Shown here: piece by piece, positions 1-64,000 of the stretch | Layout of the letters: every line of letters begins with the position of its first letter | Numbering within the stretch: position 1 is the stretch's first letter | NCBI GenBank assembly: GCA_903813345.2 | Contig: CAIIXF020000001.1 | Location: 4,526,001 to 4,590,000 of the forward strand | Direction of reading: 5' to 3' | Origin: Owenia fusiformis | Lineage: Eukaryota | Length of the DNA stretch: 64,000 nucleotides | Made by a program: the position numbers and the translations under genes | Notes under the pieces: model-generated | Databases searched by the model: none | Told to the model about the DNA's origin: nothing | What the model saw: only the letters and a program-made list of their open reading frames with translations

Positions 1-1990
1 CTCACGAGCTTATGTTGCTATAAAATGTCGAAAAAGGGAAATTCAGAGAATATTTCTTCTGCAACGTGTGTATGCGCAAACACCAGTGCGCAGCTTCCGG
101 TTCTGTAAAATTGGTATATTGTCAGCTCTACCTTCCAATAACTAGAAATAGGTCCTTCCGTGGGAGATAAGAGCCCGAAACAGGAGTGTGTGTACCATGG
201 ATTTATTCAGTTACATACTCCCCTGCACTATTATTACCCACCAAAGGGCAGGCGGGGGACACTCATATTAACCCCCATAATGAACTTGACATTTCAAACG
301 TGGGGTTTGGGCTGATATAAAGATGGCAGCAGCAGTAGAAAAAGTAAAGATACACAGATTTATTTTTCTAATACCATTTAGCCTGTGGATACAAAAATAT
401 GACAGTGACCTAAAAGCAATCAATTCATGACCCAGATACTTAATAATCACGACCTGCTAATTGACACAGACCTACAAATGTGATCAAGGTTAATGGTATA
501 TTTGTTCAACAAAAGTGGAATCAACACAAATATGAATGATTGCATATTTTATTTGATAAATTATATCAGTACAGTGTATATATATTTTAAATAATACAAT
601 ATTTTATAATCAAAAAATATATAATGATTACTTGCATTACTAATTCAAATTAAATTAAAATTTGATTTTTTCCAGATCCCTTCTGAGCAAAACACCTTGA
701 TGTCTACAAAATGTAACAAGCTGAAAGATTTTTTTATTAAAAATCAATACGCATCAGTGTGCAGCCAATCACTTAATGCATCACTTCTGGTGATATAGTC
801 TCCTGATAAGAGCATAAAAGGAAGATGGTCTTACTAATTATTGATGGGTTGAAATGCTTCCTAAGTCAATTTGAAATTCAAAAGTTGAAAGTTACAAAAT
901 AATTTCAATGATCTGCTATATGCTCAAGCTAAATACATCTATTCAATTATGACCAAGGATTCAACAATAATATTGGCAGAAAAATATACAGTTTTTACTT
1001 TTTATGTACAAAAACTCAAAAACATGAGTTTCCCTGAAATTCAATGTACATTTTTCATTGAAATAACGCCCATGGACGAAATAACTGAGGGATGAAAATC
1101 TGGTGACAAAACTGATACATCTGCATGAAGCCTACATTTGCACTACAAGAAGACAGACGTAGACGATTCAACTCGATTACATTACATTAGGTAATTATTA
1201 GGTTTCTATACTGATAAATATTTGTCTCACAAAAGAAAGATACCATTTAATGATATTAACAGTTGAAAATGAAGCCTTGATGTTTTTCACTCTAATATAG
1301 ATATACAATATATACAGGAACTTTGTAATGTATATATTTCATACAATAGGCTAATCAATAAAATTTTGTCTGCAAAAACTAGATACCTTTAAAAAAGACA
1401 TGAAACAGATAGTACAGAGAAACTTGTGATTTTAAAAGTATGATATTTAAATTCATACATATATGTATGTATGGTTGTCAATATGTTCATCATAAAATCA
1501 CCATGACAATCAAACTGTATTACTAAAATATTAAAAAATAAATTAGGCAAAAAACCAATTTGGACGGATTGAAAATATGCATATATTTGCATGCAAAATG
1601 AGATCTCAGATTCAAAACACTATGGAAGTTTTTTTCCAATTTACATTTTACACAAAGTACAGATGTTAACAAGAACAAGGCACATATGGTCCATGATACC
1701 AGTACCAGTAATATAATTGTCTTTGTATTATTGTATACCATATTTTTTCCATGACTATTTCTAAGTACATGTACACTGTTCAGTATATGTAGAAGCACTA
1801 CTAACATTCTCAATATATCCACAAAGTATAGTTAGCACTCAGTCTTCCTATATGTATAATCTCAGTTCTTTTCATACTGGCATGACGAGTAGAATTAAAT
1901 CTCTTTTACATAGTGGTGTCACTATACCACGATCATAACTATTTGGAGAGAAATCGCTGCCATGATAACTGTTACCACGGTGATTTGCTG

Positions 1991-4900
1991 TTAGTTGTAA
2001 TCAAGGTGGCGGGGACTCGCTGCTGTGCGTGACATGGTATGTGATAGACTTCTCATACTGTCTGCTAGTTTTTCAAACTCTTCCCATTTTCTACTGTGCA
2101 TTTCAGTTTCAGTTTCTTTCATTTTCTCTATGCTACCAACTTTATTCTCAAGTGTGAATATGTGGTTCCTTAGTCGTAAAATCTCTTGTTCCTTGTCTTG
2201 TACCTGCAATTTAAGTATAGAACTTACAATTTTAAGTTTTAGAACTATTGATTGAACTATCCCTATCAATTTACAAATCAAGGAACCCATTTACATTTTC
2301 CTTGAATTCTTGTGGCTTGCTCCACTGAATGAGATATTTGTGGAACTTGAAGAATAAATTAGAAATTTACAGATTTGTATATAACTTTTTAATTTAGTTG
2401 AGCTTTAGGTTTTGTTTTATTATCAATCAGTCATTTCATTTCATTATACTGCAAAATTTCAAATGAAGTGGACCCCTAAGGTATGATTATTCAGCTTAAA
2501 CTTATATTTCTTTAAAGCTTTAAATATCTTCAATAGATATTTTTATACCAACAAACAAAAGAGACCCCTAGTCCCTTTGTACAATTTCCCACCTGTTTTG
2601 TGAGCTCAGAGACATGGTCTACAAGGAGCATCTTATCTCTACGCAGTGAAGTGTTCTCACTCTCTGTCACTGAGTGTACGCCTTGCACCTCTGCTAGCCG
2701 TGACTGTGTACTGGACTGATTAAGTTGGATGCTACTGTTCAGTGACTCAGCCTTGGATAGCTGAAACAGGAATGTGACTTGTAAACAACTTATGCACAAC
2801 ACATGATAACTTGACATAACATGTCGGTTTCCCAGAGAAACATCTATTAAGTATCAGCTGAAAAGCACAGCCTGGTCCCCATTAGCCCAACACATAAATG
2901 TTTTTCCCTGACTTGTTCATGACGTGGCAGCCCTGTACAAAGTGTACATGTACTATCAAACTGATACCTAATGTAATGGACTAGATACAAGGAGAAATTA
3001 TCTGATTTTTAATATTCAATATTTAGTAGGGATGGGACGGTTCGTTTCTGTTCGGTTCGGTTTTTCGGATCATCAGCCGTCGGTTCGTTTTTTTGGTTCG
3101 GTTCATTCATTTTAAGGATTTGTATTGATTGACATGATTAGCTGCTTTGTCTCTGACTTCACTGCTGACTATTCACAATATTTTATAGATGGAATTTTAT
3201 GTTATAGTATTTCATGAACAATACATATTATTTAGAATACACGACTAAAGAATATAGTACCAGGGACCACATGATTGATTACCGAGGGATACGAATACGC
3301 GGATACGAAACAAATCTAGTAAACGAGTGAGCTAGCAACAGACAAGACAGACAAGGTAGGGACTAGGAATATCAAAAATGTTGCTGTAAAACAGTGTTTT
3401 TAACTGTTTTATTGATACTTGACCAATGAAATATTAATCCGAAAAGGATCCGAAAAGCTGATCCGAAAGTAGGGCTGTGATCCGAAAACCGATCCGAAGG
3501 CTATGAACCGCGGTTTTTCGGTATTTCGGTTATCCGTCCCACCCCTAATATTTAGTCAAAGTGGTGTAATTTTTGAAATCTTGACACATAAAATCATATC
3601 TAGAAATGTGGTTTTCAAAATCATTTATATCTACTTCGAAAAGTGAATTATCGTTTCTTTTCTTGTACTGGCCAGATAATGTTTTCTTTTACTGGACATA
3701 TTTTCAAATGTATAACTATCAGATACATACGGATAGTTATGAAAAGTGACCTAATAAAATTAGTGAATATTAAACTTTAGAGGAACTTTTCCCTATATCT
3801 GCCACCTAATCTGACCTAAATTAACTACATGATGGTGAAACTGGAAACTTACTACTGGCAGCTTGGTAAATGAACTAGAACTAACCTGTTCCATAAGGCT
3901 CCTGCATCTGTCTTGCTCTGATTGTAGTAAAGCTTTGGTCTGGTTCACCTCAAACTGAATTTGTTTTATCTTCTCATTGGCGTGTACTAATTCTGTGATA
4001 TTCTGTGATTTTCGCACATCTATGTTTTCTCGTAAACTTCTTTCCTAAAATCAAATAAGATACAATTTAGATTATCTTCCCTATATGTGAACTGAAATCT
4101 ATTTCATAACTTAATCATGCTATAGTGTCAGGTCATATACAGTACTTCACATGAACATAAAGTGCTTTAAAATTTGAATAAATTGAGTGTTTGATTTTGT
4201 AACAATTCTGTGCAATTTGTGTTAAGGACATGCCAAAACACTGACAGTCCTCTCATGGACACATACCCTCTCTACTTGGTTCCTGAGCTCAATGACCTGC
4301 TGGTTGAGTAACGAGTTCTCAGATACAAGATGGGAGCTGTCATCTGAGAGTTTTGTGCGGAGGTATCGATCTTGATCTGCCTTCATCTCAGTCTCTTTAA
4401 GTTTCTGTCTTAGCATCTGGACTTCCTCCTAATCATTTAAACAAAACTTAATGTCAACATACATTGATATATCATATATTTTTTTTTTAATCACATTGTT
4501 CAATGTTTTCCGCTGTTCGGCTTTTTATAAAACAACTTTGAAATCACAATACTACTATGACATAGCACTGTATTGTTTCTTACCCTAAGATCATTGACTG
4601 TCTTGTCATGCAATATAACATTGCTGCTGTAATATTTCTCCTCTAGTTCTCGTAGATTAGATTCTGTTCTCAACATGTCTGACCTCTTCTCCTCAAGAGC
4701 AAGCTGAGTTAACTTGTGCTGTTCAATCCTTTGGTCCAACTGAAAATATAATAATATCGTCGTGGTGAATAATGGAATATGTATTTATTACAAATACAAG
4801 AAATCGATTGAAATACATATGCTAGACTGTATATCGATAACTAAAAATGTTAAACCAATAATCATATATTTAGAAAAATAGCCTATTAAAATGCTCAAAC

Positions 4901-7900
4901 ATAATGCATTGTTGTAGTATTCTAATCATACAACTGGAAAGACTTCACAAGTTTAACTGGTACACTCTTTGCGAAACTGCTAAAGTTAACCTAAAATCAT
5001 GCAATAATTTGCTCCAATGGTACTTTTTTCACTATGCCATGTATTTTTCATTTATATAGAAAATGGTCAAATAAAAGTGGACAAGTCGTTTTTGAGACCA
5101 AGGTTTAAGTTTTATTTACAAAATTGTATTTAGTGGCAAATTGATTAACTTTTGATGTGTCATTTTACAATAGTGCCATGTTGTTCTGAAGTTAAAATCA
5201 GATTTGCCGTGGAAACAATGTATGTGCTGACGTTATATCCCTCAAAACATGAAATTTGGGATTTTTTTGGCCTTCATAAGTTGACCAGATACTGTGCATC
5301 CAATCGTAAAAGCACCAGCCTTGCTGTATACAAAGAATAACTTGATCAAACCTACCTGGCTTCTAAGAATTGAGATCTTGTGTTCTGCATTCCTCAAGGC
5401 TTGGGCAGATTTATCCATCTCACTACGAGCCTCTATCATCTGAGTATCTTTCCTTGAGTGTTCCGTCTCTAACATGGTCTTCTCCTTCTTCAGATTCACT
5501 AAATCTTCCATTAAGAGTCTTTTTTCACGGTTGTGTGCATCTATAATGGAATAGTTAAAAGAGTCAGCAACACCGTATATTCAACACCTAGCTTAGATCA
5601 TTCATTTGAAAAATAGGGGGGATTGTTTAAGCTGATATTTGATTGAAAAATCTTATGTACTTCATTTCTATTTACCAATCCAACATATTGTCAAAGTGCA
5701 GACAGTGACTACTGCAGTATTTGTTGCAAAGCTATCTCGGTGGGAATAACATAATTAGTGCTTAATGTATAATATTCAAAACCATACAGTAAAATTTGTA
5801 AAATGAAACACCTCTTTAGTAGAACACATCTGTAAGTGGAACACTTAAGTGAACACTGAAAGTGTTCAACACTACAGGTTTTACTGTATATTAGTTAAAG
5901 TACCTTCCTCTTCCCTGAGACGGTCAAGAGCACGACTCTTTTCAGTAGAGATTGAGTTAAGATTAGAATCCTTCCTTGCAACCTCAAGATGGAGACCATC
6001 GACCTGGGCCTGCATTTGCTACAAAGATATCAACGTATCATCAATAATTATGAATATGGCATGTTTGAGTGCATCGATATAAATGTATTAATGCAAATGT
6101 ATTCACTTGTGAATATCTGACCTAGATTCTAAAGCAAAAATCCATGGGAAAGTGGTTTAAACCAATGGAAATGAAAGTATGAAATCATCAATTTTCATCT
6201 GCACTAATAACATGTTTTTTTCTATATGTATTTTTTTCTAGCAGGAATGCAAATGAACTTTGTACATATACTGGTACATGCTCAACTTACTCTTAGTTTG
6301 CCAAGCATTCTCTCAGCTTCAGCAGACATCTGTGGATGCATATCTGTTGCCTTGCGAGCCTGCTCACGCGTACACATAGTTAAGGAGAAATTATACTTCC
6401 AAGTACTATAGTATCACATGATAAGGTCGCTTCGAAATGTTTAACACTGACTTCTGACTTTTTTTATCATAATATATCTAAATAATTTTTATATTAGTAA
6501 AACAAATTTAGTAATGGATTTATTTAATCTTATTTAGAAGCAGAATGCATAATACAAAATCAAATGGGTTAAACATAACATGCAGTAGGCATGTCAGTAA
6601 ACTTTTTTTGTGAACAGCCAAAACCCATGCACTAATTATACATATAAATCAAGCAAACATGTGGGATGTGGCCGATTCCAATGCTGAGAATAGAGGATAT
6701 AGATGGTTGGCCTCTAGCTCCAGGAAGTAGACCTGCTGTTGTAAGTTCTTGATGTACTCACTCTCCACATCTTTACTGATATCACCCATGCTGTAAGCAA
6801 ACATTGGAACATACAACCGCTAAGCATAAACTAGATAATATGGAGGTAAAGGAACATGTTTTTGAGAGAACCTTTGATATATTAACACACTGCGTCAAAT
6901 TGTAATAATATGTTTTGTAAATAATTTGAATGGAACAATAAGCAATAAAAATATAAGAAATATGTATTATGACCCCAGGGATTACTGCCCCGTTCTTGTT
7001 ATTTTTCCAGGGGGAACTGATTATAACTATTTTTATAATCAATCGGGTAAGTTTATAGTGGGAATGAGATAAATAGTCTCCAAATGATCATAGTTCTACA
7101 ATTTCATGTACAAGTTCTCTTTAAAACGTGTAACTTAAATTCTCTAATATGATATTATAAATGAACTGGTTGGTATGTCTCATAGCATACAACTCCTATG
7201 CTTTAATAAGTTGTTTAAGGGACCATTAGTCAATATTTCTCTTTTCTCTCAAAATATTATTAGCAAAATTTTCAGAGTGACCACCTCCCTCTCCCAAAAT
7301 ACAATTGAACATTTATTGAGTTTTTTCCAATGAAGAGTTGATTCATGTATGTTGAAATCTAATATCTTTTTTTAGCCTTTTCCCAAAATGGAATTAATTT
7401 ATTTTATGGGTGTAGATTGAGCACATATTGACATTGTCCCTAGCCAAGATCTCATTATAACATGCAATTAAAGAAACTGATTTTTCTACTTATCATTCTA
7501 ACATGAGAATGACCTTGGAATCAGGAAAGATTAGCACCCAGTAACCATTTATCATGCTTTTCAGTATAAGAACAGTTTCTCTAAGTTCTAAACAATAACA
7601 TAATGATGAAAATAAACAAAATAGTTCTCATACATTAAAAAATAAAATATGAAAATGTTATAAACATTAAAACCATAACCCATGCTTATACTACAGTATA
7701 TCTATAATCTCAGTGTTCTCCCTATGATTTCCTTCTCAACTGGATGCAAATCTTCTATTTTGCCCTTTCTGACTAAGAAATGTCTAGGATTCCAGTTTTG
7801 AAATTAGATTACTGAATATTTTTTTACACGAATTTTCATTAAGATTTTAACTGCAAGAATACTTAAAAATAAATCTTGCAGCAGGTTCAATGCTGGGGAG

Positions 7901-10900
7901 ATCACTGAGCTTTCATATACTTACAGTACTGTGAAAAGTGAGGGTTACTTATTCAAGGATATAAATATTTGGTCTCAAGTTCAAGGTAGTAAACCTGTTG
8001 TTGAAGGTTTCTGATGTAGTCAGCAGTCACTTTATCAAGGGACTGATCATTTATGCTGGATGGGGACTTGAGCCTAACACGAAAAGTTTAACATAGAAAA
8101 TAATCCATCATCAAAGAATTTTTAAATGAATATTGTAAATGAACTATCATTATGAATACTACCAATATTCATGTCAGTTGTCAAGGGAAATGTGCTTTGT
8201 AGTGTAGGTTTAGGAGTCACAAAACATAGGTGTTTTAGTATGTAAAGACACTTAATATATACTGTTGTTTACAACCAAATATTTTTGGCTTTAGTTCCCC
8301 AAAGATTCAATGAATCACGTCTCACCTGCCAAAGCTTGCTGCCAGGTTACCAGATTTCCTCAGATTCCCACTGCTGCCACTTCTCCTCAAAGACTGAGAG
8401 CCACTTAGATTGTAGCTGTCTGTAACGTAAATAAAATGACACTTATCAAAGTGGACCAATTAAAGTGAGAAGGGTGGAACAATGTTGATACATACCATAT
8501 ATGAATTTGTAAATTACATTAGTGTGACTATATATGAAAGTTTTTTGTTGCCCAAGTCACTACACTCAACCAACATACGCCTTTAACTTTTTTAAACTGC
8601 TATCATGTTTTGTGTGTATTTCTCTAAAAGATCAAGAATTAATTTAGACCTACAGTACACTGTATTTCTGTCAGAGGAATTGCCAAAGATGACTTATAGG
8701 ATGAGCCAGCAAACGTGAAGTACCTGAGGTACTGTACATGTATGGACTTGCTAATATACATATATCAGTGTTTTCAGTAGGTTCGTCCAAGATTGTGTCC
8801 CTGGGACGTAATGATTTTCAAAAAATGCGTCTTCCCTCATAAACTGCGTCCCTTGAAAAAATGCTCCCGGGAATTCAAAGTCACGTTTTTACACTAATCG
8901 AAATAAAATTGATGAAATTTTGTATCGATTTTGCTATTTATCTGTCTAAATCAGTGTCCTGGCGAGTCTAGTACGTCATTGAATGATACAGATACCATCA
9001 CTTTTGAGGTATAACTTATATTCAACCATTAGAAACACATTTTCTTTGCTTTAGTTTAGGGGCAATCTGCGCGAGGTTCAATTTTTTGGTTCAGTTTCTT
9101 GCGCATGCGCATTCTTAAATAATGATCTTGTGATTGCACTTGACCAATAGAAAATGGATTAAATCTGGTCCTCAGTTAACTATTTGACCTATCACATTCA
9201 CGAAATAAAGAGACTGAAGGTAAGTGGATTCACGAAGTGATTTACGAAATTCAAATTGCGTTCCAAAAACGTAATTATTTTTTTAATTTACGTCCACCCA
9301 ATCTTGATTTACGTCCTCTCCATTGAAGGACGCCGTTAATGAAACCTCTGATATATGTACTGATTACAGTATCTACAGTATAGCAGTATATGTACATCTT
9401 GCTGCTTTACTTATAATGATCAGTGTTTTTACATGTATTGTCATGTAGTCTTTAAAGTAGGCTTTGTGAGTTTGTGTACTGTAAAAAACTGGGTGACCGA
9501 CTGAGTACCTAACATTTCTACCAGGGTTCGGGAATTAGAGTTTTCCATTTTATGCCTCAGTAATGCCCAACTGACCTCCAACTCAACGTACCAGGCATAC
9601 AACCAATCAAGCAAACAACCAACAAAGCAACCAACTAATCTAACCAACTGACAAAACAAACATCGATATTCTGTCAATCACACAGGTAATAAATCTAACG
9701 TTGTATTGTACATCGTACATTAATTGACAGATAAAAATGCCAATGATGTTTCATTTTATGCATCCCTAATATGAAACCATTTTTTCTGATATTGATAAAG
9801 TGGCTCATTATTTTAAAAAGTGCTCTTACAGGTTCTTGGTAAAATGATAACGTTTATCTTTAGATATCGAACGGTAGTCTAAACTTGGGAGGCTACATGT
9901 ATGTCTATTTAGTAGGACCTACTCGACAGGTCAATTAGTGACTATATTAGGGGAGAATGTGCAACTTTGAAAGTTGGTAACCCTGCTAGGAACGCTAGGT
10001 ACCCGGTGACCTGGCTACCCGGTTACCCAGTTGCCCAGATTTTTACACAAACAAGTAGTAAAATATGTTATTTAATATTAGGTTTAGGTAGCATGAAGAG
10101 AGGCAAGCGTTATTAGTTAGGCCTATTACAATAATCATTGGACCACTGTCACCTGATTAGTACAACACGGTAAGCTGAAAGTGCATGTACACTGTACATA
10201 TACATATATGTTCAACTGTGCATATAGATGTACATACACTTCATGCATTGCAGTAAGGGCTTTCTAATATAACTTGGAAACCCTTTGATTGTGCATAACA
10301 TCTCTAATACCAGCAATTACCAATGATTATTAAAATGCATAGAGTAGATTCGAAGGATGTAGTAACACATACTACTACATGCATTACAAGCCAGCTGAGC
10401 AAATGGCTAGGATTTAATTAGATAGAAAGCATTTTGTAGATGATGCAGGCGCCAATTGTGCAACACTTTAAGGTCTCATGGAAGTTAACAGGAAATGACA
10501 AAACAAAAAATGACAAAGCCATGCTGGATTTTGAAAATTTTTGAACCAAGATAACAGAGTTCTGTTTGGACCTCCAGTCAGTTTAACTAGTTCCACATAT
10601 CATTTACATGACCGGGAACACAATTGAAATGGTCAGAATGACCATAAACATGATAAAATAACCTTTTCAGCCCTCTGAAAATGTGACTGAAAAATAGCTA
10701 AAAGTAGGTGCTCAGGAAAGGTCAATCAACAGAATCTTTTGATTTTTTCAGAAAATGTGTCCAATATATTGCTCTAAATGACACAATCTTTGAAATTTAA
10801 AAAAATTGTCTGAAACAATAATGGCTGTTGTAAAAAGGAAAATAGATCGATTTTCAATTCAGTTTTTTTAAATTTTTTCTTTTTCTAAGAATGATATCAA

Positions 10901-11405
10901 ATTTGTTTAAATTGTATCATTTAGAGCAATATATTGGGCACATTTTCTGAAAAAGTCAAAAGATTCTGTTCAGTGACCTTTCCTGAGCACAGACTCTTAG
11001 CTATTTTTTAGTCACATTTTCAGAGGGCTGAAAAGGTTATTCTATCATGTTTATGGTCATTCTGACCATTTCAATTGTGTTCCCGGTCATGTAAATGATA
11101 TGTGGAACTAGTTAAACTGACTGGAGGTCCAAACAGAACTCTGTTATCTTGGTTCAAAAAATTTTCAAAATCCAGCATGGCTTTGTCATTTTTTGTTTTG
11201 TCATTTCCTGTTAACTTCCATGAGACCTTAAGCTAACCAACATACCATGCAACCCTAACTAGCTACGAAACATTCACCAACCTCTTGCAGGTGAGTTTGC
11301 AGACATTCTGGGGGACCTCAGTGATTCTTTCCAATTCAAAACAGTTGTGGATTGATCACCAAGTGGCATTGAAATTTCTCTGGAGCGTGACCTGCTTCTA
11401 CTCAT
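1991..11405 (-). CDS. Multi-exon coiled-coil protein gene (521 aa with exon 3a, 514 aa with exon 3b), family not recognised
   Basis: Phase-consistent exon chain: 11282-11405 (MSRSRSRSREISMPLG), 8326-8419, [7963-8073 or 6701-6790], 6291-6369, 5904-6018, 5356-5540, 4584-4739, 4267-4428, 3886-4044, 2593-2760, 1991-2203 (TAA). Product is E/K/Q/L-rich and heptad-like. The intron after exon 3 is AT-AC. Confidence 0.85.
3027..3547. mobile_element. hAT-like MITE
   Basis: TIRs TAGGGATGGGACGG / CCGTCCCACCCCTA; perfect 8-bp TSD ATATTTAG (3019-3026, 3548-3555); subterminal short repeats. Confidence 0.85.
5787..5888. mobile_element. Short Tc1/pogo-like MITE family (related copies ~26287-26465, ~29029-29265, partial ~40880-40982)
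   Basis: TA-CAGTAAAA...GGTTTTACTG-TA ends with internal (t/g)gaacac repeats, recurring in the window. Confidence 0.6.
6370..6386 (-). promoter_or_regulatory. U12-type branch point and AC 3' splice site
   Basis: Minus strand reads TCCTTAAC-tatgtgt-AC|GCGTGAGCAG: consensus U12 branch site about 10 nt before an AC acceptor. The join gives in-frame L-REQARKATDMHP. Confidence 0.9.
6701..6790 (-). CDS. Alternative exon 3b of coiled-coil gene (AG acceptor, U12 ATATCCTC donor)
   Basis: tttgcttacag| MGDISKDVESEYIKNLQQQVYFLELEANH |ATATCCTC; 90 nt, phase 2 at both ends; paralogous to exon 3a. Confidence 0.85.
7711..7907. mobile_element. Small TIR element remnant
   Basis: CAGTGTTCTCCC / GGGAGATCACTG inverted termini (11/12 match); no clear TSD. 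Confidence 0.45.
7963..8073 (-). CDS. Alternative exon 3a of coiled-coil gene (AG acceptor, U12 ATATCCTT donor)
   Basis: ttttcgtgttag| LKSPSSINDQSLDKVTADYIRNLQQQVYYLELETKY |ATATCCTT; 111 nt, phase 2 at both ends. Confidence 0.85.
10472..11227. mobile_element. Foldback element with ~320-bp near-perfect inverted arms, TTAA-flanked (Kolobok/piggyBac-type target)
   Basis: TTAA|GGTCTCATGGAAGTTAACAGG...CCTGTTAACTTCCATGAGACC|TTAA; arms about 10472-10790 and 10910-11227. Confidence 0.85.
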
Positions 11406-12023
11406 GCTTGTTATTCAATATTATCAAGATGTGTATTCAGTTGAGGTAGCTAGCTCAAAAATCGACGTGTTAGAAAGTAATTTCAGGATTCACACAGATA
11501 ATTCCAAGCTTGGTCTTAGGCTTTGGATATAGTCTAAGTTTAGAGCTAGAGTAGAATTTGGATGCAGGCTAAAAATTTAGCAAAAAACAAAAAGTTATTT
11601 TCAGGAACGTGGCAACGGTTTGTGGGCATATCAAAGTATCAAATCTAATGCCAGGTGATTCAAAATAGATTACGAACCTCCAAATGACTTCTGAGAAGAC
11701 TTTTTCCCAGATGTTTTCCCAAATGTCGATGAAATTCTGGACATATTGTGGAAAATGTCTCACTTTTTAAGAGGACGCGTAGAGATAGGCAACCAAAAAA
11801 CTAAATCTCGAATGCAAAACAAGTGCACGAGAACCTGCGAGAGTTGAATTAAATACCAATTTTCGCCTTATTTACAAATATATGTTTCATCAAAATTTCC
11901 TGAGTGTATCTGTGTATATTGATGATTGTTCAAAAGTCTCTAAGATTATTGAATCACGTCCAGTATCATTAAAATACCCAAGGTTATGAACAGCGCATAT
12001 GACCTTGACCTACAAAATCCAAG
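11406..12023. promoter_or_regulatory. Bidirectional promoter region between coiled-coil gene and VPS11
   Basis: Divergent ATGs at 11405(-) and 12024(+); contains GGCAAC (RFX half-site-like) motifs, TGACCTTGACCT, and CAAGATGGC at the VPS11 start. Confidence 0.6.
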
Positions 12024-15000
12024 ATGGCCTTTCTGCAAGTGGGTGTTTTGCTGATTTGCTTACATTTTGGTTAATTGTACACGCAATGACATAATGAATT
12101 ACTAATAAATTATAACATTAGATAACTGACATATTATATTATGAGGTGTGCTATGTAATTAGTGAATACTTGTTTTTTTGGGATCGCTGATTCTGATTTC
12201 ATTGCTTCATATTTCTGTCAAAAAATCAGAAAAATCCAAAATCAAAACAAATATTGACAAAGATGAAAAATCAAAACATTAGCCACCGCCAGCATTTTAG
12301 TTAAGAATGGTTACTTGGACTGAGATTGATCTTTGTAGCATATGCGTTATGTTGTATGTGTTTTGTATGTGTACCTTTCATTACAGTGGCGGCGTTTTAA
12401 CTTCTTTGACAAGGAAGTAGTAAAGGATCCGCAAGATGAGCAAGTGTTCAGCAAATTAAAGGTAAAAGTTTGTCTACTATACAAATAACGAATGCCTGTA
12501 GGCTATTGTAGAAAAATGTAGAAGACAACTGATGTTTTAAACCTTTGTACATTTCTGTAAGTGGAACACCTTCCATCTTCATTCACCGTCTCGGCTCCTG
12601 TTGGTCGATGAACGCAGTAAAGACCGAGTGTACAAAGATGAACACCTTCCAAGTGGATTATTTTCAGAGGTTCCAGGGGGGGGGGGGGTTCGCTCGAACT
12701 CATCAAACTTCGAACTCCCTCCTGGCTACGGGCCTGTAAAACATGTACCTCCATTGCCTTCCATGCTAACAGAAATGAACACATCGAAGTAGACGTATCC
12801 ATTTGATTTTTTTCCCAATTACAAATAATATTCTCGGAATAATCTTTCAAAGTATATATATTTTTAGGACATCAATATATCAGCATGTGCATTTGGTCGA
12901 GGACAGATCATTGTTGGAGACTTTGAAGGACAATTATACTTCATCAACAGACAACTGAAATTATCAGGTTTCAAGGCCTATGAGATCAGAGTGTCGCATC
13001 TATTCCAAATGAAACAGCATAGTATTCTTATATCAATCGGGGTAAGATAATTATACTGCAAACATACATAGACTAACAAAATTGTTATCAGGAGGATCAT
13101 ATGATTTAAAATATGTAGTTTAATGACACACATATTGACAGCACAAAGTGTTCTACACAGGATTTTTCTCAAGTGGGTGCAGATCAAAATATGCCATTTT
13201 CTCATGATTTGCTCATTTTCAAGTGGGTGCAAATCTCAGCCGAGTGCTGCGCATATTTGCTTTAATGCTGGGGGGATTTCTGACACATTTAGTAAAGTGT
13301 TAGATTAAATTACATGTTAAACAATGCCATGATTTTATGTGATGTATTTATTCTTTTATTTAGGAAGATGAAGAAGGTGTAAATCCATTGATAAAAGTTT
13401 GGAATTTAGACAAGGTAATTAAAAATCATATTAAAAAGGTGTTATACATCCAAAGGCCTAAAACTGAATTAAAGATAAATTGTTATTTTGTGTTTCATTT
13501 ACTGATTTTATTTCATGCTTAAAAATGCAAAAACAAAAACACATGCATATTATATAGAGTAACATGTAATTGAAAGAAATTTAAGATATATAAGTTCAAT
13601 ATGAGTTACTATCAATGTTAACTATAATCCTTAAATGTCTGTTTAGGTTGATAAAATGGGAAACCCATCTTGCACCAGGATTGCAAGGGCATCACCCAGT
13701 AGCAAAGGATCAAGGGTGAGGACATGTTATGAATTAGAAATTTTGAGAACAACTCCAAATGCAAATGGATAATTTAAACTATATTTACCACAATATATGA
13801 GTGTATGAATAGAGTCATACTATTTGCATCCATATTAGTCAATTTAATTTTTTATCATCATAAAACATCTGTATTTTTTGGGAAAAAATTAAAAAATGAT
13901 GAATTAAACACTTATTGTTCATGAATATATTAACTACTTTCACAGATTTTTGCTATATAGTTTAGTTACACATGTTTTATTACAAGATACGTGATATTAA
14001 TTCATTATCATAAATTATAAAATCATTTTTATCAATTTTTGAAGCTGGCATTTGAACACTATAGTTTCAATGATAATATACATGTATACTAGTACATATA
14101 TGTATACATGCTATGTTTACTCTTTGTAGGTATCTTGCCTTACAGTTCATGAGAACCTGAACAACATGGCTGTTGGCTTTGAAGATGGGAGTGTGGTGTT
14201 GTTTAAAGGGGACGTCACAAGAGACAGGTCAGCTGCTATACTGTTTACTATAATCCTTTTAATCAAGCTACTTAATGTCTCATAAAGCATTAGTAATTTT
14301 CAACTATTTTTTATTATCATCTTTGCAACTTTATAAACCACAGGGAAGGCCAAAATAAGCAAGTGAGCAAAAATGAATTTAAATATTATTTTCATGTACA
14401 TGTAGTCCTTTATTGTTTTTACTTATCTAGGCACAGCAAGATCAAAATCATCCACCAAGACACCTGTCCCATCACTGGTCTGGCCTTCAAGTCTTCTGGA
14501 AAGAATGCAGTCTTGTTCATAGCAACAGGCTTTAAGATTATCAGTATCAATGTGTCTGTGAAGGACAAAGAGGTGAAATCAGAATTAGATGACCATGGCT
14601 GCCCCATTGGCTGCTCTGTAATGAGTGATCAGAGCCAAGACTTCCAGTTTGTCATTGGAAGGCAAGATGTAAGTACATGTATTGAGTGTGTGAGAAAGTT
14701 ATAAAATTGTCAGTGTTCTTGTGAGAAACTTTTCAAAGTGATATGTCGTCGTCATCTTGTGCTGCTGGGCATACAGGAGTGCTGGGGAAGGATGACTACC
14801 ATATAAATCTTGTTATTAAAACTCAAGGAAAAATGCTTACCTGTACAAATTGAAATTTTCACAGATGCAGACTAGTGCCAAGATCTGATTAGGTTTTGAG
14901 CGTGCTTGGTAAATTACTTGGAACCACTTTGAATTTTAAATGTGTGATATTTATAACAATAGTATATGTGTATTGTTTATTTATATAATTTTAGGCTGTG

Positions 15001-18000
15001 TATTTCTATCAGTCTGATGGTAGGGGCCCTTGTCTGGCTTTTGAGGGGGAGAAATTACAACTTCACTGGTTCAGGGGTTACCTAGTAATCGTAGGGAAAG
15101 AAAGTAAAGCAATGAGATCCTCAACCATGTGAGTAGATGTGAACATAATTTAATAAATCCTTAAAGCTTACATATTGAAGAACGAAGAAATAAAGAGCCT
15201 CAATCTGCACCAAAGTCAATTTTTTGGCAGAATTTTTGAGACCATTGTGTAGGTGATATGTTCATTTTGTTCATTATTTGCTTTCAGTGGGAACCAAACC
15301 ATTCAAATGAACATTGTGACTGTGTATGACATCCAAAATAAGTTTATTGCATATTCTGCTCCAATACCTGATGTCATTGATGTCCTCTGTGAATGGGGTT
15401 CTCTCTTTGTACTAGCAGGGGACAGAAAGGTATGTCAGTCATGTATACTGGATTTCAAATGTTGAACATGTCTAAATTCAGAAATTCAGAATAATGCTTC
15501 CATCAAATTTAATAAGAAAAGTTTTAAGAATATAATTTAACATGGTGTCTTTTAGTCTTTGTATGTACAGTCATGTATTATTATGAAGTTAATGCTTGTA
15601 TTACAAGCCAACTCTTACATTTGCTAAAAAAATAAATTTCAGCTTTATTGCATTAATTTGAAATTATTTACTTTGTAGTTGTACCACTTACAAGAAAAAG
15701 ACACACAGACAAAACTGGAAATGCTGTTCAAGAAAAATCTTTATGTACTTGCAATTAAGTATGTTTTATTCTTATTGATTATATTGTATAAATTCAATCT
15801 GTGAAACTACATTAAGACATAACAATTACTATTTGTAAAGAACGTTTTTTATTCCATTTTACTGACCCTGATGTCCTAATTCTGATGTCAACACAGGTTT
15901 TCTCTTGAAAGATATTACCATAACTTCCTCATCAGGATGTGAAATGAGCAACATTCGAAGAACACTAAAATACTTAAAAGAAAAAATGATATCAACCTTA
16001 TTACCTGTATCAAGCTCTGAAACTGCATAATCTCTGTTTTTAAATATTGCAGCCTAGCCAAGGGTCACTCATATGATGAGGATGGCTTGATTGAGATATT
16101 TCGTCAATATGGCGACCATCTTTACAGCAAAGGGGATCATGATGGTGCAATACAGCAGTATGTGAAAACTATAGGAAAACTTGAGGCATCATATGTTATC
16201 AGAAAAGTAAGCATTAACATGTAATTTCAGAGAATAATTTTAGAGAAAGGGCAAACATTTTGAAAGTATATGATATAAATGTTGTGCTGTACCACAAGAA
16301 TTGAATTGTTATTTTGTATTTTTTAATGTACGGTGATAATCACATGATAATACATGTAGGTATTAGTTTCTGTGAACAGATGTCTATTACACTTTTCATG
16401 TCACCACCAAAAGTGGTGACATATTGTTATTTCTATTTGTTTCAGTCTTAAGATGTGCAGATGGCCTAAAAATCTACCTCATGCTTACAGACGTTTTATA
16501 TTTTCTTGATTCTCATTCACAATACTATGCGTACAACAATCTCATTTGTTTCAGTTTCTAGATACCCAAAGGATCCACACTATATAAATAGTTTCTAGAT
16601 ACTCACTTTATCATGCACAGCATTCTTATTTGTTTCAGTTTCTAGATGCCCAGAGAATCCACAATCTGACTTCCTACCTACAAGCACTACATAAAGCACA
16701 ACTAGCTACAGAAGATCATACAACATTGCTGCTCAATTGCTACACAAAACTAAAAGATGTTTCCAAACTCGATGAGTTCATTATGGTAATGCATATAGTT
16801 TCTGCATCCTAATCATAGCATGTGTTTGCACATCTAACCTTAAATGAGTTTTATTTTGAGAATAATACATGTAGCAACTCATTTATGGCTCACACAGTGA
16901 GCCTATGGGATCATCCAGGCGTCCGTCCGTTGGTCCATCTGTTGATCCGTCCATTGGTCCGTCCGTCCGTCAACATTGGCCGCACAAATTAAAACTGCTA
17001 TTCGGATTGAGTCATATCCACATTCATTTTATGCATATCCATAATGCCTATTTGACCTATCATCGGCCATCGCCATTTCCCAAGTCAAATTTTCTGTAAA
17101 TACTAGACACTTTGTTGAAGTAGAACTTTCAAATAACTTGTAGTAGTTGCTGTATATGCAACTTATGTTCTCTGAAGATTTCAAAGCTCTTGGAATTACA
17201 GTTTTTGGTGTTTACTCTATATTTGACAAAAAGTAGGACTTACTCATTTTCAGGAAACTCTCTCATGTATAAAGTCAATGGCAGGTTTTGTGATTGACAA
17301 GTTTCTTAAAGTTTGCCTTATACTTGTTCATTTCTTGCAATGAATAACATCATTACTAGATTTAAGCATTCCCTACATATTGCTCAGTATATGTCAGCAT
17401 CAAATTTTTACTGTTTTTGAGATATTTGACATCAAAAAACAGTAAAAATAAGTTATTTTTCAACTTGCTTCAATTTAACCAATTTTTTTTGAAAATCATC
17501 TACAAGTTGCCAGGAGTTCAAATCTGACATTAGTTTTAGGATTTGACCTTTACTTAACCTTCAGTGACCTTCGAAAGGTCAAATAAGTTGATTTTTCAAA
17601 TTGACTTTTGGATGTAAATTTTGGTCAGCTTAATCACAAAAGACCGTACTGAGCTCTGAATAAGTAAACTTTTTAAGGTCAAAGCCCATCAAACTAGGTC
17701 ACACAACTGTGCTATCTAAGTTTCTCAAAGTTCCAGACTACAAATCCAAATCAATGTTTTTGTTTGAAAGTTAGGATATACATTCCTCTGAAGGTTCCAC
17801 ACTGTGTGAGCACAGGACCGTGGCTCCTTTATTATTGATGGTCAGCATTTTTTGTACTGGGAATGTAAAAATGTTACACCTGATTGAAAGTACATCTGTT
17901 CCATGTACATTATGTAGATTGATTAATTTTATCATGTAGCAAAATTATTTGAGATTCTTGAGAACATCTACCAATATCAAAAAGGTTTTTTTCACTCCCA

Positions 18001-21000
18001 AAGGTCTACATTGTACATGAGTAGTTGTACTTACATGTATTTCAGACTAAAGATCGGGAGGTTGACTTTGATGTTGAGACTGCCATCAAAGTGTGTAGGC
18101 AGGCTGGGTACTACAAACATGCTTTGTTCCTGGCTAAGAAGCACTCCCAGCATGACTGGTATTTGAAGATACAACTGGAGGACCACAAGGACTACCAGGA
18201 GGCATTGGAGTATATTGGAAAACTAGAGTTTGAGGCAGTGAGTTATAATATATTTGATGGTTGTCATATCACACTGTAAATGTAATAGTCTATGATGAAT
18301 TAATTGTGATGGTAATTACTATGAGTATGATTGCATTATACAAAATATAGCTGCAGAATGTAAGGGAAAAATGGATTTAAATCTTGAGATGCAAAAATTG
18401 TCTTGTCATGAAATGTTTTTGGTTGTTGCAGAACATCTGTCTGAGAGTCCAAGTTGTACTGAACCTAGTATATAATAACTCCATTGGAGATCATTATGTT
18501 CTTGAATCTAGTATTGTTATAGATTTATATTTCAAAACCATCATTCATTCCCTCTACTCTACAATGGTACATTTTTAGACAGAGAATAATGTGAAGAAAT
18601 ATGGTAAGATCCTGGTGTCTGAAGTACCTCAACAGACTACTGATCTTCTCAAACGACTTTGCACAGACTACAAGCCCAGTGATAGTAAGTGAACTAGATG
18701 TTTGTATTATTCAGATAGAATAGGAGACACTGTATATGGCCCATGTTCTGTGTAGACACTTTGCATGGAATTGCTTTTTTAAAATTTGAATTTAAGAAAT
18801 TGACTCTAAGCTTAAATTATTGCTCCTCTATGCATAGCAAAATAGTTTATATTTATTGTTTGTTATTGTACACTTATATGAATAGCACTCATACAGCAGT
18901 TGTACTCCAGCTATTTTCTAAGGGGAAAGTATACTTTTTGGGGTTGGATTTTGACCAAAATGTGTTCTGTCATCAGTTTTGGGCATTTAATTTGGAATAT
19001 GGCAAAAACAAATATTTTTTGGTAGATTTATCCTCAATTTTTGTTGAGAAAATATAACATGTGATGTGAAACCATGATTTTCATAGTCTAGCTACAAGTC
19101 CTTATGAGCCCCCCCCCCCTCCCCACTGCACACCTTCCAACATGTGTTGCGTTGGTGAAGTAGATGAGGGGGTCCACTACAATTTTTATTAAAAGAACAG
19201 TTGAAATTAAAATCGAATAGTCCAATCCTGCCCCCTGTGCCTAAGTAGATGTTATAGGAATCTATGTCATGAGCTTACAAGGTACTTGGTTACATTTTCA
19301 TAAATAACTTTATCACTACTTTATTACTTTTGACATTTTTTAGTTCCCATTGTGCATTATTTTATAAGCTCAGGCTCCAGGCCCAGTCTTAAATAAAATT
19401 TTTACTCTGTTTTTACATGCTCCTGCTTTATTGGGTGTTTGTTTATTGCATTGCGGGTCATAAACATTGAAAGTACATACCTGTTAACATGTATATGTTA
19501 TTATGTCACCACCACAATTGGTGACATATTGTTATTGTCTCCAACTTTTTTGTGTTCAACAGTTGGTGTCTGGCAGTCAGTGTGTGGTGTGTCTGTAACA
19601 AATGGCATGTGATCACATTTTGCATGTTAATGCCTTATACGGGGGTATATACATTGTATTCCAAAAATGATAGCTAGTCATTTGTGAAGTTAATTGGATA
19701 TTAACCAGCAAACTAGTTCTTTTTAAGTGTTTATGTCTCATCTTTGATTGTATGTTTGTGCATACATTGTATGTTTACTGAATGTGTTGTCTAACTTTTC
19801 TCTTTGCTTGTTGTTCTTCAGAACCTTTGGTGGATGCTAGAACATTAGAAGGTACATATATTTCCCTACTATGTACTTAAATTATTCTCTACATGTTGTA
19901 TTAGCTATAAGGTGTGGTTTTTAAGCTCTCACAGGAGGTATTTTATTGCCCTGTTTTATTGATATCAAATTATTTGATGAGTAACTTATCCTTATGTTTT
20001 CAGTCATATGAAAAAATATTGTTTTCATAATGGCCCCAGTTTTAACCTCAGGATTCAACATTTTCCAGTCTCATGAAAAATGATAACAATAAAACCTATG
20101 TGAGCTAAATAGCTATATGCTACTATCAATTTACATATGGTGTTGCATGCATGTTAAAACATAGCAATCATTCAAAAGTCTACCATACTTTTGTACTTCA
20201 ATGCATTTTTTATATAGTGATAATTTTTTGAACTTGCCTGAAATCACTTATTAATTTCTAAACTGTATATGCTTTTTAAGTCCCTTCAATGCATAATAGA
20301 TAGCAATTTATCTCCTGTTCCCCATTCATAACTGAAGTATTTTTTGTTTCCCCATTTGATATGTTCATATTACATTTTTTCAATGATTTTATGTCATTTA
20401 TAATCAATCTAATGTTGTTATTGCTTTGCCTTTTTCATTATTCATTTCTTATATACTGGTACATCTTTCTTATCTCTGTATGCAATTTGATATCCATGCA
20501 TGTGATAAATAATCTATTTTATTTATTTTTTGCATTGTATGTTCATGTATTGATGTAGTCAGGTTTCCTAAGACAAGGGAGTTGTTTAGCCCAATTTCGT
20601 GTTAGGGATGGGGCTTGGATTTTCTAATCTATCCATATTTTGTACTTTAACATCTGTACTGTTTGATTTTTTTAGGAGAAATTCCCAAAATATTAAAAGC
20701 CAATGCTGAGGAATTTATTCACATTTTTGTCAACAATTCGAAGAAATTGACAGAGTTTCTTGAGCATATGGTTAGGGTAGGTCATTTCCAATACATTCAG
20801 TCAACATACACGTATTTTCTGGATATTATTTTAAAGATGTGTCTTTTTTTTTAGTTATCATTTTGAAATTTAATTTTGAGATTCATTTTCCAAACATTCA
20901 TGACATAGTCAGAAACTTTAAAATTTGCAATTTCAAAAATTCAAAATCATGTACACTCATGTATGTATAGGACTTCCCTTTCTATCTTTTAGCTGCAACC

Positions 21001-24000
21001 AGGTTCTAACAGCCTTGTTTACAACACTCTGTTGGAGTTATATCTGCATGATTATGTACATGAACAGAATAAAACAGTAAGTTGATTGAGGTTGCCTCCT
21101 TTGTTTTACTACTAAATTCTGCACATAATCGCTTTCATTTTAATGCAATACAGCAGTGCAAAGTATAGGATTTAATATTGTAGAAGTCTAAAGTATACAG
21201 CATAACTATTGACAAATAATTTTTTATTTTATACTATACTATAGTATAAATGTATTGACTGCTGTCCTCTCATCAAGTTTTTATTTGTGAATATAATAAT
21301 TGAATCAACACATGTACATGTATATGGACTTTACTGTTTTTAGTACTGTTTTATGGTGACTCTGAACTTATTCTTATTTCTAGGTCCAGGAATCAAAGGG
21401 AAAGATAACATTAGACTTGCTTCAAAATCAAGATGTAAGTTCATCTTTTCAATGTAGTTGAGGAATATAGTTGCATTTCTGAATTGAACCATATAAAATC
21501 AACGAAGCTTAAAAGTTTAAAGATCCAAGTTAAAACTACACGTCCCTCAAATCTAAGCCATTGCATTTGCATTGAGTTTGGTATGTTATATATACTGTAC
21601 TTTTATATAATACAATGAATGATTCCAGGCTGGCTATGATATTGACCAGGCCTTAGTGCTGTGCCAGATGAATGACTTTAAACCTGGCATTCTTTACCTC
21701 TATGAGAAGGCTAAACTGTAAGTTGTGAGTGAATAGCAAGTACACATCCTTCTCATACATCTATTATATCACTATGTTAGGCCGTTTATTAGGTTCTATA
21801 AGTCAGTTACCCTTTCAGAAAAACATAATTTAATAATTAACAAAATATTTTGATCCTTCCTGTACCATGTATTCTACCATAATATGTAAATATCCACATA
21901 TGAGTTTGAAAAATATTACCTCTCATATTTTATTGCAAAAAGTAATCTAAAATTGACTTGATGTAAGATTATAAATGTCCAGCCACTGGTCCTTGGAAGT
22001 GATTAATTGTGCACACAGCATTGTCCGTAGGGAGTTATCTTCTCTCTGATGTATGCCTTATCAGTACATTCATACGCTTAGGATGTTCCACGGATCCTGC
22101 AATATGTCAAATTAAAAATACTATATGAGATTGTTGTTTGTGATATCCTTTCTTTATTTTTCTTTATTTTCTTATTTATCTGCAGGTTTAAGATATTTAA
22201 CTAATAAAATGTATGAACATAGAGATTATCATATATGAGGTTCCGGATATTGGAATTATCCTGAGGACCTACAGCCCTCGGGCAGATATATTATATTGGC
22301 CAAGGTCTGTTTATCCCATACCAATTGTACAGTAATTATGCGAACGTTACAAAAATGAACAAATATGCGAACGGCAATTATGACGTAGCGGGCAGATTAA
22401 AAGTGATCTTGTCTTTCAAGTGATCTGGTCTCACTTTTCTAAATTCTGTATCTTCTTTTAAGTATTACACTAGCCTGTTATTTTCTACATGCTCTTCTAA
22501 CATATTGTCTATACAGTGCATACAATTTGAAGAGTGTGAACTGTGAAATCCATTTTATCTCATTCCAGAGATCTATGACATCCTAATCGCATCACAAATG
22601 ACCTAAAAATGGTGGTCATTAGGACTTTGAAATTTTTCATTTTCATGATATTCCTGCTCATTTACTTTAACAATGGTTGTCTAAGGACCCCCTCTGTGAC
22701 TGTTACTGATTTTTTCATATACTCATTTTTCCAAAAATTAAAGATAAGTTCATACTTGATCTGTTCGGCATGCATATTGGACAGCATTTCCCTTTGGGAA
22801 TGTACAAGCGTCCATTACAATGGACATAAAGAGGACAGTTACTAATATGGCATTTTCGGCTCCGCTTATGTTGCACTGTAATTCCTGCAATATGATACAA
22901 ATATTTCATTCTGTTGAGATGAATTCTTTGTACAGTATAGCCCTACATGTAGGTATTCCCTTACATCTAAGAATGGCAAGGGAGTATCGCCTCATCTAGC
23001 TTCATTAACCATGTGACCCTGTTTTGACCAATCACACAATTACAAGATGATATTGATATACCGAATGTCAGATCATTTTGAGTGATATCAATTTTATTAT
23101 ACAAGTTAATATCAAATACATGTACCAACAAGAGTGAGCATAGCGAATGAATGTTAATATTTGATATCTACTATGTGATTAAATAATATCAGAAGAAATT
23201 ATTGGATATTGGGTTCATCCCATGATTACAATCAAAATTCAAATAGATATTTGCTTGTTTTACCTTCAAGCCCTGCAAGTGTTTTTGTTCTTTTTATAAG
23301 GCAGCCATTATAGTGTTTTGAATCTACCACCCAAAATTTGTTAGTTAATCTCATGATATCAAATGAACAAAAAATTATTCATGCATATTATTTTGCATTT
23401 TTCTGTGTCCCACCTTTTGATCAGACTAACCTTGGCATTCCATTAGGCAAAACACAATGCAAATTGCACCAATGAAGATCCTCATTGTACAGCTTCAATT
23501 AAGTTGAGTTGTGCCGTTTTGCGTTAACTTTCTCCTACAGGTATAACGTTGTTCTGAGTCAAAGTCAAAAATGAAATGCATCTGATTAATAAACCTTCTT
23601 TTATATTCCTCTACAAAGCTCTGAATTCTGTTGTATCGTGAATAAACATAATATTACTATTGTTCAGGTATTGTCTGTGACATTAGATAATTTCACTGTG
23701 TCATAGTTTTACTTGTATAACCCATCAAATAAGATATAGATAATGTTCCTGTCCATTTGTTTGCATTTATTTTATCCCCTCTGTAACTTATCTATTTATA
23801 TCCAAAAATTAACTCAAATATGGCCAGTCCAATATTCTGCCAAACTTTATTTGATTTGATTTTACAGCAAAGCTCTGATCAAGATGAATTTTCAAAAATC
23901 TTTTTTAAAAACTATTATGATTGTATGTTTTCTATGAGATTATATACACACTAGCATTGTCATCATTAAGTTGTGTAGTACTTTGGAAAGCTCATGTCAT

Positions 24001-27000
24001 GATTATTAGACTCCAGATGTTAGACTCCAGATGAAATCTGGAGTCTATTGTTTTCGTCAGTTTTCTTATTCTTATTCTTATTATTCTTTTTCTAAACCAG
24101 TTTTCTCAATAACCATACGGTCTTCAGTAAAGTCAATCATTTGGTCAATTTAGGTCCAGTATCTAGTTCCTCGCAAATTGGGTCAAATTTTTATATAGGT
24201 CAAAGGTCAAGAACTAGGTCAAATCCAGTACTTTGTCACTTTTTTCGATTTACTCGGTCGTCCTTCAATATTTTCGATCCGGGCTTTTTTCATTGTGTTC
24301 CTCATAAAAAAGTAGGAAATTTAGGGTGATTTAGTTTTTTGATATCTCAAACCGATTTCGAGATATCAGTGTCTGAAAACGAGGTCCAAAAAAAGCTCTC
24401 CGAATTAAATGTCTAGGATATCAGTCTTATAGGATATTTTCTCAGAATTCCGAATCTGAAAACCAAATTCGAATCAGACTTCCGGTTCGGAAGTTATGGC
24501 GTTTTGAAAGCTCAAAAATCGCTAAAGGACGATTCTCGGCTTGGAGAACAAAGTTCATCAATCTAAATGAGCATTATCCCTGCTTCGGACAAATTTGATT
24601 TTTTTACATAATATAGATTTGAATGTCTTCTTTTGAATAGTCATAATTTAATTTGGGTGATATTTCTAGATATTTTGCAAAAAAATATAAGCGCGGTACA
24701 CTGATGAACTTCTTTTCCAAAATCGAGACTTGTAATTTATTGAATCGGTCTAATTGAGCGTTATCCCTGCTTCAGACCAATTTGTTATTTTTACATCTTG
24801 TAGATTTAAATGTCCTCTTTTGAATATTCATAGTTTAATTTGGGTAATATTTCTATATTTTTCATGAAAAAAATTATTAGCCCAGGAGACTGTTCTCCAA
24901 ACCGAGAATCGTCCTTTGGTGCCCATGTTAAGTCAATGGGAAAAAAGATTTATTTGAAGTGAAAAATACGAAATATAGACTGCGTTCAGCTAAATATAAT
25001 GAAAGCTTTTAAAAGAATGGGACCTCAAAAGCCATCTAGCTTCAAAATTTGGACACCAAAATGCCTAGGTCAAAATCTAGGTCAAATTCAATGTTTTTCC
25101 TTATTTTTGCTATTCTGACACTACAGATTAATTATATTCTTCGAAATTTTGTATACATGTAGCCAAGAGTGCGCTTATAGTGTTAGCCTTTTGCCGTCAG
25201 AAAGTATTTTGCCCCATTTTTGAGATACGGTGTCCGAAAAGTAGGTCAAAATAAAAAATTCTCCAAATTTAACGTATGAGTTATGAATTAGGGGTAGAAT
25301 TTTGTCAGGAATCCGAATCTGCAAATCAAATTTCCATCTGACTATATTTTATATTCTATCCTATCCTTCCTTCCTTTTTAATCCATCCATCCATCCATCC
25401 ATCCATCCATCCATCTTTTGCTGGATGACTTAGCTTATTTTGGATGACTTGGCTTATTCTGGATGACTCGGCTAAAAAAAGTCTAGATCTGGAGTCTGAA
25501 ATTGAACTTGTTCAATTTCCAAAATCTAGTTATTATTTACTAGCATGACTTTGATATATGAAAACATACTAAACGAAGACATAAACTTTAATTGAATATG
25601 ATGAAATGCTGAGTATGCATGACATTGGCTTATAATTCAAGCTACAGTGATATTCAATTAAAGGATATCATGTCAAGTAAATGAAAAAACTTCAAACAAG
25701 GCAATTTATTTCAACAGGATATTTTATATGAGGATTATTATCCCACTGATCATAGTTCGGATATACAGTATATAGAAAAGCCCTCCATCCGTCCATCCAT
25801 TTGTGTGTCCGTCCGAAAAGCCCTCCATCCGTCCATCCATTTGTGTGTCCGTCCGAAAAGCCTTCCATCCGTCCATCCATTTGTGTGTCCGTCCATCAGT
25901 CTGCTCAATAACTTTAATGCCATTTCACAGATTTGGTTCAAATTCTATATGCTGATGCTTTATGGCCAAATGACTTGCTTGAGAAGGGATTTTGAATATG
26001 GTGGCTTAAATCGAAATGATACTATATCCATGGTTGTGTATAATTTCAGTTATCAACAGATCCTGAGGTACCATATGGAACACAATGAGTACACACACAT
26101 CATAGAGTCTTGCAAACGCTTTGGGTAAGTGAAGTTGTATTTAAAAATGATCTCTCTATCAGTGCTCTCTATTATTGTAGCAACTAGTTTATGCACAAAC
26201 TTGAATTCATGTACAATAAAACAAAATATAACAAAAAATTAACTGATCCCAAGCTACAGTAGCAGTGTGCCCTTAAGACAGACATACAGTGAAACCTGTA
26301 GATCTGAACACATCTCTTTGTGAACACTTTTTTCTTGGTCCCAAATTTTGTATCTCTCATTGACCCACAAATTTAAAAAGCTTGTTTTTAAAAATGTGAA
26401 CACCTACTAATCTGCACACTTTTGGCTAGCTCCAGTGTTGTTTGGATTAGACAGGTTTTACTGTACATAAAACTACCTTGCAATAAACTGAAAATCGGTT
26501 TGCCCCTGTCTTTTGACAATTTCAATGTGCATAAATAATTTGGATATTTTATGCCAAAATACATGACTCATGAATCATGACTCACTTTAAAGGATCGTGT
26601 TTATATAACTAACTAACTAACTAACTAACCAACCAACCAACCAACCAACCAACCAACCAACCAACCAACCAACCAACCAACCAACCAACCAACCAACCAA
26701 CCAACCAACCAACCAACCAACCAACCAACCAACCAACCAACCAACCAACCAACCAACCAACCAACCAACTAACTAACATACATGTAGTTGATTAATATCT
26801 ATGTCATATATTAGATGGTAATCTGATCCTGGTGTTAAAATGATGGAGTAATTCAATTATAGAGTGTCTGAGATTATATATGTCAGTTTGAATATACAAT
26901 GTATTTTATATTTGTATATTTTTGTTGCAGTACTGCTGATCCTCATCTTTGGGTGCAAGCATTATCTTACTTTGCCCGTAAGCAGGAGAACTGCAAGCCA

Positions 27001-29436
27001 CAAATAATGGAAGTGTTGTCACATATAGATAAGAAGAACCTACTACCACCTCTTCTGGTCATACAAACCTTGGCACATAATTCCACAGCTACCCTGGCTG
27101 TGGTGAAGGTACAATAAACTTAGATACTTAAGTACATGTGTTACTATTGTAATATAGAATCAACAAGATATAAGACATACTTACTATTTTGAAGTACCCC
27201 ACAATCCTCTGAACACAAAGAACCTAAGTCTAAATTGAAATGTGTACATCTGAGCTGATATAATATTCAGATGTTTGATTGTCATACCACAAAATTCTTC
27301 AAATTCATAATAATAGGTTGAGCATAAACTCTTTTACCGTTGATATTATATTTCAGGACTATATCATCCGACGACTCCAAGTAGAGAGCGATCAGATAGC
27401 TGAGGATGAGAGACTTATCAAACAGTATAAGGAAGAGACAGAAAAGACTCGTAAACAGATTGAGGAGCTAAAAACAAGGTGAGAAAAAAATTTTGGTCAA
27501 ATAAATTTTCACTTAAAAGTTATTATAAAGTGTTTGCTTTAAGTTATGTTTTTTGTGTAAGGCCTGTTTATACTTGTACAAGTTTTAAGTGCATCAAATT
27601 TAATGCCAGTTATAACTCAACCTGACATGACACAAATCCTTTACACCTCTTGTATCTCTACCCAAATCAATTGGATACCTGAATTGAAAGTGTACAACTG
27701 TATATTTAGACTGTATAATTACATTTCAGTGCAAAGATATTCCAAGTGTCAAAGTGCAGTGTATGTAACCATCCATTGGAGCTGCCCTCAGTTCATTTCC
27801 TCTGTCAGCATTCCTATAAGGTTTCATTGTAGGGTTGTAGTATATGTTAGACTGTATAATTACATTTCAGTGCAAAGATATTCCAAGTGTCAAAGTGCAG
27901 TGTATGTAACCATCCATTGGAGCTGCCCTCAGTTCATTTCCTCTGTCAGCATTCCTATAAGGTTTCATTGTAGGGTTGTAGTATATGTTAGACTGTATAA
28001 TTACATTTCAGTGCAAAGATATTCCAAGTGTCAAAGTGCAGTGTGTGCAACCATCCATTGGAGCTGCCCTCAGTTCATTTCCTCTGTCAGCATTCCTACC
28101 ACCAACAGTAAGTCATTCCAAAATAAAGAAATAATCACTCTTTCAGATTCTGAAGTTTATTCCACCTATTATATTCATTCTATGGCATTGACTTCCTTTT
28201 TGCATTAGAATTTTATATGTTAATAACGTGAATAATCACTGATTCAAAATTTGATGCTGACTTTAGTACAAAAGTTGGCATCATTGTTTCATCATTATAG
28301 TCTCTTAGGATAACTATAAGGAGTCTGACAAATGACATGTTTTTTTTTCTATTTTTCAGTTGTTTTGAAAGTTATGCTGAGAATGACTCTGAATGTCCTG
28401 CATGTATGCCAGAGAATAGGTAGGTTGTTTGTTTGTTTGTTGTTTGTTTGAGTATTGTTTGTTTGATCAGCTGGTTACTTTTTTGTGGCATGGTAGATAG
28501 CTTTCTCAACTTTCTCAACCAATAATTGCCACAAATGTTCAAAATAATCAATCAATTTTAACCTATTAACCCTTAGTTCATGTATATCGACATTAAACTT
28601 TCATCTCCATGTACATGTTCATGATTTTATTGCAGAAAATTACTAGACATAATCCGTGCTCAGGAGCAGAGTAAAGACCTCCATGAACAGTTCCATCATC
28701 AGTTAGAGCGTGCCTCGGATGGTTTCTCTGTTGTGGCTGACTACTTTGGTAGAGGAGTCTTCAATAAGGTTAGGATCATGTCTAGTCTTGCTTCAAGACC
28801 GTTGGCCTGGGTCTCTATCTAAACAACACAGTTGTAAGAGTAGATAGTCCTGGGTTAAGCGAGATTAAATCATGTCCAGATGTGTCTTTGCATTATTTAA
28901 TTCCAAAAGCCCCAAAATTGGATATTTTAATTGTATTGCAGCTTCCAACTTAGTGTTACCCTGATGAAAAATAGTTTAGCTTAATTTCTTATATTTCTCA
29001 ATTATTTGTAGAATTTACTGTTCAAGTACAGTAAAACCTGTATATCTGAATACTCTTGTGGCTTTCTTGTAATCTGAACTTTTCTCAATCTGAACATTTC
29101 CTTGGTTTCGTTGACTTACATACTAAGAACACTGAACACATCTTCTGGCCCCAATTTTGTTTTCTCTCACTGACTTACATACTAAGAAACCATCAAATGT
29201 GAACACCTGCTTATCTGAACACTTGGCTGGTCCCAGTAGTGCTCAAATTAGACAGGTTTTACTGGACATATGATTCATGTGTATCATAAATTGGTATTTT
29301 TTCTTGAATGTACTTCCAGGTGACACTTATTACTGACCCACCTGGTAAGGGCAGGACGTCTGAGAGTCTCATAGACAATAGTTTACAGAGAGATCTACTA
29401 TTAGCGCAACAATCTTTGAATCCGTTTGATGAATAA
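12024..29436 (+). CDS. VPS11: Vacuolar protein sorting-associated protein 11 (HOPS/CORVET core), 26 exons, ~936 aa
   Basis: Starts [15 protein letters not shown]; clathrin-repeat region [52 protein letters not shown]-terminal [31 protein letters not shown]...[22 protein letters not shown]. Exons: 12024-12038, 12387-12461, 12868-13041, 13364-13414, 13647-13715, 14130-14227, 14431-14668, 14995-15128, 15288-15429, 15679-15758, 16053-16206, 16639-16785, 18046-18237, 18579-18684, 19822-19851, 20676-20776, 20993-21076, 21384-21434, 21629-21717, 26050-26124, 26931-27108, 27357-27478, 28012-28107, 28360-28419, 28636-28768, 29320-29436; all phases consistent. Confidence 0.97.
16883..17828 (+). mobile_element. 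Non-autonomous Helentron-type (HINE/DINE-like) element
   Basis: 5' GGCTCACACAGTGAGCC palindrome, (GTCC)n-like tract, 3' subterminal inverted copy CACTGTGTGAGC followed by a short hairpin AGGACCGTGGCTCCT; T-rich flanks. Confidence 0.7.
22035..23485 (-). CDS. Nested antisense gene: 81-aa secreted cysteine-rich prepropeptide (half-VWC-like Cys pattern)
   Basis: Exons 23431-23485, 22756-22884, 22035-22096 with GT-AG phase-1 introns give [89 protein letters not shown] at 23598-23605(-); AATAAA near 21930(-). Confidence 0.8.
24003..25530 (+). mobile_element. Non-autonomous Helentron-type (HINE-like) element
   Basis: 5' AGACTCCAGATGAAATCTGGAGTCT palindrome, (TTCTTA)n tract, internal duplicated block and (ATCC)n, 3' ATCTGGAGTCT plus hairpin GAAATTGAACTTGTTCAATTTC. 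Confidence 0.75.
25775..25895. repeat. 40-bp tandem repeat x3
   Basis: GAAAAGCCCTCCATCCGTCCATCCATTTGTGTGTCCGTCC repeated three times. Confidence 0.9.
26607..26777. repeat. (AACT)n(AACC)n microsatellite
   Basis: Directly visible. Confidence 0.98.
27706..28098 (+). repeat. 141-bp tandem triplication of the VPS11 RING exon acceptor and most of the exon
   Basis: Identical ttacatttcag|TGCAAAGATATTCC starts at 27730, 27871 and 28012; only the third copy reaches a GTAAGT donor. Confidence 0.95.
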
Positions 29437-31134
29437 ACTAAGTAAACATGACATTATATGATGGAATCCTGTGATGGAATATACCTACATGTTATTTTGC
29501 CAAAATTATCAACTGGCCTAGTATAAAAATGGCTGTCTCCAGGTCTCTGAGCTATAGTGAAAATATACAAGTCAGTGTACTATACATGTACCTACAGCTG
29601 TACTAAACAAAGTAAGAGTACAACTAATCCCTTGTAAATTGTACATGTACAATTGTATATTGTTATCTACCCTTGACACAGTAAGCATTTTTAGTAAAAT
29701 AATTTCTAACATGCAGATTTATTTAGAGCAAATCACTTGTGGACCATGCATCCATGCATGTCGGGTTTAGTTTTCTAGCAGCATGTTTCTTATAAGGAAA
29801 GCTGTCAAAGTACTGAAGCTTTAACGGAAAAATAAGTACATGTAATTTAGTTTTCTCCTACCCATTTTAAACTTAATTGCAGTGTTGCATTTGAAAAAGT
29901 GCTTCATAGTGATACAATGCACAATATCTGTCAAATTATTATCTTATTTCAACGAAAAGTTACAGTTTTGGCTCATATGCTGAGCCTATAGAATCACCCT
30001 CTTGTCAGTGCTGTCTGTCTTTCTGTTTGTCAACTCTTGACTGAGAACTTGACTGAGAACTGTAAAACACGAATGCTTCCTTTTTTCACCTCGTAAGATT
30101 GGTTTAAGCATGGGCTTTTAATTAGAGAGCCCATGGTTCAAGTTCACTAGTACATGTAGTATAACCCTTTATAGTAGAGGTCCACTGTTCTTTAAGTTAC
30201 AGTGATTATCCATATTACTGTACTAGCGTATTTTGGTCTGACTGTTGTTTGTCACTGTTGAACAATTACATTAATGTGCAATTTAAAGCTGAAAGTATGT
30301 GAGTACAATATGTATGTAAAATGATATGCTGTAGATGTAAAATAAATTATAATATTTATTTATAAATTATTGTTTATTTGCTATATTGTACAATAAGTTA
30401 TCTTTTGAAAGTGTGCTTATTTTTTAATCAAATCATTGAATAGCCTACATAACAAAATTCCAAGCACTTTTTAATGTGTCAATTAGCCTGATGGAGTGAA
30501 GCCTAGTAATGATGACATCATTGGTCGAGGTTCATTTGGTCATATTATACGAAGGAGGTCAAAGATGAAATAGTTTGAATTGGATCTTTGCTTCAAGATT
30601 TTAATAGCATCTCACCTGATCGTGTCACTGTAGGCTAAAGAGTTTAAATAAATTGAATTGTGGAAAATAGATGGCATCATGAGTGTTGGTAGGGCTATTA
30701 TATATTGGAATGTATTCGGAAGAGCCACTAATTTCATGATCTAACAACTAATTCCATCCTTGCCATCCATGCATGTTTGAATGTAGCCCAGGGTACAGTG
30801 ATGTCATGTTACCATTGCAACCATAACTCAAACAGATTTTTGTGGATATTCCTGAAACTGCAGTCAATGCATATAAACAAACTGTAACACTTATAAAAGC
30901 ATGAACTCTTGTTTATGTCCGTCCTTAAATTATAAAAGTGCATTCTAACTACATGTATACTTAGTATGAAAATTTTATAATATGATGATCAGTGCAGCTG
31001 ATGAAAGGGCAGTTTTGGACACTCTGTAATTTCTAGGTATTCTAGAATGCTGCATTATTTCTAAAATAGCATAGAATTTCATAGTCAAATAATAACCTAG
31101 AACAAAATGTTGTACGGTTCATTTGTTTTTTAAA

Positions 31135-31180
31135 TTTCGCGCCAGAATTATTGAACCGGGAAATGACCGGAAATGACACT
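31135..31180 (+). promoter_or_regulatory. Probable housekeeping-type promoter motifs for AIG1 exon 1a
   Basis: TTTCGCGCC (E2F-like) and CCGGGAAAT/CCGGAAAT (ETS-like) just upstream of ATG 31216. Confidence 0.45.
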
Positions 31181-31215
31181 GAACGAAATGCAATGTGAAA
31201 ATCAGAAAATTCAAA

Positions 31216-34200
31216 ATGGAAATATTAGTTTTTCTCGTCTACTTTGCCATTATGCTTGTATACCTGGTGGGAATGTACGGCTATCTCATCCTTATTGATA
31301 TGCCAGGAAGTAAGACATACGGTGGGCCGTGGAAATTCCTCACTTTCTTAGACTTGGTAAGAATACTAAGATATTCAATATTTTTCAAATAATTTTTCAA
31401 AACAGAAAACAAAATCATTTTGAAAATGTCATGAAAATATGCACAGACTGAGGGAAAAGAAGTTGTAAAGTAGTAAACAGAATTATAAAAGATCACAATT
31501 ATGGTGGTGCCCAGGCCCAGTATCAAGTGATTGTCGCACAAATGTCCCACCTCTAACCGAGACAGCCATGATTGCGGAATGTTTTCTGGCACAACCTTGG
31601 TGATTCTTGTGCAGGAGTCTGCTGTAACTATGGAACATTGTCATATTGTTTTATTTCGTGTAGTGCTTATTTTCTGGCACAATACCCGGGTAGTATCAAT
31701 GCCCAGATTTCACACAGTTTAAAACCATACTCGCCAGTGTCCATACTATTAGGCTAGATTGTCAATGTAATTACTGCAGATAGTACAGCTATACTAGTAT
31801 TTTGTATACTAGTATAGTATGTTATTTTGTCCGTTTTATCCATTTTGATTTCATATTCAGTTTTCTGAAGTTTTCATTTTTTATGACATTTTTTTGCTGG
31901 TATTTAGCATTGCCACGGTTGTGCAAGACTTTCTGTTGTTATTTAGCGTTGTCACTGTCGTGCCAGACTTTTTACTTGCATTTTGCATTGTCACAGTTGT
32001 TCCAGACTTTGTGGTTGTATTTAGCATTATCAGGGTAATACCTGACCTTGAATTGCAAAAAGTATGACACAACCCACATAGCTAAATACAGCCACAAAGT
32101 CTGGTACAACCGTGACAATGCTAAATAGAAACACAAAATATGGTACAACCGTGACAATGCTAAATACAACCACAAAGTCAGGTCTGTGACAATGCTAATT
32201 ATGAGCAAAAGTCTGGTACGACCATGACAATGCTATATACTAGCAAAATCTTTAGCGAAATGTGAGCTCAAACTCCTGACAAATGCATCATGCATATGCT
32301 GTTATGAAGCCTTGGAGACACTCATTTTGGTAATTTGATACGATTTACGTGGTACAGTTGTCTGTCTGTCTGCAGTTTAAGAGAGTGGGACATTAGTGTT
32401 AAAATTCAAGAAAATATGCCAAATGTATGACTTATCAACTATCTTAGGTTAACTCTTCTGTAGTTTACATAAGGATACAAGATATTTGCAATAAGTCAAT
32501 AAACTTTGTAGGTGTGTAAATGCAATGTGAATTATCAAAGTCCCTCTTTATCTAATGCGTGAGAGTTTTATGTGCATATTCTAATAGACAGCGAAGGCTG
32601 TGGATCCCACAATAACGAATATAAGGAGAGACTTCAAAAAGCTTCCATAACCCAACAAAAAAGAGTCCAAAAATGTGCTAAATGAATTTAGTTTTTTTAC
32701 CATTAACTACTCTCAGCCCCAGCATATGATCGATTTTTGAAGGCAACAAAATTAATAGTTCAATGAAAAAATGTAGTCTGCTGTAAATAGTGTACAGTGT
32801 TTTTATACTTACTATATAAATATAAATATTATTTGATTTTTAATTGAACCAGTGTTGACCGAGTTTATTGATATATTGTTATTGGAAGCTTCTGACAACA
32901 CTGGTTCAATTAAAAATCAAATAACCACAGTCTGATACTGGTTTCATTTGAGAGTTAGTCATTTAGTCCTTCATTTATTATCAAGTAAAGGGTGAGACAA
33001 AAATTGCCACCCACTAATTTTGGTACAACTTTTGTAATTTTTTAAGATAGAGTTTTCAATGGAGAAAATATTTTTGTAGTTGAATAGCATTAGCCCCAGC
33101 AACTTTGAGCAACTTTGAGATTTGGAGATATCACATTTTCCATTCAGGCATGCTCTCAGTGAAATCATCAAAAAATGTTCTAAAATACAATTTTCTGAAA
33201 TAAATTGGGATTTTTGTCTTCACCATTATTTAAGTTATTTCTGGGTTGCTATCACTACCTTACACATATATTATCAATAATATGTCATATCTACCCATTC
33301 GTCTGAAATTTTTTTTCAAATTTGATTAGCTGACTCACTTATTAGGTACATTTTAATATTTTCTAATTTATAGTTTTGGGTGATTTTGTGTCAGAGCATG
33401 CTTCCATGGGAAAGGAGATTATCTCTTAATTTCCAAGTTGTTGATGATATGCAAGCTTACCAATATTTTATCCATTGAACAATCTAATCAATCTTGATTA
33501 TTGAGAGTTATTTTGAAATTAGTGGGTGCCATTTTTTGTGTCACCCAGTACTCTATACTATTTATAGAACAACAATACCTGGGAATGTTCCATTTCTAAT
33601 AAATACACATAGACTTTGAGTTTGTCAACATGATTCTATGGGATTAACATTGAACAATACAGGCTTGTACTGGCCTCTTTTATACAGTTATAGACTGACT
33701 GTATAGAGCTATTAGTGCCTCACAAGAGAACAGGCATTCACCTGGTTACAGAAGCAAGAATTTACTTCATGTAGTAGGAGTGACAATTGGAGAATTATTG
33801 ATTTGCAATATTCTGCATTACATATGATATTATCGCGACCTGTAGACTTATATAAATGATTTCATATTGTGATATGTGACAGCTGCCTATTAGCGTACAG
33901 GGGATACCACACCAATATTAGTGTCTTTCATTTCATTTTCTTATCAATCAATATTGGCTAGAGGATTTAATATACTATTTATCAGGTGCGCTCACATAAC
34001 TGGACATTAGTAAAACTGATAACTCGTGAGTGCTATAAGGTCTATACTGCAAAGGGAACAGAATTAACTCAAAGATAAGGGTCGCTAACTTCCTAGAATA
34101 GTAGTACTAACCAATGGTATATTTCAACATTAGAATAGACTTCCTTATTCTGGATTAATCATAGTCACAAGCCACAGTACAGTGTAGGTGTATATCTCAT

Positions 34201-37200
34201 TTCACAGAGCACTAGAGATTTTAAGTATAGAGAAGTGAATTGGGAGACAACATGGGGTCTACAAAAACAGGGGACTCAAATGGAATATTAGGCAAATTCT
34301 TCCATCTTGCAGCAGCAATGTATTATATTGGTTCGTTCCAGTACCATTTTCGGCATATTCGCATGCCTTATCAGGAAGAGTGGACACTTTTAGAAAGATT
34401 TGGAGCTAAACTGTCATATTTGACAATCTGGAATTTTGTAAGTGCATGTATGTTAAACTCTGTTATTTTAAAGGCAGAGATGTAATTAATCATTAAAGGC
34501 CCCATGTAAAGTTTAAACCACTTTGGCTTATATTGTAGTCTTACCCAATGTTATCAAAGTGTGATATGTGAAACTTTTTTTTTAAATTTCAAAAAGTGGT
34601 TTTTGATAGACTTTTTGTTCCAAAATTTGTGAATTTATTTAAAACCAACTTTTAGAGATCACTCATATCTTCTAATTAGCCAAAATTCATACCAATGCAT
34701 AGCATTCATCCTCCCATGTTTTTTGCCGAAAAAATTAAGAAAATCGGTTGATAAACAAGCGAGAAATGAACTTATCAGTGCATGAAAATGGTTCTGAGAA
34801 AAATGCATTTCAAAATTTTAGTTCTCATAGACACCAATGGTACAATGATATCTAAAACATAATTTATTCTTCTTTTTAACATTGTTAGACAATCAACATT
34901 GGTTTTTTATGAAAGTCTAGCATATTTAGAAAAGATTGACATCGAAAAAAAAATTTCAATTTTTTTCAAAAAGTTTTTGTTACCTTAGTGACATCACTAA
35001 TGTTTCAAAATATTTTTGATATGCTAAAACATTGAAGTGGCTCGTTAAATATGGAATTTTATTATTGAAATAGTGTGTCCTTTTTTCAATCTTTGCATTG
35101 GTGTTAAAAAGATAATCTTTTTTGAAATGCATTAAGAAATATTTGATGATTAAGAAATTTCAATTTTTTTTGAAATATGGCGGGAAATTTGAATATTTGA
35201 GAAATGAAATGCTCACAACTTTTTTTTCAAAAATTTTTTTTTGTTCAAAAATCTCTAAAATCACTTTTTAAGTCCTGACAAATAGGAAATGAATGATAAA
35301 AAAAAATTTCAAACTTGTGACGGGGACTTTAATCCTACTGCAATGCTTTATTGATGCCTGATTTCATTTCAATGCATATTGCTTCAGCAACATATATACG
35401 AGGGGGGATTCATAAGTAGTGGGACAAATGCTATAACTTCACTTATATCAACCAGATTTTATTCAAACTTGGGACACAGAACCACAAACATGTGATAATC
35501 ATTGTGTGAAAATTTCAAAAAGTTACACCCAACTTCAGTAAAGTGAGAGTTCCAATCATGACGTCACAACAGGGTTCACAGAGCACATTGTTTGTCACTA
35601 ATTGCAAGTTAATTATACAAGTCTCAACTGATATTCAGGACGTGATCTAATCTGTGACTTCTAGCGAGTCCTTTTGTGGAGCAAATCAATTTTGTGCAAG
35701 ACTATTGATTCCTTATCCTTCTGGTGCAATCTCACTCTTTCTCAAAGTATTCGCCATGGCAATCAATGCATTTTTGGCATCTCCTCAACCATCCTCAAAA
35801 CCATATTTTCCAAGATTGGTCATCTCGGCTCTCATAGCATATTCAGAATACATATAGAGAATACCACCTATATACTGTAGACTTTATACTTCTTCTTTCC
35901 CATAGACTTCCAACAAACCTCTATAGGTCTCTAATACTGAAAACTTCTTCAAAGCATTAAATTTAATCACAGCACGGATGTTTATACGTGATTCTTACTT
36001 TTTCATTGATATTTTAATCAAATTTTGCTCCATCCAAGAAGGGCTGAAAATGGCAGTGTCCTGGTGTCACTACTTTGTGTGACATCACAATAGCATGATG
36101 ATGTAATATATGTTACAATTGTCATGACTACAAGGGTTGAGACAATATGAAACCAAATATTTGAAAATACCTGTCATTTTGAGATATTTATGAGCATATT
36201 TATGTTGAACGAGCCCTTCATTTTTTAACTGCTCCGTTAACCCCTACTTTTGGTTACCATAGCAACCGTTGTTGCTAGGGAACAAAATGAATTAAATTGA
36301 AATTTCAGTAAACAATGCCTTATATCCTAGTCCATTCATGTGCCAAATTTGGTTGAGATATGTACACAGGGACTTGCTGCCTCAGAAAAGTCCCACTACT
36401 TATGAATCCCCCCTCGTACAATCTATTGACAAGAAACGGTACAAGTTAGCAGAAAATGGGACTATTTGGTTGTTTTGATGGTTTCATTTTTATCAGAACC
36501 TTCTTTGGAAATTTAATGAAAAATTGAAATGAAATGAACTTTGATGAAAAATGACAAATTTAAAAAGAGAATGTTGCTACAAAAAATTATTGCATTAGAA
36601 ATATTATTCAAATGGATTCTTGTTTATGTTTTCAGTGTTTTCAAACTTTCTACTACAGCTTGTGTGTCATAAATCACATGACAGGGGGCACCTCAGGACC
36701 TGGGGACAAAAGGTCAAGGTCATCTCTGCAGAAGTTCAGGGACCTCTTCCATGCATGTGTAGCATACCCAATGGGCACGGTATGTGAAATCATAGATTTA
36801 GCCAATTATAATTAAAGTAATGCAAAACCCATTGAAGTAAATGCTATTATACCTACTTAAAGTGCATAAATACTTTTAAATATTTAATTTGTATATTTGT
36901 AAATGAAACAGAATTAATTTGTACTGTTTGTATTGATTTGTGAAGTCCATAGAGCTTTTCCTCTTTATTTGTTTTTATGTTTATGTTACAGTTAATTACA
37001 AAAGTTTGTTGAAACTAGGAACTAATTAATCCAGGTGTACATACAATTTATATCTACAGGGTGGTCCAAAAAGTGAACCCCTCAAACAGGCTATATTTTC
37101 CTTAATACTTGCATGAATTGACTCATATTATCACATTTATTCTCAGTCTTAAATTTTGAAGAAATTACAAGAGTTTTACTAGTCATATAAATCCGACTGT

Positions 37201-40200
37201 TTTATGCTGTTCTTCGATATTCCTTGTCCTTATTTGGATATTTATTTTTCATCATTTTCTTTGCATACACAGTCGTAGATATAATATGGAACAAATTGCG
37301 GTAAACGCTTTCCTGGCCTGTCTGGGTAACCATAGTTACCATACTAACCAAAGTTACACAAATTATCGAGTAATTATTTAGCTCCAACATCAAAGTGTTA
37401 AATCTTACCTTAGACATGTAAAACGCTTGATAATTGACGAAATATAATCAATTGAATTATATTTTCATTATCGCCCGCCATGTTGCTAAATGTTGTTTCC
37501 GGTAGTCTAAATGTAAAACAGGTAACGAAACGGAATCATAATTATTTATTACACAGAGATCGATTCCAAAGCCGTTCTCTCATACTTATCACTTTTCTTA
37601 TTTGAAACAATAACTTTTCTAAATAACTTCCGTTCTTAATGACACTGCTTCCCATTCAACTGAATCTTCGTGTAACAAATACTTATGATTTCGTTTGATA
37701 TAGTTTTACATCTAGACTCAGATTAACCTGGAAGTGACCTTGATATGGCAAAATGAAAAAATTAAAAAATTCAAGCGGCATGCTTATGTTTCTTCAATTA
37801 CCAAGCGTTTTACGTGCCTAAGGTAAGATTAAATACTTTATAGTTGAAGCAAAGAAATTTATTTATCATTTGTGTGAATTTGGTTGGGTAGACAGGCCAG
37901 GAAAGCATTTCCCGCAATATAGATGAGGCAAGTGTGTATGACGCTCGTATGCAAGAAAATAAGAAAAAATAAATATCCAAATAAGAAAAAATAACAACAA
38001 ATAACATCATACGAGGGTCAGATTTATATGACTAGAGTTTTACAAACATGCCTGAAAATTAGATATTGTGCAAAACACATTGGATGATCTTAAACAGTTT
38101 TCAGTTAGAGACTAAGAGTTTAAAACTCTACCATATGACAAAGGGGACACTGTTTAAGCAGAAAACACATTTCACACTTTCATTGATCATTTTGAGACAG
38201 TTTTAACTGTTCAACAGTTCAGGGGTATGTTACCTACACCAACAGTTAGAGGGCCTCTTGTGGAAGGAAGTTGCCCTCTGTGACCAGGAATCTGAGAAGC
38301 CCTTCATCAAATATCTTTAAAAAATCAAAAGAAAATCCAATATTCAATGTTTTGAGCCATATTTCATTAGAATTAGTCCATGATTTTTGAAGATATTGAC
38401 ATTTCAAGATCATATAGGTGTATGTTCGCGATTTCACTGGAAACTGTTTTCGTATATGGAAGCTTATAGAACATTTCTTTGGATCATAATAGATTTGCAA
38501 CGAACAAAGGAATGATGCTAGTTTTAAGCCATAATGTGCGGGATTCAAAATTTAACAAAGTCAGAAATATTAGTTCTTTAAGACTGCAGCTTTAAAAATG
38601 TCAGGGGAAGGGTGTTGAAGGGTTGAAGTATCGTGGATTTTGAAAATCACATTTTATCTATTTTCAGTAATAATTTCTGCAAATTTCAAGATTAAGAAAA
38701 ATGACTGGTACCAATACATATTTTAGACCTTCCTCTACAACATGTGAAAATAAAGAAGAATTCCTGCAAGTAATAAGGGAAATATGGCCTGTTGCAGGGG
38801 TTCACTTTTTTGGACCACCCTATAAGTATTGGAAGTTACATATATGGTATTGTAATATAACTGGAATGACACGTTGGAAAAAAATGAATGATACAATTTT
38901 CAGTATTTCTTCAAGCTAAATGAACATCTAAGCCCTTCCTGAACCAAAATATTACTTTCAGTTTGTAGTATTTTCATTTTGGGGCATATATGCTGTAGAC
39001 AGGGAGCTAGTATACCCCAAAGCCTTGGATGACATCATCCCAGCTTGGCTTTGCCATGTCACGGTAGGTTTGCAGGATATGATATCCTGTCCCTCAAAAT
39101 ACACAATCACTGATGTAGATAACACTACACTGGTGACTGGAGCTTTTAAATACTTGTTAAAGGATGCAGACCTGTTCATTAAGCATCATCCAAAGGTTTC
39201 CATGAGTTCCCCACATGGAGATGGTCAGGAAATTTGACACATAGAATTTTCCCAGGAGGTGGGATATTGACATAGTACTTCATCCAGGAAATAAGGATTT
39301 TGAAATGCGTATTCCCAGGAATCAGAATTTTGACTATATTTGACCAGCTATTATTGCTCCCAGGGCTGGGATATTGACTCGCTATGTTGCTCCCAGAGTA
39401 GGTACTTTGACAGCCCAATTTTTATTTTGTCAAAGATCCCAAACCCTTTCTGCACGGGGCCTCATTCAAACCTTTGAGTCGTGCAGTTCACATTATTCTA
39501 GCATAAGGCCTAAGCTAGTGAATTTGATGTTAACCCTTTGGATCAAGTGAAATAGGCATGCTTTGAGTACTTTTTTGATTGTATGCCTTTATGAATATGA
39601 ACTGAATTGGTCTGCTCCTTCACATTCTATACATGTATAAGATGCATACATTGGAATGATGACACGCTTTGACTGATGATATATCACTATTAAGTATATT
39701 CAAAAATGTACATTGATGCAAAATATTGAACTCTCTAAAGTATGGTACAATCACAAAAACTTGATATCAATGGTATGAGTGTCTCAACAGTAGGGACCAT
39801 CATATATCAATTATATGAGGGAGCTGAGTTAGTCTGAAAAAGTCATCAATTCTGTGTATTTGAAATCTACTAATTCAAATTTTCAATTTTTAGTTTTGAT
39901 GTTTGTGGCATTGGTTATATATTCAATGGATAAACTCCTTACAATGAATCCATTGGATATATTAACCAACAAGAATGCAGAGACATTACAGTATTACAGT
40001 GTTATGCAACTACTAATACAGCTATATAGCATATTGATTTGTACATCCTTAAAAAGTCATTAAAATACAAAAGTATAAATCAGTATTGCTCTCCCTTTCT
40101 TTAGGCCTAGTCACTTTTTACTATGCCCTATTTCCCCTTCTTTTAGATATACACTTGCATCTTCCCTTCCTCTCTCAAAGTTCCGAATTAATGTTTTCTA

Positions 40201-43200
40201 GTTTGTTGTTATAACATTTTGGGGCATATATGCAGTGGATCGGGAGCTTGTATACCCTACACACCTAGATAAGATTATCCCAGTCTGGTTAAATCATGTT
40301 ATGGTAAGTATCTTTTCACAGTGGTTGGAATCGAATTACTCCTCACTATTGAGTATACTCCCTTGACTATTAATTTACTCGAAGGAGGATTGGCATCCAT
40401 GATTCCCAAGTAATATTTGTCAGTGGAGGATATGCTCCCATAATTCCCAACCAACATTATTTATTTATGCAAATGTGACCTAGGCATAGATGAACTTGTT
40501 TCAAAGGTTTTGTACTTAATTCTTCGTAATTATTATCTTTTTCATAACTATTAGACCATCCACCCAGCCACTGAACAATTTTTTTATGAAATTGTTCCAA
40601 AAATGATTTTCTTCTATAAAGCCTCCGTCACATTTGCTTTATGGTGGCTATAGCTTCACAAAATCGATGTAGAAAATCTACATTGTACTGCTTATCCTTG
40701 TGATTTATGCTGCATATTTATCTCAATTTTGGGAACCTTTGGCTGCCTTACGGTTGCCATAGATCAAATTTGACTGATACCTCAGTGAAATAAAGTGAAC
40801 AGACATACTTCAGTGCAAAACATTCATCCACACTGAACCTGTTGATAGCTCACTATTTTATATAAAGACATCTATATAAAGTAAAACGTGTAAAGTGGAA
40901 CACCTCTATAAGTGGAACACCTCCATGTGGAACACTTCAGAGGTACCATTTTAGGTGTTCCACTTACATAGGTTTTACTGTATAATAGCACAATTTGTAT
41001 TATATTTAATTTGATAGAGGAAGCATAATCATCTACCATTTGCACTTGCTGTATATGTTATATATAAGAAAATGTTTTAAAATACATGTTATTAATATTT
41101 GAATTTGTATTTTCATGCAATAAGTTAACAATTAGTAATAATATAGAAAAATATCTATTCTGTTCGATTGAATTAAGTAACAGCCTACTTGTGTCACTTG
41201 ATGTATAAAATATCTGCACATCAAGGATCCTTTCATGACTTATTTTACACTTCCAGCATACTACAATTCTGCCAATCCTGTTGATAGAGAAGTACCTTGT
41301 CTACCATGAATACCCAACATTCAAGAAAGGGGTCACCATCACAGCAGGGGTTGGCCTAACATACCTAACATGGTAACATATTCATATATTTAATTTGATA
41401 TAAAAAATTGTCATCCACCAACTCTCATGAATTAACCAAGATACAGAAGTTTCTTTTGCACCATTTTATACTAAACAGGTTTATGAGCCAAACATATGTT
41501 CCAAATTTGCTTGTAATATGGAGCATAAGTAGTTTCCCAAAGATGGGTGCAAACTCAGTTTCTCATTTCTGATTAGACCTGATCAAAATATGCCAACTTT
41601 TGCATTGCATTATCAAGTGCATGTACATGGGTTTTGAAGTGGGTGTGAGTATTTTCTTGGATCAGTACCTTAATCACTGCAGACATCTCATTCTGTTTTC
41701 AGGGTATTCTGGATAGCATTCTACAAAAACTTCTGGGTGTATCCAGTGTTAGAAGTCCTAAGTTGGGGTGGACGACTTGCCTTTATTGGAGGACTTCTTG
41801 TAATGCTCATATTTATATACTCTTCTGGACAGGCATTTACTAATAAAATATGGAGTAAGTGAATCTTTATTAAACACAATCTCAAGTTTTTTCATTGTAA
41901 CTCTCTTTGGGAGGGAGGGGGTATAAAAGTACAAATATTTGGTTAGTTTGGTTTTCTGCTACTTGCACTTTATTTAACATGTAAAATATATTGTTGATGA
42001 CTCTATCACTCTTAAACAATCATTTTGTCCCTTTCCATTTTGTGTAGCAAAGTAATTAAATGATATCACTAGAAATGATCTGATATCCCATGATTACAAT
42101 CAAAAAGTCCAAAAATTTGAAAAATCAAAATTTGTTCGGTTGATAAACATTATGAGGCTGATAAACAATTTTCTAAAAAACATTACATGGATCTCCATAA
42201 TATCAGAAATATCATTGCACAGAAAACACAACAATAGTGGGATAACATTTTTATGTCACCATCAAAAAGTGTCGACATATTTTTATGGTCTCCATTTTTT
42301 GTGACGGCGGATTGTGGTTGGCAATCGGTGGGTGGCGGTTGGTGGTAGGTGTCTGTTACAATTTCTTAAAACTTCCAATAACTTAACAAATACTGTTTAA
42401 ACTTCAGTTTTTTTCAAAATCATCTACAAGTTTTCAGAAGTTTAAAACTGACTTTATGTTTAAGATTTGACCTTTCCAAGGTCAAGAAAAGGTAAAAAAG
42501 GTCTTTTTTCAACTAGCTTCAAATTGACCATTTTTTCAAAATCAATTAGAAGCTCAAAAGTTCAAATCTGACTATAGGCTAATTTTTTCAAGTTGCTTCA
42601 AATTGACCAATTTTTTCAAGATTGTCTACAAGTTCTCAGAAGTTCAAATCTGACTTTGGGTTTGAGATTCCACTTTCAATGACCTTCTCAGGGTCAAAAA
42701 AGTTTTTTCAAGTTGCTTCAAATCTACAACTTCTCAGAAATTCAAATCTGACTTAAGATTGAATAATATTGTGAGCAACTTGGTGGTGACATTTTGTCAT
42801 GTTAATGCCTTGTTTGTAAACATGTTGATATTTAGGTGTGTAACCAGGCACATGCAAGCAAAAAATAAATTGGTGTAAAAAATAAAAAAGTAAGGCAAAA
42901 TATTTTGTTTCATAATCTTTCCTTGAAGACTTCTTCATTACAAAGTCTGATATTGCTCAAAACGCACCATTTAAAGCTGGACTTTGCCCCGAAACACAAT
43001 CTTGGGTTGTTTCGGGGGTGAACTTTATCATTTTGAGCTTAATGAAAGATTATAGAATGATGAACAAATGGGGCAAATCTTGTGTAGAAATACTTACGAT
43101 AAATGTGTCATTTCAAAGATTTTTCATTGAATTGGAAAGGTTTCTAAATGAAGAACGTGACGTCACTTCCGAATCATAGCATTCAAAATAAGTAGCGTTT

Positions 43201-44104
43201 AATTACTTCCACCATACATAATATCACAGTGGTCTAGCGGTAGAATGCTCGCTAAGCACACGGGAGGCCCGGGTTCGAATCCCGTGATCGCCTTTTTATT
43301 TTTTTAACTAAATGATTGTTCTTTGATATTACGCTGAAAAAACAATTTTTATTTACATAAACTTTATATTAGAGCTTGAAAATGTAAAAACCATATATGT
43401 CAACATATTGCGTTTTGGAGCGATGTGCAGGTTTAAGGTCTAAAATCAAAAAATTTCTGAGAGCATCCCCCTAGTCTTGCTCGGCCTTCGGCCTCGTGTA
43501 CCTGCTATCAAAATCCTTGTTACACCACTGATATTAATTTCAAAACAAGTAAGGGCAGTTGATATTGACTGCAGTGATAAAAGAAGCATACAGAAAATCA
43601 TACTACAATGATATCAGAATAACCAGTATGAATATTTGTATAATTAATTAGAAATATGAATTTTATATTGAGATCTCCTTTTAGGCTCTTGGTACAAATA
43701 TCAATTGACTGACACCACCATACATATACATGTATGTGTGGAATAGTCATTAAAATCAAAATAATACACGTTTTGTCAAATTATTTCTAATGTAAACAAT
43801 TACAATCAATTTCAATTAGCTAATTGCCAAGGTTTTACAACATTAGGGGCAATTTAATATACATATGTTTGCAAATAAATAAATAATAAATAATGAAGGT
43901 TATCTCATGGGCCAGGATGTTAACAAAAGTTGAAGATGTTGGTCAATGCAGAAAGAAATCAATGCTGGTTATTATAAGATCATATTGGCATCATTTAGCC
44001 TATTTCCTCATGAATCATTTACATGTACATGTATTGTATTTGTTATTTCAGATGTATCTAAACAGAGACCTTCTAAACAAAGACAATTTCAGAAACAAAG
44101 TTAG
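31216..44104 (+). CDS. AIG1: AIG1/ADTRP (FAR-17a) family transmembrane threonine hydrolase
   Basis: Exon 1a 31216-31356 (...[14 protein letters not shown]) or 1b 34252-34437 (...[13 protein letters not shown]); exon 2 36636-36779 (...[16 protein letters not shown]); exon 3a 38962-39063 or 3b 40202-40303 ([14 protein letters not shown]); exon 4 41257-41372 ([11 protein letters not shown]); exon 5 41703-41854 (WVYPVL); exon 6 44052-44104; AATAAA near 44476. Confidence 0.92.
31880..32250. repeat. ~39-bp minisatellite arranged as two inverted arrays (foldback)
   Basis: Left units ...TATTTAGCATTGTCAC(G/A)GTTGT(A/T)CCAGACTTT; right units are their reverse complement. Confidence 0.8.
32987..33550. 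mobile_element. Decayed Tc1-like TIR element
   Basis: GGGTGAGACAAAAATTGCCACCCACTAATTT / AAATTAGTGGGTGCCATTTTTTGTGTCACCC imperfect inverted termini. Confidence 0.6.
34497..35328. mobile_element. TTAA-flanked non-autonomous element (Kolobok-like)
   Basis: TTAA|AGGCCCC...AAGTTT and AAACTT...GGGGACT|TTAA imperfect TIRs. Confidence 0.5.
35399..36416 (-). mobile_element. Internally deleted mariner element with transposase remnants
   Basis: TA-flanked TIRs CGAGGGGG..ATTCATAAGTAGTGGGAC. Minus strand encodes a decayed N-terminal HTH ([29 protein letters not shown]) joined to a C-terminal [19 protein letters not shown], with stops. Confidence 0.88.
37057..38822. mobile_element. Tc1/mariner-like non-autonomous element
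   Basis: TA|CAGGGTGGTCCAAAAAGTGAACCCCT ... AGGGGTTCACTTTTTTGGACCACCCT; TA flanks. Confidence 0.85.
37180..38034. mobile_element. Mutator-like MITE nested in the Tc1-like element
   Basis: TIRs TAGTCATATAAATCCGAC / GTCAGATTTATATGACTA, long imperfect inner IRs, perfect 9-bp TSD GAGTTTTAC (37171-37179, 38035-38043). Confidence 0.85.
42253..42815 (+). mobile_element. HINE-like element with internal ~120-bp satellite monomers
   Basis: ATGTCACCA(C/T)CAAAAAGTG..GACATA 5' end, repeated AAATCATCTACAAGTTCTCAGAAGTTCAAATCTGAC units, 3' GGTGGTGACATTTTGTCATGTTAATGCCTTG. Confidence 0.75.
43221..43291 (+). pseudogene. tRNA-like sequence (tRNA pseudogene or SINE head; Ala-AGC-like loop)
   Basis: A-box GTGGTCTAGCGG, B-box GGTTCGAATCC, partial acceptor stem ATCAC/GTGAT, downstream T-run. 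The anticodon arm is imperfect and lacks U33. Confidence 0.6.
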
Positions 44105-45093
44105 AACATACAGTATTTATTAGAACAGTGTAAGAAAGGAAAACTCTACAGTATATGGATATTATGATTACATGGATTAGTGTTGCTCATAAAGGGACAA
44201 TTGGAGCAGCTATGGGTTATTGCAGCGTGAAAATTAAAATATTGTAAGAATTAAAAGTATTCTTTATTAAATGTCCATTCATTCCTTATGGGTGGTAGGG
44301 TGGTAAATCTAATTTTTTACATTGCATCTCAGATAAAGATAATCACATGCATATAGAAAATACAAGATGTAACTTGTGCATGTCTCTTTGCCTTTATATA
44401 GACTACTAAGTGGCTAATGTGTATTGTAAGAGTCTGAAGCCATTTGTATATAGAACAAGAGTGTTTTATATCATTAATAAATAAAATATGAAATAATTCC
44501 GGAAAGTTTTGTTTTGTATCTTCGTTTCGTGAAGTTGTATTGATTTCTTTAGTAACTCTTTCAGCTCATATTAACATACTGTAAATTGCTTTTATTTGAC
44601 CGCTGTTTTAATTTGGCGGATTGATTAAACCGCCAAATTAAGTTTTCTCCAATTTTTTGAGAAATCCCTGGGGATTTTCATTCAGTGACTTTTCCATTTT
44701 GTTGAAAATCTGAACAAACATGGATAAAGTGTTCAATTGTCCAAATGAAATAGCCCCAAATGAAAGCAATTTACAATAAATCTAATTTCTATATGATTAG
44801 GCCTACTGTTTACTGTTATGGGTAAACCTTTCCTTGCTGATTTTCTATATTATGGTTTTCAAAAGGATTAAATTTCAAAATTGTCTTCTTTGTTTAAATG
44901 TCCTATCTGTGTACTTATTAATTGATTAAAACGATTATTTGAATGAAAGATATTGCTTAGCTATGAATCTTTTATTTTTTAATAAATGTGGTGATGTTGA
45001 AATGAACTGAGAAACTGTAGCCGATAATTAAAAACATATATTTTGCACACATTTGGAGCAAAGATTTGAGGGAGAAAAATGTTTGGTAGAAAA

Positions 45094-46290
45094 ATGCCAA
45101 GTGCTACAGAAAAAGGTATATAGATGTAAACTGAAATATTCTCTCAAGACTGATTTCATATCGGAAGATTTTCCTTGGATTAAATCAGCTGCTAGTAAAT
45201 GTGCTCATTTTGAATGGAATTAAATGATTGTGATAAACTTCCTTTCAAGGTTCTTTTTGAAGGTGTTATATTTCAATAAAATTATACTGTACTATTGTGG
45301 TTATTATTCTAAGATTTTATTTTTGTAAGATTAGTGTCAGTGTTAAATAATTAATGATTTGTTAAAATTTGTACATTTTATTTCAGCGTTTTTCACTGTT
45401 TTTGTTGTTGCCAGCATCTTCTATGTGCTCTATGCTGTCATGATGGTACGTCGCTGGGAATTCACATTTCCTGTGGATTACACCTCAATAACCAATTGCT
45501 CACGATGTGGATGCACAGCAATGAAGAAGCAGCATTACATCATTTTGGCAATTCCTCGGAGTGGTTCAACTATGCTTAATGATATTATATGTCAGCATCC
45601 AGATATTGGATGCACTGACGAACCTCTACATATTGAAGAGTTGCTGCCAAGGGGCCTTATGGGAGCCTCCTCAGATAATGTAATGCAATACCTGCTACAA
45701 TCGGTTCATAAACTGGATTGTAATAAAGTTTATGGGTTCAAAGTTTTCACAGACCATTTATACGAGGCTAATATACCACTCAAAGATTTGATCAGGATAT
45801 TGAATAAACCTAAAATTATTTTACTTACAGAAAAAATATATTGGAGTCATTTGTTTCATTAAAAATCAGTCTAAGGACAAAAATTTGGAATATTCACTTG
45901 GATAGCCTGAAAAAAATTCCTCTCCCAACACCTCAAAATGTCACCCTCGCTTTGGACGAATATGTTTACTGGACAAGTAAAATTGAAAAGCGCTGGAAGG
46001 GGCCTCTTAAGGAGTTTGATACATACCCCAATAATATGAAAACCATGGTGACATATACGGACATAACTGAAAACAGGGATGTTATTATACCAAAACTTGT
46101 AGAGTTTTTAGGGTTCAAACCACAGTATTTTAGTCCAATGAATATTAAATTGAATCCAGCGCCGCTGGAAGATAAAATTGCAAATTATGGGGAGTTCATG
46201 GCTCAGTTAGAGAAACACAATGTTTCAATGTATCTAGATGTAGCACAAATGCTTCGATCAATTCATAAAACAAATGCTCGGAAACATTGA
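45094..46290 (+). pseudogene. Stf0/NodH-like sulfotransferase copy 1, 1-nt frameshift near 45827
   Basis: Mini exon 45094-45115 (MPSATEK) plus exon from 45387; PAPS loop IPRSGSTML. CTTACAGAA versus copy 2 CTTTATAGA shifts the frame; the rest is colinear with copy 2. Confidence 0.8.
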
Positions 46291-46635
46291 ATTTGAAAAT
46301 ATACTTTGTCTCCACTGCAAATGAACAAATGTTGATGAATCAAAGTGCATGTAAATGTTTGATTTCATGTAGGTATAGTTGTACAGTATTTCAAGTGGAA
46401 CAAATGTTGAATCGAAGTACAGTACTGGTACATGTAAATGATTAATTTCATGTAGGTATTTATTTCTACAATTGATTTAATGACCTTTGCATTACAACTA
46501 TTTTCAATGAAAATGTAAATTCACTTTGTGTGAGCCTACTTCCAGTTTACTTAATCTGTAATCGTGTGTGGAGAGTGAAGTTATTTCCAAAAGAAAAATG
46601 TCAAATAAAAATGTTTCGGTATCAGATTATGTTAA

Positions 46636-46926
46636 CCTCTTGAATCCCAGGCTTTAAAATCGCTTGAAACCAGAGATTTTTTCATTTTTGCCACCTCTTT
46701 TCATTATACTACATACCTATACCACTTCAGATGCTCAATTAAGTAAAATTAGACGGCAGAGATCATTTCTACACATTTTAAAACACTTTTTGTGTAAATT
46801 GGATGAAAAATGTTCAAATAAGAGCAATTTTAGTGAAAAATTTTGTGACGGATTTTCTCGTCACTCTGGGTTTCAAGGTCATTTCTAAGGTGACGAGAAA
46901 TCTCGTCACTCCAGGTAGTCAAGAGG
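46636..46926. mobile_element. piggyBac-like MITE
   Basis: TTAA|CCTCTTGA ... TCAAGAGG|TTAA. Confidence 0.75.
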
Positions 46927-47478
46927 TTAACAATATTTTATTTATTTTGACCTGCTTCTTTAGGATTGATGCCATTTGTATGACATAAAACGAGTGTATA
47001 ATATCATTAAAATAAAACGTAACATTATTCATCCAGCAAGTTTTCTTTTGAAATTTCGTTTGATGTGGAATCAATTTTTAGTTAAAGTTTTGTTTGAAAT
47101 CATATCAACCCTTTCAGTCGGAGTCACCCTTGCAGCTCACATTCACATAAACCTGGATTACTGTTTACAGGTTTAACATTATCTTGCTAATTTTATACAT
47201 GAAGGGTTGCAAACAGGTTAAAAGGTCAGCATAATGGATGTTGTTTAAATGGAATTCAAATGTCACATATGTGTGAAATCTATGTATATCAATGATTATT
47301 TGATGAATAGATAATGGTTATCTATTGATCTTTTGATTTTAAAATATGGTGATGTTGAAATGAACTGAGGTATTAGTGAGATATTTACAATTAAGAACAC
47401 ATATTTTGTGTGCATAATAGTAGTAAAGATTTGAGGTATTGTAGAAAATGTTGGATAAGGGAATTTATTTCTGAGAAA

Positions 47479-49383
47479 ATGCCGAGTGCTGCAGAAAAAG
47501 GTATATTAATTGAATTATTCTCTCAAGAATGATAACATCTTGGAAGATTATTCATAGGAACATTTGCTACATACACTTGTCCAAAAGGAATTAAATGATT
47601 CATATAAACTTGTTTTCATTGTACTTTAAAAGTACTTTTTTGATAACAATGTATAAATTTTTATGTCACCACCAAAAAGTGGTGACATATTGTTATGGTA
47701 TCCGTTTTTTTGACGGAGGTTGGTGGATGGTGATCGGCATCTGTAACAAATTCTTATTTGAACTTTTGATTAAAATTGAACTTCTAATCCAATTTCTTTT
47801 AAAATCATCTACATGTTTTAAAATGTTCAAATCTGACTTTATATTTAAGATTTGACCTTCAATGACCTTTTCAAAGTCAAAAAGGTCTTTTTTCAACTTG
47901 CTTCAAATTGACCAATTTTTTTACAAAATTATCTACAAGTTATCAGAAGTTCAAATCTGACTAGATTTGAGATTTGACCTCAACAAAAAGGGCCTTTTTT
48001 TAACTTGCTTCAAATTGACCATTTTTTCAAAATCATCTACAAGTTCTCAGGTTCTCAACGGTTCAAATCTGACTATAAATTTGACCTTAAATGACATTCT
48101 TAAGGTCAAAAAAGATTTGACCTTCAATGACATTCTCACGGTCAAAAAGGTCTTTTTTCATCTTGCTTCAAATTGACCAATTTTTTTTGAAAATCATCTA
48201 CAAGTTCTTGGAAGTTCAAATCTGACTTTGGATTCGAGATTCGAGGGTCAAAAAGGTATTTTTCAACTTGCTTCAAATTGACCAATTTATTTTTTCAAAA
48301 TCATCTACAAGTTCTCAGAAATTCTAATCTGACTAAGATTGAACTCATAATATTGTGAGCAACAAGGTGGTGACATTTTGTCATGTTAATGCCTTGTATT
48401 TTTCTAAAAGAGCGACGCTATTACATTTTAAAATTATATTAATGATTCGTTATAGGTTCATACATTTTATTTCAGCGTTTTTCACTGTGTTTGTTGTTGC
48501 AAGCATTTTATATGCACTTTATGATGTCATGATGGTACGTCGCTGGGAATTCACATTTCCTGTGGATTACACCTCAATAACTAATTGCTCACGATGTGGA
48601 TGCATAGCAATGAAGAAGCAGCATTACATCATATTGGCAACGCCTCGGAGTGGATCAACCATGCTCAACTACATTCTATGTCAGCATCCAGATATCGGTT
48701 GCACTAATGAACCACTGCATAATAAGTTAGAGTTGCTGCCAAGGGACCTTGTTGGAGACTCCTTGGATAATATAATGCGATACCTGTTACGATCGGTTCA
48801 TAAACTGGATTGTAATAAAGTTTACGGGTTCAAAGTTTTCACAGACCATTTATACGAGGCTAATATACCATTAAAAGATTTGATCAGGATATTGAATAAA
48901 CCTAAAATTATTTTACTTTATAGAAAAAATATCTTGGAATCATTTGTTTCAATGAAAATCAGTCAAAGGACACAAATTTGGAATATTCACTTGGACGGCC
49001 CAAGAAGAAATCTACATCTACCGCCTCAAAATGTCACGCTTACTTGGGGTGGGTATGCTCTATGGAGAAGTAAAATTGAAAAGCGCTGGATAGAGCCTCT
49101 TAAGGAGTTTAATACATACCCCAATAATATGAAAACCATGGTGACATATACAGACCTAACTGAAAACAGGGATGTTGTTATACCAAAACTTGTTAAGTTT
49201 TTAGGGTTCAAACCACAGTATTTTAGTCCAATGAATATTAAATTGAATCCAGAGTCGCTTGAAGATAAAATTGCAAATTATGGGGAGTTCATGGCTCAGT
49301 TAGAGAAACACAATGTTTCAATGTATCTAGATGTAGCACAAATGCTTCGATCAATTCATAAAACAAATGCTTCAAAACATTGA
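47479..49383 (+). CDS. Stf0/NodH-like type II membrane sulfotransferase copy 2 (~309 aa)
   Basis: Exon 47479-47500 (MPSAAEK, phase 1) plus 48476-49383; N-terminal TM helix, 5'-PSB loop ATPRSGSTML, GFKVF, 3'-PB-type LYRKNILESFVS, VTYTDL. Confidence 0.88.
47661..48397 (+). mobile_element. HINE-like element with satellite array, in intron of sulfotransferase copy 2
   Basis: Same termini and monomers as 42253-42815; absent from the copy 1 intron. Confidence 0.8.
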
Positions 49384-50131
49384 ATTTGAGTATATACTTT
49401 GTATACTACTGCACACTACATTCCTATCGAATAGAGGAGTTTCTATACAGCTTTGAATCCTTGCTAATTCTCGTTTTTTATGAGATTATAAGAGATTTGC
49501 ATATTAAACCTCTTATGACTTTCTTTTCCTTATTTTTAAGAACATATTTGAAACAAGTGAAAAGTTTTTTACAATAACTTTGAATCATACAGTTATGTTT
49601 TTAAATATTTGCCGTCTTTTTCAACTTTTCTAAGAAAAGTGTGGTGAAAAGCTCCACTGATACAATGTTAAAATTCTTTGGTTTATTCTTTTGAATAAAA
49701 GTTTTCATGATAAATCCCAATAAGTGCATTAACAGGGTCATTCCACAGTAGACCATTCAGACTTGATTGATAAATCTTTACTTTAAAGGGGCTATTGCAA
49801 ATTTTTACGACTTAAGCCTATGAAAATCTGGCCCACCAAAAAAACAAGTGCTGACATCTATCTATTCAGCTGTTAAGCAACTCCTTTCTTATTGGTGCAA
49901 CAAAATTATGAGACCTTTGCATTAAAACTGTTTTAAATGATAATGTAATTCCATTTTGGGTGAGCTTAATTCCATTACTTCCTCTGGTCTGGAATATGTT
50001 TTATTATCAGATTATTTTAATAATACTTGATATTATAAAATAAAACAACAAACTATTTTTTACTTATCTTTTATGAAGCATTTCTTTTATTCTCAAGTTT
50101 CCAAACATTTTCTCTCAATAATCAGCCGTTT

Positions 50132-50265
50132 AACCAACACCATAACGTCGACAGTAGTTGAAGCATTACACAGTTATAGTACACGCCTTGGACCTCGAGG
50201 TAGTTGGTCTGCTAATGTAGCAATTATTATCAAGTGTTATGACATAGGTTGTAGTTGCACCATTG
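50132..50265. repeat. 134-bp block identical to 57826-57959
   Basis: Base-by-base match from AACCAACACCATAACGTCGAC to GTTGCACCATTG. Confidence 0.95.
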
Positions 50266-52348
50266 CAGAGAATAAAAACAATCTCTAGATTTTACATTAT
50301 TTAAGTTGCTTGAATTTTGTTGAAATTCTGCAAACACCAGAATTGTTGAATCGTTAAGGTTGCCATTAATTAAGTCTTGCTTCAAGCCCTTGTACTCCCC
50401 ACACATCTCATCTTGTAGATAGGGATGGGATTCAGAGACATGATACAAGACAAATCAAAATTTTGTCAGAATAGAAGATAAAAATAGCAACTAAGGTACA
50501 AAGTAAAATGTGTTCAAATGGTACACAGCTATAAGTCTCAGAAATCTATTTGTAACATTCTTCATTTTCAGGGTATTTGGCCAGTTATTAGAGAGGTTAA
50601 GCTACACATTAATATACAAATCATGGACCTGAATGTATGTGCTCATGCTAAAGGTTTTTATCACTGTTAGTCTAACTATACCATGGCCTATTGGTATCTT
50701 ATATTTTACAAGATGAAATAAATTGATCACATTTTTAAGTTGTCATTTCACCATTAAAAATATTCAAAATCGGTAATGAAGAACTAAACTTTATCATGTA
50801 CACTACAACTTAGCTAAAAGCAGTCACATAATGAGCTGCATACCAATCTCCACATGCTCTCTACTGACTTTTAGACTAATCTGATGTCATTTTTCTGTGT
50901 GTGCACTGAATTTCACGTCCACATTGTTGAATACCTGTAGCTTAACCTCTCTTAATTTCATTCTGTGTTTTGATTAATGCTTTAAAATATACAAATAATG
51001 TTTCCTTACAAATTGCAAATGTTGCATTAGGCATTGTGTATTCCAATGAGAGATGTAACTGTCATTAGATGGCAACCTTACATTGCATGAAATGTCCATC
51101 GAATAACAAAATCTCAAAATACAATGCACCACTATAACTATTAAAATATACTACTTGCTGAATGGTCATTCATGTAAGGATACAGGTTTCCACATAAAAT
51201 CTTGATTTAACCATCACAATGTACTTAATATTTAGTTTTATTAGAGTAATATTTACATATTTTTCCAATGTATCGGTTCATCTACAAATTGAATACACAG
51301 AATACAGTCTACCTGTAATATATCATAGAAACCAATTGATCATTTTTTATTAAGAAGCTTCTTATTGTCAAGATTGAAAGGTATTTTGAATAATTCTAAC
51401 CAGGTGCCATTTGAAAGCAGTTGCCATGCCTACCACAGTTACATGCACTGGTGCCATTTGAATGCACGCAAAAATGAAATTCATTTAGTCAATTCTAAAG
51501 GTTGCCATGCCTACCACGGTTACATGCACTTTGAATGGAGCAACTATGGCTGGTTGAATGATAATGCTTTAATGATTAAATTCTCTCAACGGGCAACTTG
51601 GAACTACTACTAACACTATTTTTTAATATTTTTTTGATTTTCAGATTTTTATCTATTAACTACAACGCTGTTATAAAATAAATACAATGCTGCAATAAAA
51701 TTTAAAATAAAATTTAAAAAAACAGAATACAAAGCTATACCTTTGTAACAAACAATACATACAATATAGAATACCATTCCAGTAAATTATGCTTCTTTTA
51801 TTAATAATAATGAATATGATGTCATTGTTGCAAGTTCCATTGTCAATAAGATACACAGTGCTCACCTTTCAAAACCTACTTCTTGCAAATTTTGTTCAGG
51901 ATTTATTGGAATGGTATCACAATAAGCCATGTCATTCCATTTCTCTTTGTTTAAGGTTTGTCCAAATTGATTGATCCCCAAATCCCAGGCTTTTTTAGAT
52001 CCGTTATCTCACATTTCATATAACTGAAACTTGTGGAGATGATATAAGCTGTGCCTGTTATTATACAGGGTGTCCATTACGTCTCTTAACACAGACTGTA
52101 TTGTAATTGTAGAGACTGTATGAATACCCTGTATGAATATGATGACCAACAGATCAATGTCTGTTACGCATGGGGAATAAATACATGATATCCATAACAG
52201 TTTACTTTGCAACACATTCAGATAAGCTCAGATAAAAAATAAACTACAGTAATAGTACCATAATATCAGAGCATGTTGCTAATGAAACAAAGATGAGATG
52301 ACTGAAAAGATATCTTAATACCATTAATTAACCTATGAACAAAGTGTG

Positions 52349-52411
52349 CAATGATGGCACAAGAGTGTACAATGATGGCACAAGAGTGTACAATGATGGT
52401 ACAAGAGTGTA
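52349..52411. repeat. 21-bp tandem repeat x3 downstream of Hsp70 cassette A stop
   Basis: AATGATGGCACAAGAGTGTAC units. Confidence 0.9.
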
Positions 52412-52541
52412 GAATTATGACACAAGGATAAGTAAACCTTGATCAAGGTTAGATGACAAAAATACACTAACACTGATGCCAATTACTAGTAATGTCTTAA
52501 TATTGTTCTACTGTTTTGATTAATGTTCTTTGTGAGGCATA

Positions 52542-55127
52542 TTAATCAACTTCCTCAATGGTTGGTCCTGAGCCTCCACTGCCGGCTCCTGGGGCTGCGC
52601 CACCCCCTGGCATACCTCCTGGCATACCACCAGGCATGCCATCTGGCATTCCACCGGGGGCACCTCCTGCAGCCTGGTACAATTTGGTAATGATTGGAGT
52701 ACACACACCTTCTACTTCCTTCTGCTTGTGTTCAAACTCATCCTTTTCTGCCAGCTGCAAATATGAACACAATAAAAAAAAAAAAAGAAAATGCTTGGAT
52801 AACCAATTTGATGCCCAGATCCCCTCTTACTTTGCTACTGCCTCTGCTGTTAGGCAATGATAATTACAAAGTTGTTTAACAAATTGAGGGAGGGATTAAT
52901 GAAGGGTTACTGAGCATAAAGCCACCTAAGTGTCTCGCAAATTGACTGCAATTGTGTGGACTGAACTAGACAGCGAGACAGCTGGGATGCACATGCTCAG
53001 TCAGAGACAAATCTTAATTATATCAAATTCAGATGAAGATGATTTTTACTTGACTAATAAAGGGGAGATTGATTTTACTAAAGTCATACTGATCAATGTG
53101 AATGAATGTACAATACATGTACCAAGATAAGAACTTTATGCCACATTATTCCATTAACTGAGAGACATTGAATATTTCATGTGGTAATTTTGTTCACCTT
53201 ACTTTGATAAGCAAAATAAACTGATATTTCTACAATCATCCAAGCATTACATTAAATTTTTCTCTGAAATAAAACAAAGATCACAAACCTGATTTGCATC
53301 GAGCCAGCTTATGACGTCATTACATTTATCTGTGATCGTTTTCTTGTCTTCTTCACTGATCTTGTCCTTCAACTTTTCATCTTCAACAGTAGACTTCATA
53401 TTGAAGGCATAGCTTTCAAGTGAATTCTTAGCACTAATTCTGTCTCGTTGGTCTTCATCCTCCTTTCTGTATTTTTCAGCATCATTCACCATACGCTCAA
53501 TTTCTTCCTTCGACAGACGACCTGAAATGCATTATGGTACATGTGTCGCAATAATTTCTCATTCAGATGTTCTGCAGCATCCAGCCAAAAGGCATGTAGG
53601 TTATCGCAGACAATTTCAAACGATTCTAACTTGAATTATGAATATTTTCTGATCTTGAACATTTGTGTATCTTTTAGATCCAATCATTATCTTCAAGAAA
53701 AGTAGCCTATACATAATGATAATTCAGTTAATTAGACCTAAGTGATATTGCTAGTTAAATATCTCCGAGTTTGTTTAACTTTATTATTACTGTATATAAT
53801 TTTCTTTTTAGATAATGAAGACAAGAAAATTCAACAACAAATCTTGAATATTTATTTTTTCAAGAGAAAGCTTACAATTGAATTGTTAAATGAATAGGCG
53901 CAAGGTATGGTAAAATATGTTAGGTCTTCTAGGATTTGTTGAATTTTCTTGCAGAAATCCCCAACTCCCCCTCCATCCATTTTGTCCGATCACCGGGCGT
54001 GGTCCCACTCTGGATTTTATATTTTTTTGAATATAACATATGGCCATTATTTCAATTTTGTGAGTCATTTTTTCTTAACTTAAAGTGTGTGCAAAACAAA
54101 GAATGAATTTCCAATGGCCAGCTTTTTAGATTGTGCATGGATCCTACATTACATCACCCAAAAGCCCCTATTTTAAAATTAAGTGTAATCTACTCACACT
54201 CACTTTGAGTAACTTCTGACCTGAGAACACTGTAACATCTCATATATGACATTATGGCACCTACCCTTATCGTTAGTGATAGTGATTTTGTTTTCTTTGC
54301 CAGTGCTCTTATCAACAGCAGATACATTCAGGATACCATTGGCATCAATGTCAAATGTCACCTCAATCTGAGGAACTCCACGGGGTGCAGGAGGGATACC
54401 AGTTAGCTCAAACTTGCCCAGAATGTTGTTGTCCTTGGTCATAGCACGCTCACCCTCATATACCTGGATCAGCACACCTATTGACACACAGAAAGAAAGG
54501 TATGGTATTATAAAATGAAGAATTCGAGAAGTTATTTCTAGAGAAAACACTCATCGAAACAACAACAGAACAGTCAACAAATGACCCTGAATAGAGACCA
54601 AGGATTTACCTGGCTGATTGTCAGAATATGTGGTGAATGTCTGTGTCTTCTTGGTTGGAATAGTTGTATTGCGCTTGATAAGAGCAGTCATGACACCTCC
54701 AGCAGTCTCAATACCCATAGACAATGGCGCTACATCAAGCAACAACAAGTCTTGGACAGCCTCATCTTTGTCACCAGACAAAATGGCAGCCTGTATGGCT
54801 GAAACAAGTTAAATAGAAGTGCATTTCTTGTCTTACATTAATAACACTAGTAGCAATCTAGATGCAAGGACATCTCTGTATCAAGCTAGACATCTAACTT
54901 GTGGCACCAACATGAGTTTGCCATATATGGGTGTACCAACCATGAGTTCAGAAACCTTAGCATGATCATCTAATATGCATACCTGCCCCATAAGCCACAG
55001 CCTCATCAGGGTTGATGCTTTTGTTCAATTCCTTGCCATTGAAGAAATCTTGCAGAAGCTTCTGGATCTTTGGAATACGCGTAGACCCTCCCACCAATAC
55101 AATATCATGGACTCCACTCTTGTCCAG
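52542..55127 (-). CDS. HSP70: Hsp70/Hsc70 3' cassette A (end of nucleotide-binding domain, substrate-binding domain, GGMP repeats, GPTIEEVD); no 5' exons of its own seen
   Basis: Exons 54983-55127, 54610-54798, 54265-54477, 53289-53521, 52542-52754; signature [15 protein letters not shown]; no stops or frameshifts; canonical splice sites. Confidence 0.93.
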
Positions 55128-55761
55128 CTGAATAAAAATTCATAAAATATTTCCAGTAAGAATATGACAAAACATCGCTCCCTGACAGTGTGGTAGGCAT
55201 AATTTTGTTTTTACAAGCTGCGTCCGGGCACTTGCCAGGGGTTGGATAAATAGGTCAATTCAAGTTGTTTTTCATCTATACACATATAATTCACACATCA
55301 GATACACGAAGGTTATGTTATGGGAGGTTTTGGAAATGGGGTATATCCTGATGGAAATATAGATATCTTACGAAGGGCCAAGAGGGTTTGAAGTAAGATA
55401 TCATATCTCCCATGGGATATATCCCATATTCAAAACAGCATCATATAACTAACTTTACCTATGATAAGTGAGGTTTCACAAGTGAGGTTTTCAGGACACG
55501 CATCTCCAGGTTTGTTTTCTTTTTATTTTCCAAAAATCCATCAACATTTTGGTCAAGAAAATTCTACTGTCTGTTGCATCCATATTGACAATTTTGCGAC
55601 AGCAAGATATTCCAACAAATTGACTGTTTCTACACTGAACAAATTTTCCCTGGAATAATGGAATGGGAGATACAAAGTTGCCAAAGATATCAGTTCTATA
55701 TCCCGCTATTATGTAACTGAAACCTCGCTTGTCATTGGATAAACATCAGTATAAACCATAA

Positions 55762-56349
55762 TACAGAAGTCAAATAAGTCCTGTCCCCCATGCTACAGCT
55801 AAAACCTTAATAATAGATGGTACCTAGTGTAATATACCATTGGAAAGATCATCCAAAGTTACAATAACTCACCAAATCTCAGTCAAGTATTTTGGATGGA
55901 CATCTAGTTAGCTTGCCACTTCCAGCAGCTTTCACTGTTCATTGTGTCAAAATGACATGGATTCGACCTCAGCAATGTGTCAAAAAGTTATATTTTTCAC
56001 ATTGCACTTCTTACAAGTTTTCGTTACCATTGCTCCTCTGTATGTTACACAAATAACCCTATCCACAAATTGGTTAAATTAACTGCCATTTTTACAAGTG
56101 TTGTCATCTTGAGCTCCTTTGATTTTTTTGTGCCCGATTTTTTAAATCCTGCCAAATTCTAATGTTTCTAGGTCTATGGTCACCAAAATTGATACAATCA
56201 ATTTGGGACACTGATTGATAGTATCAGATGCATGCCAAACTTCGTTAACCTCTGATGATCTTTCCAATGATATATCACACTTGGTATATAAACCATATAT
56301 TTTGGTTTTGGCTGTAGATGGGGGGACAGCACTTATTGGACACCCTGTA
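55762..56349. mobile_element. Tc1-like MITE remnant
   Basis: AATAAGTCCTGTCCCCC / GGGGGACAGCACTTATTGGACACCCTG-TA imperfect TIRs. Confidence 0.55.
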
Positions 56350-58679
56350 TATCCTAGGACTATCTTGTAATACACTTGCCAATCTGTTTTGCCATCCCTG
56401 AAGGTCAACACATCAATGCAAACCTACAAATGTAATAATCAATCACTTTCATGGGTGAAAGTTCAACAATTAGCAAACATTGATTACAGTTACTTGATAC
56501 CTACTTATCGATTTGAAAAAAAAAGATTCTGCTAGTGCCAGTGAACATTGTCATTACAAAAAGATTTAACCTGTTAACTGAGCCCATAACCCCACATTAA
56601 ATAGCCACAAACATGAAGAATTGGGAAATAGTGCAAAATTAATCTAAGTAACAGTATAATAATAATCACCCTTGGTATATGCAGCTAACGAAAATTGACC
56701 GGTACGGGTCAAAAGCTGGACCGGTACGGGTTAACAGTTTTATTTGAATTTAAAACAGCCATAACTTGCTCAATATTGACTTCCTCGTGTCTAATTTGAA
56801 ATATATGATGCCTCCTGATGCTTTTAAGTACCCCAATTTTTTACAGATTTTTAAACGGACCAAAACTCTCTAAATGCGCATTTATGCTCTTTTCTCTCGC
56901 GAACGACTGTCTCATTTTCACGATAACTTTTATTTAGTACTTCTAACATATAAGATCTATTTTTCCCCATCAAGGTATGATGTAAATGACATGCTATTTA
57001 CATCTTGTGAGTTTCAATGACGCGAGTTTGATTTTATAAAAAATGCCAAACTTTGTGACAAAGAATTTCATCCTGCTTGCAGCAAGACGGACCGGTTCGG
57101 GGCAATGCGTATTATCACCCTTGGCGTATACCAAGGGTGATAATGAAGCGCCCTTTAAATTATAAAATCAATACAGTGCACTCGTGTATATAAAAAAAGG
57201 TACCACAAGGCATTACAGATGCAGAACACTGAACACAAAAAAGTTGGAGACGCCACTTCTGATGACAGAAAAACTAGTGATTACTGCATCGATTTACTTT
57301 TATGTACCATGATGCCACATTTCTTCTATTTCTATTTTCGACAAAATCATGTGACCATGGTTTATTTGAGCTATCCTGTAGATAGTTTTATCTAAACCAG
57401 CAAAGATATTTTAACGATCATTCAGTCCGGAACACATGAAAAAGGAAATGGATGATAAAGTCAACAGGAACTTCATTTTAAAATAAAATTGGTGGAGACT
57501 TAATTTGGCGATTTCTATCCATCCGCCAAATTAAAGCAATTTTCAGTAATGCCTTGGTCACATTTGCTCAGATTTTCACTACAACACCCAGGTAATTTGT
57601 TCAAATTTGAATACAATATTGAACAAAACACACAATCTACCAGGCGCCGGCCGATGGATCGGAACAAATGCGACCCAGGCATAACTGGTAAAGTAAACGG
57701 CCATACACATTCGATAAACTTCCCTTATTTACTCAATTCAACAACAAACTGTCAATTCTATTTATATAGTATTTCTTTTATTCAAGTTTTAGCGCTTTTC
57801 TCTTCTTTTGAGTAATCAGCTTTAAAACCAACACCATAACGTCGACAGTAGTTGAAGCATTACACAGTTATAGTACACGCCTTGGACCTCGAGGTAGTTG
57901 GTCTGCTAATGTAGCAATTATTATCAAGTGTTATGACATAGGTTGTAGTTGCACCATTGGAGTGATAACAATCCCTACACTTTGCATCATTAAAATGCAA
58001 GTAAAATGTTTCCTTAACTCAATGTATTGGATTTTTAAAATTTGTCTACTCGCATGGAATTCTTGCTGGATAAACAGAGGGATTGTCATCTTGAAAATAC
58101 ACCCACACAGCGAATACATTGGATCTTCCATTAGAAGTTTCAAAACCTCTATTAGGATTGATTGCTGCATGTTACCATGAACATTTGTACTTTTGAGGTT
58201 GTAACTGAGGAATGGTTGTCGGCAAATATCTTGAGAACAATCAATCGAGCTAATATCAGTATCACATCACACCACAACCAAAAATGAGAAGATTCTTCAG
58301 CAGTAAGCTCAAGTACAATGATCAACATGATTGATGCTGTTTGGATGTAATTTCAAAAACTCTCAATGGACAACTGTGAGCTACTACAAACACGATTTTT
58401 GAACATTTTACGATTTTTTTGAGTATTTTTGATTTTTTTGTTTCAGGACAGAACATTTAACCACAACATTATAAACATGATACAAAACAATAAATATTGT
58501 AAGTTACTGACAATGATAACTATAAGTAACTTGTACAATGGTACAAGGAAGAATTGAACTTGATCAGAGTTGGATATAACATAAATGATTCGTTGACATC
58601 AACAATCATGCGAATCAATGTCTATTAGTATTGTTCTATTATTTTGATGCTTGGAATAATGATGATTGTGATGCAAGTT

Positions 58680-61600
58680 TTAATCAACTTCCTCGATGGT
58701 TGGTCCTGAGCCTCCACTGCCAGCTCCTGGGGCTGCCCCACCCCCTGGCATACCTCCTCCGGGCATACCTCCTGGCATACCACCAGGCATGCCATCTGGC
58801 ATTCCACCGGGGGCACCTCCTGCAGCCTGATACAATTTGGTAATGATTGGAGAACATACGCCTTCTACTTCCTTCTGCTTGTGTTCGAACTCCTCCTTCT
58901 CTGCTAGCTGCAAACACAGACACACAAACCATTAAATATAACCAACTAATCCTAAGAGCAATCGCATTTTGAACAAAATGTACAACTAGAAATACTTAAT
59001 AATATCCTCATTAACACACTACCATAGGAAAGAAAAGTTGCAATTTAACATTCCGCTCAAATATGCATAATTAAAAAAAATAAGACAAATTTTTCAGAAC
59101 AGAAAACTGAAATGGCTCCTTTAAAATTCACCAAGCATGCCCGAAAAAATCCTTGGAATATCATATCCATCATTTTTCATACTAAGAAGCATTAAGAAAA
59201 TATCAGGTTCACAAACCTGATTGGCATCGAGCCAGCTGATGACTTCATTACATTTATCAATGATTGTTTTCTTGTCTTCCTCACTGATCTTGTCCTTCAA
59301 CTTTTCATCTTCCACGGTAGACTTCATGTTGAAAGCATAGCTTTCCAGAGAATTCTTTGCAGTAATTCTGTCTCGTTGGTCTTCATCTTCCTTTTTGTAC
59401 TTCTCTGCATCATTCACCATACGTTCAATGTCCTCCTTTGTCAGACGACCTGCAATGCATTATGGGAAATAATGTATATACATTTGAATATAATATACAT
59501 TTGTAAAACAAACAATTAGAACTCACAGCCAAAAGAAACATTAGCTCCTGGATAAGGATCACATTTAAAATAAATTCTGATAACACCCACACAAAACACT
59601 TACCCTTATCATTGGTGATTGTGATCTTGTTTTCTTTGCCAGTGCTCTTATCAGTTGCAGATACATTAAGGATACCATTGGCATCGACATCGAATGTCAC
59701 CTCAATCTGAGGAACTCCACGGGGTGCAGGAGGGATACCAGTTAGCTCAAACTTGCCCAGAATGTTGTTGTCCTTGGTCATAGCACGCTCACCCTCATAT
59801 ACCTGGATCAGCACACCTATAATCAACAAGAACAAAAATTATAAGAGAAATAGAAAATACTACAAAATACTGTAATTTCTAAATGTATAATAAATAGGGA
59901 CATAATTGAATTGGATGTGTTTTACACATATCTCGATTTTATTTGATCATTAATCACTTTGCAAACTGAAGATGGATGAAAACATCTGCCTCAATTCATA
60001 GCATAATGACTAGAAAAATAGCAAATTCTAACTAATACCCTCTTCTTATTCCCCGAGTTAAAGACGGGCTATCCCTAACAGCAACTACCAACAACAAAAA
60101 TCGTGCGACAAAAATATTAACTTATTTTGGGGTGGACTAATTCCTATACATAAATAAAATACCTAAAATCCCGAATTGAAATCCAAAATTTACCTGGCTG
60201 ATTGTCAGAGTATGTGGTGAATATCTGCGTCTTCTTGGTTGGAATGGTAGTGTTACGCTTGATAAGAGCAGTCATGACACCTCCAGCAGTCTCAATACCC
60301 ATAGACAATGGCGCTACATCAAGCAACAACAAGTCTTGGACAGCCTCATCTTTGTCACCAGACAAGATGGCAGCCTGGACAGCTGAAATGAAATATGCAT
60401 TTTGATATCAAATGAAAGCTCATTATCGCAGTGGCATTACAATCTCAAAAAATATAAACAAGGCACAAACATGCAAAACATCACCATTTGCCATTTGTTA
60501 AACACCCCCAGTGTTATTGGACGATAGGAACAGTGTCTCTTACACTGGTTTATTAAATCAAAATCAAACAAGGCATTAACCTGACAAAATGTCACCACCT
60601 AGTTAGGTCATTGAAGGTCAAATGTCAAATCTTAAGTCAAATCTAAAGTCAGATTTGAATTTCTGAGAACACGTAGATGATTTTGAAAATTTTTTTTAGT
60701 CAATTTGAAGCAAGTTGAAAAAAGACCTTTTTGACCTTGAGAAGGTCATTGAAGGTCAAAGGTCAAATCTAAAGTCAGATTTGAACTTCTGAGAACTTGT
60801 AAAGTCAAATTTGAACTTCTGAAAAGATGTAGCTGATTTTGAAAAAAAAATTGGTCAATTTGAAGCAAGTTGAAAACAGACCTTTTTGACCCTTTTTTAC
60901 CTTGAGAAGGTCATTAAAGATCAAATGTCAAATCTAAAGTCAGATTTGAATTTCTGAGAACATGTAGATGATTTTGAAAAAAAAAATTAGTCAATTTGAA
61001 GCAAGTTGAAAAAAGACCTTTTTGACCTTTTTTGACATTGAGAAGGTCATTGAAGGTCAAATGTCAAATCTAAAGTCAGATTTGAATTTCTGAGAACATG
61101 TAGATGATTTTGAAAAAAAAATTTAGTCAATTTGAAGCAAGTTGAAAAAAGACCTTTTTGACCTTTTTTGACTTTGAGAAGGTCATTGAAGGTCAAATGT
61201 CAAATCTTAAGTCAAATCTAAAGTCAGATTTGAATTTCTGAGAACACGTAGATGATTTTGAAAATTTTTTTTAGTCAATTTGAAGCAAGTTGAAAACAGA
61301 CCTTTTTGACCTTTTTTGACCTTGAGAAGGTCATTGAAGGTCAAATGTCAAATCTTAAGTCAAATCTTAAGTCAGATTTGAATTTCTGAGAACACGTAGA
61401 TGATTTTGAAAAAAAATTTAGTCAATTTGAAGCAAGTTGAAAACAGACCTTTTTGACCTTTATTTACCTTGAGAAGGTCATTGAAGGTCAAATGTTAAAT
61501 CTAGTCAGATTTGAAGGTCAAATGTCAAATCTAAAGTCAGATTTGAATTTCTGAGAACATGTAGATGATTTTGAAAAAAAATTTAGTCAATGTGAAGCAA

Positions 61601-62544
61601 GTTGAAAAAAGACCTTTTTGACCTTATGAAGGTCATTGAAGGTCAAATGTTAAATCTAAAGTCAGATTTGAACTTCTGAGAACATGTAGATGATTTAGAA
61701 AAAAATTGAAGTCAGTCTAAACAGTATTTGTTAAGTTATAGGAAGTTGTAAGAAATTGTTACAGACGCCGGACGCCAACCTCCAACCACCGTCGCAAAAA
61801 AACGGAGACCATAACAATATGTCACCACTTTTGGTGGTGACATAATAAACCAAACAATGACGAAGTTATAAAAGTCGAGTTGCAGTGTGCTATTAACCAA
61901 GATCTAGTAATTGTAAATCTTATCCAAATGACATTTGGTAAGTGTAATAATTACTGTACGTAAGGTAATTTAGTTTGCAAAGCTTAAAAATTCAGAGAAT
62001 AATGAAGTTTATTTTTTGATATCTGCCAAATTTATTAGCTGCAAAATCATAATTTCTCAAATTTCATGAAATTAACTAGGGGGTCATTAACAGAAATTTT
62101 GTAGAGTGACGAATTAGTAAATCAATTGTTGTAACCATGGATATAATGACGTCACAGTTAGAGAATAATGGATTTTATGAATTAAACTAAGAAGTTTCTG
62201 TTAATGGCCCCCAGGAGTACAGGATATAAAAGTACATATAACTGCTTGATTTTCCCTACATTTTTTCTCAAACATGTGAAACTTCTCATTTAAACATTTT
62301 AGAAAAATATTTTCTCATGTTGTCAACAAGTGTTCATCACCTAATTGCACCGAATCTACCAATACATACAAAATTATATAATAAATATTAGTTCTATACC
62401 TGCTCCGTAAGCTACAGCCTCGTCAGGGTTGATGCTTTTGTTTAATTCCTTGCCATTGAAAAAATCTTGCAGAAGCTTCTGGATCTTAGGAATACGTGTT
62501 GATCCTCCCACCAACACAATATCATGGACTCCACCCTTGTCGAG
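58680..62544 (-). CDS. HSP70: Cytosolic Hsp70/Hsc70 (HSPA8-like), 3' cassette B; 5' exons presumably lie beyond the window end
   Basis: Exons 62400-62544, 60194-60382, 59604-59816, 59217-59449, 58680-58907; GGMP repeats and EEVD; intron-containing and U14-hosting, like cognate hsc70 genes. Confidence 0.95.
60566..61845 (-). mobile_element. HINE-like element with expanded ~120-130-bp satellite array
   Basis: Reverse complement of the 42253/47661 family; roughly 8-9 tandem monomers between conserved termini. Confidence 0.85.
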
Positions 62545-62669
62545 CTGAATATAAAAAAAAGTCGATTAGATATTATGAAATAAAAAACATATGTTAAGAA
62601 TTAACTCAATGGAATTTTGCAAATGTATTTAAAAACCATGAAATTTAGTACTGAAGTATGTTAATATAT

Positions 62670-62771
62670 GTTAGGTAGCATCAGACATCCAAGGAAGAAT
62701 ATGTAACATTAACCAGTTAAGGTTTTCAGTAACTGCATATATGCAGGAGCTCTCCTCATTTACTACCTAAC
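62670..62771 (-). ncRNA. U14: U14 (SNORD14)-type C/D box snoRNA in an Hsp70 intron
   Basis: Minus strand: C-box-like ATGAGGA ... CTTCCTTGGATGT-CTGA (U14 domain B plus D box, antisense to 18S ACATCCAAGGAAG), closed by a 9-bp terminal stem GTTAGGTAG/CTACCTAAC. Confidence 0.88.
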
Positions 62772-62936
62772 ATTTACTATATCACTGCATTGCATGGTAC
62801 GTTATACTATATCTTGTATATATCAACATTTGCTCACCTGTCAAATCCCCAAAATTAAATTTGAAGAAATTCTTCAGAAGAAAACAGGATTTATTTTTGC
62901 AAGAGATTTCACTGGTTACAATAGTAATTCTATTCT

Positions 62937-63240
62937 TATTGTCTTCAATGGACATTGCAGTCATACGTGTCTCGGACTCTCCAAGGATGGATAAGCACCT
63001 CGACTTTTCACATGTCAAATTCAGTTTTTCTAATTGTTTTATTTTTATTGTCTTCAATGGACATTGCAGTCATTCGTGTCTCGGACTCTCCAAGGATGGA
63101 TAAGCACCTCGACTTTTCACAACATGTCAAATTCAGTTTTTCCAATTGTTTTATTCTTTATTGTCTTCAAGGGATATTGCAGCCATTCGTGTCTTGGACT
63201 CTCCAAAGATGGATAAGCACCTTGACTTTTCACGACATGT
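62937..63240. repeat. ~110-bp tandem repeat x3
   Basis: ATTGTCTTCAATGGACATTGCAGTCAT..GTGTCTCGGACTCTCCAAGGATGGATAAGCACC units. Confidence 0.9.
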
Positions 63241-64000
63241 CTACGTGTAGTTTGAGATCAAACATATAACCCTTACAGGACACTTCACACTGGGTTTGTG
63301 ACTGTAATTAGGTCTAAAATCAATTAGAGAATTCTAAAAGGAGAAAGTGATGATTCACTTAAGATTGCAGGTGATTGATCAAGACTTATGATCTAGTTCA
63401 ACATTCTGCATCCATGTGATTGTGTAAATAAAAGATAACTAGAAAGAAATATAAAATGGTTTGCTTTATAAATGGTTAGAATTTTAGTTCTACTCTTGGT
63501 ATGTCTTCCAAGGAGACATCTGGCATTTGCATCTCAAACCCTTTAAAAAGACTGGCAAAGTTTCCAATTTTTTAACTTCACCTTTACATAACACTCCAAA
63601 CTGTGGGTCTGTGACTGTAATGTAAATGCAATTAGAGAATTCTAAAAGCAGAATCCATAAAGCAAGTCTTGAGTTAGTCAAACATTCTAATCACATTGTG
63701 TTAATACTTGTATGACTTTAAGTACTTTATGTCATAAAACTCGGCAAGAACTTCTTCAAGCCTGTTATTATAAGCATGTGTTTAACTTCGCAACTTCTTT
63801 GTTGATTGTCTAATTATTGACAATGCATGAGTTACTAATAACTAGACAACTGAAACTGATCATAGTCTTTTTTAACTTGTTGACCTTTTGACTGTTTGAA
63901 AGTGGACTTATCCAACTTAGTCAAGAATGAAGACAACTTCTTTTATGGCGTAATACTTACTACCTAATGTCCTTAGTTTATAAGCTTAGAAGTACAGTGC

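What the first reader, a model, noticed from the sequence alone, without database searches (positions are those of the whole stretch)
6291..8419. Duplicated exons made mutually exclusive by U2/U12 spliceosome incompatibility (two AT-AC donors, one AC acceptor)
Seen: exons 3a (7963-8073) and 3b (6701-6790) are paralogous (YIRNLQQQVYYLELETKYL vs YIKNLQQQVYFLELEANHL) and both phase 2/2. Each starts at a pyrimidine-AG acceptor and ends in a U12 donor (ATATCCTT / ATATCCTC). I see only one U12 branch point plus AC acceptor, before exon 4. Known: the major and minor spliceosomes do not normally join each other's sites, which is the mechanism described for the alternative exons of vertebrate JNK genes; few such cases are described. 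Inference: 3a cannot splice to 3b, so the gene is hard-wired for two isoforms, an independent origin of this arrangement in an uncharacterised invertebrate coiled-coil gene. Peptide conservation despite DNA divergence suggests both exons are used.
Basis: partly seen in the sequence, partly recalled or inferred. Interest (0 to 1): 0.92.

Follow-up and report, generated by a model that had tools for sequence, protein, structure and literature searches.

The report
Duplicated exon before a minor intron
An annelid coiled-coil gene carries two diverged copies of one exon, each ending in a rare minor-spliceosome splice site; this layout, known from vertebrate JNK genes, should force a choice of one copy, but only one copy is so far seen fully spliced.

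Summary
On the minus strand, exons 3a (8073-7963) and 3b (6790-6701) are paralogous and keep the frame. Each follows an AG acceptor and ends at ATATCCT(T/C). Only one consensus U12 branch site (TCCTTAAC), 10-11 nt before an AC acceptor, lies ahead of exon 4.

The gene matches an Owenia fusiformis protein at 100%. It belongs to an unnamed coiled-coil family found across animals. Its AT-AC intron at this codon looks ancient, and the exon duplication looks lineage-specific.

RNA-derived contigs show exon 2>3b in 3 runs and the AT-AC joint 3b>4 in 2 runs (plus loose ends in a third). Exon 2>3a appears in 1 run, at about 5% of the 3b depth. No contig shows 3a>4. The one contig holding 3a runs 111 nt past its AT donor.

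Sequence evolution argues that 3a is functional: synonymous sites are near saturation, dN/dS is about 0.1, and the donor is conserved while flanking intron is randomised.

The layout equals the JNK (MAPK8/9) and TMEM87 arrangement, so this is a new member of a known kind. Productive two-isoform use is likely but unproven.

The parts
8326..8419 (-). Exon 2 (constitutive), ends in phase 2
   Evidence: tblastn of P0003; joints 6790>8326 and 8073>8326; sequence
8320..8325 (-). U2-type donor GTGAGA of exon 2
   Evidence: Sequence; joint ends CT..AC on + strand = GT..AG
8074..8100 (-). Pyrimidine-rich tract and AG acceptor of exon 3a (U2-type)
   Evidence: Sequence; joint 8073/8326 in run X3, depth 22, 1 contig
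7963..8073 (-). Exon 3a, 111 nt, the diverged paralogous copy; not in the deposited protein
   Evidence: Translation; paralogy; dN/dS; covered by X3 record 21
7955..7962 (-). U12-type AT donor ATATCCTT after 3a; use not shown
   Evidence: first 7 intron bases identical to those after 3b while the next 33 match at 7 positions
7852..7962 (-). Intron stretch that stays attached to 3a in the one contig holding 3a; read in frame it gives Tyr-Pro-stop after the exon
   Evidence: X3 record 21 covers 7852-8075 without break, depth 26.8; sequence
6846..6853 (-). One-mismatch branch-site look-alike TCCTTTAC in the 3a-3b intron, AG 16 nt later; no use seen
6791..6810 (-). Pyrimidine tract and AG acceptor of exon 3b (U2-type)
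   Evidence: Sequence; joint 6790>8326 in X1, X3, X5
6701..6790 (-). Exon 3b, 90 nt, the canonical copy used in the deposited protein
   Evidence: P0003 residues 54-84; 84% identical to the Lingula core peptide against 61.5% for 3a
6693..6700 (-). U12-type AT donor ATATCCTC after 3b; used
   Evidence: Joint 6369>6701 with ends GT..AT on + strand = AT..AC in X3 and X5; matching loose ends in X1
6379..6386 (-). The only consensus U12 branch site TCCTTAAC in the locus
6370..6371 (-). AC end of the U12 intron(s)
6291..6369 (-). Exon 4 (constitutive), followed by GTAAGT

Best explanation
An ancient AT-AC (U12-type) intron follows the exon that encodes the family's most conserved motif. In the Owenia lineage that exon was duplicated in tandem together with its U2 acceptor and its U12 donor.

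The result is an interlocked unit. The U2 donor of exon 2 can pair with the AG acceptor of 3a or of 3b. The AT donor of 3a or of 3b can pair only with the single U12 branch site and AC acceptor before exon 4. Three products are excluded by mixing major and minor sites: 3a joined to 3b, both exons in one mRNA, and both exons skipped. One copy is therefore chosen.

3b is the default exon. 3a is a minor, sample-restricted alternative whose completion depends on removing a 1593-nt minor intron.

Shown: the sites, the paralogy, joints 2>3b, 3b>4 (AT-AC) and 2>3a, and selection on the 3a peptide and donor.

Inferred: that 3a is joined to exon 4, and that site incompatibility (rather than another mechanism) enforces the exclusivity.
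For: 1. Sites and phases are as described.

2. The deposited Owenia protein P0003 joins 6701 to 6369.

3. All 9 introns of the 3b form appear as joints in X3 and X5. X1 shows 8 as joints, and the AT-AC one as loose ends that match exon 3b and exon 4. Eight introns have GT..AG ends; only 6700-6370 has AT..AC.

4. Exon 2>3a is joined exactly at 8326/8073 in X3, at depth 22 against 402 for 2>3b. The intron just upstream of 3a is uncovered there, so this is spliced RNA and not DNA. X2 shows no joints at all and serves as a DNA-like control.

5. Over the 19 aligned core codons there are 14 nucleotide differences, 9 of them at third positions. pS is 0.68, pN is 0.15, and dN/dS is about 0.10. Fisher p=0.001. 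Only 0.8-0.9% of 100,000 random placements of 14 changes keep at least 13 of 19 residues with no stop.

6. The first 7 intron bases after both exons are identical, the next 33 match at 7 positions, and the 40 bases before the acceptors match at 13.

7. The minor intron is old. 107 of 117 relatives carry the motif. Four mis-predicted models (amphioxus, a frog, two cnidarians) run on after it as Leu-Tyr-Pro. That is what reading through RTATCCT gives in this phase.

8. The same layout drives exclusive exon choice in MAPK8/9 and TMEM87A/B (passages read).
Against: The only contig that holds 3a (X3 record 21, 223 nt, depth 26.8) runs unbroken from the 3a acceptor through the AT donor to 7852. In that sample most 3a-containing RNA is therefore unspliced at the minor donor.

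No contig of the 4 runs carries 7963>6369. Contigs can drop rare forms, so this is weak evidence. However, a link of about the same depth as the surviving 2>3a link would probably have survived too (inference).

Read through, 3a ends in Tyr-Pro-stop.

No 3a-type isoform was found in the protein collection. The Owenia cluster has one member.

The selection test rests on only 19 codons.
Confidence: 0.58

Rival explanations
1. 3a is a regulated unproductive or truncating exon. The major spliceosome joins exon 2 to 3a, but the long minor intron behind 3a is rarely or never removed. The RNA keeps the intron and meets a stop two codons after the exon. It is then either held or degraded, which lowers output of the gene, or it makes a protein of about 90 residues that ends with the conserved motif.
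For: The X3 contig runs from the 3a acceptor through the donor into 111 nt of intron, at the same depth as the 2>3a joint. The read-through frame gives Tyr-Pro-stop. Depth behind 3a (about 27) is as high as the retained part of the 3b-4 minor intron (bin 6380-6603, 13.7) although 3b mRNA stands at 402. A truncated protein would still put the 3a peptide under selection.
Against: The AT donor after 3a matches the U12 consensus at 8 of 8 bases while the surrounding intron is randomised. That is hard to explain if the donor is never used. The exon keeps a length divisible by 3 and phase 2 at both ends, which a terminal or poison exon does not need. Contigs cannot show that the completed form is absent.
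Confidence: 0.24
2. 3a is a decaying relic of an old exon duplication, and the single 2>3a joint is splicing noise.
For: 3a is absent from the deposited protein. It was seen in 1 of 3 spliced runs at about 5%. It is the more diverged copy: 61.5% against 84% identity to the Lingula core.
Against: With synonymous sites near saturation, a neutral copy should have lost its frame, peptide and donor. Instead there are 37 open codons, 13 of 19 core residues are kept (p about 0.008), dN/dS is about 0.1, and the donor is a perfect ATATCCTT.
Confidence: 0.08
3. The AT donor-like site after 3a acts mainly as a U11 binding site. By exon definition it activates the upstream AG acceptor, in the manner of the U11-dependent splicing enhancers of SNRNP48 and RNPC3. 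It is not a site of cleavage.
For: The donor motif is conserved, the upstream acceptor is used, and no cleavage at the donor is seen. Such enhancers are described (passage of PMC6865273).
Against: [quoted passage not shown] Here there is a single site at the exact homologous exon end, in the right phase, after a peptide under selection.
Confidence: 0.05

Closest known systems
Vertebrate JNK genes (MAPK8/9/10), alternative exons 6a/6b (7a/7b in later assemblies)
   Same: Two duplicated, frame-preserving alternative exons. Each has a U2-type 3' splice site and a U12-type 5' splice site. There is one downstream U12 3' splice site. The intron between the copies is a U12-5'ss/U2-3'ss hybrid that cannot be spliced (passages of PMC1874599, PMC8329584, PMC3584512).
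   Different: An unrelated gene (a coiled-coil protein, not a kinase) in an annelid, so the origin is independent. The exons differ in length (111 and 90 nt). Both JNK isoforms are shown in mature mRNA with tissue bias and Nova control; here only the 3b form is seen complete.
TMEM87A/TMEM87B exons 11/11a
   Same: A U2 acceptor embedded in a minor intron gives exclusive choice of two equal-phase exons, with tissue-dependent use (passages of PMC6717393 and PMC8329584).
   Different: Different gene and lineage. There RT-PCR showed both forms.
Human mutually exclusive exon clusters with U2/U12 incompatibility (Hatje et al. 2017)
   Same: The same class of mechanism: 5 of 629 clusters (passage of PMC5740500).
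   Different: The survey covers human only. Which five clusters they are is given in an appendix figure that I did not see.
Drosophila prospero / Urp twintrons
   Same: Competition of major and minor spliceosomes at one locus in an invertebrate (passages of PMC3291851 and PMC3584512).
   Different: Twintrons are nested introns at one position. They are not duplicated exons chosen exclusively.

Membership tests
U12-type AT-AC intron (3b to exon 4) | 5' splice site /ATATCCTY | tested here: met
   ATATCCTC at 6700-6693
U12-type AT-AC intron (3b to exon 4) | Branch site TCCTTRAY about 10-15 nt before the 3' splice site (spacing rule recalled), and an AC terminus | tested here: met
   TCCTTAAC at 6386-6379, AC at 6371-6370, branch A 10-11 nt away
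U12-type AT-AC intron (3b to exon 4) | Intron actually removed at these ends | tested here: met
   Joint 6369>6701 with AT..AC ends in X3 (depth 402) and X5 (167); loose ends in X1; protein model P0003
U12-type AT-AC intron (3b to exon 4) | Dependence on U11/U12/U4atac/U6atac snRNPs | not testable with these tools
   Needs knock-down or in vitro splicing
JNK-type exclusive exon pair by U2/U12 incompatibility | Two adjacent homologous exons that keep the frame | tested here: met
   111 and 90 nt, phase 2/2, reciprocal E 6e-8 and 1.5e-7
JNK-type exclusive exon pair by U2/U12 incompatibility | Upstream constitutive U2 donor, and a U2 acceptor before each copy, both used | tested here: met
   GTGAGA after exon 2; joint 2>3b in 3 runs, 2>3a in 1 run
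JNK-type exclusive exon pair by U2/U12 incompatibility | U12 donor after each copy, both used | tested here: inconclusive
   Both motifs are present. The 3b donor is used. The 3a donor is not seen used, and one contig reads through it
JNK-type exclusive exon pair by U2/U12 incompatibility | Only one U12 branch site/acceptor, downstream of both copies | tested here: met
   A single consensus match in 6291-8420; one 1-mismatch look-alike that is not at the 3b acceptor
JNK-type exclusive exon pair by U2/U12 incompatibility | No mRNA with both copies or with neither | tested here: inconclusive
   No such joint in the contigs of 4 runs, but contigs show presence, not absence
JNK-type exclusive exon pair by U2/U12 incompatibility | Both isoforms present as mature mRNA | tested here: inconclusive
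   The 3b form is complete in 3 runs. The 3a form is seen only up to its donor. No 3a protein in the collection
Named coiled-coil families (paramyosin, ELKS/CAST, ODF2 and others, as in automatic names) | A family profile match above threshold | tested here: not met
   Pfam best hit 17.4 bits against a cut-off of 40. No family for 3 of 4 relatives; the fourth has a far sub-threshold match, 19.1 bits against a cut-off of 100. No PDB relative. The Atlas gives only generic coiled-coil look-alikes

The most novel reading that the evidence does not exclude
An independently evolved JNK-type interlock of major and minor splice sites in a spiralian. Exon 2>3a splicing is fast, but completion waits on a 1.6-kb minor intron. 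Output of the 3a isoform would then be gated by minor-spliceosome activity, giving a stage- or tissue-specific isoform switch built into a pan-metazoan coiled-coil gene. It would be the first such case outside vertebrates that my searches could find.
Probability: 0.3. Interest if true: 0.65.

Novelty: new member of a known kind. Interest (0 to 1): 0.45.

Why it matters
Exclusive exon choice enforced by incompatibility of the two spliceosomes is documented for very few genes, all vertebrate in the papers I could find. A second, independent origin in an annelid would have three consequences:

- It would show that the arrangement arises readily whenever the exon upstream of a minor intron is duplicated.
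- It would give a natural comparison for how the choice between copies is regulated.
- It would flag a deeply conserved, unnamed coiled-coil gene whose most conserved motif is the part being varied.

It also shows that gene predictors mishandle this AT-AC intron in several phyla.

Tried and rejected
Tools that gave nothing or were unavailable:
- No whole genome is held for this window, so other minor introns and snRNA genes of the organism could not be surveyed.
- The run search failed six times as busy and was answered.
- No RNA holder is listed on record; the runs' kind is a guess. That X1, X3 and X5 are RNA-derived rests on their spliced joints.

Absences in the contigs laid. Contigs cannot show absence:
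- 3a has no cover in X1 and X5, although their contigs join across it.
- No joint 7963>6369, 7963>6790 or 8326>6369 in any of the 4 runs.

Searches for a 3a-type protein or a family name:
- The 37-aa 3a peptide was too short for the protein search.
- The 44-aa stop-to-stop frame over 3a found nothing among longer proteins. Only 7 candidates were collected, so this is weak.
- Isoforms of other species showed no second version of the exon. Of 42 further cluster members, 38 carry the motif. No genomic DNA of other animals could be searched, so an unannotated copy elsewhere is not excluded.
- Pfam, PDB, the Atlas, Rfam and tRNA scans gave no family.

Sequence checks:
- The DNA repeat finder saw no repeat of 30 nt or more in 1900-8600. 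The two exons are too diverged at DNA level for it.
- Motif counts alone are at chance level.
- I considered the internal CAG|GT sites within both exons as U2 donors. No joint uses them. The truncated Capitella model looks like a predictor's use of such a site.

Literature: six searches found no invertebrate exclusive pair of this kind and no paper holding both 'Owenia fusiformis' and 'minor spliceosome'.
Full report
**What is in the sequence**

All features lie on the minus strand.
- Exon 2 (8419-8326) ends ...GGCAG and is followed by GTGAGA.
- Exon 3a (8073-7963, 111 nt) follows a pyrimidine-rich tract ending in AG. It is followed by ATATCCTT.
- Exon 3b (6790-6701, 90 nt) follows ...ttgcttacAG and is followed by ATATCCTC.
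- Exon 4 (6369-6291) is preceded by TCCTTAAC (6386-6379) and by AC (6371-6370). The branch adenosine therefore sits 10-11 nt from the 3' splice site.
- Both alternative exons are multiples of three and are in phase 2 at both ends.

The two peptides share a core of 19 residues, 13 of them identical. Reciprocal tblastn in the window gives E=6e-8 and 1.5e-7. The next best hit in the 64 kb has E>=0.29, so there are two copies and no third.

The donor 8-mer is not over-represented in the window: 9 matches against 7.8 expected. What is non-random is its position. It sits at the homologous codon of both copies. The consensus branch motif occurs once between exon 2 and exon 4. A one-mismatch look-alike (TCCTTTAC, 6853-6846) with an AG 16 nt later is 40 nt upstream of the 3b acceptor. 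I calculated by hand that using it would shift the frame (inference).

**Which gene**

One exon matches at 100% a 495-residue 'unnamed protein product' of Owenia fusiformis, P0003. P0003 maps onto 11 exons of the window's minus strand and uses 3b joined to exon 4, that is, the AT-AC intron.

The family has 118 members at E<=0.001 among the candidates scored. Source names place them in annelids, a brachiopod, nemerteans, molluscs, echinoderms, a hemichordate, amphioxus, tunicates, cnidarians, a bryozoan, a rotifer, amphibians, a lungfish and a lizard.

No profile family fits. Pfam's best hit is 17.4 bits against a cut-off of 40. There are no threshold-level hits for four relatives and no solved relative. 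The Atlas gives only generic coiled-coil look-alikes. The automatic names (paramyosin-like, ELKS/CAST-like and so on) should not be trusted.

**The minor intron is old; the duplication is not**

Of the 117 relatives, 107 carry the motif found by my pattern. In nearly all of them it is followed by Leu-Arg. Four mis-predicted models (amphioxus P0079, a frog P0098, Nematostella P0107, Stylophora P0108) continue instead as Leu-Tyr-Pro. That is what reading through RTATCCT gives in this phase. The Capitella model stops the exon at an internal CAG|GT. I take this as indirect evidence for a U12-type donor at this codon from cnidarians to chordates. The genomes themselves could not be read.

Exon 3b is the canonical copy: 84% identity to the Lingula core against 61.5% for 3a.

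I read the 90%-identity clusters of 10 representatives. Of the 42 further members, 38 carry the motif. Within each species every isoform has the same version of the exon. So no other annotated species shows a second copy. Unannotated copies cannot be excluded.

**Selection on 3a**

Over the 19 aligned core codons there are 14 nucleotide differences, 9 at third positions. pS is 0.68, pN is 0.15, and dN/dS is about 0.10. Fisher's test on synonymous against non-synonymous gives p=0.001. Only 0.8-0.9% of 100,000 random placements of 14 changes keep at least 13 of 19 residues without a stop.

The first 7 intron bases after both exons are identical. The next 33 match at 7 positions, and the 40 bases before the acceptors match at 13.

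An old duplicate that kept its frame, peptide and donor while its surroundings were randomised is not a neutral relic. The sample is small (19 codons).

**RNA evidence**

The run search listed 12 runs of one organism from 3 studies. All are kept as contigs, and their kind is only guessed. I laid 4 of the 12 (X1, X2, X3, X5) on 1900-8600.

- X2 shows no joint at all and has low, even depth in introns. It behaves like DNA and serves as a control.
- X3 and X5 show all 9 introns of the 3b form as joints.
- X1 shows 8 as joints. For the ninth it has loose ends at 6369 and 6701 whose letters match exon 3b and exon 4.
- Eight introns end GT..AG. Only 6700-6370 ends AT..AC. So the 3b>4 minor intron and the 2>3b joint (depths 1535, 402 and 167) are confirmed.

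The predicted 2>3a joint (8326/8073) is present in X3 only: one contig, 27 letters on the shorter side, depth 22. That is about 5% of the 2>3b depth in that run.

X3 record 21 (223 nt, depth 26.8) begins at 8075. That is the junction plus the two letters AG shared by exon 2 and the intron. It runs without break through 3a and on to 7852, 111 nt past the AT donor. The intron just upstream of 3a has essentially no depth in X3. This is therefore RNA spliced at the 3a acceptor and unspliced at the 3a donor. Read in frame it ends Tyr-Pro-stop.

No contig in any of the four runs carries 7963>6369, 7963>6790 or 8326>6369. Contigs drop rare forms, so this is not evidence of absence.

**Reading**

The layout is exactly the one reviewed for MAPK8/9: 'two U2-type 3'ss and two U12-type 5'ss' in an interlocked configuration (passage of PMC8329584). 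The hybrid intron between the copies 'cannot be properly spliced' (passage of PMC1874599).

The same principle is reported for TMEM87A/B (passages of PMC6717393). It is also reported for 5 of 629 human clusters (passage of PMC5740500). The list of those five is in an appendix figure I did not see.

The most likely history is a tandem duplication of the exon upstream of an ancient minor intron. Such a duplication automatically copies a U2 acceptor and a U12 donor and yields this interlock.

I put 0.58 on a true two-isoform exclusive pair, with 3b as default and 3a as a restricted alternative. I put 0.24 on 3a being mainly an unproductive or truncating exon whose minor intron is not removed. The remaining rivals are a relic (0.08) and a U11-binding enhancer (0.05).

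**Novelty**

Six literature searches and the passages read show vertebrate cases and insect twintrons. They show no invertebrate exclusive pair of this kind, and no paper holds both 'Owenia fusiformis' and 'minor spliceosome'.

This is a new member of a known kind. It is neat and probably of independent origin, but its key prediction (3a joined to exon 4) is still open.

Noticed in passing
window 12868-28822 (+ strand): A VPS11 gene lies head-to-head with the coiled-coil gene. Three open frames match PEP5/VPS11 N-terminal and clathrin-repeat profiles (E 1e-9 to 1e-20).
   Followed up: partly
window 3020-3915 (intron between the exons at 2591-2760 and 3886-4043): Contig depth is 5-13 times that of the gene's exons in X1 (12,500-20,100 against about 1,500). 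Many loose ends (3170, 3175, 3547, 3553) recur in several runs. This is probably an interspersed repeat or a separately expressed element. There is no Rfam or tRNA match.
   Followed up: partly
window 6380-6603: The 331-nt minor intron between 3b and exon 4 keeps some cover in the spliced runs (X1 32, X3 13.7), while the bin 2348-2571, which lies inside a major intron, has none. This hints at slower removal of the minor intron. Contig depth is a poor measure.
   Followed up: no
P0079, P0098, P0107, P0108, P0072 (relatives): Deposited gene models of amphioxus, a frog, two cnidarians and Capitella are wrong at this intron. They either read through as Leu-Tyr-Pro or cut at an internal CAG|GT. These look like predictors that do not allow AT-AC introns.
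   Followed up: partly
window 10418-10582 (-) and 11099-11236 (+): Two open frames in intron 1 share a long identical peptide stretch on opposite strands. They look like inverted copies of a repeated element.
   Followed up: no
window 26607-26777 and 27700-28098: An (AACC)n microsatellite of 43 copies and a 141-bp tandem repeat of 2.8 copies at 98% identity lie inside the VPS11 locus.
   Followed up: no
window 6828-7051 (3a-3b intron): This bin has raised depth in X1 (366), X2 (54) and X5 (65), with loose ends at 6890 and 6949-6950. It is likely another repeat and not an exon.
   Followed up: no

Follow-up and report, generated by a model that had tools for sequence, protein, structure and literature searches.

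Described systems that come close to the locus reported here include the VWC domain, the SVWC proteins and, by size and charge, the beta-defensins. The C-terminal signature of the VWC domain, as given in PROSITE, contains the pattern CC-x-x-C. SVWC proteins keep a whole, single domain of eight cysteines, and the beta-defensin framework reads C-x6-C-x4-C-x9-C-x6-CC. The VWC domain of crossveinless-2 (CV2) has been described in detail that bears on the present case: in excerpts of PMC6270503, cysteines 38, 43, 50, 60, 61 and 64 of CV2 give the spacing C-x4-C-x6-C-x9-CC-x2-C, and in VWC1 of CV2 the Clip with subdomain 1 binds BMP-2 with identical affinity, subdomain 2 making no contact and being dispensable. 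SVWC proteins are reported predominantly from arthropods, according to excerpts of PMC11515477, and immune and cytokine-like roles have been reported for them. Among the titles and opening lines of abstracts returned by our literature searches, we found neither a description of a stand-alone or tandem half-VWC module nor an established name for the six-cysteine half-VWC module.

The candidate lies in a 64,000-nt stretch of DNA from Owenia fusiformis, referred to here as the window, with positions counted from its first letter. The host gene is VPS11, and the candidate sits antisense within one of its introns. The VPS11 protein of this species (P0015) was aligned exactly to the window, with 20 of 20 splice junctions solved letter for letter. 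The first-pass annotation had placed the candidate in intron 19 of VPS11, and the alignment bears this nesting out: the host intron is the 18th in the mapped partial model, and one further upstream exon would make it intron 19. Contig depth reveals high-copy repeats elsewhere in the same intron, at about 24011-25756, and an AACC repeat occupies 26627-26769 of the window. The locus itself is compact and gene-like and is read from the minus strand. A TATA box, a signal-peptide exon, a cysteine exon, a terminal exon and a polyadenylation signal had been proposed from the letters, and all five are found where they were placed (Table 1). Joined at 23431>22884 and 22756>22096, the three exons stay open for 81 codons, in keeping with the phase compatibility claimed for them.

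Table 1. Features of the candidate locus and its host intron, in window coordinates
Feature	Positions	Strand	Details
VPS11 host intron	21718..26049	+	4332 nt; flanking exons end at 21717 and start at 26050
TATAAA, possible TATA box	23600..23605	-	120 nt upstream of the ATG
Exon 1, coding part	23431..23485	-	ATG at 23485, 18 further codons and 1 base; phase 1
Intron 1	22885..23430	-	546 nt; multi-copy repeat around 23010-23090
Exon 2	22756..22884	-	129 nt, symmetric phase 1-1; one complete six-Cys module after a 10-residue linker
Intron 2	22097..22755	-	659 nt; high-copy repeat around 22265-22355
Exon 3, coding part	22035..22096	-	completes the split codon, then 19 codons and stop TAA (22037-22035)
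Relic of second module	22006..22077	-	open in another frame, then stop; IPKGKCC-like core at 22015-22033
AATAAA, possible polyadenylation signal	21929..21934	-	101 nt after the stop codon

Splice-site profiles were built from VPS11 itself, using its 20 introns in the window, and applied to the four candidate borders, written here with a slash between exon and intron. The phase-1 donor of exon 1 (AAG/GTTAGT) scores 7.2 bits, within the top 2.0% of 6942 GT sites, and the exon 2 acceptor (TTGCAG/G) 8.65 bits, within the top 1.3% of 6829 AG sites. The exon 3 acceptor, also TTGCAG/G, is the strongest, its 10.35 bits placing it among the top 0.5% of AG sites; the second donor (CAA/GTATGA) is weak at 4.28 bits (top 12% of GT sites). 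Exon 1 encodes a signal-peptide-like segment with the n-region MR, a 13-residue hydrophobic core and C-Q-G before the exon end, at a mean hydropathy of 3.11; by the -3/-1 rule, cleavage is predicted after G19. When signal-peptide-like ATG exons were sought on both strands (128 kb) with strict thresholds, namely hydropathy of at least 2.5 and a phase-1 donor of at least 7 bits, the candidate was the only one; loose thresholds gave four. The promoter and polyadenylation motifs are weak evidence, as a kilobase of either strand of the window contains on average 0.90 TATAAA and 1.46 AATAAA. One upstream ATG is present at 23581, near the expected start site. The stop codon sits in the last exon, and nonsense-mediated decay would therefore not be expected. 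A codon-usage likelihood trained on VPS11 against introns proved uninformative: exon 2, whose coding origin is shown by its homology, falls below the null mean, with 64% of the open intronic segments scoring as high or higher, and exons 1 and 3 stand at 19% and 14%.

Exon 2 has the cysteine pattern C-x4-C-x5-C-x10-CC-x2-C. A resemblance to the VWC domain in its C-terminal half had been noted, and the Pfam search agrees: the best match is VWC (PF00093), at 16.5 bits and E 0.011, over positions 28-57 of 57. This is a partial match, below the curated cut-off of 27.6 bits for the whole domain, and partial matches of the same kind occur in the relatives P0004, P0006, P0008 and L001. The product has only six cysteines after the signal peptide, short of the ten of a VWC domain, and the C-x-x-C-x-C of subdomain 1 is missing; CC-x-x-C together with the preceding three-cysteine spacing is matched once in the window, by the candidate. 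The generic six-cysteine VWC-half spacing, which is independent of the query, likewise has the candidate as its sole match in the real window; 32 of 1500 simulated windows contain it (p ~0.02), and none of the 1500 combined that spacing with G-x-CCP-x-C. We then scored the window with a profile for which four other proteins supplied 22 modules. Exon 2 reaches 26.8 bits and E 4.9e-07 among 2128 open frames, an E-value that is somewhat optimistic since the source proteins were found with the exon 2 query itself; the runner-up has E 0.06. The real peptide scores 28.9 bits, against 14.6 bits for the best of 5000 shuffles. Nine columns are invariant against the four relatives (C11, C16, G24, P29, G31, C33, C34, C37 and P39), exon 2 keeps all of them, and it carries the full signature C-x4-C-x4/5-C-x2-G-...-[IV]P-x-G-x-CCP-x-C. 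An AlphaFold2 model of the module, made from a five-row alignment, has a mean pLDDT of 51.7 and a pTM of 0.20, values too low to support a comparison of folds. Homology of exon 2 to the VWC C-terminal half is shown by the comparisons of sequence.

A finding new to this analysis is that exon 3, judged by its alignment, is a decayed and frameshifted copy of the module exon, lying 660 nt downstream of it. An alignment of the start of exon 2 with the exon 3 acceptor and the ~25 nt that follow it scores 29. This score was reached by 1 of 2000 shuffles and by 2 of the 904 control windows taken from real sequence; none of the 40 comparisons made with true acceptor regions of VPS11 reached it. Further along, the core of the relic has 15 of 19 nt identical to the IPKGKCC part of exon 2, and against the module profile the relic frame is third-best of the 2128 (E ~0.1), aligned to viPeGeCC. 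Exon 2 has its TGCTGT 98 nt from the exon start and exon 3 has it at 76 nt, and this difference of 22 nt, or 7 codons plus 1, implies a frameshift in exon 3. The relic frame is shut upstream by a TAA at 22080-22078; an alternative acceptor at 22076, the only one that would put the relic frame in phase, was rejected at -6 bits. The two exons thus differ in preservation: exon 2 retains every conserved position, and in exon 3 only the acceptor and the ~25 nt after it, which the gene model uses, have escaped decay. What follows in the modelled product is the peptide SVEHPKR and then a basic tail, the tail after the second KR being an out-of-frame reading of the old module.

The duplication bears directly on the dibasic sites. 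The first-pass annotation had described a cationic core bounded on both sides by KR, and this description holds, the core having 41 residues, 6 cysteines and a charge of about +5.7. Both KR pairs are indeed present; what does not stand is their independence, for ITVQH-KR and SVEHPKR copy one exon-start linker. Exon duplication explains the symmetric flanks without convertase logic, which weakens the case for processing at these sites.

It had been suggested that gene finders could miss the gene, and it is absent from protein collections that include the annotated VPS11 of this species; since VPS11 was annotated there and the candidate was not, the annotators did not call it. A word-indexed search of proteins of 41-132 aa gave no candidate, and of the 8 matches in an exhaustive protein search none was near-identical or from Owenia fusiformis. 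These protein searches, in which the 42-aa query gives little power, turned up neither an ortholog nor a relative with a single module; at library size the highest-scoring single stretch had 24.8 bits and E about 1.9. The ESM Atlas gave no usable match. Four of the 8 matches, P0002, P0003, P0005 and P0009, are tandem-repeat proteins that lack the module and owe their scores to the addition of many weak stretches (best single stretch 6.6-10.7 bits), and they were left out of the profile. Of 96 pattern matches in a metagenome scan, one passed, and it bears on the module rather than on orthology: this locus, L001, encodes a signal peptide, nine modules in one open frame, a TIL domain and a Kunitz exon. 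Among the relatives, P0007 is Ruditapes philippinarum XP_060551671.1, with the module as well as Kunitz and WAP domains, and P0006 comes from Abeoforma whisleri.

Copy number and alleles were read from the contigs of four sequencing runs of genomic DNA, identified as such because they cross the introns unbroken (X1 record 4, 22316-22912; X2 record 12, 22612-22985). Depth is about 10 over the exons, hundreds to thousands in the bins at 22847-23428 and >10000 in the bin 22265-22555 in X1-X3, where loose ends occur at 22265 and 22355. The contrast between about 10 over the exons and thousands in the intronic repeats indicates that the exons are single copy and outside any repeat. The X1-X3 contigs also contain a second haplotype, which diverges by about 3.5% in the neighbouring intron and on which the exon 2 frame and all six cysteines are kept. 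Two synonymous substitutions, including one in a cysteine codon, distinguish its exon 2, together with an M to V replacement that gives CCPICVP, the form found in relatives. Within the coding sequence of exons 2 and 3 taken together, the allelic changes number at least 2 synonymous and at least 2 non-synonymous, too few to show constraint.

Taken as a whole, the sequence favors a live, compact, three-exon minus-strand gene nested in the VPS11 intron and coding for a secreted basic half-VWC peptide, a reading to which we give a probability of about 0.5. The alternative that carries most weight, and which we regard as a serious though less than even possibility, is that the locus is the dead remnant of a gene for a tandem-module secreted protein, in which exons 1 and 2 are merely not yet disabled. 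The heavy decay of exon 3, the 3 to 9 modules and additional domains (never a single module) of the relatives, the missing entry in annotated collections, the weak second donor, the transposon-like repeats inserted in both introns and the few allelic changes listed, which show no constraint, would all suit a remnant. Against this, exons 1 and 2 are free of stops and frameshifts, all nine positions invariant in the relatives survive, three splice sites out of four score strongly, and the second haplotype also retains the exon 2 frame and its six cysteines. Moreover, the decay in exon 3 is confined to the part that the gene model leaves untranslated in the old frame, while the acceptor and first codons are kept, a distribution that argues for the live gene.

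The other explanations fare less well. A chance origin, in which an AT-rich intron happens to hold a cysteine-containing open frame and splice-like sites, could draw on the abundance of TATA and polyadenylation motifs, on the failure of codon usage to discriminate and on the lack of a significant single-stretch database match at library size; it is nevertheless extremely improbable given the rarity of the cysteine spacing in simulated windows, the module-profile score, a signal-peptide exon that is independently rare, the two high-ranking acceptors and a colinear decayed duplicate 660 nt downstream. Exon 2 might instead belong to a larger minus-strand gene with other exons beyond 21925-23605, as the long, multi-module, multi-domain relatives and the phase 1-1 symmetry typical of internal module exons would allow. 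We consider this very unlikely: no other frame in the window falls below E 0.06 against the module profile, none but exon 2 is module-like among the 31 cysteine-dense frames listed and read by eye, and the exon is framed by an in-phase signal-peptide exon 546 nt upstream and by a strong acceptor, a stop codon and an AATAAA downstream. It is also improbable, if less so, that a convertase cuts at both KR sites to release a 41-aa three-disulfide peptide of antimicrobial, toxin-like or signalling type, possibly binding BMP. The two KR sites, the charge and six cysteines of the core, the plausible signal peptide and a weak alignment with beta-defensin 1 (17.2 bits, E 0.056) speak for such a product. 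However, the KR pair consists of copies of one duplicated linker, the first KR is only 7 residues past the predicted signal cleavage site, the third cysteine is unmatched in a defensin framework that differs from this one, and subdomain 2 of CV2 VWC1 makes no contact with BMP-2 in the excerpts cited (PMC6270503). Antimicrobial, toxin-like or signalling roles are not supported, charge and cysteine content being all that points to them.

If the gene is live, an 81-aa pre-peptide would be made, its 19-residue signal peptide removed, and a very basic peptide of 62 residues secreted, with a computed charge of about +12. The core would be a single six-cysteine module comprising the last cysteine of VWC subdomain 1 together with subdomain 2. 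By analogy with VWC C6-C9 and C7-C10, three disulfides (1-4, 2-5 and 3-6) may lock the module, in which the two cysteines orphaned by the loss of subdomain 1 would pair together. The ancestor was probably a tandem-module gene for a secreted protein, of which exon 2 is the module exon left intact; the second module exon has lost a net 22 nt and changed frame, and would now provide only a short basic tail, a stop codon and the 3' end. Such a peptide could act as a small, rigid, cationic extracellular binder of anionic partners, for example matrix or mucus glycans or microbial surfaces, and would not be expected to bind BMP. Binding of BMP is disfavored because the peptide keeps only the subdomain-2 side, the half that is dispensable for binding in CV2 VWC1 as excerpted from PMC6270503. 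That Owenia makes a free-standing, secreted, highly cationic half-VWC peptide, a disulfide-locked module freed from its usual tandem setting and born by frameshift truncation of a second module, and uses it in host defense or extracellular signalling from within a housekeeping-gene intron, is doubtful.

If the locus is transcribed, modern RNA-supported annotation has overlooked a nested gene, antisense to a housekeeping gene, whose product is a small, secreted, cysteine-rich peptide; genes of this kind are systematically under-counted in invertebrate genomes. Transcription would also mean that the VWC C-terminal half, which otherwise mostly accompanies the BMP-binding half as a silent partner or forms spacer repeats in inhibitor-type proteins, can stand alone. 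Our searches gave no precedent for a half-VWC used by itself, and the locus would also be a clean example of a small peptide gene born by the decay of a larger one. The history is readable in the letters, from tandem module exons through a net loss of 22 nt and a frameshift to a new short basic tail. Without transcription, the locus is no more than an ordinary remnant of a gene. In either case it carries a caution, that paired dibasic "processing sites" can be the duplicated starts of repeated exons.

Among the beta-defensins, which like the candidate are short and cationic and have six cysteines with a CC pair towards the end, the best match in PDB sequences is human beta-defensin 1, with the score given above, which is not significant. 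The assignment was rejected: in the alignment the third cysteine of the candidate meets a residue other than cysteine and the fourth cysteine of the defensin meets a leucine, and in the candidate one cysteine comes after the CC pair rather than ahead of the array. The arthropod SVWC proteins, such as Vago, share with the candidate the plan of a small secreted protein built on one VWC-type unit, but the candidate is from an annelid and has six cysteines, and Pfam at E up to 10 gives only VWC and a chance match to Amnionless.

The six cysteines of the candidate are spaced as Cys5 to Cys10 of a VWC domain, and the G-x-CCP-x-C ending is common to both; unlike a VWC domain, the candidate is without the Clip, subdomain 1 and the C-x-x-C-x-C, so that two of its cysteines lose their subdomain 1 partners. 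The candidate is also close to the tandem half-VWC proteins P0004, P0006, P0007, P0008 and L001, which have the same module, the same conserved positions and an upstream signal peptide, and with L001 the candidate also has in common the closing motif CCPIC[MV]P. These relatives have 3 to 9 modules, counted by pattern, and usually inhibitor-type domains such as Kunitz, WAP or TIL, whereas the Owenia window holds one intact module with one frameshifted relic beside it rather than a tandem array. The Owenia candidate further differs from them in having no other domain and in being far more basic, and, unlike L001, it has introns between its modules.

Reading the minus strand from 21800 to 23750 and rebuilding the gene by script reproduced exactly the exons and junctions proposed in the first-pass annotation. 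The joined three-exon frame is open for 81 codons, with its stop codon in the last exon. Exon 2 is 129 nt long and symmetric (phase 1-1), and its translation, P0001, has the cysteine spacing C-x4-C-x5-C-x10-CC-x2-C. Behind G19, the presumed signal cleavage point, the product would have 62 residues, six cysteines, and a charge of about +12; the 41 residues between the two KR sites carry about +5.7. The TATAAA and AATAAA add little, because both motifs are frequent in the window (0.90 and 1.46 per kb per strand).

Features of the candidate gene, from sequence reading, with splice-site scores; slashes mark splice junctions
Feature	Position	Strand	Score	Rank
TATAAA	23605	-
Start codon ATG	23485	-
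Exon 1 end, donor AAG/GTTAGT	23431	-	donor 1, 7.2 bits	top 2.0% of 6942 GT
Exon 2, acceptor TTGCAG/G, donor CAA/GTATGA	22884-22756	-	acceptor 2, 8.65 bits; donor 2, 4.3 bits	top 1.3% of 6829 AG; top 12% of 6942 GT
Exon 3 start, acceptor TTGCAG/G	22096	-	acceptor 3, 10.35 bits	top 0.5% of 6829 AG
Stop TAA	22037-22035	-
AATAAA	21934	-

The splice-site profiles were trained on 20 VPS11 introns of the same window, with ranks taken over both strands. All four candidate sites fall inside the leave-one-out range of true sites; three are strong and donor 2 is weak. Both strands (128 kb) were scanned for ATG exons that open like a signal peptide and end in a donor site. The strict scan (hydropathy ≥2.5, donor ≥7 bits) returned one exon, candidate exon 1, and the loose scan returned 16, four of them, including the candidate, with a phase-1 donor. 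The expectation for an in-phase, same-strand signal exon at most 1 kb upstream of the module exon is therefore about 0.02 or less.

As annotated, the candidate lies antisense within a VPS11 intron (4332 nt; flanking exons ending at 21717 and starting at 26050). P0015, a partial VPS11 (779 aa) from the annelid Owenia fusiformis, is 100% identical to a clear VPS11 exon of the window, and aligning it exactly, with splicing, on the plus strand fixed all of the junctions (20 of 20) to the letter. The host intron is the 18th of this mapped model; since P0015 is without its first few residues, one more upstream exon is likely, which would make it the intron 19 named previously. All three candidate exons are at single-copy depth, about 10 (contig depth, DNA runs); the host intron also has very high-copy repeats at ~24011-25756, and smaller repeats lie in both candidate introns. 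Repeats at 19355-19645, 22265-22555, and 24011-25756, presumably transposon fragments, have summed contig depths of 10^4-10^5 in four of four DNA runs and many internal joints, beside flanking single-copy depth of about 10. Elsewhere in VPS11, an intron holds an (AACC)n microsatellite at 26607-26777 (42.8 copies, 98% identity), and a 141-bp unit recurs in 2.8 copies (98% identity) at 27700-28098 (+), inside a long open frame (27561-28208). Every copy bears the same VPS11 exon-like segment, with residues 808-840 of Tubulanus VPS11 (P0016) matching 27719-27817, 27860-27958, and 28001-28108; P0015, marked partial, ends at 27413, ahead of the repeat. Two readings fit this repeat, a genuine tandem triplication of a 3' VPS11 exon and an artefact of assembly.

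Other genes are recognizable in the window. Paralogous intronless sulfotransferase-like frames lie on the plus strand at 48343-49383, intact with 346 aa (Pfam Sulfotransfer_3, Sulphotransf, and Sulfotransfer_1), and at 45347-46290, where two overlapping frames (171 and 158 aa) take the place of one, as if frameshifted, so that this copy is a possible pseudogene. The minus strand has an HSP70-family gene in two tandem copies, close but not identical, at ~52540-54810 and ~58680-60410, a call made by eye from exon translations with a GGMPGGMP...IEEVD C-terminus. A run of Glu/Lys/Leu-rich, coiled-coil-like open frames at ~2000-5600 (-) is probably exonic sequence of a gene for a coiled-coil protein; for one of these frames Pfam has only weak matches, all under cut-offs.

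The top Pfam match of P0001 is VWC, confined to profile positions 28-57 of 57 (16.5 bits, E 0.011; cut-off 27.6 bits). Searching 1.84 billion representatives exhaustively produced eight matches at E ≤0.001. Four are genuine, namely P0004, P0006 (Abeoforma whisleri), P0007 (the clam Ruditapes philippinarum, XP_060551671.1), and P0008; all look secreted, with three to nine pattern-matched tandem module copies. Pfam also assigns P0004, P0006, and P0008 to the C-terminal half of VWC, and P0007 has Kunitz and WAP domains besides its modules. The others (P0002, P0003, P0005, and P0009) were rejected as repeat proteins without the module, their scores summed over many weak stretches. Because no lone stretch is significant at library size (best, P0004, 24.8 bits, E ~1.9), we turned to three local tests. 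In the first, a profile built on 22 modules of the four relatives was run over every open frame of 20 aa or more in the window (2128 frames) and gave the exon 2 frame 26.8 bits (E 4.9e-07), with the runner-up at E 0.06. The real peptide scored 28.9 bits, against at most 14.6 for 5000 composition-preserving shuffles. The third test, which does not depend on the family selected with the query, used the generic PROSITE-type cysteine spacing of the VWC C-terminal half. The candidate is its sole match in the real window, and 32 of 1500 simulated windows contain a match; with G-x-CCP-x-C added, 0 of 1500 do. All nine positions invariant among the relatives are kept. By its sequence, the candidate belongs to an unnamed family of six-Cys half-VWC modules, and the VWC resemblance noted at first pass is borne out. 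A metagenome locus, L001, has the usual module context of signal peptide, nine tandem modules, TIL domain, and Kunitz exon. There, at 2347-4075, a eukaryote-like gene encodes signal peptide, modules, and TIL within a single open frame, and the Kunitz domain has its own frame after that, which makes the gene a good reference for this architecture.

No second module-like frame was found in the window, either with the module profile over the 2128 frames or among the 31 Cys-dense frames listed. The third-best profile match (E ~0.1) lies inside exon 3 in a different frame, where KITPYGQCC aligns to the module's viPeGeCC. The acceptors of exons 2 and 3 share CATATTGCAG/GA, and the alignment of acceptor plus first ~25 nt scores 29. 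A score that high came up in 1 of 2000 shuffles and in 2 of 904 control windows of real sequence, and in 0 of 40 cases when true VPS11 acceptor regions were compared (maxima 25 and 20). A second, colinear match in the exon bodies pairs TCCCAAAGGGAAATGCTGT with TCCCTACGGACAATGCTGT (15/19; IPKGKCC versus TPYGQCC). TGCTGT lies 98 nt from the start of exon 2 and 76 nt from that of exon 3, and the 22-nt difference, seven codons plus one, explains the frame change. A TAA at 22080-22078 closes the relic frame upstream, and the sole acceptor able to phase it scores -6 bits. Exon 3 is a decayed copy of exon 2, and the shared start, colinear match, and offset show that the ancestor had two or more module exons in tandem, of which the second lost sequence and shifted frame; the tail beyond SVEHPKR is an out-of-frame reading of the old module, soon stopped. 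ITVQH-KR and SVEHPKR are two copies of one exon-start linker, whose duplication accounts for the symmetric KR flanks. The annotated flanks and ~41-aa cationic core are present, but their reading as convertase-processed is weakened.

The sequence observation holds up, and it clearly does not come from chance, an explanation we consider scarcely credible. A gene-like reading is reasonable but unproven, and we put the probability of a live, transcribed gene at about 0.5. Arguing for it are intact exons 1 and 2, the nine invariant positions, the three strong splice sites, the last-exon stop, and decay in exon 3 that spared precisely the portion the model still uses. A second haplotype, in contigs of three DNA runs and ~3.5% divergent in the adjoining intron, points the same way; it retains the exon 2 frame and all six cysteines, and differs by two synonymous changes, of which one falls in a Cys codon, and by an M to V that gives CCPICVP, the form present in L001. 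A dead remnant is the somewhat less probable reading: the second donor is weak, some of the gene has demonstrably decayed, database searches found no ortholog, and collections that include the annotated Owenia VPS11 hold no exon 2-containing protein. This last result also fits the earlier expectation that gene finders could miss such a gene. Among the rows listed, the coding sequence of exons 2 and 3 has two synonymous and two non-synonymous allelic changes, too few to show constraint. That the exon is part of a larger gene seems improbable.

In crossveinless-2 (PMC6270503), VWC1 has cysteines at 9, 26, 29, 31, 38, 43, 50, 60, 61, and 64, with subdomain 2 bonds 26-60, 43-61, and 50-64; subdomain 2 does not contact BMP-2, which Clip plus subdomain 1 alone bind with identical affinity. 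On that numbering the candidate's cysteines correspond to 38 through 64 only, so the BMP-binding part is absent, which weakens the earlier suggestion of BMP binding. The two cysteines left without partners when subdomain 1 was lost may pair with each other, giving bonds 1-4, 2-5, and 3-6. Structure prediction of the module was too poor to help (pLDDT 51.7). Charge, the module's extracellular context, and inhibitor-type domains in relatives suggest that the product would most likely act as a small, rigid, very basic secreted peptide with anionic binding partners, for example glycans of matrix or mucus, or microbial surfaces.

Among known families, a whole VWC domain is ruled out (score under cut-off, subdomain 1 missing), as are an arthropod SVWC/Vago protein (no such family match in Pfam) and a beta-defensin (E 0.056, cysteines mismatched). 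Titles and abstract beginnings turned up no published stand-alone half-VWC peptide. All relatives seen in the family are multi-module, whereas the Owenia candidate is solitary. If real, it would illustrate how a small nested gene can be missed and how truncation of a tandem-module gene can make a peptide gene.

Follow-up and report, generated by a model that had tools for sequence, protein, structure and literature searches.

Two intact five-exon 3' blocks at an Hsc70 locus of Owenia fusiformis, one of them a possible alternative gene ending

Hsp70s are among the best-studied proteins, and the Hsp70/Hsc70 family diversifies as whole genes, commonly in tandem. A human HSPA8 short isoform has an altered C-terminus and is not known to employ a duplicated cassette. 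Terminal cassettes are familiar from the Drosophila genes lola and mod(mdg4), wherein common 5' exons are spliced to any one of several terminal cassettes that have poly(A) sites of their own; the encoded modules are divergent, of zinc-finger or FLYWCH type, and some of the cassettes are attached by trans-splicing. In vertebrate GNAO (G-alpha-o) the final exon pair 7-8 is duplicated and spliced in a mutually exclusive manner, the isoforms have all upstream exons in common, and both copies are under strong purifying selection, with one evolving faster (PMC5896119).

The window analyzed here, a stretch of 64,000 nucleotides of Owenia fusiformis DNA, carries on its minus strand two five-exon 3' blocks of Hsc70 (HSPA8-type), arranged in tandem and each intact. 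The observations at this locus comprise the anatomy of the blocks, the selection acting on them, a signal of conversion between them and the lack of a second head within the window. Block A, the downstream one, is either a second ending of this gene, used as an alternative, or what is left of a neighbor gene whose head was lost very recently.

Anatomy and family identity of the two blocks

Exon coordinates were obtained by reading the sequence and were then checked by script; all ten exons were recovered with tblastn.

62544-58680, minus strand: block B, whole; five exons, 335 aa
62400-62544, minus strand: B exon 1, 145 nt; end of the ATPase domain, starts LDKGG, phase 0 acceptor
60194-60382, minus strand: B exon 2, 189 nt
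59604-59816, minus strand: B exon 3, 213 nt
59217-59449, minus strand: B exon 4, 233 nt
58680-58907, minus strand: B exon 5 with stop, 228 nt; GGMP repeats, EEVD end
55127-52542, minus strand: block A, whole; five exons, 330 aa
54983-55127, minus strand: A exon 1, 145 nt; starts LDKSG; Pfam HSP70 positions 323-368 of 599
54610-54798, minus strand: A exon 2, 189 nt
54265-54477, minus strand: A exon 3, 213 nt; Pfam HSP70 positions 432-499
53289-53521, minus strand: A exon 4, 233 nt
52542-52754, minus strand: A exon 5 with stop, 213 nt

Exons 1 to 4 are of equal size in B and A, and exon 5 measures 228 nt in B versus 213 nt in A. Intron positions and phases are the same in both blocks, with GT at 8/8 donors and AG at 10/10 acceptors. 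In each block the coding sequence that follows ...ttcag starts in phase 0, encodes LDK(G/S)GVHD and reads without interruption to a TAA after ...EEVD; each block has its own stop and its own poly(A) signal. Because all cassette exon boundaries have the same phase, mixed B/A cassettes would keep the frame.

The two exons tested against Pfam both match HSP70 (PF00012; A exon 1, E 6.3e-18; A exon 3, E 2e-28), and both blocks align with residues 327-617 of a 655-aa Hsc70 (tblastn). The cassette region is 85-89% identical to lophotrochozoan Hsc70s, and the translations of A and B alike have a GGMP-type tail and finish with the C-terminal EEVD motif of cytosolic Hsp70s (...PTIEEVD). When the protein of A exon 4 served as query, the best matches in the protein database were at most 87% identical and included neither transcripts of the species itself nor close relatives; in metagenome contigs the same query left 80 kept loci, most of them about 2 kb and cDNA-like, with a best identity of 84% and no close relative among those 80.

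Selection and gene conversion

The proteins of A and B are 96% identical, differing by substitution, mostly conservative, at 13 of 330 aligned residues and by one 5-aa indel in the GGMP region, and the exons share 89-94% of their nucleotides. The introns are different in length (A, 184, 132, 743 and 534 nt vs B, 2017, 377, 154 and 309 nt), and their alignment scores are no better than those of shuffles; word-7 blastn between introns returned only matches of 21-23 nt, both in intron 3, with the 21-nt match abutting the acceptor. A sequence-only reading of this DNA had described a common phase-0 acceptor, the same intron positions, intact frames, mostly conservative substitutions and largely unalignable introns, and on each of these points it is borne out (10 exons, all GT-AG). 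Its further suggestion that the two products differ in substrate-binding domain holds in a weaker form than stated: the blocks do differ, at the 13 positions, but are 96% identical with conservative changes.

Nucleotide differences between the blocks fall mainly at third codon positions (61 of 72), and the comparison of dN with dS between cassettes, which the same reading had proposed as a check, gives a purifying ratio of 0.057 (dN 0.018, dS 0.325; Nei-Gojobori method, NG86). A neutral A branch would be expected to carry an estimated ~125 nonsynonymous changes (~0.16 x 770), and 14 are seen on both branches combined. Against 73 full-length Hsc70s, the 13 differing sites are derived in A at 2, derived in B at 5 and ambiguous at 6; A is nearer than B to 54 of the 73. 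A quick maximum-likelihood tree pairs A with B (SH-aLRT 98), the branch of A being 0.010 long and that of B 0.044. Third-position GC stands at 0.445 for A and 0.469 for B, intron GC being 0.29-0.37, and A shows no drift towards AT (29 vs 21 W/S differences). As the sequence-only reading had supposed, block A is thus clearly maintained, under purifying selection and not decaying: dN/dS is low, the branch is no longer than that of B, the splice sites are intact and so is the codon composition. The constraint extends to exon 1, the last ~49 residues of the ATPase domain, where 13 nucleotide differences make one amino-acid change; it is comparable to that of the remaining exons and makes sense only when exon 1 is joined to the remainder of the ATPase domain.

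A haplotype-duplication artefact was considered and rejected, because dS of 0.33 and unalignable introns lie far above allelic divergence.

Homology between the blocks continues beyond their stops, in three collinear segments of 3' flank.

58510-58675, minus strand: B 3'-flank block 1; homologous to A 52390-52539, 62% over 172 nt
58328-58417, minus strand: B 3'-flank block 2; homologous to A 51555-51641, 74% over 91 nt
57735-57994, minus strand: B 3'-flank block 3; homologous to A 50039-50304, 83% over 272 nt
50039-50304, minus strand: A 3'-flank block 3; exact core 50132-50265, AATAAA 50091-50086

In B, block 3 includes a 134-nt exact core (57826-57959) and, after it, AATAAA (57782-57777), and that AATAAA has its homolog in A. 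The claim of different 3' UTRs accordingly stands in part: they are partly distinct, but contain three collinear homologous blocks and a homologous AATAAA. The conserved 3' element has an unremarkable RNA fold (z = -1.77), and an exact 31-nt piece of it had 0 matches in metagenome contigs. In the coding alignment, three identical runs (140, 110 and 77 nt; P <= 0.0004 vs shuffled mismatch positions) point to gene conversion limited to exons. The parts that a mature mRNA would carry are the conserved ones and the introns are not, a pattern consistent with short conversion tracts that partly homogenized the exons and 3' flanks of A and B and left the introns unaffected.

Conversion on this scale, with its coding runs and its 134-nt exact core in the 3' flank, also lends something to the proposal that A is a silent relic whose exons look intact solely because they are overwritten from B. 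That proposal is quite improbable, since outside the identical runs the differences are still nearly all synonymous (61/72 at third positions, dN/dS 0.057), derived changes are fewer in A than in B, and a neutral recipient should show a dN/dS near 1 on its own branch.

The missing head and the reading of block A

55128-58679, minus strand: gap from B stop to A exon 1, 3552 nt; no Hsp70 exon, small inverted-repeat (MITE-like) elements
62545-64000, minus strand: visible part of the intron upstream of B; no Hsp70 exon
56501-58000, no strand assigned: stretch not depleted in CpG; observed/expected 0.84-0.91 vs window mean 0.39

For neither block did tblastn with two full-length Hsc70s find an ATPase-domain exon (residues 1-326) in the 64 kb. 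Within the ten exons lie 18 of the 25 HSPs; the other seven have E >= 2.6, and none of them is in the gap or in 62545-64000. When the gap and 62545-64000 were compared by tblastx with 80 cDNA-like Hsc70 loci, there were 0 matches, so that the statement of the sequence-only reading that the 3.5 kb between the blocks holds no Hsp70 N-terminal exons is upheld by both searches. Since 62545-64000 is free of Hsp70 exons, the ATPase exons of B would be expected beyond 64000. Pfam matched 0 of 10 gap ORFs at E <= 0.1, Rfam had 0 matches in 49-64 kb, and the 64-kb window contains 0 tRNAs and 0 perfect trimeric heat-shock elements.

The reading that we tentatively put forward, while holding it at distinctly less than even confidence, is, in line with the sequence-only reading, that A is an alternative terminal cassette, spliced to upstream ATPase exons that it has in common with B. 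In an intron-rich HSPA8-type Hsc70 gene, an old tandem duplication would have copied the last five exons together with ~1 kb of 3' flank, so that along the minus strand a head is followed first by tail B and then by tail A. Purifying selection has since acted on both tails, and short conversion tracts have partly homogenized exons and 3' flank. The donor of the exon before B1, beyond 64000, would be joined either to the acceptor at 62544, with the transcript ending at the B poly(A) signal, or, skipping all of B, to the acceptor at 55127, with the transcript ending at the A signals. The predicted products are two Hsc70s with their ATPase domain in common, set apart by 13 mostly conservative substitutions, one GGMP unit and the 3' UTR. 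Given the 96% identity of the two proteins, such an arrangement would likely serve regulation (UTR, poly(A) choice, expression) and not client specificity. The fuller statement, of one Hsc70 locus making two cytosolic chaperones through two five-exon cassettes that are kept alike by conversion of exons and 3' UTR only, never of introns, is possible on the sequence evidence but is put a shade more cautiously.

Several observations count against the cassette. The B acceptor would be transcribed first and looks as good as that of A, and B has its own poly(A) signal, so skipping B would need regulation, of which there is no sign here. No conserved selector sequence precedes either acceptor: upstream of 55127 and 62544 there is nothing common beyond ~12 nt. 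The CpG-nondepleted 56.5-58.0 kb is more readily taken for a promoter lying between the tails than for ordinary intron. Tandem copies of entire Hsp70 genes are common, and no report of an Hsp70 terminal cassette of this type was found in the literature searched.

The CpG-nondepleted stretch could represent either a promoter-like island or DNA inserted not long ago. It starts at the B 3' end and is one of ~8 such stretches in the window, where they are often at gene 5' ends; a MITE-like element makes up part of it. Its position bears on a rival explanation, that of two full tandem paralogues (head-tail-head-tail) of which the second lost its head through a very recent, possibly polymorphic deletion or through assembly loss, leaving A as an undecayed tail. 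The stretch begins where the B 3'-flank homology ends (57735) and runs ~1.2 kb towards A, the place expected for the promoter of a second copy, and the CpG-poor 55.1-56.5 kb would be the remaining intron. This explanation is as simple as the cassette reading, it follows the usual route of Hsp70/Hsc70 diversification by whole-gene tandem copies, and the selection evidence suits it equally, since A would then have spent nearly all its history inside a full gene. On the other hand, the deletion must be very young, with A unconstrained for an estimated <= ~0.01 substitutions per site; it would have struck the more conservative copy; and the gap contains no head-exon remnant, no N and no visible join. 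At least half of the sampled A-stretch words occur in DNA runs of 3 studies (7 rows), so the sequence of A, taken by itself, is no one-off; among the indexed sequencing runs these words were listed for no RNA run. All told, a lost second head is a serious but somewhat doubtful account of A.

The same stretch, being of a kind often placed at gene 5' ends in this window, could alternatively mark a promoter of A's own, from which a short leader exon would be spliced to 55127 to give an N-terminally truncated, mostly substrate-binding-domain protein, or from which the transcript would be trans-spliced to the common ATPase exons in the manner of Drosophila mod(mdg4). The A acceptor, which retains its polypyrimidine tract and AG, and the 3' end of A are intact, which speaks for it. 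It is nevertheless unlikely: the strong constraint on exon 1 is hard to explain without the remaining domain, an in-frame stop lies immediately upstream of 55127 (ORF 54966-55139), the first in-frame Met of A is only in exon 2, and the CpG-rich stretch is partly MITE-like. Nor do heat-shock elements suggest such a promoter, with no trimeric element and no local enrichment of 1-mismatch sites (36 in the window vs ~26 expected; 3 in the 3.5-kb gap).

If the alternative terminal cassette is real, it would be the first cassette-type diversification in the Hsp70 family, and splicing that swaps the whole substrate-binding half together with the 3' UTR would be a new route to chaperone diversity, as well as a natural experiment on the contributions of the C-terminal half and the GGMP tail. 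Even if A is a freshly beheaded paralogue, the locus would be a clean case of concerted evolution that acts on exons and UTR only, the introns having diverged until no likeness is left, and would show that long-term purifying selection can be read from an orphan-looking copy.

Comparison with known systems

The HSPA8-type Hsc70 genes belong to the same family and have the same GGMP-type tail and EEVD end, but their known diversity consists of complete genes, unlike the arrangement here. The Mya arenaria Hsc70 isoforms X1 and X2 (NCBI) were considered as a parallel and set aside, since all that separates them is a segment of 5 aa within the ATPase domain. Truncated Hsp70 pseudogene fragments likewise are without ATPase exons and lie beside a full-looking copy; unlike them, A has no stop, frameshift or broken splice site, and a partial-duplicate pseudogene was rejected for it, there being no frame disruption, lost splice site or relaxed constraint (dN/dS 0.057). 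Alternative 3' cassettes are a likeness to lola and mod(mdg4), the difference being that there are here just two, encoding near-identical chaperone segments.

GNAO is the precedent for the architecture proposed: in both cases there is a local tandem duplication of a terminal exon block, with both copies selected and one evolving faster (PMC5896119). GNAO has two exons in its duplicated block and documented transcripts, whereas the Hsc70 locus has five and is known here from genomic sequence. The Hsc70 tails also differ from those of GNAO in being much more alike, at 96% amino-acid identity, and in bearing signs of gene conversion.

Anatomy of the two Hsc70 blocks

The window is AT-rich (G+C 34% overall, 30-39% per 2-kb step), and its genes contain spliceosomal introns. 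The C-terminal half of a cytosolic Hsc70 is encoded twice on its minus strand, as two tandem blocks of five exons, cassette B and, downstream of it, cassette A.

Exons of cassettes B and A
62544-62400, minus strand, B exon 1, 145 nt
60382-60194, minus strand, B exon 2, 189 nt
59816-59604, minus strand, B exon 3, 213 nt
59449-59217, minus strand, B exon 4, 233 nt
58907-58680, minus strand, B exon 5
55127-54983, minus strand, A exon 1, 145 nt
54798-54610, minus strand, A exon 2, 189 nt
54477-54265, minus strand, A exon 3, 213 nt
53521-53289, minus strand, A exon 4, 233 nt
52754-52542, minus strand, A exon 5

Exons 1-4 are equal in length between the cassettes (145, 189, 213 and 233 nt), all introns are GT-AG with identical phases, and both blocks start in phase 0 after ...ttcag and end in EEVD-TAA. 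The translations, 330 aa for A and 335 aa for B, are unlike at 13 aligned positions and carry a 5-aa indel in the GGMP region. Coordinates and translations confirm the intact frames, equal intron positions and common phase-0 acceptor described by the sequence-only reading. On the Pfam HSP70 profile (599 positions) A exon 1 falls at 323-368 and A exon 3 at 432-499, so that each block begins within the ATPase domain, ~49 residues before its end, and continues with the linker, the complete substrate-binding domain and the tail.

A minisatellite at 60800-61705 (unit ~136-148 nt, 3-5 copies, 89-93% matches) occupies much of B's 2017-nt intron 1, and a 113-nt tandem repeat (2.8 copies, 62931-63241) is found in the intron preceding B. 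The minisatellite repeat recurs inverted at 47658-48340, between a tandem pair of sulfotransferase-like genes that lack introns (48343-49383 and 45347-46290, both plus strand; 89% identity across 984 nt). The downstream gene keeps a single 346-aa reading frame (Pfam Sulfotransfer_3, Stf0, Sulfotransfer_1); the upstream one breaks into frames of 171 and 158 aa and is thus probably frameshifted. An exon-like ORF at 14297-14704 (plus strand) gives a hit to PF23341, the N-terminal beta-propeller of VPS11 (E 1e-20), which places a VPS11 gene ~38 kb from the Hsc70 tails.

Divergence, conversion and constraint

Alignment scores between A and B do not exceed those of shuffled sequence in any of the four intron pairs or in the region preceding exon 1, in agreement with the earlier description of the introns as largely unalignable; the only word-7 blastn matches between the introns are two of 21-23 nt in intron 3, of which the 21-nt one adjoins that intron's acceptor. 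The same settings recover three collinear blocks in the 3' flanks.

Collinear A/B blocks in the 3' flanks
Block 1: B +5..170, A +3..152, 62%
Block 2: B +263..352, A +901..987, 74%
Block 3: B +686..945, A +2238..2503, 83%

Block 3 holds a homologous AATAAA (57782 in B, 50091 in A), and ~45 nt before this common signal lies an exact noncoding core of 134 nt (57826-57959 in B, 50132-50265 in A), conserved far above synonymous sites. The core matches no Rfam family, its fold is unremarkable (z -1.77), and it may be either a conserved UTR element or a fresh conversion tract. By this alignment A's flank is B's flank lengthened by ~1.5 kb of extra sequence, and the 3' UTRs, previously called different, are so in that addition and homologous in the three blocks and the AATAAA. 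A 21-nt tandem repeat (4.2 copies, 52339-52426) lies in A's 3' UTR.

Coding differences are clumped, with identical runs of 140, 110 and 77 nt (P <= 0.0004 against shuffled positions). Together with the saturated introns and the flank blocks, this clumping indicates an old duplication whose exons and 3' flank have been partly homogenised through short conversion tracts. Such tracts are what a silent relic maintained by conversion would display, but that account of A is unlikely: conversion alone, which the sequence-only reading had raised as an explanation of the similarity, is insufficient, the differences outside the converted parts still being nearly all synonymous.

The coding sequences differ at 72 of 993 aligned nucleotides, 61 of them at third codon positions, and the proposed dN/dS comparison (Nei-Gojobori, NG86, script) places A under selection (dN 0.018, dS 0.325, dN/dS 0.057). 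Free drift after the split would be expected to leave ~0.16 x 770 = ~125 nonsynonymous changes on the branch of A by itself, against 14 observed on both branches together. When the 13 amino-acid differences were polarised with 73 full-length Hsc70s (630-700 aa) among the 120 database matches listed, A was derived at two sites (V to I, K to R) and B at five, six being ambiguous; this split is not significant alone, yet on such polarisation it excludes A as a decaying copy. Of the 73, 54 are nearer A than B, and a quick-search ML tree of 75 rows joins A and B as sisters (SH-aLRT 98) on terminal branches of 0.010 and 0.044, respectively. Third-position G+C is 0.445 in A and 0.469 in B (introns 0.29-0.37), and drift of A towards A/T is not seen (29 vs 21). 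Exon 1, which codes for a portion of the ATPase domain, differs between the cassettes at 13 nucleotides and in one amino acid, a constraint that argues for its translation within a complete ATPase domain. As judged from sequence, A must have been coding throughout essentially its whole history. The best database identity for A exon 4 is 87% (protein database) or 84% (metagenome contigs), with no close relative among the matches; the best named matches are Patella (89% over the cassette) and Haliotis (87% in exon 4), from which the source would probably be a lophotrochozoan, perhaps a mollusc.

Search for a second head

Two full-length Hsc70s (655 and 657 aa) searched by tblastn against the whole window at E <= 10 gave 25 HSPs, 18 within the ten exons from residue 327 onward and seven scattered at E >= 2.6, none of them in the 3552-nt gap between B's stop and A exon 1 (55128-58679) or in the 1456 nt that precede B. 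These two stretches also gave no tblastx match at E <= 0.1 to 80 Hsc70 cDNA-like loci. The gap is therefore devoid of recognisable Hsp70 N-terminal exons, as first described; A has no ATPase exons of its own in the 64-kb window, and those of B would sit beyond 64000. The ten longest gap ORFs matched no Pfam family, and Rfam and tRNA searches of the gap were negative. The gap contains an inverted repeat (55769-55861 / 56246-56341; arms ~93 nt, 82-85% complementary, 384-485 nt apart) and a MITE-like 21-nt terminal-inverted-repeat pair (56662-56682 / 57124-57144) enclosing 441 nt.

A somewhat doubtful explanation is that the locus was head-tail-head-tail, each head being the ATPase-domain exons, and that the second head was lost too recently for decay of A to have begun, at most an estimated ~0.01 substitutions per site of unconstrained time; its absence could reflect a genuine deletion, perhaps polymorphic, or a loss in assembly. 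CpG observed/expected is 0.84-0.91 in 56501-58000 against a window mean of 0.39, and this stretch, unlike plain gene-body intron in the window, starts at the end of B's flank homology and extends ~1.2 kb towards A, where the second copy's promoter would sit. It would also accommodate a promoter of A's own, an unlikely account in which a truncated product or trans-splicing would result. For both accounts the stretch weighs only lightly, since there are ~8 such stretches in 64 kb and the MITE-like element makes up part of this one. The other islands, near 3, 9, 12, 24.5, 37.5, 43 and 48.5 kb, are 1-1.5 kb long (observed/expected 0.7-1.1) in an otherwise strongly CpG-depleted window, several near gene 5' ends; all these stretches may mark unmethylated promoters or young insertions. 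Against a lost head, no head remnant, gap or N was found, and it is the more conservative copy that would have lost its head. If true, such a loss would make the locus a tandem pair of Hsc70 genes with an ordinary structural variant or a fault of assembly.

Tail A as a possible alternative ending

The reading we tentatively prefer, as a possibility, is the one first proposed, a head-tail-tail gene in which both tails would be used, A being spliced to the ATPase exons common with B. Two points count against it: it would need bypass of B's acceptor and poly(A) signal, and no Hsp70 of the cassette kind was found in the literature searched. The window data do not cleanly separate it from loss of a second head, though some points favour one or the other.

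Sequence given alongside the weighing of tail-A explanations
SIGNIFICANCE

With two tails in use, the Hsp70 family would have its first case of cassette-type diversification, and with products 96% identical the difference would likely be regulatory. The gene architecture itself would still be of a known kind, the GNAO type: in GNAO the last two exons are duplicated, the copies are spliced in a mutually exclusive manner, and strong purifying selection acts on each of them (PMC5896119).
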